43,480 nucleotides of DNA from positions 1 through 43,480 of the forward strand of contig JAGXNO010000033.1 in assembly GCA_019894975.1 (NCBI GenBank), read 5' to 3'. The position numbers and the translations under genes are program-made. The notes beneath the pieces are model-generated. The model did no database searches. It worked only from the letters and a program-made list of their open reading frames with translations, and was not told the DNA's origin. This DNA is from Promethearchaeota archaeon (GTDB taxonomy: Archaea > Asgardarchaeota > Lokiarchaeia > Sigyniarchaeales > SOKP01). Positions 1-43,480 of the stretch are shown here, piece after piece (position 1 is the first letter of the stretch; the number at the start of each line of letters is the position of its first letter).

Positions 1-186
1 GCATTATATCCCCTTGGAACCTTATTTAGAAGTTATATTGTCGGTTTAGGGGGACGAGATGTTACAAGAGATGAATTTGATATAGCTAAGAAGAAAATGA
101 CTACGGTATCAGATATGAAAGGAAAGCTTTATATGTATTTAGGCGTAAGAGAAAGCAAATCGAATATTTTGGGGGTGGATGTGTAA
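1..186 (+). CDS. porA: C-terminal fragment of pyruvate/2-oxoacid:ferredoxin oxidoreductase alpha subunit (5' end outside window)
   Basis: Own translation of frame +1: ALYPLGTLFRSYIVGLGGRDVTRDEF...YMYLGVRESKSNILGVDV* (TAA 184-186). GLGGRD and YLGVRE are typical of the PorA C-terminus, and a beta subunit follows directly. Confidence 0.85.
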   Translation, partial: ALYPLGTLFRSYIVGLGGRDVTRDEFDIAKKKMTTVSDMKGKLYMYLGVRESKSNILGVDV

Positions 187-187
187 A

Positions 188-1276
188 ATGTCACAACCAG
201 AGAGAAATGTTATTAAATTCGAAGATATTTTGGCAAGAGACGGAAAAAGTAATGTATTATTTTTGAATTATGATAATGAAGCATTCATGAACACAGGTAT
301 TCAAGAAAGTGGTGGAACTCCACCTTTCGCTTCAACAACAACGGGTCCAGCAGGCGAGAAAATACCGGGCAAGGTAGGTGTGAAGCAGGACCTTGTGACA
401 CCCTTCGCTTTCTTTGGCTCAAATTCATTATTTTTGGCAACTGCAAATCCTGCTTATCCAAATGATTTTATGGGAAAAATAGCCGATGCTTTAAAATCAA
501 ACGGATCAGCATTTATTCAATCATTTTCTGATTGTATGAGAGGTTGGAGACATGCTTCAGAAGATGCTGTAAAGATATCGAAACTAGCAACTGATTGTGG
601 TTATTGGCCTTTGTATACAATACGTGTGAAGGATGGTATGCCTACTTTTTCATATTATCGAGGATTAGACATTGATAAAGATAAATTTGTTGAGTACCTA
701 AGATCTATGGGTCGATTTAGACATCTTTTTAAACCGAAATTTATGGAAAAAGAAATTGACGATATAATTTATTATACAGAGCAAAGGAATAACAAATTGA
801 AGAAACTAATCAAGACTTTTGGAACAGATAAACCAATTGATCTTTATAGAGTTAATCGTAAATCTTTAGAACCCCAATCACACTTGTTCCCAGGACACGG
901 TCTTTGTCCTGGATGTGGTGCGGGGATGGTTCTAAATCAAATGGCTACAGCTGCTCAAGCAGTTACGGGAAATAATATAATTTATGTAAATAATACATCT
1001 TGCGCAGAAGTATCTACATCTAAAGACAATGTAACTTCTTGGAGAGTTCCCTGGGTTCATCATCTTTTTGAATCAGGAGCTACAGTTGCAGAAGCGATAA
1101 GTACGGCCTATAAAATCCGTAAAACTAAAGGGCAATTTACTGGTGAAGTTCCTTATGTTATTCATATAGGAGGTGATGGCTCAACATATGATATTGGGTT
1201 TCAATTTCTTAAAGCTGCTATAATTAGAACAAGTACTATGGTTGAAATGAATATATACTTAAAAGAACAGAAGTAA
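188..1276 (+). CDS. porB: 2-oxoacid:ferredoxin oxidoreductase beta (ThDP-binding) subunit, circularly permuted
   Basis: Contains YDNEAFMNTGIQESGGTP, ATANPAYPNDF, SDCMRGW and, later, GHGLCPGCG, NTSCAEV, WRVPWVH, GGDGSTYDIG. ATG188 follows the porA stop and a GGGGTGG SD (ORF track starts at 179). Confidence 0.9.
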   Translation: MSQPERNVIKFEDILARDGKSNVLFLNYDNEAFMNTGIQESGGTPPFASTTTGPAGEKIPGKVGVKQDLVTPFAFFGSNSLFLATANPAYPNDFMGKIADALKSNGSAFIQSFSDCMRGWRHASEDAVKISKLATDCGYWPLYTIRVKDGMPTFSYYRGLDIDKDKFVEYLRSMGRFRHLFKPKFMEKEIDDIIYYTEQRNNKLKKLIKTFGTDKPIDLYRVNRKSLEPQSHLFPGHGLCPGCGAGMVLNQMATAAQAVTGNNIIYVNNTSCAEVSTSKDNVTSWRVPWVHHLFESGATVAEAISTAYKIRKTKGQFTGEVPYVIHIGGDGSTYDIGFQFLKAAIIRTSTMVEMNIYLKEQK

Positions 1277-1318
1277 TTTTTTCAATATCGTTTATTTCTT
1301 TTATTTTTCTTTTTTTAA
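1277..1318 (+). terminator. T-rich tract after porB, putative archaeal oligo-T terminator
   Basis: Several T-runs (tttttt...tttcttttatttttcttttttt) immediately after the stop codon. Confidence 0.4.
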
Positions 1319-1516
1319 TGAAAATTTATATCGAATAATAATAAAACAAATCTCGGTAAGATGTTGATATAAAACAACTCGTCGTCCTTAACTGTAATTT
1401 TTAATATCTGTATTAAGAAGCAAACATTAATATATTGTATTATATAATGCTGAATATGAATTAAGGGTGAGATAAAAAATATAGTAAATGACAACTTCTT
1501 AGAAGAATTAAAAGAA

Positions 1517-2119
1517 GTGTATCACATCTACAAAAAAGGGAATTATACTTTTGAAAAATACGAAACAGGAATACAGATTGAGAAAGCCTATTTGAATGGA
1601 AAAGTCTTTGTGTTAAAAGGGGGAAGTAGACTTATCTGGAATCTCTCTATAATATCATCAATTCTAAGTGTTCTCTGGTGTATTCCCATTGTTTTGGGCA
1701 GTGTTGGCATCGCACGAGGAGAATTAAATGCCGTACCTATACCCTTCATGTTATTTGTTTTTATTTTTATTGGGATTATTCTCTTTGTCCCAACGTTATT
1801 CCTATTCTTATGTAATAGGTGGTTTCTTGTTATTAGTCCTTCAGGAGTCTATTATCGAAGAAATATTAAAACAGGTGCCTTTCAATGGAAGGATGTGACC
1901 GATCTTGAAGGAGGTTTGAAAACTATAAAAACAAGAGGAATACCTAAACCACCAGAGGTTCCAACCGCCCAAGTAATTATTTATCTGTCTAATGGTCAAC
2001 GCGTCGGCTTCAAGTCAATTGCCTTCCGAAATAAAGAATTTTTGAGAATAATGCAAAGGGTCTTGTTTGTACGTCTTTTTCAAATTTACTCTAGGATTGG
2101 AATACCTTCAGTCCTTTAA
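1517..2119 (+). CDS. Hypothetical membrane protein (2 TM helices followed by a small beta-rich, bacterial-PH-like domain)
   Basis: Two hydrophobic stretches, then 'FLVISPSGVYYR...FQWKDV'. The frame is open upstream to ATA1481 behind GGGTGAG. Confidence 0.6.
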   Translation: MYHIYKKGNYTFEKYETGIQIEKAYLNGKVFVLKGGSRLIWNLSIISSILSVLWCIPIVLGSVGIARGELNAVPIPFMLFVFIFIGIILFVPTLFLFLCNRWFLVISPSGVYYRRNIKTGAFQWKDVTDLEGGLKTIKTRGIPKPPEVPTAQVIIYLSNGQRVGFKSIAFRNKEFLRIMQRVLFVRLFQIYSRIGIPSVL

Positions 2120-2185
2120 TCTTTTCATGTCTATGAATATTGAATATGATCTCAGAGATTCAAGGAGAATAAGTTTTTATAATTG

Positions 2186-2200
2186 TGAGATTAAATCTCA
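2186..2200. promoter_or_regulatory. Perfect inverted repeat TGAGATT-A-AATCTCA just downstream of a TATA-like box (ttttataa, 2175-2182); putative operator
   Basis: Read from the sequence; the related palindrome ATCTC-A-GAGAT lies at 2149-2159. Confidence 0.5.
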
Positions 2201-2258
2201 GTAATGCTTTATTTTTTTAAAATATTAAATTTCATAATTAGATTGTTTGGTGACTATT

Positions 2259-3326
2259 TTGGATTTAGGTTTTAATTCATTAGCAAATTTAGCAAAAATC
2301 AAAAAGAATGTTAAAAGAAAACGAATTTCTAGCTACGATGTATCCGGTGCAAATATTGACGCGGTACCTATAGACAGTATGCAGAAATATGAGATTTGTA
2401 ATCTTAGTGGTGCTGGAATTATTAAACACATTTGGATGACTCTTGCATCAAAAAGTCCAAATTACTTAAGAGAGATTTTAATAAGAATGTGGTGGGATGG
2501 TGAAGAAAATCCTTCTGTTGAATGCCCAATTGGTGATTTCTTTGGAGTCGGTCATGGAAAAACCGTGAACTTTTGGAGTTTACCATTATCAATGGGACCT
2601 CAAGATGGAAAAGGATTCAACTGTTTTTTCCCAATGCCTTTCTCTAAGAGTGTCAGAATCGAAATCGAGAATGAAAGTGATGAAATATTAATATGTTATT
2701 TCTATATTGATTATGAAGAATATGATGAAATAGATACCACTTTTGGGAGATTTCATGCCTTCTGGAATAGATCGAACCCATGTGAAGGTCAGGATTACGA
2801 GTATCTAAAGAAGAAAAATTTAAAAGCAGAAAGATTTACTAGAAAAAATCCAAGTCATGAAAGTGATTATTTAATCTTAGAGACTGAAGGAGAAGGTCAT
2901 TATGTTGGGTGTCATTTAGATATTCATAATTTATTTGAGACTGAAAGATTCAATTGGCCTGGTGAAGGAGATGATTATATCGAAATTGATGATGCGGAAA
3001 TAAAGCTCTATGGAACTGGAACTGAAGATTATTTTTGTACTGCATGGAGTCCGTTTGAATATTATTGTTCACCTTACTTTGGGATAACTCTTCCAGGTGG
3101 AAAGAATTGGAGTGGTAAAATATCATACTATCGGTATCATATTGAAGATCCTATCTATTTTCACAAAAATATTAAGGTAAAAATAGAACACGGACACGCA
3201 AATCAACGTTCAGATGATTTCTCATCAACAGCATATTGGTATCAAGCAGAACCTCACAAAAAGTTCAAATCCATACTACCTGTAGATAAAAGATTACCAA
3301 GAGAAACACCCAAAGATATAAAATAA
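2259..3326 (+). CDS. DUF2961 / glycoside hydrolase family 172 protein
   Basis: GAGIIKHIWMT, RMWWDGEENPSVECPIGDFFG, NCFFPMPF, WPGEGDD, GTGTEDYF, YRYHIEDPIYF, IEHGHAN, SSTAYWYQ. Likely start TTG2259, 5 nt after GGTGA. Confidence 0.9.
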   Translation: MDLGFNSLANLAKIKKNVKRKRISSYDVSGANIDAVPIDSMQKYEICNLSGAGIIKHIWMTLASKSPNYLREILIRMWWDGEENPSVECPIGDFFGVGHGKTVNFWSLPLSMGPQDGKGFNCFFPMPFSKSVRIEIENESDEILICYFYIDYEEYDEIDTTFGRFHAFWNRSNPCEGQDYEYLKKKNLKAERFTRKNPSHESDYLILETEGEGHYVGCHLDIHNLFETERFNWPGEGDDYIEIDDAEIKLYGTGTEDYFCTAWSPFEYYCSPYFGITLPGGKNWSGKISYYRYHIEDPIYFHKNIKVKIEHGHANQRSDDFSSTAYWYQAEPHKKFKSILPVDKRLPRETPKDIK

Positions 3327-3359
3327 GGTGAAATTATAACAAACCCAATTATTTCTCTA

Positions 3360-4193
3360 TTATTTTTTATTTGAAATAAAATATTCTACCCTATCTAACC
3401 ATTCATTCACTAAAGAATTAAATAACTTTTCTTGCTCAATCTGTAAGATATGGCCAGCTTTATCTAATACGGCAAATGTAGCTCTTGGGTAAGATTCAAT
3501 TAGTTTCCAGGCGTCTTGATAACCTACGACAGAATCTTGTCTACCCAACAAAAATAACACAGGTTTATTAAACTCACTTATTTGTTCATCTATATCTTTT
3601 GAAAACGCATAACCGGTTTTACGTGTTTTATTCACGAATTCATTGTCAGCTATATATATTCCAGACATACCTTCCTCATTTGCTCTTTCCCAAACTTTTT
3701 TAGTGAGAACTGTCGACACATCTTTAAATATTTCAGATTCAAAAGGATTTAATTTCGCAATCAGGTTTGGATCCTCAATTAAAATATTAGGACTAGGTAC
3801 ACTCCTTTCATTTTCGTTAGGTATGATGAGGGGGACAAGAAATAGAACTCCATCAATTAAATCGTTCATTTCATTAATTAAACCTCTTGCCAAGTAACTC
3901 CCATAGGATTCACTGACAATGATAAAATTCTGGTTGGGAATGATTTTATCTACAAACTCTATTACAATCTTAAGAAAATCATCTGTGCTTTTGATCCATT
4001 TTTCACTTTTAGTCTTTCCCATTCCAGGCAAATCAAAATAAATTCTTTTATAATTCTTTCTCATTTCAAGAATCGGTTCCATACACCCTTTCATAATTCG
4101 ATGGTCTACAGGTCGTCCATGAATCATTAAAATTGGATATCCCTCACCATAAATTTCGTAGTAAATTTTAGCATTTTCAAGGATACATTCCAT
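3360..4193 (-). CDS. Alpha/beta-fold hydrolase
   Basis: YYEIYGEGYPILMIHG, DLPGMG, nucleophile elbow SESYG, GRQD, AGH. Start moved to ATG4193 to avoid overlap with the upstream racemase. Confidence 0.88.
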   Translation of the reverse strand: MECILENAKIYYEIYGEGYPILMIHGRPVDHRIMKGCMEPILEMRKNYKRIYFDLPGMGKTKSEKWIKSTDDFLKIVIEFVDKIIPNQNFIIVSESYGSYLARGLINEMNDLIDGVLFLVPLIIPNENERSVPSPNILIEDPNLIAKLNPFESEIFKDVSTVLTKKVWERANEEGMSGIYIADNEFVNKTRKTGYAFSKDIDEQISEFNKPVLFLLGRQDSVVGYQDAWKLIESYPRATFAVLDKAGHILQIEQEKLFNSLVNEWLDRVEYFISNKK

Positions 4194-4215
4194 AATTTTC
4201 ACTCTAAAAATATAA

Positions 4216-4905
4216 TTATTCAAGAGCTTCAGTAATAGCCGCTCTTGCGAGCATTCTAGTAGAATCCAAAACGGGTAACGGGCAATCATCTGGATTAACC
4301 AATAATGGGATTTCAGTACAGCCTAAAACGACTGCGTTACAATCTTTTTCTTTTAGTTTTTGAATTACTTTATTGAAGTATAATCTAGATTTTTCAGTAA
4401 AATTACCATTCACAAGTTCTTCAAATATAATCCTATTTATCCTATCTCTATCTTTTTCTTCCGGGATTTCACAGGTAATCCTGTATTTTTTAAGAGCTTC
4501 AGAATATACAGGAGATGTCATGAGATAGTTCGTTCCCAAAATTCCAAGATTTTTAAACTTTCTCTGCTTCGCTCCTTCTCCTACTACGTCTGCTATATGT
4601 AGCCAAGGGATGGGTGATTTAGATATCATTAGATCATATGCTTGATGTATAGTGTTATCAGGGCAAATCGCAAAATCAGCCCCGGCCTTTGCTACAATTT
4701 CTGTAGAAGTAAGCATTAATTCTGCTACTTCTTCCCAATTTCCATTCCAGATGTGTTGCATATAATCAGAAAAAGGTGGAGTATGCATTGTTATCTCTGG
4801 ATGCCTATATTTAAACAATTTCTCTTGAGCTTCAATACATATCGTAGTATAACATAAAGCAGCCCCTTCAGCACTACAAGCAACAATTCCAATATGTTTT
4901 ACCAT
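4216..4905 (-). CDS. Aspartate/glutamate racemase family protein (PLP-independent)
   Basis: Two Cys-containing motifs ICPDNT and LGCTEIP; SPIPWLHI; LGILGT. Confidence 0.9.
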   Translation of the reverse strand: MVKHIGIVACSAEGAALCYTTICIEAQEKLFKYRHPEITMHTPPFSDYMQHIWNGNWEEVAELMLTSTEIVAKAGADFAICPDNTIHQAYDLMISKSPIPWLHIADVVGEGAKQRKFKNLGILGTNYLMTSPVYSEALKKYRITCEIPEEKDRDRINRIIFEELVNGNFTEKSRLYFNKVIQKLKEKDCNAVVLGCTEIPLLVNPDDCPLPVLDSTRMLARAAITEALE

Positions 4906-4942
4906 TTTTTACACTTCGTACCAATAAATTTTTTTATTTTTA

Positions 4943-5746
4943 TTATAAACCTAACATTTTTCTTGCTTCGGATGGATCTGCTACATCTCGACGAACATGT
5001 TTACAAATATCAATATAATTTCTTATAATTTCAGCATTATTTTTTGCTCGTATATCTTTTTTAATGAAAGGGTAATCTTCCGTTCCTACTCTTATATTGC
5101 CACCGTGGGTAAGGACAAAAACTAAAAGCTTCATTTGATCTTCTCCCATTACACTAACAGTATGAATACTGTTAGAGGGCATGAATTTTTTTCTATACAT
5201 ATATTCTTGATAATTTGGGGGACTCCACAATCCCCCTGGCCAATTGAAGAATAAAGTTAAGATATGCGGATTTGACCATTCTAGTAATTTCTCTTTAATT
5301 AAATAATCTAAATTCCATGAGGATCCAGTATGCCATAATTCCCATTCAGGTTTTATATTAGCTTCTTTTAATTTCACACAATATTCTTCCAATTCCTTCA
5401 TTGGATGTAAAACTTCGATAATTACTTGATCATAATGTTCAGTATGATGATTTAACATAACGGACATCATTTCAGGTTTAGAATCAAAATCTCCCTTTCT
5501 TTGAGAAATTGTCTCACTTGACATACCGGCTTGAATAATAATACCACACCTCTCGCGTATTTTTTTTACAGTCTCAATTTCTTCTCCACGAGGAAGGTGA
5601 ATATGAGCAATCGCCGCTCCAGCTTCATAACATTCTACTACATCATCAATTAATTCTTCAGTAGTTTTTCCCCAATTTTTCACTTCAGGATATACCAAAG
5701 AATTTGCTGTTGTAGCAGTTATTATTATTTTTTGGTTTTCTTTCAT
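4943..5746 (-). CDS. Beta-keto acid cleavage enzyme (BKACE / Kce / DUF849 family)
   Basis: AGAAIAHIH metal motif, KPEWE, GGNIRVGTED, VADPSEARKMLGL. Confidence 0.85.
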   Translation of the reverse strand: MKENQKIIITATTANSLVYPEVKNWGKTTEELIDDVVECYEAGAAIAHIHLPRGEEIETVKKIRERCGIIIQAGMSSETISQRKGDFDSKPEMMSVMLNHHTEHYDQVIIEVLHPMKELEEYCVKLKEANIKPEWELWHTGSSWNLDYLIKEKLLEWSNPHILTLFFNWPGGLWSPPNYQEYMYRKKFMPSNSIHTVSVMGEDQMKLLVFVLTHGGNIRVGTEDYPFIKKDIRAKNNAEIIRNYIDICKHVRRDVADPSEARKMLGL

Positions 5747-5779
5747 AATTGCTTCTATAAATTCTTATGATGCCTTGTA

Positions 5780-5798
5780 GTATATAAGCTTTATATAC
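5780..5798. promoter_or_regulatory. Back-to-back TATA boxes GTATATAA-GCT-TTATATAC; putative bidirectional promoter
   Basis: 8-bp perfect inverted repeat between the divergent genes starting at 5746(-) and 5874(+). Confidence 0.5.
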
Positions 5799-5873
5799 CA
5801 AAAAAGCTAATTCTTTTTTAACTTGACTTCCTAACAAATTTGATATATAAAAATATTTGGAGGTTGCTTATAT

Positions 5874-6671
5874 TTGCCAAAAGTGAAAGTTAATGATATA
5901 AATATGTATTATGAGGTTTACGGAGAGGGATTTCCACTTTTAATGATACGAGGATTATCCTCTGATGTATATCGTTGGCCTTTAAGATTAATTAAAGAGC
6001 TTTCAAAAAATTTTAAGGTAGTTCTATTCGATAATAGAGGAGCTGGTCGCACAGATAAACCTGATATCGAATATTCAATTAAGGCTATGGCTGACGATAC
6101 AACTGGTTTAATGAAACGTTTGAATATAGAAAAAGCACATGTACTTGGTTATTCAATGGGAGGATCAATTGCTCAAGAAATCTCTCTAAGTTATCCTGAA
6201 AAAGTAGAGAAGCTTATATTATGCTCAACAGGATGTGGCGGCCCAGAGAGCATTCCAGCATCGGAGGAAGTAAGAGAAGGGCTAACTAGTACTCGAGAAG
6301 GATTATCAGATGATGAATTACTGCGAAATTGGCTTCCTGTATATTTCCCAAATAAGTTCATACAAAATAATCCCGATGAAGTGGAGGAATATATACGCAG
6401 ATCCCTCTTAGCACCAATACCTCCATATGCCTATGCACGTCAATTGCAGGCAGTTATAAGTTTTCATTCATTTGAAAGACTAAAAGACATAAAATCTCCT
6501 ACTTTAGTGATAAGTGGGAAGGAAGACATATTAGTTCCTCATGAAAACTCAATTCTATTGGCAGAAAACATACCTGGTGCCAAATTAACTTTGCTTGATA
6601 ACCTGGGCCATGGACTTTTCACACCAGATCCAATGCTAATCGCAGAACTAATTATTGATTTTCTTATATAG
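5874..6671 (+). CDS. Alpha/beta-fold hydrolase (3-oxoadipate enol-lactonase-like)
   Basis: FDNRGAGRTD, GYSMGG, GKEDIL, LGH; TTG start behind a GGAGG SD. Confidence 0.9.
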   Translation: MPKVKVNDINMYYEVYGEGFPLLMIRGLSSDVYRWPLRLIKELSKNFKVVLFDNRGAGRTDKPDIEYSIKAMADDTTGLMKRLNIEKAHVLGYSMGGSIAQEISLSYPEKVEKLILCSTGCGGPESIPASEEVREGLTSTREGLSDDELLRNWLPVYFPNKFIQNNPDEVEEYIRRSLLAPIPPYAYARQLQAVISFHSFERLKDIKSPTLVISGKEDILVPHENSILLAENIPGAKLTLLDNLGHGLFTPDPMLIAELIIDFLI

Positions 6672-6684
6672 TTTCAATTGTGTA

Positions 6685-7872
6685 TCATACATACTCAATG
6701 GTAGCTGGGGGCTTAGGTGTTACATCGAAATAGATGTTTTTTGTTTTCGGATTTTCAAGTAATTGTAATTTTAGTTTATCTAATAATTCAAGTGGTAACC
6801 TAGTGACCGATGCCGTTCTAGCATCTCTACTATTAATAGATCTAATAATTACATCATATTTACCTGAAGAATTATTTCCTAATTCATAAAGAACTCTAGC
6901 AAATCCCTTTATTTTAGATGCTTTTTCTACAAGCTTATCATAATCCCATTCTCCTTTTTCGATGGAGGGAAGCTCATAAGTTCTACGTCCTTCCAGTAAT
7001 CCAGTAACTTCTTGATTTTTAATGTTTTCACTTACTGCAGCAAATACTTGGAAAGGTTCTTGTTCTTCCTTATCATTGATGATCATTGTTTTTCCGTATT
7101 TACTCTTATAGTAATCCTCAACGTGAGATTCCACAAGATCATGAACTTTCTTCTCAAATTCTAAGTTTTCCATAGACACAGGACCGATAATTCTTGCAGA
7201 TAAAGCAGGTCCTGGAAAGGCTTTTCTGAAAACAAGATCTTCGGGCATTTTAAGATAAGCAAGCACGTCACGCACTTCATGTTTAGTAAGACTAGCAACA
7301 GGTTGAATGGTTGCCTCAACTTCATATTCTATTTCTACATTATGCTGACTCTTTACAAAGCCAGTAATGTTTGCATCCTTTAAGGCAATTTCCTCTTCTA
7401 AAGTCATAGTTTCTTTTAAATCAGTAATTTTTACCCCAAAACTCTCTTCTATATCGGGAAGAATAGTTCCATCAGCGAGAAGATCACATTTTTCTTCTTT
7501 AATGACTCTACTAATGGTATCTGAATAAGCATCCTTGAATAGGTGTCTTTTTTTCTCAGCATCCCTTTCCCCTATTATTTTGGGGAGAAAAGTATCACGA
7601 ATGTCTAAAATCACCACGTCTGGAAATAATTTTTTAATATATTCTCTCTCCTCAATACCTTTTATAATTCTCATGAGCCCGTGGTCGATGAACACAGGAA
7701 TTGTGTTGATATTGGCCTCTTTAAGTAAAAGGTATGCTGCAGAGCTATCTATTCCTCCAGATAATGCGCAAAAAACCTTTTTATCGCTTGCGAATTTTTG
7801 TAAGAATTGGATTGCTGATTTAACAAACTTTTTCGGTTTTTTTGGCGGATTAATTAATCTATGATTTAACAT
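6685..7872 (-). CDS. guaAB: GMP synthase subunit B (ATP pyrophosphatase subunit of the split archaeal enzyme)
   Basis: PP-loop ALSGGIDS, DHGLMR, KSQHNV, FPGPALSARI, C-terminal DVTPKPPATIEYV; no glutaminase domain. Confidence 0.92.
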   Translation of the reverse strand: MLNHRLINPPKKPKKFVKSAIQFLQKFASDKKVFCALSGGIDSSAAYLLLKEANINTIPVFIDHGLMRIIKGIEEREYIKKLFPDVVILDIRDTFLPKIIGERDAEKKRHLFKDAYSDTISRVIKEEKCDLLADGTILPDIEESFGVKITDLKETMTLEEEIALKDANITGFVKSQHNVEIEYEVEATIQPVASLTKHEVRDVLAYLKMPEDLVFRKAFPGPALSARIIGPVSMENLEFEKKVHDLVESHVEDYYKSKYGKTMIINDKEEQEPFQVFAAVSENIKNQEVTGLLEGRRTYELPSIEKGEWDYDKLVEKASKIKGFARVLYELGNNSSGKYDVIIRSINSRDARTASVTRLPLELLDKLKLQLLENPKTKNIYFDVTPKPPATIEYV

Positions 7873-7935
7873 AGAATAGTTTAATCCGATTCCTAAATTA
7901 AGTTTAGTTATTAAGTGGTTATGATTTCAATTTCT

Positions 7936-8457
7936 TCAGTCTTGATTATTAATAAATTCTTCGAGTTGGACAAAAATCCCATCTGGATCCCTAGCCGTAA
8001 CGATTTTTATTAAATCTTTTCCTGGATTTTCAGGAGTTAGATCTGCAACTTAAGGAGGGCTAATAAATTCAACTCCCTTTGACTTTAGATGTTTATAAAC
8101 TTTGTCAACGTCATCCACTTCAAGAGAGATCCGAGTGATCCCGACATTGTTTATTCTATCATAAGGCTTTCCAGTTGAAGGTGGATTAGTCCATTGAAGA
8201 AGATCAAGTAGCGTTGAATTTCTATCATAACCATAGCGGATAACCCAGCCTTTATATTCAGCTGTATCGCCTAATCCAAGAGCAATTCCAACACCTTCAC
8301 TCTTGGTCCTTCTTTTAATAATAGCTGCCTTCTCTCTATTCCCGAGTAAATGTCCTCCTAACAGGTCTACATAGAATTCCAATGATTTTTCAAGGTCTGA
8401 ACAAACCACGTTAAAATGAATTATCCTTTTTATAATTAAGGGGCTTTTTTTTTTCAT
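7936..8457 (-). pseudogene. VOC/glyoxalase-family gene with one in-frame TAA at 8050-8052 (173 codons if read through)
   Basis: HFNVVCSDLEKSLEFY...ISLEVDDVDKVY...GVEFISPP*, then in the same frame VADLTPENPGKDLIKIVTARDPDGIFVQLEEFINNQD* (TGA 7936-7938), which supplies the missing DPDG..LE motif. Confidence 0.8.
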
Positions 8458-8604
8458 TTTTTTTCAATCCCTTTGAGTTTTTTTTTAATTATAATCAACT
8501 TAATTCATTTAAAAAAATATTCCTTTAGAAGATTGGTTTATGATCTATTTACATAAAATCAAAGAAATTTAATATTTATAAGGCAAAGAAATAATTGCCT
8601 GATA

Positions 8605-9480
8605 ATGGTTTTAACAATTATGGAAAATATCAGAAAAATTAGAGTTTCACTTAAAAGTAGAGCTACTTTTGAGGGTGCTGGTGTTCGATTAAAACGAGCA
8701 TTTGGATATGCTGATCCCTCTCTTGATCCTTTTCTCCTCCTTGATGACTTTCACTCAGATGATCCAAATGATTATATTAAGGGATTTCCATGGCATCCTC
8801 ATCGTGGTATAGAAACTATTACATATATGTTACACGGTAATGTTGAACATGGTGATAGTTTGGGGAATGGAGGTGTAATTCATGCGGGTGATGTGCAGTG
8901 GATGACAGCAGGTTCTGGAATAATACATCAAGAAATGCCTAAGAAAGATCAAAATGATACATTACTCTGGGGATTCCAATTGTGGGCGAATTTACCCGCT
9001 TCACACAAAATGATGGAACCTAGGTATCGAGATCTAAAAAATGATGAAATCCCTGAAGTATCTTTAAATGATGATAGTGTAAAAGTTAAAATAATTTGTG
9101 GTGAAATAAAGGGAACTATGGGACCAGTACAAGATATCATTACTGAACCAGAATATTTAGATGTTACTATTAGCCCAAATTCAGAATTTATACATCATAT
9201 AAAAGATGGACATAATGCTTTCGCTTATACAATAGAAGGAGAAGGATTCTTTGATGATACAAAGACAGAATTAATCCGAAAAGAAACACTTGTAATATTC
9301 AGAGAAGGAGATGCAGTTAAAATAAGTACAGAAAATGATGAAGTAAGATTCTTATTAGTATCTGGAAAGCCATTAAAAGAACCCGTGGCTTGGCGTGGAC
9401 CAATTGTGATGAATACCGAAGAAGAACTAAGTATTGCTTTTAACGAATATCAGAATGGTACTTTTATTAAGCATGGATAA
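8605..9480 (+). CDS. Pirin family protein
   Basis: DPFLLLDDF, GFPWHPHRGIETITY, WMTAGSGIIHQE, FQLWANLP, GPIVMNT. Confidence 0.95.
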   Translation: MVLTIMENIRKIRVSLKSRATFEGAGVRLKRAFGYADPSLDPFLLLDDFHSDDPNDYIKGFPWHPHRGIETITYMLHGNVEHGDSLGNGGVIHAGDVQWMTAGSGIIHQEMPKKDQNDTLLWGFQLWANLPASHKMMEPRYRDLKNDEIPEVSLNDDSVKVKIICGEIKGTMGPVQDIITEPEYLDVTISPNSEFIHHIKDGHNAFAYTIEGEGFFDDTKTELIRKETLVIFREGDAVKISTENDEVRFLLVSGKPLKEPVAWRGPIVMNTEEELSIAFNEYQNGTFIKHG

Positions 9481-9580
9481 TAACTAACGTAACCCTCAAA
9501 TGGGGTAGAATTTTCTATTTGTATAATTTTAAATGATTAAACTATTATCACATATTCATAATTAATACGGTGAATATATT

Positions 9581-9850
9581 ATGGAAGATGAAATCCCTTC
9601 AGAATTAAAAGAAAAAATATATGAAAATGTTGACAAAGTTTTCGAAAAATGGCTTGAAAAAACTTCAAAAGGCGAATCAATAGAAGGTATAGTTAAAGCA
9701 CTTATGGTCGAGAAAGTTATGAACATTTTGGGTGCTCTAATTAAAAGAACAATTGTTAAAAAGGTAGCTAAAAAAGTTGTTAAAAGAAGAGTTGATAAAT
9801 TCTGGGAAAACAATAAAGATATGATTCTTGAGAAAATCAAGGCTCTGTGA
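9581..9850 (+). CDS. Small helical hypothetical protein with a Lys-rich segment
   Basis: 89-aa ORF, GGTGA SD 7 nt before ATG, codon usage similar to its neighbours. Confidence 0.7.
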   Translation: MEDEIPSELKEKIYENVDKVFEKWLEKTSKGESIEGIVKALMVEKVMNILGALIKRTIVKKVAKKVVKRRVDKFWENNKDMILEKIKAL

Positions 9851-9930
9851 AACTTCTCTATTTTTTAGAAAATTTATTTTTTGATCATGATTTTATTTTA
9901 ATAAAATCAAGTATATTGTGGTGATACTAA

Positions 9931-10794
9931 ATCTCAAGAAATGATTTTAAGATTTTTGATGCTCATCTTCACACTTATGGTGTTTTTCTTAACCCTTATG
10001 AAGATGTAATAAGCTATATGGATCACTACAATGTTGAAAAAGCTATTATTACAACTATCAATAGAACTAAATACCACGAAAAGCAAAGAGAGATATCTAC
10101 TACGATTAATGAAAAAGATCAAGCCACCAAATTTATGGCTGATTTTAAAAAATTAGTGAGTAATCATCAACTAGATCATACCGATGTAAAAGATATTGCT
10201 AATAAAGCTCCTGATCGTTTCTATAAGTTTTTTTGGTTTAATCCCAAAATGGATCCAGATACAGAAGAAGATGATTATAAGATTTTAGAGAATCACTTTA
10301 AAGAAGGATTTTGTGGTGTTAAAATTCATTCGGGTTTTCATGCTATAGAAGTTCCTAAAGATATCCAAAAGTTAATTTCATTCATGCAAAATTATGATAA
10401 AAACATAATATTCTATATTCACTCTCTCCCTAAAACTTCTTTCTTTGGAGGGGTGACCACACGAGATATCGCTAAATTGGCAGAACAATATCCTGATTTA
10501 AGAATCATAGTAGGGCATGCGGCAAATACAATGTCATATGCTGTTGATGTGGGAATGACCCTGAGAAGTTATGATAATATATATTTTGAAACATCTTGTT
10601 CCGTTTCTTTTGGTATTTATAATCTAATTAAAACTATAGGTCATAAAAAAATTTTGTTTGGCTCAGATTCACCAACAGCTTCCACATTACAAATAGAAAT
10701 TGATAAAATTCTCTCTCTGCCTAGAATCTCCCATGAAATAAAACAAGATATTTTTTATAATAATGTGGATAATCTTCTGAAAGTGAGAACTTAG
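9931..10794 (+). CDS. Amidohydrolase family (TIM-barrel metal-dependent hydrolase), probable ATC start
   Basis: Metal motif IFDAHLH lies in frame upstream of the first ATG (10018); also GVKIHS, IYIHS-like, IVGHA, NIYFETS, KILFGSDSP. Confidence 0.85.
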   Translation: MSRNDFKIFDAHLHTYGVFLNPYEDVISYMDHYNVEKAIITTINRTKYHEKQREISTTINEKDQATKFMADFKKLVSNHQLDHTDVKDIANKAPDRFYKFFWFNPKMDPDTEEDDYKILENHFKEGFCGVKIHSGFHAIEVPKDIQKLISFMQNYDKNIIFYIHSLPKTSFFGGVTTRDIAKLAEQYPDLRIIVGHAANTMSYAVDVGMTLRSYDNIYFETSCSVSFGIYNLIKTIGHKKILFGSDSPTASTLQIEIDKILSLPRISHEIKQDIFYNNVDNLLKVRT

Positions 10795-11063
10795 AGCTTT
10801 CTTATAATTGTATTAATATAACCTCATAATTTTCAGAACTTTGTCGATTAGTTACAATCTGTTAACCTATTCATAAAAAATCCTTTTATACGTTACGCTT
10901 ACGTTGAGATAATGTTAACCATTTAATTTTTTATCAACTTATTATTAAATATTGAGTAATTAACTTGTATCCAATCTTTTATTTCTATTTTAATAATAAA
11001 TCAATTAAAAGAGAAATCCTATTTATTTTTAATTAGTAAGAAAAAAATTTATAGGATGATTAG

Positions 11064-11633
11064 GTGAGTTATTTAAGGGATAATAAAGTCTGGGAAGAAG
11101 AAGAGGATCTGAACTGGGATGTTATAGAAATTTCGAAAGTAGACGACAAAATTATAGGCTATTTACTTGATAACTTAAAATTGGATAAAATCGATTTATC
11201 TGAAAATTTTTTCATAGCATTTGAAAGTTTGTTAAAGATCGGTAAGAAAGCTCGACATGTACTAAATTCTTATATTAAAGAAACAGATGAAATTCATACC
11301 TTCAAAGTAGATATTTTTAATTTTATGTTAGATTTTATTAATGACAAGGAGGTTGAATATCTTCTGGTACCACAGTTATTTGCACCCGATTTTATTATTA
11401 GAGCCAGAACCATTTTCAAAATTGAACAAGCTGGAGACAAAAAATATTTAAAATTTATTTTACCGTTACTAAACGATCCTGATGATTCGGTTCGATGGGC
11501 TGTTTTGAAATTTCTAGATACTTTTAAAATGGGTAAAAATCCATTGGTTTGCAAAGAACTCAAATGTTTTATAGAAAATGAGTCAAATCCAGTAATAAGA
11601 GAAAAAAGTAAAGAAATCTTTAAAAACTCATAA
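11064..11633 (+). CDS. HEAT-repeat protein
   Basis: APDFIIRART, LLNDPDDSVRWAVLKFL, ESNPVIREKS repeats. Confidence 0.75.
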   Translation: MSYLRDNKVWEEEEDLNWDVIEISKVDDKIIGYLLDNLKLDKIDLSENFFIAFESLLKIGKKARHVLNSYIKETDEIHTFKVDIFNFMLDFINDKEVEYLLVPQLFAPDFIIRARTIFKIEQAGDKKYLKFILPLLNDPDDSVRWAVLKFLDTFKMGKNPLVCKELKCFIENESNPVIREKSKEIFKNS

Positions 11634-11670
11634 TTTTCTTTGAACCCTAGTTAATTTGAATGACTTTTAA

Positions 11671-12705
11671 TTATTGTAATGAGTTAATGAATTTTGTTAC
11701 ATAATTTTTGAGAATTGGTGTCAAGTCTTTCTTCCACGCAAGCCCGTCTAATTTTTTTACTTTATTAATTCTAGTGAAACTTGTAATAGTATTCGAAATT
11801 GATCTTCTAATCGTATCCAGCGTGTCAGGATTTTTATATTTATCCGACAAGGAAGAGTCTAAATCTTCTGCCAAATTTTGGATTAACATATCTTTAAAAA
11901 CATCAATATGATAAAGTGTACCAAATTTAAAATAAGATGATAAGAATTGAGATACCGCACTTTCAATTTCTTTATGAGATATCTTTATCTTTCGAACACA
12001 AAATGTTTTAATCATTCTTTCTAATAATAATCCATAAAACTTATCTTCAGGTTTAGTTTGAACTACTTTTACTTGTTTAAATTTAAGTTGATTTTTCATT
12101 TTTTCTTCGTTTCTTGCAAATAAAACATTCTCATAATCTTTTACAATAATAATTGATAATCCCGACCGTAATACTATTATACTCGTATTAATCTTATCTA
12201 ATCCTTGAAAATAGCTTGGAACCTTATCAATATGCCTATCTAAAATATCTTTTATATTTAAGTTCTTTGAATCATAAGGACTGAAGAAAATTTCATACAA
12301 AGCACTAAAATTGAATTCTCGGGTATCATTCTTAAGTAATTTTCTTATATATTTATCATATTCTAAGAAGAATTTAACAATACAATCATCAACAGCTAAA
12401 CTTAAATTATTATATGGATATTGAGCTCTACCAAGATATTTTCTATATTCCAAACGGATTTTTTGGGCTCTTATCCATTCAAACGCCAAATCTAAAAGAT
12501 CTTTTTCCTCTTCAATTTTATCTCTAAAATAAAGTAAAGTGTTATATACATCTTTATAATCAGATCCTATTGATTGATTAACTAGAAACCTTGCAACAAG
12601 CTGAATTTGACTTAAATTTTTAAATCGACTTTCTAGTCTATCATAGTATCTTAAAATCTTATCTTTTTCAATGTTATATATCCCTTCAAAATCTAAATGT
12701 TCCAT
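11671..12705 (-). CDS. Hypothetical, predominantly alpha-helical protein
   Basis: 344-aa ORF starting 8 nt downstream of the 12714 gene stop; no recognised motif. Confidence 0.7.
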   Translation of the reverse strand: MEHLDFEGIYNIEKDKILRYYDRLESRFKNLSQIQLVARFLVNQSIGSDYKDVYNTLLYFRDKIEEEKDLLDLAFEWIRAQKIRLEYRKYLGRAQYPYNNLSLAVDDCIVKFFLEYDKYIRKLLKNDTREFNFSALYEIFFSPYDSKNLNIKDILDRHIDKVPSYFQGLDKINTSIIVLRSGLSIIIVKDYENVLFARNEEKMKNQLKFKQVKVVQTKPEDKFYGLLLERMIKTFCVRKIKISHKEIESAVSQFLSSYFKFGTLYHIDVFKDMLIQNLAEDLDSSLSDKYKNPDTLDTIRRSISNTITSFTRINKVKKLDGLAWKKDLTPILKNYVTKFINSLQ

Positions 12706-12713
12706 TATATTCT

Positions 12714-13760
12714 TTAAACCTCTAATTCATTATCAAGAATTTCACCAATTTTATTAAGTTCCTCGTCTGAAATTGCACCCCATCTCTCATCTTTAAAATG
12801 TTGATTTATAGTTACAAGGTATTCTTTCAGATCTTTTTTGCTCTCTAACATTAACCTAAGTTTTTTTTTAAAATAAGAAAGGTTTTTATTTTCTCCTGTA
12901 AGTTCCTGCTGGTGAACTAAAATAGCACCAAAACTTGTTTTTATATCATTTTTCATAATAGATTCTTCTAAATAGACAATTTTTTTGTCTTTATAACTGA
13001 GTTTGATTGAACGTATACTTGGATACACTCCTTTTTTGCCAAATAACTCTAGGGTTTCAATTATCAAATGTTCATAATAATCTGGTAGAATTGACATTAC
13101 ATAATAGGAAGGAATAAATTTTAAATATCTAAATCTAATTGGGTCATCTTTATCGAACGTGTAAAGGTTAGAAACTCTTAAATCTATGGCATTCTTCCTT
13201 TCAATTAACCCCACGCAATAATACCTTTGCTCTTCTTCCCAATACATCTTTCTAGATGCTCCAAGAGAGTATTCTATTAGATTTATCCCTCTGAATAATT
13301 CTGATTCTATAAACCGGGAAAAGTTAAATCGACTTCCTAACAAATTCTCATTTACAATTTTACCTTGAACTATACTAGGATGAATATAATTCGAAATTTC
13401 ATCATTGATTAGTTTTATATCCTCCGTAAAAGGAGTACTTATAAGAGCAAAAAGATTTGTCATACCTTCAGAATTATCTATTGAGGAGTTGAGAGTAAAA
13501 AATGATTGAATTACATTTGCCTTAATCCCATTACCTTTTGAGTTTAATAAAGATAAAGATGCTTCGATAGATTCAATTTTCCAATTATTTCCAATCCCAC
13601 TAGCAGCAGTTAAAAAGACTGGTCCCAAAAATTTAAATGAAAGCATTTTCAGTTCATTTCTTTTCTCTTCACTAAAATTATCTGAAAATTTAATTCTATC
13701 ATACACTAAATTACTCTCATCAGCGTAGAATAGACCTAATATTAGTTCTTCATCATTCAT
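12714..13760 (-). CDS. Hypothetical protein; possible tandem longin/uDENN-like domains
   Basis: 348-aa ORF; by-eye pattern beta-beta-alpha-beta-beta-beta-alpha occurs twice. The fold call is inference. Confidence 0.55.
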   Translation of the reverse strand: MNDEELILGLFYADESNLVYDRIKFSDNFSEEKRNELKMLSFKFLGPVFLTAASGIGNNWKIESIEASLSLLNSKGNGIKANVIQSFFTLNSSIDNSEGMTNLFALISTPFTEDIKLINDEISNYIHPSIVQGKIVNENLLGSRFNFSRFIESELFRGINLIEYSLGASRKMYWEEEQRYYCVGLIERKNAIDLRVSNLYTFDKDDPIRFRYLKFIPSYYVMSILPDYYEHLIIETLELFGKKGVYPSIRSIKLSYKDKKIVYLEESIMKNDIKTSFGAILVHQQELTGENKNLSYFKKKLRLMLESKKDLKEYLVTINQHFKDERWGAISDEELNKIGEILDNELEV

Positions 13761-14140
13761 TTAAATTATGCTCTTAGATCTGGTTTTTTGCTACTCCCAT
13801 TAAAAGATAAAACTTAATGTTTTAAGGTTACGTTTTTTAGAAAATCTACCTCTTACTGATACGTACAAAAAGATATAATTTGTAAAAACAGCTTTAAGAA
13901 TGGGCTTTTGAAAAGGAAGTCATCAATACTCTGAATTCTCAATTTTTGTGGTAAAACTCAAAATCTAAATGCTTTCGAAAGGAAAAAGTTTGTACTAATG
14001 ATTTATACAAAAATTTTTCAGACTATATTTATAAGAATTTATTGCCATTAAAATTATAACGATCAAGCGGTATAATAATATAAAAATATATTAGATCGAA
14101 ATATTATTAATATATCTAATTATAATTAGGATTTATAAAA

Positions 14141-14671
14141 ATGTCTCATTACGATTACACATTTAAGATTCTGCTTTTAGGAGATGCATCCGTTGGGAAA
14201 ACATCGTTCACTAAACGCTACTGTTATAATATATTTAACCCAAGTGAAAGATTAACTATCGGTGTTGACTTTCATGTTAAAACAATTGAACTGAATAATA
14301 CAAAAATAAAGCTTCAGATATGGGATGTCGGTGGAGAAGAACGGTTCAGATTCCTTTTACCAACTTATTGCTTAGGTTCTAATGCAGCATTTCTACTATA
14401 TGATATAACGAGACCTTCTACACTAGATAATATTTCAGAATGGATGACAATCGTTAGACAAAAGGGAGGACCTATACCCATAATGCTTGTAGGCTCTAAA
14501 GCTGATCTTTCGGAGATTTCTCGAGAAGTTCCGAGAGAATATGGCATTCAAATCGCTGAAAAAAATAATATGGCTAGTTTTGTTGAAATTTCAGCAAAAG
14601 AAAACGTAAATGTTGATGAAGCTTTTAAAGTTCTTACTGATCTTACATTAGAAAAGACAAATGACAGGTGA
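14141..14671 (+). CDS. Rab-like small GTPase (Ras superfamily)
   Basis: G1 GDASVGKT, G2/RabF1 TIGVDF, RabF2 KLQIW, G3 DVGG, RabF5 LLYDIT, G4 SKAD, G5 EISAK; no C-terminal prenylation tail. Confidence 0.95.
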   Translation: MSHYDYTFKILLLGDASVGKTSFTKRYCYNIFNPSERLTIGVDFHVKTIELNNTKIKLQIWDVGGEERFRFLLPTYCLGSNAAFLLYDITRPSTLDNISEWMTIVRQKGGPIPIMLVGSKADLSEISREVPREYGIQIAEKNNMASFVEISAKENVNVDEAFKVLTDLTLEKTNDR

Positions 14672-14675
14672 TGTA

Positions 14676-15638
14676 ATGGAAGATAGCAAATATTTATCTC
14701 TCAGCCAACTATTTGATTCAATTGGAGTTATTGAAAAAGGTATAGAAAGAATATACCATTATCTTCTAATTAATAAAAGAATTGATGATTTAAAGGACGT
14801 GTGTAATCAATTTAGTCTTTCTTTAAAGAGAGGTTATAAAATTTGTTCCGTACTCAGTGAATTGGAGCTTGTTCAGATATATGACAGACCGATGAAAATT
14901 CATCTTGCGAATCCTATCTTAGGATTATGGCAAAATCTAGTTAATAAAAGAATAGAGAATCTCCAAAATGAATTTGATGAGAAAAGAGATAAATGCGAGA
15001 CTTCACTTGCGAGATTCATAAAACATTTCAATTTAGAAGAGGAAGTTGCTCAAGAACCTGTTGAATTTATTAACTACGATATAAGTAATTTTGATGAGAG
15101 CTACTATTCATTTTTGGCAGAGAAGGAATGTAAGATCGCAATAGGTATTAGATATCACAATCCTTTAATCGATCTGATTCAAAAATACGGTTTTAATCGC
15201 CTTCCCGAAGATATATCTAAATCTATGGGAGTTGGAATGAATATAATAAAAGGAAACCTAAAAAATATTAATGTCCAAGTTATCTTTCATTCCGAGGTAG
15301 TAAAAGACCTTGTTAGTAGCGAAGAATTTAAACTTCTTACAAAACATGTTGCTCCTATGAATATGGAATTTAAGGATCTTAAAATTCATGTAACCGAAGA
15401 AAATTTTAGTAATTTCAGCCTCACCGATGGTGAACTAATTCAACCAAGTTTTGATCCTACTAACATCTTAATTGGGGCATATATCTCTCGAAATAGGAAT
15501 ATTTATCAAATATTCGAAAAGAAATTTGATGAGATATTTAAAACTGGAGTAACTATTGAAGACTTTTTACAAAAGGAAAAAAGTTTGAATATTGATTCGA
15601 TTACAGAAACGCAATCTTTTGTTTTATGCGTTTTATGA
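14676..15638 (+). CDS. TrmB-like transcriptional regulator (wHTH + coiled coil + effector domain)
   Basis: N-terminal 'IERIYHYLL...DVCNQFSLSLKRGYKICSVLSELELVQ...RPMKIHLANP', then a coiled coil and C-terminal 'SRNRNIYQIFEKKFDEIF'. ATG14676 follows a GGTGA that overlaps the GTPase stop. Confidence 0.65.
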   Translation: MEDSKYLSLSQLFDSIGVIEKGIERIYHYLLINKRIDDLKDVCNQFSLSLKRGYKICSVLSELELVQIYDRPMKIHLANPILGLWQNLVNKRIENLQNEFDEKRDKCETSLARFIKHFNLEEEVAQEPVEFINYDISNFDESYYSFLAEKECKIAIGIRYHNPLIDLIQKYGFNRLPEDISKSMGVGMNIIKGNLKNINVQVIFHSEVVKDLVSSEEFKLLTKHVAPMNMEFKDLKIHVTEENFSNFSLTDGELIQPSFDPTNILIGAYISRNRNIYQIFEKKFDEIFKTGVTIEDFLQKEKSLNIDSITETQSFVLCVL

Positions 15639-15641
15639 TTT

Positions 15642-17204
15642 TTAACCTTTTTGTTCTCTCTTTTGTTTTGCAATTAAAGCTTTTCCGAACTTTTCAAGCA
15701 TCGCACGAGGTGTTACTGGGTAATCTTCTTGTCTTTCAAATCTTTTCAAATTTTTCTTAATACCAAATAAATACTTGGAGATATCTTTAAGCTTCTCAAG
15801 TGGATATCTTCCCATCATTGCAATTGTCTCCATCTGTGGTGACCCTCCTCCGTGCAATCCCGCGACTTGAAGAAGGCCTGCAATATCAGAACATCCAATA
15901 CACTCAATTCCTTTAAAACATTTTAGAACATTTTCCGGGGTTATCCTTGGATTTCTCTGCATATATTTCATTGCTAATGGTCCAACTTCTTTGTTATAAA
16001 ATGTATCTAGATAAGGTAGAGTTGCCATTAGTCCTCCTGCTAAATCAGCTAAAATCTTGTATTCTTCATATATTCGTTCCCCTGCAAGTTTACGACCCGC
16101 ATTTGTAAGAATCTCATCTGGAACTTGCGTACCAGAAGGAGCTCTTTCAGAATGAAGTGCACTTGATTCACCCGCAGCAAAAACCAATTCTGCTGTTCCT
16201 AAGATATGTGAAAGCTTATCTCTTACATGAGAGGTGTTATGAATTCCATTGTACTCGGCAACTAAAGCGGCCGCACTAGCCAAAACTTCTGACATTGCTG
16301 CCTTACATCCTGAATAAGAATGACGATGATAATGTGCAAACATTAAGGCTAAAAATCCCGCATAAGGTGTTTGTTTATGATCTGCATGACCATTCAAAAA
16401 AATTCGCTCGTTAGGGATGAAGACATCATCAAATATTATAAATGTCTCACAGTCTCCGAGAGCTAGGGCTGCTGATTTCATATTCTCTGGTACATTTTTA
16501 GGTTGATGAAAATATGCAGGTCTTACTAATAATTTCACTCCCTCCCAGTCAGCTGGAATTGCGAAGGCAACGGCATAATCATGATCATCTGGCATCATCA
16601 TTCGACAAGGAACCGCTATTATCTCATGTACATAAGGTGTATTGGTGATACAACATTTTGCACCCCGAACGATAATTCCATCATCTCTCGTTTCAACAAC
16701 TCGTAAATAAGCATCTGGATTTTCCTGTTGAGATGGACGTTTTAAGCGATCCCCTTTAACATCAGTCGAGGCACAAGAACCGGCTAAATCATTCTCTTGG
16801 AAATGTTTTAAGAATTTTTTAAAGTTTTCATAATATTTTGTCCCCAATGATTGATCACATTCATAAGTAATAACAGAAAGAGCATTAAGCGCATCTATTC
16901 CCATACATCTTTGAATGCATCCTGAAACTCTATGGCATAACACTCGTGTCATTCTTTGTTTTTTAAATAAATCTTCTTTATTCTGATGGATATGACAAAA
17001 TCGATTTATCTTTTCTCCAGTTAAATGAGATGTTGCCGTACATAAATCTTCAAATTTCTTATCGTGAGCAAGTTCGTATGTCTCGCGTAGAATATTAATC
17101 CCACCACGTATGCGAGGATCATCACGACCAACTACTTCATCACCTATCCAAATATTCTTTTTCATTGAATAAAGTGACTCAAGGTATTCTTCAAATGTTT
17201 TCAT
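15642..17204 (-). CDS. abfD: 4-hydroxybutyryl-CoA dehydratase-like protein (HpaB/AbfD family)
   Basis: [4Fe-4S] ligand motifs CIQRC and HRHSYSGC, TDVKGDR, DGIIVRGAK, LHGGGSP. Confidence 0.82.
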   Translation of the reverse strand: MKTFEEYLESLYSMKKNIWIGDEVVGRDDPRIRGGINILRETYELAHDKKFEDLCTATSHLTGEKINRFCHIHQNKEDLFKKQRMTRVLCHRVSGCIQRCMGIDALNALSVITYECDQSLGTKYYENFKKFLKHFQENDLAGSCASTDVKGDRLKRPSQQENPDAYLRVVETRDDGIIVRGAKCCITNTPYVHEIIAVPCRMMMPDDHDYAVAFAIPADWEGVKLLVRPAYFHQPKNVPENMKSAALALGDCETFIIFDDVFIPNERIFLNGHADHKQTPYAGFLALMFAHYHRHSYSGCKAAMSEVLASAAALVAEYNGIHNTSHVRDKLSHILGTAELVFAAGESSALHSERAPSGTQVPDEILTNAGRKLAGERIYEEYKILADLAGGLMATLPYLDTFYNKEVGPLAMKYMQRNPRITPENVLKCFKGIECIGCSDIAGLLQVAGLHGGGSPQMETIAMMGRYPLEKLKDISKYLFGIKKNLKRFERQEDYPVTPRAMLEKFGKALIAKQKREQKG

Positions 17205-17281
17205 AATTAGTAATAATGACTTACTTTAAAAAAAAGTATTTGACAGACTTTCAAGAATGAAAATTTATTTGTGAAAAGATG

Positions 17282-17737
17282 TTAAGAAAAAATCTCATTT
17301 ATAATAAACCCAAGAGAAGAAGGCTTATTTACTTCCAACACTTCATTTGTTAACACAGACTTTTCTAAAGCTTTCCAAATTTCTGGATCACTTTTAATCG
17401 CATCTGAAAATTGAGTAAGCTTTTGTTGGGCAGGATAAGATTGACCTTTAATAACGTAACATAGTAGGAACGTCTTAATGGGTTTCATGAGAATTACGTT
17501 CTCATCTATTTTAATACGATCAATAGATTTTGAAAAGATTTCTCCACTAAATGTATTGAACGCTGACATAAAAGAGCTAAACAGGTCATCAAAATCCCAC
17601 TTCTCACTAAATGAATCACTTGGAGTAAGTGTTTCCTTCTTTTCAATTTCATTGACTACTTTAAGTGCTTCATGTAACTTCCCTTCACGCCTTAGCTTTT
17701 CAGCATATCTTAAGTCTTTTGGAGTGGAATCAGGCAT
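17282..17737 (-). CDS. Short TPR-like start joined to a partial longin-like domain; probable internally deleted remnant
   Basis: MPDSTPKDLRYAEKLRREGKLHEALKVV...LTPSD joined directly to SFSEKWDFDDLFSSFMSAFNTFSGEIF...LCYVIKGQSYPAQQKL; ATG17737 behind GGGTGA. Confidence 0.55.
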   Translation of the reverse strand: MPDSTPKDLRYAEKLRREGKLHEALKVVNEIEKKETLTPSDSFSEKWDFDDLFSSFMSAFNTFSGEIFSKSIDRIKIDENVILMKPIKTFLLCYVIKGQSYPAQQKLTQFSDAIKSDPEIWKALEKSVLTNEVLEVNKPSSLGFIINEIFS

Positions 17738-17974
17738 TTTTATTGGTTCACCCATTTCAGATTATAAAAAAAGAAGCTTGTTTTCCTTTTAAGCTTTTAT
17801 TTCTCTAGGATTTTAATATACAAACAATATAACTGTATCTTAATTCATATATCAAGAATTAACTATTTTTACTAATTTTCATTAAAAAACATAATTGTTT
17901 GGAAAAAAGTTGATTAACAAAACCAATTAACTGATTTTGCTTTATTAAGCTTTTTAATATAAATTAGTAGAGAT

Positions 17975-18961
17975 ATGAATGAAGAAGTAACTCCAGAAAA
18001 AATTCAAAAAAGTTTTCTAGATGGGGATATAAGTAGAGAAGAAACTACTGATCTTTTAATCTCATTAATTAATGGGAGTGAGGATGCGAAAATCCGAACA
18101 GCAAGCATTAATGTATTGGAAGAAGTAGATTTTAAGGATGAAAATATTTTTAAAATACTTGAAAATCATTTAATTTCTGATGAGGATGCTAATGTTAGAG
18201 CTTCAGCAGCAAGAGTTATAATCCTTAACTTTCAAGATGAAGGATTAGAACCTTTAGAATGGACAACCAAGCATGATAAATCACCACTAGTTATAAAAGC
18301 GATTTTGGATACCTATGAGATTAAGAACATCCCAAATCATGAAGAACTCAAGAAAAATATAAATAAATTGTTAGATACTTTTGCTTTAAATTTAGGAGTT
18401 GTATCCGAAGAAGCTAGGTTTTTTTTGGATTTAGAAGCTATTTTTTCTAATGGTACGAAACAAAAAGAAATTAATCCATTAGATTATAATAAATTTAAAA
18501 CATTGAATAATTGTATGGATCAATCTCCCTGGTTGGTTATCAAAAATATGCGCGTTGAGGTTCTTAACCTTAATTTTTTCAACTGGGGTTATATAAAACA
18601 AAATGAGGAGCTTTTTAATTCCTTTTCAAGGTTGAAATATTTAGACGTTTATCTCAACAATATTAGAAAATATAATATACCTAACTTTGATCTTGTTGGT
18701 GTTCCTAAATCAATTGGTCTCTTAACATCTCTTAAGAAGTTAAAACTATCAAGAAATAATCTTCACAGCATTCCTGAATCAATAAAAAATTTACATTTGC
18801 TTTTAGAATTAGATTTAAGTCATAATCAATTTCAAGAAATTCCTCACTTTTTAAAACCCCTTACCTCACTTGAGCACTTAAATATGAAATGCAATAATAT
18901 TCTAAGCGTTCCCGAATCAATGAACAATTTTGTGAATTCTATTGTAGATTTCAGACTATAA
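17975..18961 (+). CDS. HEAT-repeat + leucine-rich-repeat protein
   Basis: N-terminal SEDAKIRTASINVL and DEDANVRASAARVI; C-terminal LRRs LKKLKLSRNNLHSIPESI, LLELDLSHNQFQEIP, LEHLNMKCNNILSVP. Confidence 0.88.
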   Translation: MNEEVTPEKIQKSFLDGDISREETTDLLISLINGSEDAKIRTASINVLEEVDFKDENIFKILENHLISDEDANVRASAARVIILNFQDEGLEPLEWTTKHDKSPLVIKAILDTYEIKNIPNHEELKKNINKLLDTFALNLGVVSEEARFFLDLEAIFSNGTKQKEINPLDYNKFKTLNNCMDQSPWLVIKNMRVEVLNLNFFNWGYIKQNEELFNSFSRLKYLDVYLNNIRKYNIPNFDLVGVPKSIGLLTSLKKLKLSRNNLHSIPESIKNLHLLLELDLSHNQFQEIPHFLKPLTSLEHLNMKCNNILSVPESMNNFVNSIVDFRL

Positions 18962-19040
18962 TAATGGGTTTTAGTAAGATATTTAAATTTTAAAATTGAG
19001 TTTACTATCAATAACAATTTTTATTTATGTAGTGTTGATA

Positions 19041-20750
19041 ATGTCAAGTCCGAAAAAAATTAAGGGTGGAGATGTTTTAGTCAAATGTCTCCTAGAAGAA
19101 AATGTTAAATATATGTTTGGCATTGTTGGGGGGCAATTATTACCAATATTTGATGCGGTTCATCGCTGGGGAAGAGAAAAAGGCATAGATACGGTAATGT
19201 TTCGACATGAGCAAGCCGCAGCACATGCAGCAGATGCATGGGCTCGGTTGACTAATACTCCCGGTGTGTGCATGGGTACAGTCGGTCCTGGTGCTCTTCA
19301 TTTAGTTCCAGGAGTGGGTGCCGCATGGGCAGATAATATCCCAGTTGTGGCAATAGTACCTCAAGTTAATATTGACGTAGAAGATAGTTTTGCTTTGCAG
19401 GGGAATTTAGATCAGATTTCTTTATTTAAACCAATTACGAAATATCAGAAAAGTGTAAGGAAAGCTGAAGAAATTCCTGATGCAGTTCAAAAAAGTTTTA
19501 GAGAAGCCACTGGTGGGCGTCCAAGACCTGTATTATTAGAAATTTATCCTGATGCTCTTGGTGAGAGAGTGAATGAATCTGAAATTCCAATTTTAAAAGC
19601 AGCACAATACAGATCTTTAACTAAACCTGCAATTCCAAAAGATTCAGTAAAGGAGGCATTAGAAATATTGTTAAACGCTAAAAAACCTTTAATTGTATCT
19701 GGGGGTGGAGTTTCTCGATCAGAAGCCTGGAATGAATTAACTGAATTTGCAGAACATTTACAAATTCCTGTGATGACCACAGTTATGGGAATTGGAACAA
19801 TGCCAAATACTTCAAAAGCGTACTTAGGATTTTCTATGTCGATTGCTAGCTACTTTGCAACCAGTCAAGCAGATGTAGTTTTAGCCCTGGGTTGCAAGTT
19901 CTCTTTCACGCTAAGATATGGGAAACCACCAGTTTGGAATAAATCACAAAAACTAATCCATGTTGATATTGATCCAACTATAATTGGTAGAAACAAACCA
20001 ATTACAATGGGTATCGTAGGTGATTGCAAGTTATTTCTAGAACAAATCCTTGAAGAAGCAAAAAAATCCCCAAAAATAGAAAATAGAGAATGGTTAGACT
20101 CTCTTACTAACAATAGAAAAAGTATAATAAAATCAAGAGCAAGCGTTGCTTCTAGTGATGAGATCCCTATAAAAGCTGAAAGAATGGTTAAAGACGTTTA
20201 TGACTTTATGGATGAAGATGCCATTCTAATTATTGATGGAGGGAACCTTGCTGTGCAGGCTTTAGAGCAGATAGATTTCTATAAACCACGAGAACCACTT
20301 TCAACTCTTCAAGCTGTTGGTATGGGTCATCTTGGAACTTCTATTCCATATGGGATTGCTGCTAAGCTGGCTAAGCCAGATAAACAGGTAATTTCAATTT
20401 CGGGTGATGGGAGCTTTATGATTAATATCCATGATTTAGAAACTGCTGTAAGACTTGGTTTAAAAAACCTTATATTCGTTGTTGGGAATAATAATGCATG
20501 GGGAATGATAAAAACTGAACAAGAATTCCGCTATCAAAAACGATATATAGATGTAGATTTTCCAGATTTTGATTATGCTAGATGTGCTGAAGGTTTTGGT
20601 TGTTATGGTGAAGTTGTAACAGATCCTAAAGAAATTACTGCCGCCCTTAATAGAGCAAAAAACTCAGGTAAACCTGCTGTACTTGATATAAAAATTAAGT
20701 ATGATGTTCCTGAATTTATGAAATTAGTGACAAGCCAAGGTGGCTTATAA
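19041..20750 (+). CDS. ThDP-dependent enzyme, acetolactate synthase / 2-hydroxyacyl-CoA lyase-like (paralog 1)
   Basis: FRHEQAAAHAADAWAR, TVGPG, ThDP motif GDGSF...NNNAWGMIK. Confidence 0.9.
   Translation: MSSPKKIKGGDVLVKCLLEENVKYMFGIVGGQLLPIFDAVHRWGREKGIDTVMFRHEQAAAHAADAWARLTNTPGVCMGTVGPGALHLVPGVGAAWADNIPVVAIVPQVNIDVEDSFALQGNLDQISLFKPITKYQKSVRKAEEIPDAVQKSFREATGGRPRPVLLEIYPDALGERVNESEIPILKAAQYRSLTKPAIPKDSVKEALEILLNAKKPLIVSGGGVSRSEAWNELTEFAEHLQIPVMTTVMGIGTMPNTSKAYLGFSMSIASYFATSQADVVLALGCKFSFTLRYGKPPVWNKSQKLIHVDIDPTIIGRNKPITMGIVGDCKLFLEQILEEAKKSPKIENREWLDSLTNNRKSIIKSRASVASSDEIPIKAERMVKDVYDFMDEDAILIIDGGNLAVQALEQIDFYKPREPLSTLQAVGMGHLGTSIPYGIAAKLAKPDKQVISISGDGSFMINIHDLETAVRLGLKNLIFVVGNNNAWGMIKTEQEFRYQKRYIDVDFPDFDYARCAEGFGCYGEVVTDPKEITAALNRAKNSGKPAVLDIKIKYDVPEFMKLVTSQGGL
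20547..20599 (+). repeat. 53-bp segment identical to 22375-22427 (ThDP paralogs 1 and 2)
   Basis: atagatgtagattttccagattttgattatgctagatgtgctgaaggttttgg read at both positions. Confidence 0.85.
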
Positions 20751-20865
20751 AGAGTTTATATTTCAAATTTTTCACTTCTTTTTATTTATTATATACTTTT
20801 TTATATATCAAAAACTAAGATTATAATCATCTATTATAATTATTTTAAATTATTAGGTGATCAAA

Positions 20866-22584
20866 ATGGGCGAACAAAAAAAAAACATTAATGGAGGAGA
20901 TGTATTAATAAAATGTCTTCTCCAAGAAAACGTTAAATATATGTTTGGCATTCCTGGTGGACAATTATTAAGTATGTATGATGCTGTTTATCGATTTGGT
21001 AGGGAGCAAGGTATAGATACCGTAATGTTTCGGCATGAACAAGCAGCAGCACATGCTGCAGATGCATGGGCAAGATTAACAAACAAACCAGGAGTATGCT
21101 TTGGGACAGTAGGACCCGGAGCAACTCATCTCGTTCCTGGTGTTGCTGCAGCGTGGGCAGATAATATACCTGTTATAGCTATTGTCCCTCAAGTTGATAT
21201 CGCTTTAGAAGATACTTTTACATTACAAGGAAATCTAGATCAAGTATCTTTATTTAAGCCAATTACAAAATACCAAACAAGTATAAGAGAGTTAAATAAA
21301 ATACCGGACGCAGTTCATAAAATATTTCGGGAAGCAACCGGAGGAAGACCACAACCTGTATTATTAGAAATATTTCCAGATGCATTGATTGAGCAGATCA
21401 ATGAAGAAGATCTTCAAATTCTCCAAATACAACAATATAGGGCATTAAATAAGCCAGCAATTTCTAAAGATGCAATTAACAAATCACTCGATTTATTATT
21501 GAATGCTAAAAGGCCTTTGATTGTGTCAGGTGGGGGTGTTTCACGTGCGGGGGGATGGGATGAATTATTAGAATTCGCAGAATTTTTACAGATTCCTGTG
21601 ATGACAACAGTTATGGGAATAGGCACGATGTCAGCGACATCTAAATGTAACCTTGGAGCCGCAATGAATAATGCAATTTTTCAAGCAACTAGTCAGGCAG
21701 ATGTAGTTTTAGCTCTCGGATGCAAATTTGGGTTCTCTATGGGTCATGGTAAATCACCAACTTGGAATAAATCCCAAAAAATGATACAGGTTGATATTGA
21801 TCCCACAATAATTGGACGTGCTAAGCCAATAGCATTAGGTATTGAAGGGGATTGCAAAATATTCCTGAAACAAATTCTTGAAGAAGCAAAGAATACTAAA
21901 AAAATTGAAGAAAGAGAGTGGACGGAGAATCTAGCTAAAAGTAGGAGGAGTGTAGTTGATTCAAAGAAAAACGTAGCTTCAAATGATGAGATACCAATAG
22001 ATCCTCAAAGAATGATTAAAGATGTATTTGAATTTATGGATGATGATGCATCATTAATTCTTGATGGAGGAAATATTGCTTTTTATGCCTTAGAGCAGAT
22101 AGATTATTATAAACCTCGTCCACCAATTTCAACACTTCAATCAATCGGAATGGGTCATCTGGGGGTATCTATACCTTACGGAATTGGAGCAAAATTGGCA
22201 AGACCGGATAAACAAACAATCGCTATTGCGGGTGATGGGGCTTTTATGATAAATATTAATGATCTAGAAACTGCGGTAAGACTTGGTTTGAAAGATTTAA
22301 TATATATTGTTGGAAATAATAATGCATGGGGGATGATTAAAGTTGGGCAACAATATGGGTATCAACAGCGTTACATAGATGTAGATTTTCCAGATTTTGA
22401 TTATGCTAGATGTGCTGAAGGTTTTGGGTGTTATGGGGAGGTTGTAACCGATCCAAATGAAATCACACCTGCTCTTAATAGAGCTAAGAACTCGGGTAAA
22501 CCAGCAGTATTAGATGTTAAAACTAAATATGCTACTCCTGATGTTCTTATGTTATTGTTTTCATTGGGCCATTATTTTAGATAA
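20866..22584 (+). CDS. ThDP-dependent enzyme, acetolactate synthase / 2-hydroxyacyl-CoA lyase-like (paralog 2)
   Basis: Same motifs as paralog 1 (RHEQ, GDGAF...NNNAWGMIK); ATG 5 nt after GGTGA. Confidence 0.9.
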   Translation: MGEQKKNINGGDVLIKCLLQENVKYMFGIPGGQLLSMYDAVYRFGREQGIDTVMFRHEQAAAHAADAWARLTNKPGVCFGTVGPGATHLVPGVAAAWADNIPVIAIVPQVDIALEDTFTLQGNLDQVSLFKPITKYQTSIRELNKIPDAVHKIFREATGGRPQPVLLEIFPDALIEQINEEDLQILQIQQYRALNKPAISKDAINKSLDLLLNAKRPLIVSGGGVSRAGGWDELLEFAEFLQIPVMTTVMGIGTMSATSKCNLGAAMNNAIFQATSQADVVLALGCKFGFSMGHGKSPTWNKSQKMIQVDIDPTIIGRAKPIALGIEGDCKIFLKQILEEAKNTKKIEEREWTENLAKSRRSVVDSKKNVASNDEIPIDPQRMIKDVFEFMDDDASLILDGGNIAFYALEQIDYYKPRPPISTLQSIGMGHLGVSIPYGIGAKLARPDKQTIAIAGDGAFMININDLETAVRLGLKDLIYIVGNNNAWGMIKVGQQYGYQQRYIDVDFPDFDYARCAEGFGCYGEVVTDPNEITPALNRAKNSGKPAVLDVKTKYATPDVLMLLFSLGHYFR

Positions 22585-22647
22585 ATATTTAAAAACTAGC
22601 AACAAAATTAACAATTATTACCTAAATTTAGAAATACGGTGAAAAAT

Positions 22648-24360
22648 TTGGCAGAAGAAAAAAAAATGATTAATGGTGGAGACGTTTTGGTTAAATGTCT
22701 TCTCCAAGAAAATGTGAAATATATGTTTGGCATTCCAGGTGGTCAGTTTCTCAATATGTATGATGCAATATATAAATGGGGTAAAGAAAGTGGTATAGAA
22801 ACCATACTATTTAGGCATGAAGCTTCTGCTGCACATGCTGCTGATGCATGGGCGAGAGTTACAAATACTCCTGGTATATGCTTTGGAACTGTAGGTCCTG
22901 GCGCTTTGAATTTAATAGCAGGTGTAGGTGCTGCGTGGGCAGATAATATCCCCGTCATTGCTATCGTACCCCAAGTCAATTCAAAATTTCAAGATTCTTT
23001 CACTTTACAGGGAAATTTAGATCAAATTACAATGTATAAACCGATCACTAAATATCAAAAAAGCATTCGCAAATTAGAGGAAATACCTGATGCTGTCCAA
23101 AAGGTATTTAGAGCTGCTATGGGAGGACGGCCTCAACCGGTACTACTGGAAATTTTTGAAGACGCTTTTCTTGATGATATAGAAGAAAATAAACTGGAAA
23201 TTCTTGACGTTAAGAGGTATCGAGCTCTGGAAAATCCAAGTATTAGCCAAGATATAGTCAAAAAAGCAATAGAACTTTTAACAACAGCAGAAAAACCCCT
23301 AGTAATAGCTGGTGGTGGTGTAGCCCGAGCAGAAGCATGGAATGAATTAAAAGAATTCGTAGAATATTTACAGATTCCTGTAATTACAACTGTAATGGGT
23401 ATCGGCACAATAACAAATAAATCAAATTGCTTAATGGGAGCAGCAGTTGCGGGACCAGGCTTGAAAGCTGCACCAGAAGCTGATGTAATATTGGCTCTTG
23501 GATGCAAATTTTCATACACACTAGCTCACGGAGAAGAACCTTTTTGGAAAAATACTCAGAAACTAATCCAAGTGGATATTGATTCTTCAATAATAGGAAG
23601 AGCAAAACCACTTACACTAGGTATTGTTGGTGATGCAAAACAATTCTTACTTCAAATTGTTGAAGAAATAAAAGCTATTAAAAAAGTGGAAAAACGAGAA
23701 TGGTTGGAAGAACTTGCTACAATACGAGACAACACAAGAACCAAAATACACAAAAAAATCATGAAAGATAAAATACCTATTCTCCCTAAAAGGTTGATTA
23801 AGGAAGTATTAGAAGTCATTGATGAGGATGGAATACTTGTTTTAGATGGTGGTGATATTTCAACGAGCGCAATTGAACAAGTAGATTGGTACAAGGATAG
23901 AAAACCACTCTCAACTCTCATAGCTGTGGGTATGGGACAATTAGGTACCGCTGTACCCTATGGGATTGGAGCAAAATTAGCAAAACCAGACAAACAAGTA
24001 GTTGCCATAGCTGGTGACGGCGCCTTTTTGATAAATGTTCAAGATTTGGAAACTGCGGTAAGACTAGAATTAAAAAATCTGATTTACGTTGTAGCAAATA
24101 ATAATGCCTGGGGAATGATCAAATCAGGACAAAAACTTTTCATGGGAAAGAGATATATTGATGTCGATCTCCCCGAGTTTGATTATGCAAAATGTGCAGA
24201 AGGTTTTGGATGTTATGGTGAAGTTGTAACAGATCCTAATGAGATAAAAGGCGCCTTTGAAAGGGCAAAAAACTCAGGGAAGCCTGCGGTATTGGATGTG
24301 AAAATAGGCTTTGACACACCAGACACCACTAAGTTAATGGGTAGTATGGGGATACTTTAG
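22648..24360 (+). CDS. ThDP-dependent enzyme, acetolactate synthase / 2-hydroxyacyl-CoA lyase-like (paralog 3)
   Basis: RHEA, GDGAF...NNNAWGMIK; TTG 5 nt after GGTGA. Confidence 0.9.
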   Translation: MAEEKKMINGGDVLVKCLLQENVKYMFGIPGGQFLNMYDAIYKWGKESGIETILFRHEASAAHAADAWARVTNTPGICFGTVGPGALNLIAGVGAAWADNIPVIAIVPQVNSKFQDSFTLQGNLDQITMYKPITKYQKSIRKLEEIPDAVQKVFRAAMGGRPQPVLLEIFEDAFLDDIEENKLEILDVKRYRALENPSISQDIVKKAIELLTTAEKPLVIAGGGVARAEAWNELKEFVEYLQIPVITTVMGIGTITNKSNCLMGAAVAGPGLKAAPEADVILALGCKFSYTLAHGEEPFWKNTQKLIQVDIDSSIIGRAKPLTLGIVGDAKQFLLQIVEEIKAIKKVEKREWLEELATIRDNTRTKIHKKIMKDKIPILPKRLIKEVLEVIDEDGILVLDGGDISTSAIEQVDWYKDRKPLSTLIAVGMGQLGTAVPYGIGAKLAKPDKQVVAIAGDGAFLINVQDLETAVRLELKNLIYVVANNNAWGMIKSGQKLFMGKRYIDVDLPEFDYAKCAEGFGCYGEVVTDPNEIKGAFERAKNSGKPAVLDVKIGFDTPDTTKLMGSMGIL

Positions 24361-24401
24361 AGTATTTCTACTTTTTATTTTTAAATTAAAATTATGTAAA
24401 T

Positions 24402-25433
24402 ATGAGTTGTAATATGAAAGGAGTAATTTTTGAAGGAAAACACAAAGTTTCTCTTCGTGATGATCTAACAAAACCAGAAATGGAACAAGACGAAGTACTA
24501 ATTAATGTGAAGAAAGTTGGTATTTGCGGGACAGATGTCGGTTCTTACGAGAAAGGGGGACCCTATTTCCCTGACAAAATAATTGGTCATGAATTTTCAG
24601 GAGAAATTGTTGAAATTGGGAAAACAGTTAAGAAATTAAAGATCGGGAAAAGAGTAACTGTAAATCCTCAGAAGCCTTGTGGTGAATGTTATTATTGTTT
24701 CCATCATCAAGAAAATATGTGTAAATTGCAAAATTATGCATTAGGTACAACTGAAGATGGAGCTATGAGAAATTTCATTAATGTAAAAGCAGAAAGAGTA
24801 CATGTTTTGCCTGATAATGTATCCTATGAAAATGGAGCAATTGTTGAACCTCTATCTATTGCATTAAATGCTGTTATAGAATCAGGTTTTAAGATTGGTG
24901 AATATGCAACCGTTATGGGTGCAGGTCCAATTGGATTATTTGTGATTCAAATACTACGAGTTGCCGGAGCTAAAAAAATCTTTGTTTTAGAACCTGTTGA
25001 ATCAAAACAACAAAAAGCGCTTGAAATGGGAGCAGATAAAGCATCTGATCCAAAAAATTGGGCGAGAATAAGACGATCAACTGAGGGTTTAGGCCCTGAT
25101 CATATCTATGATTGTGTGGGACTTTCATCAACAATTAGTACTTCTCTCTCCCTCATTAAGAAAGGTGGTTGTATCACATTAATCGGTATGCACTCTAACT
25201 CCTTTGAAATTAATAATGCTTTACTTCTGACAACAAACAGTATAACACTAAAAGGTGTTTATGGCTATACTCAAGATATTTTTAAGACCGCAATTAACTT
25301 ACTAGAACAAGGTAAAATAGATGGGGGATCGATAATTTCAAGCCATATCGCAATCGAAGAGGTACCTCGAATGTTTGAAAAGTTGTCTAATCCTCCTCAT
25401 GATGAATTGAAGGTTATTGTAGATATTGAGTAA
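24402..25433 (+). CDS. Zinc-dependent alcohol dehydrogenase (MDR family)
   Basis: GICGTD, GHEFSG, structural Zn site CGECYYC...C, GAGPIG. Confidence 0.93.
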   Translation: MSCNMKGVIFEGKHKVSLRDDLTKPEMEQDEVLINVKKVGICGTDVGSYEKGGPYFPDKIIGHEFSGEIVEIGKTVKKLKIGKRVTVNPQKPCGECYYCFHHQENMCKLQNYALGTTEDGAMRNFINVKAERVHVLPDNVSYENGAIVEPLSIALNAVIESGFKIGEYATVMGAGPIGLFVIQILRVAGAKKIFVLEPVESKQQKALEMGADKASDPKNWARIRRSTEGLGPDHIYDCVGLSSTISTSLSLIKKGGCITLIGMHSNSFEINNALLLTTNSITLKGVYGYTQDIFKTAINLLEQGKIDGGSIISSHIAIEEVPRMFEKLSNPPHDELKVIVDIE

Positions 25434-25543
25434 AAGACAACTTATCCACTTTTTTATTAATTTTTTCATAAAAATATTTTAAGAATTTGAACTAATACTT
25501 ATTATAAATTCAATTTTATTATTTACCTTAGAGATATAAGATT

Positions 25544-26824
25544 ATGATAAATAAAAAAGGAGAAGTTCAATGTATTAATGATGAAATACTTGAAAAATTG
25601 AGTCTAAAACATCGGTATAATTTTCTAAACAACAATTTAATGAGTATTCTAAAACCTGAAGCTTTTAATTTTCTTAAAAAGACCCAAAAATTTTTTCTTC
25701 GGTTTGAAAAAAATAATAATATAACTCATAATGAAGATTTCTATGATTGGATTCCCGAAATAGGAAACGCAGGATTAGTTACCAGAGTAAGCAACTTTAA
25801 AGAAATAGGTTTAAATTATGAACCTCATGGGATGATAGCAGAATTTATGAGATGTCTTGCTACTGATTTTTTCGACCCTCAATTTGCTATGGGGGTTGGA
25901 GCCAATGTTCTATGTGTTAATCCTTTAATGTTTCATCATGGAGACGTCGATGAACGATTAAAAGCCCTTAAAGATTTGGTTACTGGACAAAAGATTGGAT
26001 GTATTTGCATTACAGAACCAGAAAGAGGTTCCGATGCTGTACATATGCAAACCACTTGTAAAGAGAATGAGGATGGTAGCTATATTTTGAATGGTGAAAA
26101 AATATACCAAACTAATGGTGTTAAAGCAGATTTAGCGATAGTATATGCTGTTGCAGAACAAAATAATGGGAATACAATGGCTCAATTGTTAGTAGATACA
26201 ACATGGGACGGTTGGAATGTAGAAAGATTAAATATTCCCTGGACGCCTCGAGTTTTCATAGGTAAAGAGACGTTTACTAATTTGAAAGTTCCAAAAGAGT
26301 ATATATTGGGCAAAGTCGGACGAGGAAGAGAGCACCTATTTGAAGGTTTAAATCTGGAAAGGTTAGGAATAGTTCTCCTTAACATTTCAGAAGCCTGGAA
26401 TGCAATTTCTCATGCAACAATATATGCGAACATGAGAAAACAATTTGATCAAGAAATATTAAAATATCAAGGAGTAGGCTTTCCTTTAGCAGATATGTGG
26501 GCTAAAACTATGAGTTTAACTTTAGCAGCATTGCACATTTGTCAAATTATAGATGAAAAAATGGAACAATTTGGGACTCTTCCCCAGAATTTTAATCTAG
26601 CTCTTGTTGCAACTGCTTCTCAATTGAAATCTCAGAGTGCTGAATTAACTGAACGTGTATGTTTTGGATGTGCTGATCTAATGGGTGGAGCAGGTTTGTG
26701 TGACAACACACTAATGAGTGATTTATTAGGAATTTCAAGAATTCATCGAGTTGGTGGAGGAACATCCCAAATACAAAAGTATATTATGAGTCTTGCCCTA
26801 CGGCAATTGTTTAAGATGCTTTAA
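25544..26824 (+). CDS. Acyl-CoA dehydrogenase family protein
   Basis: CITEPERGSD, LNGEKIYQTNG, GLNLERL, RKQFDQEI, GGAG, VGGGTSQIQ. Confidence 0.9.
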   Translation: MINKKGEVQCINDEILEKLSLKHRYNFLNNNLMSILKPEAFNFLKKTQKFFLRFEKNNNITHNEDFYDWIPEIGNAGLVTRVSNFKEIGLNYEPHGMIAEFMRCLATDFFDPQFAMGVGANVLCVNPLMFHHGDVDERLKALKDLVTGQKIGCICITEPERGSDAVHMQTTCKENEDGSYILNGEKIYQTNGVKADLAIVYAVAEQNNGNTMAQLLVDTTWDGWNVERLNIPWTPRVFIGKETFTNLKVPKEYILGKVGRGREHLFEGLNLERLGIVLLNISEAWNAISHATIYANMRKQFDQEILKYQGVGFPLADMWAKTMSLTLAALHICQIIDEKMEQFGTLPQNFNLALVATASQLKSQSAELTERVCFGCADLMGGAGLCDNTLMSDLLGISRIHRVGGGTSQIQKYIMSLALRQLFKML

Positions 26825-26846
26825 TTTATAATTGGGTGGAGTTTGT

Positions 26847-27668
26847 ATGAAAATTGAAGATTTAAGTGAAATTATATATGAAAAAGAAGAAAATGGAATA
26901 TGTACCATTACTCTTAATATTCCAAAGAGGAGAAATGCGTTATCCTTTGTTACATTTTTAGAACTTTGGACTGCGATTGACGATATGGAAAAAGATAAGA
27001 ATGCTAAGGTACTCATAATAACTGGTTGTAAGGAAGCTAACGCTTTTTCTTCGGGGGGTTATTTTAATATGAAATATGTTACATCTATTCCTCCAGAAAT
27101 TATGGAAGAAGTCGATCTAATGGATATCGCTCAGAAAAGATTATGTATGAAACTTTGGAATTTTAATAAACCTGTTATTGCTGCTATCAATGGATTAGCT
27201 GTTGGTGTGGGGATTACAATGCCTTTAGTTGGTGCTGATTTAATATATATATCAGAAGATGCATGGCTAGGGTTTTATTTCGTAAAACGCGCAGTGATAC
27301 CTGAATTTAGCTCTTCATTTGTACTTCCATTCTTAATAGGCTTTCACAAAGCAAAGGAAATAATCTTTTTTGGTGACAAAATCCCCGCTCATGAAGCAGA
27401 GCGGCTTGGATTAGTAAATAAGGTATTAGCTCCTGATGATTTAATGTCTTATGCAAGAGAACAAGCTTTCCGTTTAATTCCCCCCAAAGCTCCCTCCCTC
27501 TCTCTCAATCGAACGAAAAGAGTAATGCATGATTATTTCAAAGATGTTATATCAAAAACATTAGATTTAGAAAATGAAGCACTTAGAGCGTCGTTTGAAA
27601 CTAGTGATTTTAGAGCAGCCACAAAATCTCTTATTACCAAGAAAGAACCTGTATTTAAAGGGAAGTAA
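26847..27668 (+). CDS. Enoyl-CoA hydratase/isomerase (crotonase) family protein
   Basis: ITLNIPKRRNAL, AFSSGG, KPVIAAINGLAVGVG, IPE, AERLGLVNKV, PVFKGK. Confidence 0.9.
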   Translation: MKIEDLSEIIYEKEENGICTITLNIPKRRNALSFVTFLELWTAIDDMEKDKNAKVLIITGCKEANAFSSGGYFNMKYVTSIPPEIMEEVDLMDIAQKRLCMKLWNFNKPVIAAINGLAVGVGITMPLVGADLIYISEDAWLGFYFVKRAVIPEFSSSFVLPFLIGFHKAKEIIFFGDKIPAHEAERLGLVNKVLAPDDLMSYAREQAFRLIPPKAPSLSLNRTKRVMHDYFKDVISKTLDLENEALRASFETSDFRAATKSLITKKEPVFKGK

Positions 27669-27764
27669 TTCAAAAAATTATGAGGATTTCAACAAAATTC
27701 TTATTAACTATGTTTTATATTAATACTTTTATTTCAATTAATAATTTAGTTTAACTAATTTGAT

Positions 27765-29285
27765 ATGACGATCAAAAAATTTGGTTTTGATAGCGAGAAA
27801 TACTTAAAGGAGCAATCTAAGAGCATACTGAATCGAGCAGCTCAATTTGGGAATAAACTATACCTTGAGTTTGGTGGAAAGCTAATTTATGATTATCATG
27901 CTTCCAGAGTACTTCCGGGATTCGACCCAAACGTTAAGATGAAACTTTTAAAACGTCTTGAAGATAAAATTGAGGTTATAATTTGTATATGTTCGGGAGA
28001 TATCGAAAGAAGGAAGATACGGGCGGATTTTGGGATCACTTATGATACTGATGTAATGAAGCTGATCGACGATCTTCGTGAAGGGGGAATTAAAGTATGT
28101 GCTGTGGTGGTGACTCGTTATAATGGGCAACAGATAGTAAGGCAATTTATGAATAAACTTGAGCAACGAAATATAAAAGTATATACGCATCATTCTATTA
28201 AGGGTTATCCCACAAAAATTGATCTAATCGTCAGTGAAGAAGGATACGGCTCAAATCAGTATATAGAAACCTCAAAACCGATAATTATTGTTTCTGCTCC
28301 CGGTCCAGGCAGTGGGAAAATGGCAACTTGCCTTTCTCAATTGTATCATGAACATGTAAGGGGAATAAAAGCAGGGTATGCTAAATTTGAAACATTTCCT
28401 ATATGGAATTTGCCCTTAAAACATCCAGTAAATATGGCATATGAATCTGCAACAGCAGATATCGGGGATTATAATCAAGTAGATCCATTCCATCTTGAAA
28501 GTTATAATATAACAGCAGTCAATTATAATAGAGATGTGGAAATCTTTCCAGTAGTAAAAAAAATTATGTTAAGAATCATGGATGATAAAGTAGTATACAA
28601 ATCCCCGACAGATATGGGTGTAAATATGGCGGGTTATGCCATTTTTGATGATGATCTTATTCAAGAAGCAGCAAAACAAGAAATAATCCGAAGATTCTTT
28701 CGATATAGTGTTGAGTATGCCATGGGTGTTGCAGATAAGAACACTGTGCAAAGAGCAGAGTTACTCATGAAAGAGCTTAATCTCACTCCTATGGATCGGA
28801 AAGTAGTAATACATGCCCGTAAAGCTTCTGCAGACGCTCAAGAAAAAGGTAAGGGAAACGAAGGAGTATTTGCCGGAGCAGCATTACAATTGAAGAGTGG
28901 AAAAATTATCATAGGCAAAAACTCCCCACTTATGCATGCCGCATCTAGTTTAATCTTAAATGCTATTAAAGAATTAGCAGGAATCCCGGATAATATACAT
29001 CTACTATCTCCTAATATCCTAAGCTCTATAAGTAAATTAAAATCAGATGTATTCAACCATAAACGACTAAGCCTTAACCTCGAAGAAACCCTTATTGCGT
29101 TAAGTATCAGTGCGGATTTCAACCCTTCTGCTAATGTTGCTATGGAAAAACTTAAAGAGCTTAATGGCTGTGAAATGCATTCTACTCATATACCAACTCC
29201 CGGAGATGAAGCTGGTTTAAGAAGATTAGGGCTTAATATTACGTCCGATCCCGATTTTTCATCAAAAAGGTTATTTGTATCCTAA
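27765..29285 (+). CDS. DUF1846 (UPF0371) family P-loop protein
   Basis: KLYLEFGGKL..DYHASRVLPGF, APGPGSGKMATCLSQLYH, GYAKFETFPIWN, YKSPTDMGVN. Confidence 0.9.
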   Translation: MTIKKFGFDSEKYLKEQSKSILNRAAQFGNKLYLEFGGKLIYDYHASRVLPGFDPNVKMKLLKRLEDKIEVIICICSGDIERRKIRADFGITYDTDVMKLIDDLREGGIKVCAVVVTRYNGQQIVRQFMNKLEQRNIKVYTHHSIKGYPTKIDLIVSEEGYGSNQYIETSKPIIIVSAPGPGSGKMATCLSQLYHEHVRGIKAGYAKFETFPIWNLPLKHPVNMAYESATADIGDYNQVDPFHLESYNITAVNYNRDVEIFPVVKKIMLRIMDDKVVYKSPTDMGVNMAGYAIFDDDLIQEAAKQEIIRRFFRYSVEYAMGVADKNTVQRAELLMKELNLTPMDRKVVIHARKASADAQEKGKGNEGVFAGAALQLKSGKIIIGKNSPLMHAASSLILNAIKELAGIPDNIHLLSPNILSSISKLKSDVFNHKRLSLNLEETLIALSISADFNPSANVAMEKLKELNGCEMHSTHIPTPGDEAGLRRLGLNITSDPDFSSKRLFVS

Positions 29286-29485
29286 CTTATTTTCAGTTTT
29301 AAGCACTATCGATAAAGGCTTATTACAGTTTTTCATTGAAATTTTTGATTATTTATTGCGATCTAATTTTTAAAGTAGCATTATAGAGATTGAAGTAGTG
29401 AATTAGAAATTCTTTTAATAATTGGGTTATTTCTATAATTTTATTGTAAAAGATTTCAAAAAATAATGCTAAAAATGTCGAAATT

Positions 29486-31171
29486 ATGAATGCTAATAGC
29501 AAATTCGTGTTCGTGACAGGAGGAGTAATGTCAGGAATAGGAAAAGGTGTAGTAACGGCAAGTATTGGTAAAGTACTTCAGTTTCGTGGCTTCAAAGTAT
29601 CAGTAGTTAAAATTGACCCATACTTAAATGTGGATCCAGGAACTTTAAATCCAATAGAGCATGGAGAATGCTTTATTACAGAAAATATATGGGAATTCAA
29701 ACCTGTTTATGAATCTGATGAACGAACATATCGAATCTCTGAAATTGATCAAGATTTTGGCACTTATTCTCGAATTTTGGGTATTGAGATGCATCCTTCT
29801 CATAATATTACATCAGGGCAAATATACCTTTCCACAATTCTTAGTGAAAGAAAGGGAAGATTTTTGGGAAAAACAGTCCAGATAATTCCACATGTTACTG
29901 ACATAATTAAAGATCGATTAATGGGAATAGCTGAAAAGGAAGATTTAGACATATTACTAATTGAATGTGGTGGAACTGTTGGAGATTTAGAATCAAGCAT
30001 CTTTTTAGAAGCATTTAGGCAAATCAAGTTAGAATCTCCTAAGCGAACGGCTTTTGTTCATGTAACCTTAGTCCCCTATTCTAGAGCAGTAGGTCAACAG
30101 AAGTCCAAACCCACTCAACATTCTGTTAAGATGCTGCAAAGTATTGGATTACAACCTGATATTATAATTGGAAGAAGTGAGAAGCCTTTGGATATGGATA
30201 TCAAACGCAAAATATCACTCTATTCAAATGTACCTGAAATTGCCGTAATTTCGAATCCTGACTTAGAAGTGGTTTATGAGTTACCCCTACTTTTTGAAGA
30301 GCAAGGATTAGGAGACCAAATTTGTGAGCTCATTGACCTTAAGGCCAAATTAGTATCTTATAGTGAAGTTACTAATTATTCAGAATGGGTAAAAATGGTA
30401 GATATGTTTAAAAATCCTAAAGATAAGATAAAAATTGCAATGCCAGGTAAATATTTTAATATCTCAGATTCCTATATTTCTATTAACGTTGCTTTAGAAG
30501 ACGCTGCTGCTCATCATGGATATAAAACCGAACTAAAAATGATTAATATAACAGAAGATACCGATATCCAAAAAGAATTAGATGATTGTGATGGAGTATT
30601 ACTCACACCTGGATTTGGAGAACGAGCAGTAGAGGGTATGATCAAATCTGCGGAATTAGCGATGGAAAAAAAAATACCCTTTCTCGGAATATGTTTTGGA
30701 GCCCAACTGTTTTTTATAGCATTTTGTAGAAAATACTTAGGTTTAAAAGAAGCTCACTCAACAGAGATCGCCCCTGATACACCCTATCCTGTGATTGATC
30801 TTTTAGATGCTCAGAAGAATGTTACTGAGAAAGGAGGTTCAATGCGTTTAGGAGCTCAAAAAATATTAGTAGAAAAGAATACAAAATTATTTGAAGCATA
30901 CAAGAAAACCGAAATTTTTGAAAGATTTCGACATCGATTCCATATTCAAGAACAATATATCACTAATGAAGCTAAAAACAAAGGTATGGTAATCTCTAGT
31001 AGGGATGAGAATGGAAGAATTGTAAATAGTATTGAACTCGATAGAGAGGATCATTGGATGGTTGGTGTACAATTTCATCCTGAATTTAAATCAAGACCAT
31101 ATAATCCTTCTCCAATGTATTTTGATTTCATAAAAGAGTGTATTAAATATAAAAAATCGAGGAAAAATTAA
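29486..31171 (+). CDS. pyrG: CTP synthase
   Basis: FVTGGVMSGIGKG, KIDPYLNVDPGT, GGTVGDLES, KSKPTQHSV, GICFG, QFHPEFKSRP. Confidence 0.97.
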   Translation: MNANSKFVFVTGGVMSGIGKGVVTASIGKVLQFRGFKVSVVKIDPYLNVDPGTLNPIEHGECFITENIWEFKPVYESDERTYRISEIDQDFGTYSRILGIEMHPSHNITSGQIYLSTILSERKGRFLGKTVQIIPHVTDIIKDRLMGIAEKEDLDILLIECGGTVGDLESSIFLEAFRQIKLESPKRTAFVHVTLVPYSRAVGQQKSKPTQHSVKMLQSIGLQPDIIIGRSEKPLDMDIKRKISLYSNVPEIAVISNPDLEVVYELPLLFEEQGLGDQICELIDLKAKLVSYSEVTNYSEWVKMVDMFKNPKDKIKIAMPGKYFNISDSYISINVALEDAAAHHGYKTELKMINITEDTDIQKELDDCDGVLLTPGFGERAVEGMIKSAELAMEKKIPFLGICFGAQLFFIAFCRKYLGLKEAHSTEIAPDTPYPVIDLLDAQKNVTEKGGSMRLGAQKILVEKNTKLFEAYKKTEIFERFRHRFHIQEQYITNEAKNKGMVISSRDENGRIVNSIELDREDHWMVGVQFHPEFKSRPYNPSPMYFDFIKECIKYKKSRKN

Positions 31172-31174
31172 GAT

Positions 31175-34027
31175 TTAAAAAATTGTAACTCCTGACATTT
31201 CTCTTAAAACTTTTATATGGTTAGTGAACTCATCATTTGAGCAGAGGTTTAGAAGTTCCTTTTTCGAGATTTCGGCAGCATCATTTTTTTCTCTAAATTC
31301 GAAAGGTGAGAGAATACCAGAAGAACTTTTCTCCTTTAATTTATCAACTACTTTATCAATTTCTTTACTAAACTCATTTAAATTTTCTAAATTTTCAGAT
31401 AATGCTGCTGGGAGACTTGAATGTATCTTTTTCAAAGAATTAGAATAAGTTAGGAGTATTTTAGAAAACTCGAGCCGTGATTCTAAAGTCTCGATAATAC
31501 TTTTTGATTCCTCTAATAATTCAAACATAATTTCATAAAACTTAATTTCATTTCTATCTCTGTTTAGGAATTTCGTTATATTCATGATTTTTTGGGATGC
31601 ATCAAATTCCTTAAAGTTTTCATATTCAGCAATCTTATTTTCTGCATCTCTTATATCGAGTTGAAGCTGATCTAACTTCTGGTGACTTAGATATTTATCT
31701 AGCTTCATTATTTTTTTTTGGTATTCTTGTTCATCTAAAATTGTTCTAGTGGTTTCAAATACTTCTTTTAAAGGATTATATAAATATTTTAGAAGTAAGA
31801 TGTAGATTGAATGCTCTGTATTAGCAACCTTATTCTCAAAGAATTCAAGAGTGTCAACATTTTCACTCATATCGACTAGTAATTTAAAAAATTTTCTTAT
31901 GGCTAACATATTTTGTTGAGCATCAAACACAATTTGATACATCTCTTCAAAATATTTCTTATAAAATCTGTTAGCTAAATCAAGCTTCTGAAGAAAACTG
32001 TTTACTAGAGGTATTAATTCCCCTGTAAAACCGGATTTCTTATATTCAGATCCTATATCTTTTAAGCGCTCTTCTTCGCGATATGATATTAGCTTAATAA
32101 TTAATTCTGGAAAATCTTTAGTAACGATATCATATGTTTTTATAAAATAGCCTTTTTTACTTAAAACAGGAACAATGGTATTAATAGTCATTGTTCGCTG
32201 CTGGATTGCCTTCAGATCTTCTTCAAGAATTCTGTTTATATGTTCATCTATATTTTGTTTCTTTTCCAAATTCGCAATTTTACGGTCTTTCAATAGTTGG
32301 TTAAGTCTTATTCCCCTGATTTGTGCATTTCTACCACCAAACATTTCAATGAATATTGTTCCAAGAATCCTGAATGCTAAAGCTGCTGTTAGTTGTTTAT
32401 CTTTTTCCTTATCCTCCAAAATCTGATTTGTTAGCATCGTTAGTAAATAAAACATAAAGGTTTTTTCTTTTTCCCTTGGAAGCCCTGCTATTTTTTCTCT
32501 ATGTTGTTCCAAAATTTGGTCTTCAGGAAATTTCTGTTGCCATAAAAGATCTAATACACGATCACCTTCCGAATTAGGAAGAATTTCTAGAAATCGGGGG
32601 ATTATTTCGGCGATGGCACTTGCCCAATTTGAGTGCTCCACTGCTAATGAAATTTCGTCATGGAAGTCCTTCAATAATTCATGGATTAATCCACCTTGGT
32701 CGAAAACTTTAGGTCCATCATATCTACCAAGGGTATGGACAAGAATCTCATCAAAATTAGGATCTGAAGATAAGGGCATACGAATTTTTAACTTTTCATA
32801 AAAAGCCTTAAACAGATCAAAAAGACTTCGGATGTTATGATTGGATCGATTTATAATAAATTGATTAATTTCTTCATTATTGAGATCACTTAATTCATGT
32901 AATGAATTGGCAAACATGATTGCAGCGTTAAAAACCAATTCAATTTTCTCTGGTTCGTTATAGGAAGCCGTTTCTGAGAATTTAAATAAAAACTTCGCTA
33001 AATCTGAGCCAAGGTATTCTCTATGTTGTTCAGGGATTTGCTCTATTCCTTCCAATAATTCTTCCATTAACATCTGAATCATGTCTTCTCCAATTATCAA
33101 AGCATATTTCTTTTCCGATCGCTTCAAAAAAGCCTCTACATCAGTAAATTGAATACGTTTTTCTTCTTCTCCTAACAAATGGATTAATACATCTTCAATG
33201 CTGTCACTAGAATACATTGAATTTCCTTCCTTAGCTGCGTTTATAAAAGCTTTGAATAAATCAAGTAGAGTGTATAATGTATTCTTACTTCTTTTTACTA
33301 TTTCCTGGTTTATCTGATCTTTAGTTTTTCCATCCATATTACCTAAAGATTGAGTGAATAATATAACATGGTTTAACATGTCGCTCAAAGCTTCATTTGA
33401 TAAATGCTCAATGTTTTGGGAGATTTTAAATAAATATTTTGGTATTTCAGAGCCAATATAATCTTTGATTTTTTCATCCGTGCTTGATATAGATGTAATT
33501 ATTTGATTGGAATAATAAAGTGATTTTTCCTCCCCAAGTTTATCTGTAATATTTTTTTCAGCCCGTCTTATGAATAATTCAATGTCACTAAATCTGCTAA
33601 TTTCAACCTTGTCACCAAATGTATATGTAAGTATATCATCAAAACTGCTTTCAGTGTTGAAGGATTCTCCCTTCTTAGCTTTGTCAACAACTAGATTTAG
33701 TAAATCAGAGAGATTTCTTATCTCGTTATCGCTTCTCTTAGTTAAAAGCTGATTTACCTGATTCCTGTCTTTGTTCACTAAATCTTTTAAGGACTCTGCA
33801 AATATTAGAACATGGTTAAGGACGGCTTCAGTAATTCCGGGAGACACATATTCAATATCTTGTGAGTAATTAAACAAAAATTTTGGGATTTCTGAACCAA
33901 TTACTCTTCTAAATTTTGCCGGAATTTGATTAGTTGCTTTCTTTATATCTTCTAATAGAGTGAGTGCTTTAGTCTCACCTAATTTTTCCTTAAACGGTCT
34001 TTCAGCTCTTTTTAAAAAAACTTCCAT
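31175..34027 (-). CDS. Large alpha-helical hypothetical protein with three N-terminal 148-aa repeats and a coiled-coil C-terminus
   Basis: 950-aa ORF; repeats start at aa 1, 149 and 297. Confidence 0.8.
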   Translation of the reverse strand: MEVFLKRAERPFKEKLGETKALTLLEDIKKATNQIPAKFRRVIGSEIPKFLFNYSQDIEYVSPGITEAVLNHVLIFAESLKDLVNKDRNQVNQLLTKRSDNEIRNLSDLLNLVVDKAKKGESFNTESSFDDILTYTFGDKVEISRFSDIELFIRRAEKNITDKLGEEKSLYYSNQIITSISSTDEKIKDYIGSEIPKYLFKISQNIEHLSNEALSDMLNHVILFTQSLGNMDGKTKDQINQEIVKRSKNTLYTLLDLFKAFINAAKEGNSMYSSDSIEDVLIHLLGEEEKRIQFTDVEAFLKRSEKKYALIIGEDMIQMLMEELLEGIEQIPEQHREYLGSDLAKFLFKFSETASYNEPEKIELVFNAAIMFANSLHELSDLNNEEINQFIINRSNHNIRSLFDLFKAFYEKLKIRMPLSSDPNFDEILVHTLGRYDGPKVFDQGGLIHELLKDFHDEISLAVEHSNWASAIAEIIPRFLEILPNSEGDRVLDLLWQQKFPEDQILEQHREKIAGLPREKEKTFMFYLLTMLTNQILEDKEKDKQLTAALAFRILGTIFIEMFGGRNAQIRGIRLNQLLKDRKIANLEKKQNIDEHINRILEEDLKAIQQRTMTINTIVPVLSKKGYFIKTYDIVTKDFPELIIKLISYREEERLKDIGSEYKKSGFTGELIPLVNSFLQKLDLANRFYKKYFEEMYQIVFDAQQNMLAIRKFFKLLVDMSENVDTLEFFENKVANTEHSIYILLLKYLYNPLKEVFETTRTILDEQEYQKKIMKLDKYLSHQKLDQLQLDIRDAENKIAEYENFKEFDASQKIMNITKFLNRDRNEIKFYEIMFELLEESKSIIETLESRLEFSKILLTYSNSLKKIHSSLPAALSENLENLNEFSKEIDKVVDKLKEKSSSGILSPFEFREKNDAAEISKKELLNLCSNDEFTNHIKVLREMSGVTIF

Positions 34028-34265
34028 AATAAACCAAACTCAAGTTCTAGAAATTAATTTTATATCATTTCATATAGAAATTCAATTCTTATACCTAATC
34101 AATTAAATAATTAAACCTAGGTGATAAATTTAAATTTATGTTTTAATGAATATTTCCTCATTAAATCGGGCAACTTTAAACTTCTATTTTTTCCAAGGAT
34201 TCTAATTAAAATTAAGGCTTAAATTTAAAATAGAAATAAATGTTGAAAAATTAAGAAAATAATAC

Positions 34266-36032
34266 CTAATTATCCAATGCCTCAGTTTCCGATCGTTCCA
34301 TTGAAAGTTTGTTTTGCATTGAAACGGGGGGATTCACGCACCAAATATAATGACCCTCTTCGATTTTAATTGGGTGGGGCGCTTCACTCATACACTCTTT
34401 CGTCCTAGCATCCGAAATACACCGGGGATTAAAAGTACATCCTGGAGGAGGTGCGATTGGACTTGGAACTTCGCCTTTGATAACATATTTGATTTCCTTA
34501 TCGCTGGGATCAAGCTCAGTTCTTGATGCTAATAATGCGATAGTATAAGGGTGACTAGGATTTGAAAAGATTTGATCAGTCTCCCCAACTTCAACAAATT
34601 TACCGAGATACATGACCGCTACTCTATCAGCAATGTGATTAACTACAGCTAAGTTGTGTGTTATAAATAAAAATCCGTATCCATAGTTTTTCTGCAAATT
34701 TTTTAATAAATTAAGAATTTGAGCTTGGACTGAAACATCTAGAGCAGATGTAGGCTCATCTAGTATTACTAATTCTGGATTACTTGCAAGGGCTCTCGCA
34801 ATAATAATTCTTTGTTTTTGACCTCCCGAAAACTCATGTGGAAAGCGATCCATATGCTCTCGTTCTAATGAGACTTCATGTAACAGCTTCAAGACCCGTG
34901 TTCTAATCTCATCTTTTTTTGTTATTCCCAATAAATTCCTCAGCGGTTCTGCTATGATATCTACAATTTTCATTCGAGGATTTAAAGATGAATCAGGATC
35001 CTGAAATACTATTTGAATTTTTCTCCTTAGAAATTTTGCATATTCACGGGGAATCGGTTCACCATTAAAAATAATCTCACCTGCTTCAACTGGAACTAAT
35101 CCTAAAATAGCTTTAGCGACGGTCGTTTTTCCACAACCACTTTCTCCTACTAAACCTACAGTTTCCCCGGTGTGTATATCGAAAGTGACGCCATTGACAG
35201 CTTTAACAGAGCCAAACTGTCTTTTTAACATACCTCCAATTAAAGGATAATAGACTTTTAAATCTCTTAGTTCTAATAGCTTTTTATCCTTCTCAAGAAC
35301 AACGAGACCTCTGTATTGCTCGAACTGTAAGGTTGATTGCGTTAATACCTTTGTGACACTACTAACTATTAGCGTAATTATAAGAGCCCAGATTAGACTA
35401 GCAAAGAATCCTCTAACGAACATTTCCTTTTCTAATTGAAATTCATTACTCAAGAAAAAAATTCCGGGTATTAGTGTAAGGATGATCATAGTATTTTTAT
35501 TAATTAAAAACTGAGCCTTAGTTCCCCAATTAATGAAAAAACCATTTATACCGATTATAACTATTAATATCAAAAATAGACCTAATCCTGATGCATATAC
35601 CTCATCATTTTCATCGGTAACCATGAGTCTTACTATATCCATAACGTTATCCAGTAAAAATCCCACAGCATATAGTATAAGCATAAAACTTATAACAAAC
35701 ACAATAGCTTCATTAAATATCTTATTATTTGATTTCGATACTACCTTTGTAGCTACCCCTATCCCAATTATAATAATTAATAGATCAGACATTAGAGACC
35801 ATAAGAATCCTGATCCAATAAAGAAGAGAACTGCAAATTTAAAAATGATATTCAATAAAAACCAAATAAAATTTACAGTAAATGCAAAGGAATCATTCCA
35901 ATCTTTCCTTTTAGCAAAATTTTTTAAAAGCGACATCCCATAGAGAAATACTAAAACTGAAATGAGATATTCAATAGCTAAATCAGATATAAAAAATCCC
36001 GGGGTTATATTTGATGGTATTTGCATTTGCAT
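34266..36032 (-). CDS. oppF: Oligopeptide ABC transporter ATPase (OppF/DppF-like) fused to an N-terminal ~7-TM domain
   Basis: GESGCGKT, FQDP, FSGGQKQR, ILDEPTSALD, THN, HPYT, GCTFNPRC; the first ~250 aa are hydrophobic. Confidence 0.9.
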   Translation of the reverse strand: MQMQIPSNITPGFFISDLAIEYLISVLVFLYGMSLLKNFAKRKDWNDSFAFTVNFIWFLLNIIFKFAVLFFIGSGFLWSLMSDLLIIIIGIGVATKVVSKSNNKIFNEAIVFVISFMLILYAVGFLLDNVMDIVRLMVTDENDEVYASGLGLFLILIVIIGINGFFINWGTKAQFLINKNTMIILTLIPGIFFLSNEFQLEKEMFVRGFFASLIWALIITLIVSSVTKVLTQSTLQFEQYRGLVVLEKDKKLLELRDLKVYYPLIGGMLKRQFGSVKAVNGVTFDIHTGETVGLVGESGCGKTTVAKAILGLVPVEAGEIIFNGEPIPREYAKFLRRKIQIVFQDPDSSLNPRMKIVDIIAEPLRNLLGITKKDEIRTRVLKLLHEVSLEREHMDRFPHEFSGGQKQRIIIARALASNPELVILDEPTSALDVSVQAQILNLLKNLQKNYGYGFLFITHNLAVVNHIADRVAVMYLGKFVEVGETDQIFSNPSHPYTIALLASRTELDPSDKEIKYVIKGEVPSPIAPPPGCTFNPRCISDARTKECMSEAPHPIKIEEGHYIWCVNPPVSMQNKLSMERSETEALDN

Positions 36033-36077
36033 AATAAATCCTTTCTTTCTATTTTTTTTAATTTTATTCTTTTTTAG

Positions 36078-39000
36078 TTAACTTTCTGCTTTTCTTATTG
36101 AGGTCTCAGCGAGATCCTTATGTTCAGGATCGAATAGGTGGCAAGCAACAAGATAATTCGGCTCAACCTCTATGCTTTTAGGAATCTTTGAATCACAAGG
36201 TTCAAAACAATATTGACAACGGGGATGAAACCTACATCCTGAAGGTGGATAAATCAAATTTGGTACCATTCCAGGTATCACCTCAAGAACTTCTCTTTTT
36301 TTCCCGACAACTGGTACAGAAGCTATAAGGCCTCTGGTATAAGGGTGATAAGGCGTTCTAAATAATTTATTAATATCACCATATTCAACTATGAACCCAC
36401 TGTACATAACAGCTACGCGATCACACATTTTCGAAATAATACCTAAATCATGAGTTATAAAAAGTATCGAAGTGTTGTATTTTTTCTTTAGATCTTTCAT
36501 TAATTGTAATATCTGGTTTTGAATTGTGACGTCAAGAGCGGTAGTGGGCTCATCAGCAATAAGGAGTTTTGGGCTACAAGCAAGACCCATTGCGATTTGA
36601 ACGCGTTGTCGCATTCCACCACTTAATTCATGGGGATATCGATCAAAAATTATTCGTGGGGTAGGGATATTTAAATCTTTAAGAAGTTTTCGACTCCATT
36701 TTCTTGCAATATCATAAATACTTGTATTCCTTTTAACTGCTTCGATTAGCAATTCATCTTCCATATGAAGACGATAAACTTCGGCTATTTGATCCCCAAT
36801 TTTGTACACAGGATTTAACGAGTTAAGGGGATCTTGAAAAATCATAGTAATTCTATTTCCTCGATATTTTAAAAATTCTTGTTCCGTTTTTTGATGCAGA
36901 TCTTCTCCTTCAAAAAATACTTTCCCACTTTTAATTTTACCTGGTGGACGAACCAATCGAAGGATAGATAGTGCAGTCACAGATTTCCCACATCCTGTTT
37001 CTCCAACAAGACCAAGCGTTTCTCCTTCATAAATTTTGAATGAAACCCCTTCTACTGCTTTTACAACTCCTTCTTCAGTATAAAAGTAAGTTGTGAGGTT
37101 TTGAACATCTAAGATCGCTCTTTCTTTTTCTTCAAAAGTTTCATATCGGTCCTCATAGGGTTTCAAAGCTGCTCGAAATCTATCACCCGCTTTTTCAGAT
37201 GTGTCTGGATCAAGTCTTATCCTTAAGGAACCAAGAATTGAAATCATATATATACCTACAGCTAAGAGCAGTGGAATCCGAAGATCTGTTAAGCTATAAT
37301 GATAAGATACTATAAGAGACTGGAATAATCCTAGTACAAGATTTAAAAATATGGCTGCTAGATAAAGAACAATATAAGATAATATTAAAAATTTAAATGA
37401 TTCTCCCAGTTTACGTTTATAAATCTTTAAAACTAAGAAAACACCAATGATGATATTGATAACAGCAATGATAAATTCATTTATTAGAATTGGCATTAAT
37501 AGTTCGTATTCTGTTGGCCAAACATCGTCTGCCCAAAAAGTTGACAGACTTTCCGAAAAATAAATCCCCATATTTGCTATGAAAATAAATAAGATAATCC
37601 TAACGGGGATATTCACAATTAACCAAATTAGATTAACCTTGGCTGCTTTCTTTTTTATATAGGGAGCACTTTTCATAGCGGCATCCCACATTTTTATTGA
37701 TGTGGCATACCACCATAGAACCCTAGAGCCCACTGTGAAAAGAGCTAGTGAAAGGACGGTAATATACGTTATGTTCAAAATAATAATATTATCGATTAAG
37801 ATAAATACATAAAGATAAATGACAAAAATTGGAATTAACCAAATCAAGAATGTTATCAATCCCCCAAAAATGGCAGATTGTTGGAGTAATATTTTTGATG
37901 TCTGCCTATCAGAAGGATTAATCTTGTTTACTAGATAAGTAATGCTTATATCCCCCAGCACCATAAAAAAAGCACTCCACAAACTTAGATAAAACACTTC
38001 TAATAAAGGAATGTTAAACGTTAAAACTATCAACATTATTATATACTGGCCATAAAACACACTAACCAACAAGATTGCTATTATTGGAATACTAATAAAT
38101 AATATTTTTAATTCCCGATTGTCGAAAGGATTAATCTTGTTTAATAGTAAAATAAGAGCTGTAACTCCAATAATCATTAAAAGTGAATATAGACCACTGA
38201 GAAATATTACATTCATTAAAACAGTGTTAAGCATTTTAAGTATCGAGATTAAAATAATTGGACAAACTATTATTAATCCTGCAATAATTTTATTGGAATC
38301 AGTATTGAATTTACTATTTGATATTGTGTTATCATCTAATGATTGAGTATTATAAAATTTTCTTTGAACATATACATAAGCTTTAAGAGAAATTCCCTGC
38401 GGATAACGAATTACTTTTTCTTTACCAGAATCAGACTGATCCTCTAATAGAATTTCGGTTTCATTTGTATGATTGGTTCCATTAAGCTTCATTATCTCAG
38501 AATCTAGCAAATCTTCTACCCTCTTAGTGCTTTTTTCACTAGCTTCAGGGAGTAATTTACCTTTCAATAAATTGAAAAAGAAAGTAATATATAATCCTGA
38601 AACAACAATAGTTAAAACTCGGATGTCTTGCATAATAATCTCGAATCCAAATCCCTTATGAAGGTATACTTCAAATATTACTAACTGGATAAACCAAATT
38701 CCAAATGCAATGATCGCACCCCCGTACGTTGCACTTTTAAGAACTGATTTCTCTATCCGTTTCTCATTTGGTAAAGTTCTATTAATTATTGAAGTAACTA
38801 AAATGCATATGAGAAGCACACTAAAACTCCATAATATACCCAAGCTGAATTTATCAGGATAATGTGGAAATGCAGGATCTCGTAATGGAATTTGAAGTAT
38901 GCTAACAGAAAGCATAATACCGGTAAGGATCCATGATGCTATAATAAAAGCAAGAAGTATTTTATTAAACTTATAACTTAGGGATTTTTCTTCCTCTGAA

Positions 39001-43480: not shown

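What the first reader, a model, noticed from the sequence alone, without database searches (positions are those of the whole stretch)
188..1276. Circularly permuted 2-oxoacid:ferredoxin oxidoreductase beta subunit, cut inside the ThDP-binding motif
Established: canonical PorB/VorB runs CxxC ... TxC ... WxVPW ... GGDG-x~25-YDNE-MNTG ... C-GW. Seen here (numbering from the 179 ORF): the second half comes first (YDNEAFMNTG aa 31-40, SDC119MRGW) and the first half comes last (C243PGC246, TSC275, WRVPWVH, GGDG aa 331-334), with the ORF ending ~30 aa after GGDG. Each motif and all four [4Fe-4S] cysteines occur exactly once, with no frameshift, and the gene sits in the normal position after porA. The GDG and Asn parts of the Mg/ThDP motif are therefore on opposite termini. 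Inference: a natural and probably functional circular permutation of a core metabolic enzyme, e.g. by duplication and trimming. I am not aware of this having been described.
Basis: partly seen in the sequence, partly recalled or inferred. Interest (0 to 1): 0.85.

Follow-up and report, generated by a model that had tools for sequence, protein, structure and literature searches.

The report
Circularly permuted PorB in Lokiarchaeia
This Loki-type Asgard archaeon, like about 80% of sampled genomes of its class, encodes the thiamine- and iron-sulfur-binding subunit of a pyruvate-type ferredoxin oxidoreductase with its two halves in swapped order; the swap is real, old, under selection, and I found it in no paper.

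Summary
The gene at 188-1276 (+) matches PorB (PDB 9bt4_C) in two non-collinear blocks: residues 231-350 equal PorB 5-115, and residues 25-195 equal PorB 118-281. The cut lies between the helix after GDG and the strand before DNE.

It is not an assembly artefact. More than 100 full-length homologues (51-91% identity) come from independent assemblies, including the closed genome of cultured Promethearchaeum syntrophicum MK-D1 (DSAG12_00808).

Among 399 other Asgard genomes, 129 of 160 in the same class carry it. Outside the class only 1 of 239 does, on a 2.8-kb contig that is probably mis-binned.

After un-permuting, the family forms one clade on a long stem. dN/dS is 0.04-0.06. All four cluster cysteines, GDG and DNE are invariant.

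In relatives the operon is a fused porGD, then porA, then the permuted porB. In MK-D1 the gene is transcribed at the level of its neighbours and serves as the PFOR beta subunit in the published metabolic model, with no remark on the permutation.

A PorA-PorB model did not dock. Five literature searches found nothing. This scan has flagged the same family many times on other genomes.

The parts
1..186 (+). 3' end of porA (last 61 codons plus stop TAA at 184-186), cut off by the contig start
   Evidence: 66% identical to residues 347-405 of the PorA encoded next to the permuted porB in L006. The window is G000:C102:1-43480.
188..1276 (+). Circularly permuted porB (362 aa from the ATG at 188; the ORF from the ATG at 179 is 365 aa and gives the residue numbers used here)
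   Evidence: Orthologue starts are. dN/dS is 0.036-0.064.
188..244 (+). New N-terminal extension (aa 4-22). It has no counterpart in canonical PorB and is modelled as a short strand (9-13) plus helix (14-18).
   Evidence: It lies outside both HMM blocks. AF2 pLDDT is about 96 for residues 11-20. It is only 29% identical to distant orders, against 60-66% for the cores.
245..763 (+). Former C-terminal half of PorB (aa 23-195). It holds the strand plus Y31-DNEAFMNTG40 (Asn33 is the second Mg/ThDP ligand), the fourth cluster Cys119 in SDCMRGW, and WPLY.
   Evidence: It matches PorB 118-281 of 9bt4_C and HMM positions 120-297. VIA-align gives Z 10.4-12.4 to 9bt4_C and 1b0p_A. N30-E34, N38-G40 and C119 are invariant.
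764..868 (+). Junction (aa 196-230): the old C-terminal helix joined to the old N-terminus, about 16 residues longer than the two canonical ends together
   Evidence: It is modelled as helix 190-214 plus strand 215-224 with block-mean pLDDT 84-95. Identity to distant orders is 35%.
869..1228 (+). Former N-terminal half of PorB (aa 231-350): PGHGLC243PGC246G, TSC275, WRVPWVH, G331-GDG334 and the helix that follows
   Evidence: It matches PorB 5-115 of 9bt4_C and HMM positions 6-124. C243, C246, C275 and G332-D333-G334 are invariant.
1229..1276 (+). New C-terminal extension (aa 351-365) and stop codon
   Evidence: It has no counterpart in canonical PorB. Identity to distant orders is 24%. pLDDT is 53-70.

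Best explanation
The gene encodes a functional beta subunit (ThDP-binding PP domain plus proximal [4Fe-4S] cluster) of a POR/VOR-type 2-oxoacid:ferredoxin oxidoreductase whose chain is circularly permuted. The chain starts at the strand that carries the Asn ligand (DNE) and runs through the old C-terminal half. A structured junction of about 35 residues then leads into the old N-terminus. The chain ends just after the GDG strand and its helix. The cut sits in the helix-to-strand loop of the GDG-x28-N motif. From general knowledge of the PP-domain fold, that loop lies on the side of the sheet away from the cofactor, so the same three-dimensional site can form from the two chain ends (inferred). 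Asp333 and Asn33 would bind Mg-ThDP. Cys243, Cys246, Cys275 and Cys119 would bind the cluster. PorA supplies the pyrimidine-binding domain, and a fused gamma-delta subunit supplies CoA binding and the two ferredoxin-type clusters. What is shown: the permutation, its single origin within class Lokiarchaeia, purifying selection, invariant ligands, the operon, and transcription in MK-D1. What is inferred: correct folding of the site, catalytic activity, and the substrate (pyruvate or another small 2-oxoacid).
For: Non-collinear alignment to solved PorB and OOR beta and to a canonical HMM. More than 100 full-length homologues at 51-91% identity from independent assemblies, including closed genomes of MK-D1 and Ca. 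Harpocratesius repetitus. 129 of 160 same-class genomes against 1 of 239 outside the class. One clade with SH-aLRT 100 on a stem of 0.87 after un-permuting. dN/dS 0.036-0.064 against seven same-genus orthologues. C119, C243, C246, C275, G332-D333-G334 and Y31-D-N-E34 are invariant in 60 diverse members. The beta-only AF2 model has pTM 0.86 and mean pLDDT 80.9 with a confident junction, and its C-half matches PFOR domain VI at Z 10-12. The operon is porGD fusion, porA, permuted porB in L006 and L008. The partner PorA is collinear with 9bt4_B (7e-54) and keeps the ITPQT Thr, VESE Glu and SARA Arg. Its model matches PorA and OOR alpha at Z 36-38. MK-D1 DSAG12_00808 has RPKM 286, against porA 372 and canonical porB DSAG12_00252 382 (PMC7015854).
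Against: No enzyme assay or structure exists. About 19% of same-class genomes lack the gene, including 98-100% complete ones (G179, G182, G199, G206, G267, G270), so it is dispensable where canonical OFORs remain. The sequential structure aligners matched only one half at a time, so I could not check the relative placement of the halves against PorB independently of AF2's own confidence. The read-through PorA-PorB model did not dock (pTM 0.51; rmsd about 20 A to PFOR when both parts are aligned). In this window the operon is cut by the contig end, so the partner genes are not seen here.
Confidence: 0.85

Rival explanations
1. Assembly artefact: a chimeric or mis-joined contig, for example collapse of a tandem porB pair, produced a false gene order.
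For: The gene lies 178 bases from a contig end in a MAG with 8.6% estimated contamination.
Against: The same order and length (about 362 aa) appear in more than 100 clusters from NCBI, JGI, ENA and Logan assemblies. It is also found in single-contig genomes of 3.3-6.0 Mb and in the closed genome of cultured MK-D1. The junction itself is conserved (L210 and Y223 invariant).
Confidence: 0.01
2. Decaying or non-functional remnant of a rearranged porB.
For: About 19% of same-class genomes lack it, some of them 98-100% complete. NCBI labels it 'hypothetical protein'.
Against: dN/dS is about 0.05. The frame is intact across orders that are 51-59% identical. All cofactor ligands are invariant. It is co-transcribed at the level of its neighbours.
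Confidence: 0.03
3. Functional but re-purposed. The permuted subunit still binds its cofactors, but the derived complex (fused gamma-delta, permuted beta, long stem branch) acts on a different substrate or has altered assembly or cofactor loading compared with ordinary POR.
For: The clade sits on a long stem (0.87 substitutions per site). All NCBIfam equivalog scores are far below cut-off: PorB 218 against 405 and PorA 296 against 550. Two rearrangements distinguish the operon from the canonical porG-porD-porA-porB of other Asgard families. The genomes also keep canonical OFORs.
Against: The PFOR-type Thr, Glu and Arg of PorA are kept, and the OOR-type Arg of IRPYT is absent. Nothing in the sequence points to a specific new substrate.
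Confidence: 0.1
4. Inter-chain complementation. The N-terminal DNE strand of one beta chain completes the GDG site of a second beta chain (domain swap) rather than closing within one chain.
For: The termini sit at the cofactor motif, and OFORs are dimers of heteromers (general knowledge).
Against: The AF2 monomer model closes within the chain with pTM 0.86. No evidence for a swap was found.
Confidence: 0.03

Closest known systems
PorB, beta subunit of the four-subunit pyruvate:ferredoxin oxidoreductase of Methanosarcina acetivorans (PDB 9bt4 chain C; NCBIfam NF008819)
   Same: All sequence blocks match, roughly 40-45% identical within blocks by eye from the printed alignments. It has the same four cluster cysteines, the same GDG and DNE-MNTG ThDP/Mg residues, the same gene position after porA, and the same fold for each half.
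   Different: The order of the halves is swapped, with the cut at PorB 116/117 inside the GDG-x28-N motif. The permuted protein has 19-24 new residues at the N-terminus, 15 at the C-terminus, and a junction about 16 residues longer. It scores 218 bits against a 405-bit cut-off.
Oxalate oxidoreductase of Moorella thermoacetica (PDB 5c4i, 5exd, 5exe)
   Same: A three-gene architecture with a fused subunit combining the gamma and ferredoxin-type delta domains. The Loki porGD matches NF045790 over 52-315. The beta subunit matches in the same two blocks. The alpha model matches 5c4i_D at Z 37.6.
   Different: OOR beta is collinear. The Loki PorA has the PFOR-type ITPQT rather than the OOR IRPYT, so oxalate is unlikely to be the substrate.
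Canonical porG-porD-porA-porB operons of other Asgard families (L069-L072)
   Same: Same gene order and same subunit families. Identity is 31-38% for alpha and 35-45% for beta within blocks.
   Different: Gamma and delta are separate genes there, and beta is collinear at 307-328 aa.
Domain-order variation among ThDP enzymes (PYR and PP domains in different orders or on different chains, e.g. transketolase versus pyruvate decarboxylase). This comparison is from general knowledge, not tested here.
   Same: Evolutionary reshuffling of the ThDP-binding modules without loss of the shared active-site geometry.
   Different: Those cases move whole domains. Here the cut lies inside one PP domain and inside its signature motif.

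Membership tests
OFOR beta subunit, PorB/VorB type (NCBIfam NF008819/NF008818; Pfam PF02775 TPP_enzyme_C) | Contiguous ThDP/Mg2+ motif GDG-x(about 28)-N(N/E) in that linear order | tested here: not met
   The residues are present and invariant (G332-D333-G334; D32-N33-E34), but the Asn part precedes GDG by about 300 residues. The 53 canonical homologues have a near-constant spacing of 28 residues (28 to 30).
OFOR beta subunit, PorB/VorB type | Four cysteine ligands of the proximal [4Fe-4S] cluster (CxxC, C, C..GW) | tested here: met
   C243, C246, C275 and C119 each occur once and are invariant in 60 diverse members.
OFOR beta subunit, PorB/VorB type | Collinear full-length match above the curated HMM cut-off | tested here: not met
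   NF008819 scores 217.6 bits in two stretches against a cut-off of 405. PF02775 scores 21.9 bits, exactly at its cut-off, and covers only the second half of the profile.
OFOR beta subunit, PorB/VorB type | PP-domain fold | tested here: inconclusive
   The AF2 model has pTM 0.86. Its C-half matches PFOR domain VI at Z 10.4-12.4, and its N-half matches 6n2n_B at only Z 4.6. The aligners are sequential, so both halves could not be superposed at once.
OFOR beta subunit, PorB/VorB type | Encoded next to porA and gamma/delta subunit genes | tested here: met
   The 3' end of porA abuts the gene in the window. The full porGD-porA-porB* operon is present in L006 and L008.
OFOR beta subunit, PorB/VorB type | 2-oxoacid:ferredoxin oxidoreductase activity with bound ThDP | not testable with these tools
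   No biochemical data found. There is only transcription in MK-D1.
Oxalate oxidoreductase (NF045792 beta, NF045791 alpha) | Equivalog score above cut-off and the oxalate-binding Arg in the alpha IRPYT motif | tested here: not met
   Beta scores 187 against 590 and alpha 145 against 500. The alpha subunit has ITPQT.

The most novel reading that the evidence does not exclude
The permutation is not a neutral scar but changes how the enzyme is built. With the Mg/ThDP ligands on the two chain ends, held by lineage-specific terminal extensions, the cofactor site would close last, like a clasp. That could alter ThDP loading or exchange, assembly with PorA, or stability, and it could explain why Lokiarchaeia keep this derived enzyme (fused gamma-delta, permuted beta) beside canonical OFORs.
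Probability: 0.12. Interest if true: 0.75.

Novelty: new variant of a known kind. Interest (0 to 1): 0.6.

Why it matters
OFORs are central to anaerobic carbon and amino-acid metabolism. The 2-oxoacid oxidation step is the core of the published syntrophy model for MK-D1 and of its eukaryogenesis scenario (PMC7015854). The subunit assigned there as PFOR beta turns out to be a natural circular permutant cut inside the GDG...N signature that defines ThDP enzymes.

This gives three things:
- A natural test of how much the linear order of that motif matters.
- A ready-made marker, since the trait is nearly confined to class Lokiarchaeia.
- A concrete annotation fix. NCBI calls the protein 'hypothetical' because the curated HMMs score each half separately and fall below cut-off, so pathway reconstructions that rely on those HMM-based labels would miss this enzyme.

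Tried and rejected
1. Traces of duplication and trimming. I searched the terminal extensions (aa 1-22 and 351-365) of 106 family members against a canonical PorB HMM. Scores equalled those of shuffled controls, and the hits did not fall at the expected HMM positions.

2. A second copy of the old N-terminus, suggested by an earlier scan note. A position-specific score built from 49 canonical N-termini gave the new N-extension no more than shuffles (mean -4.2 against -2.9). The test has low power, because the true old N-terminus at the junction scored only weakly as a positive control.

3. Split-gene intermediates. Several short database proteins begin near the cut site. They look like truncated calls or the C-terminal parts of intein-bearing genes (P0213), not split porB genes.

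4. Intein origin. Inteins occur in canonical PorB right after GDG, about 16 residues upstream of the permutation cut, so the sites differ.

5. PorA-PorB docking. I modelled a read-through chain (porA stop TAA read as Gly in L060) with a mixed alignment. The first alignment (A2) misplaced the PorA rows; A4 was sound. The model had pTM 0.51 and a poorly predicted PorA domain I. When both parts were aligned to PFOR the rmsd was about 20 A, so the test is uninformative.

6. Foldseek and VIA-align are sequential, so neither could superpose both halves on PorB at once.

7. I looked for the rest of porA elsewhere in this assembly and did not find it.

8. A synteny check with the DUF2961 neighbour in genomes lacking the gene was uninformative.

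9. Five literature searches found nothing on the permutation.

Full report
**Observation**

The window is the first 43,480 bases of contig C102 of a 3.9-Mb, 175-contig MAG. An open-ended frame at 1-186 encodes the last 61 residues of a PorA. It is 66% identical to the PorA encoded beside the same gene in a relative. The ORF at 179-1276 follows (365 aa). Orthologues start at MSQPERN/MSKPERN, so the real start is the ATG at 188, one base after the porA stop.

Moorella oxalate oxidoreductase beta shows the same pattern. An HMM of 53 canonical homologues splits the protein the same way, at HMM 6-124 and 120-297. Those canonical proteins all run CxGC, GDG, DNE, CxxGW with a near-constant 28-residue GDG-to-DN spacing (28 to 30). 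The circular permutation, with its cut inside the ThDP/Mg motif, is therefore real.

**Not an artefact, not decaying**

A word-indexed search of 5.8 billion proteins returned more than 100 full-length homologues of about 362 aa. They are 55-89% identical with 97-99% coverage and come from NCBI, JGI, ENA and Logan assemblies. All 106 full-length ones have the swapped motif order.

Exact look-ups identify orthologues in the closed genome of cultured Promethearchaeum syntrophicum MK-D1 (DSAG12_00808, QEE14985.1, 'hypothetical protein') and in Ca. Harpocratesius repetitus. Against seven same-genus orthologues, dN/dS is 0.036-0.064. dS is 0.9-1.9, close to saturation, but the ratio is clearly far below 1.

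In 60 diverse members the four cluster cysteines (C119, C243, C246, C275), G332-D333-G334 and Y31-D-N-E34 are invariant. The new terminal extensions and the junction evolve faster: 24-35% identity to distant orders, against 60-66% for the two cores.

**Distribution and origin**

I searched 399 other genomes of the phylum. A full-length match (E below 1e-100, or a contig-end fragment at over 80% identity) is present in 129 of 160 genomes of the same class. By family: f1 107/134, f2 1/1, f3 12/14, f4 4/4, f5 1/3, f6 2/2, f7 2/2.

Outside the class it is present in 1 of 239 genomes. That one is G075, on a 2.8-kb contig at 82% identity, which is most simply a mis-binned contig. Several 98-100% complete same-class genomes lack the gene.

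An exhaustive HMMER scan of 1.84 billion cluster representatives found only this family with a single collinear stretch: P0122 (a Helarchaeota MAG, 53% identity) and one junction-spanning fragment (P0123). Most other hits among the best 150 have the canonical order in two stretches; the other single-stretch hits are short fragments of this family or canonical pieces covering one half.

After un-permuting, 27 family members form one clade (SH-aLRT 100) on a long stem of 0.87 substitutions per site among 53 canonical relatives. This genome's own two canonical PorB genes fall elsewhere in the tree. The nearest canonical relatives by score are from Altiarchaeales and Bathyarchaeia. The event therefore happened once, at or before the base of the class.

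How it happened is open. Neither terminal extension shows a detectable remnant of a duplicated segment.

**Context and partners**

In relatives the operon is a fused porG-porD gene (317-330 aa; POR plus two Fer4 motifs), then porA (about 405 aa), then the permuted porB. Other Asgard families carry the canonical four-gene porG, porD, porA, porB operon with a collinear beta of 307-328 aa. Two rearrangements therefore mark the Loki operon.

The partner PorA is collinear with 9bt4_B (7e-54). It keeps the ITPQT threonine, the VESE glutamate and the SARA arginine, not the IRPYT of oxalate oxidoreductase. Its model matches OOR alpha and PorA at Z 36-38.

NCBIfam ranks PorB first, but at 218 bits against a 405-bit cut-off. 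Pfam TPP_enzyme_C sits exactly at its threshold and sees only the second half of the domain. That explains the 'hypothetical protein' label.

In Imachi et al. 2020 (PMC7015854, Supplementary Tables 3 and 4), DSAG12_00808 is listed as VorB/K00170 and used as the PFOR beta of the metabolic model. Its RPKM is 286, against 372 for porA and 382 for the canonical porB DSAG12_00252. Gene order is not remarked on.

**Structure**

An AF2 model of the window protein, built with 60 family sequences, has pTM 0.86 and mean pLDDT 80.9. Confidence is low only in the loop at 35-67, which in solved enzymes faces ThDP and PorA (that last point is from general knowledge). The junction is confident, and so is a short strand and helix in the N-terminal extension.

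Sequential aligners match the former C-half to PFOR domain VI (1b0p_A Z 12.4; 9bt4_C Z 10.4). They match the former N-half only weakly (6n2n_B Z 4.6).

I also modelled a read-through PorA-Gly-PorB chain from L060. It had pTM 0.51 and did not place beta on alpha as in PFOR (rmsd about 20 A), so it says nothing either way.

**Mechanism**

Shown: the permutation, the ligand set, selection, the operon and transcription.

Inferred: the helix-to-strand loop between GDG and DNE lies away from the cofactor in the PP-domain fold. Cutting there and joining the old ends can therefore keep the Mg-ThDP site (Asp333 plus Asn33) and the cluster site (three Cys from one half, one from the other) intact. The complex then works as an ordinary small-2-oxoacid:ferredoxin oxidoreductase.

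**Novelty**

Five full-text searches found no description. This scan has flagged and confirmed the same family on many other genomes, so it is not new to the scan. I class it as a new variant of a known enzyme kind.

Noticed in passing
window 18996-24360 (+): Three tandem paralogous ThDP enzymes of the acetolactate-synthase type (584, 575 and 573 aa; TPP_enzyme_N/M/C). A Zn-alcohol dehydrogenase, an acyl-CoA dehydrogenase and an enoyl-CoA hydratase follow at 24402-27668.
   Followed up: no
window 14141-14671 (+), 17975-18961 (+), 11064-11633 (+): Eukaryote-like signature genes typical of Asgard archaea: a Ras-family small GTPase (PF00071, 1.4e-45), an LRR plus HEAT protein, and a HEAT-repeat protein.
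   Followed up: no
window 36078-39266 (-) and 34266-36032 (-): Opp-type ABC ATPases with long N-terminal regions that have no Pfam match. ABC_tran starts at residue 739 of 1062 in one and at residue 280 of 588 in the other. The 950-aa ORF at 31175-34027 (-) also has no Pfam match.
   Followed up: no
P0126 (Altiarchaeales, 852 aa), P0154, P0213, P0161: Canonical PorB homologues carrying LAGLIDADG inteins. In P0126, P0154 and P0213 the intein sits right after GDG, between GDG and DNE and about 16 residues upstream of the Loki permutation cut. In P0161 it sits after DNE.
   Followed up: partly
L027 = G075:C23:1-2801: A genome of another Asgard family holds a 2.8-kb contig with porA and a contig-end fragment of the permuted porB, 82% identical to the window's gene. 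It is probably a mis-binned contig rather than a transfer.
   Followed up: partly
L006, L008, L037, L043, L060 versus window 184-190: In several of the 42 loci examined (nine in frame, five with strict stop-ATG adjacency), porA and the permuted porB are in the same frame and separated only by the stop codon (TAA in the five strictly adjacent loci). In the window they are one base out of frame.
   Followed up: partly
window 2247-3326 (+), 4943-5746 (-), 15642-17204 (-): A DUF2961 protein (1.6e-79), a beta-keto acid cleavage enzyme (BKACE) and a 4-hydroxyphenylacetate 3-hydroxylase-like HpaB protein lie near the oxidoreductase gene. No operon link to it is evident.
   Followed up: no
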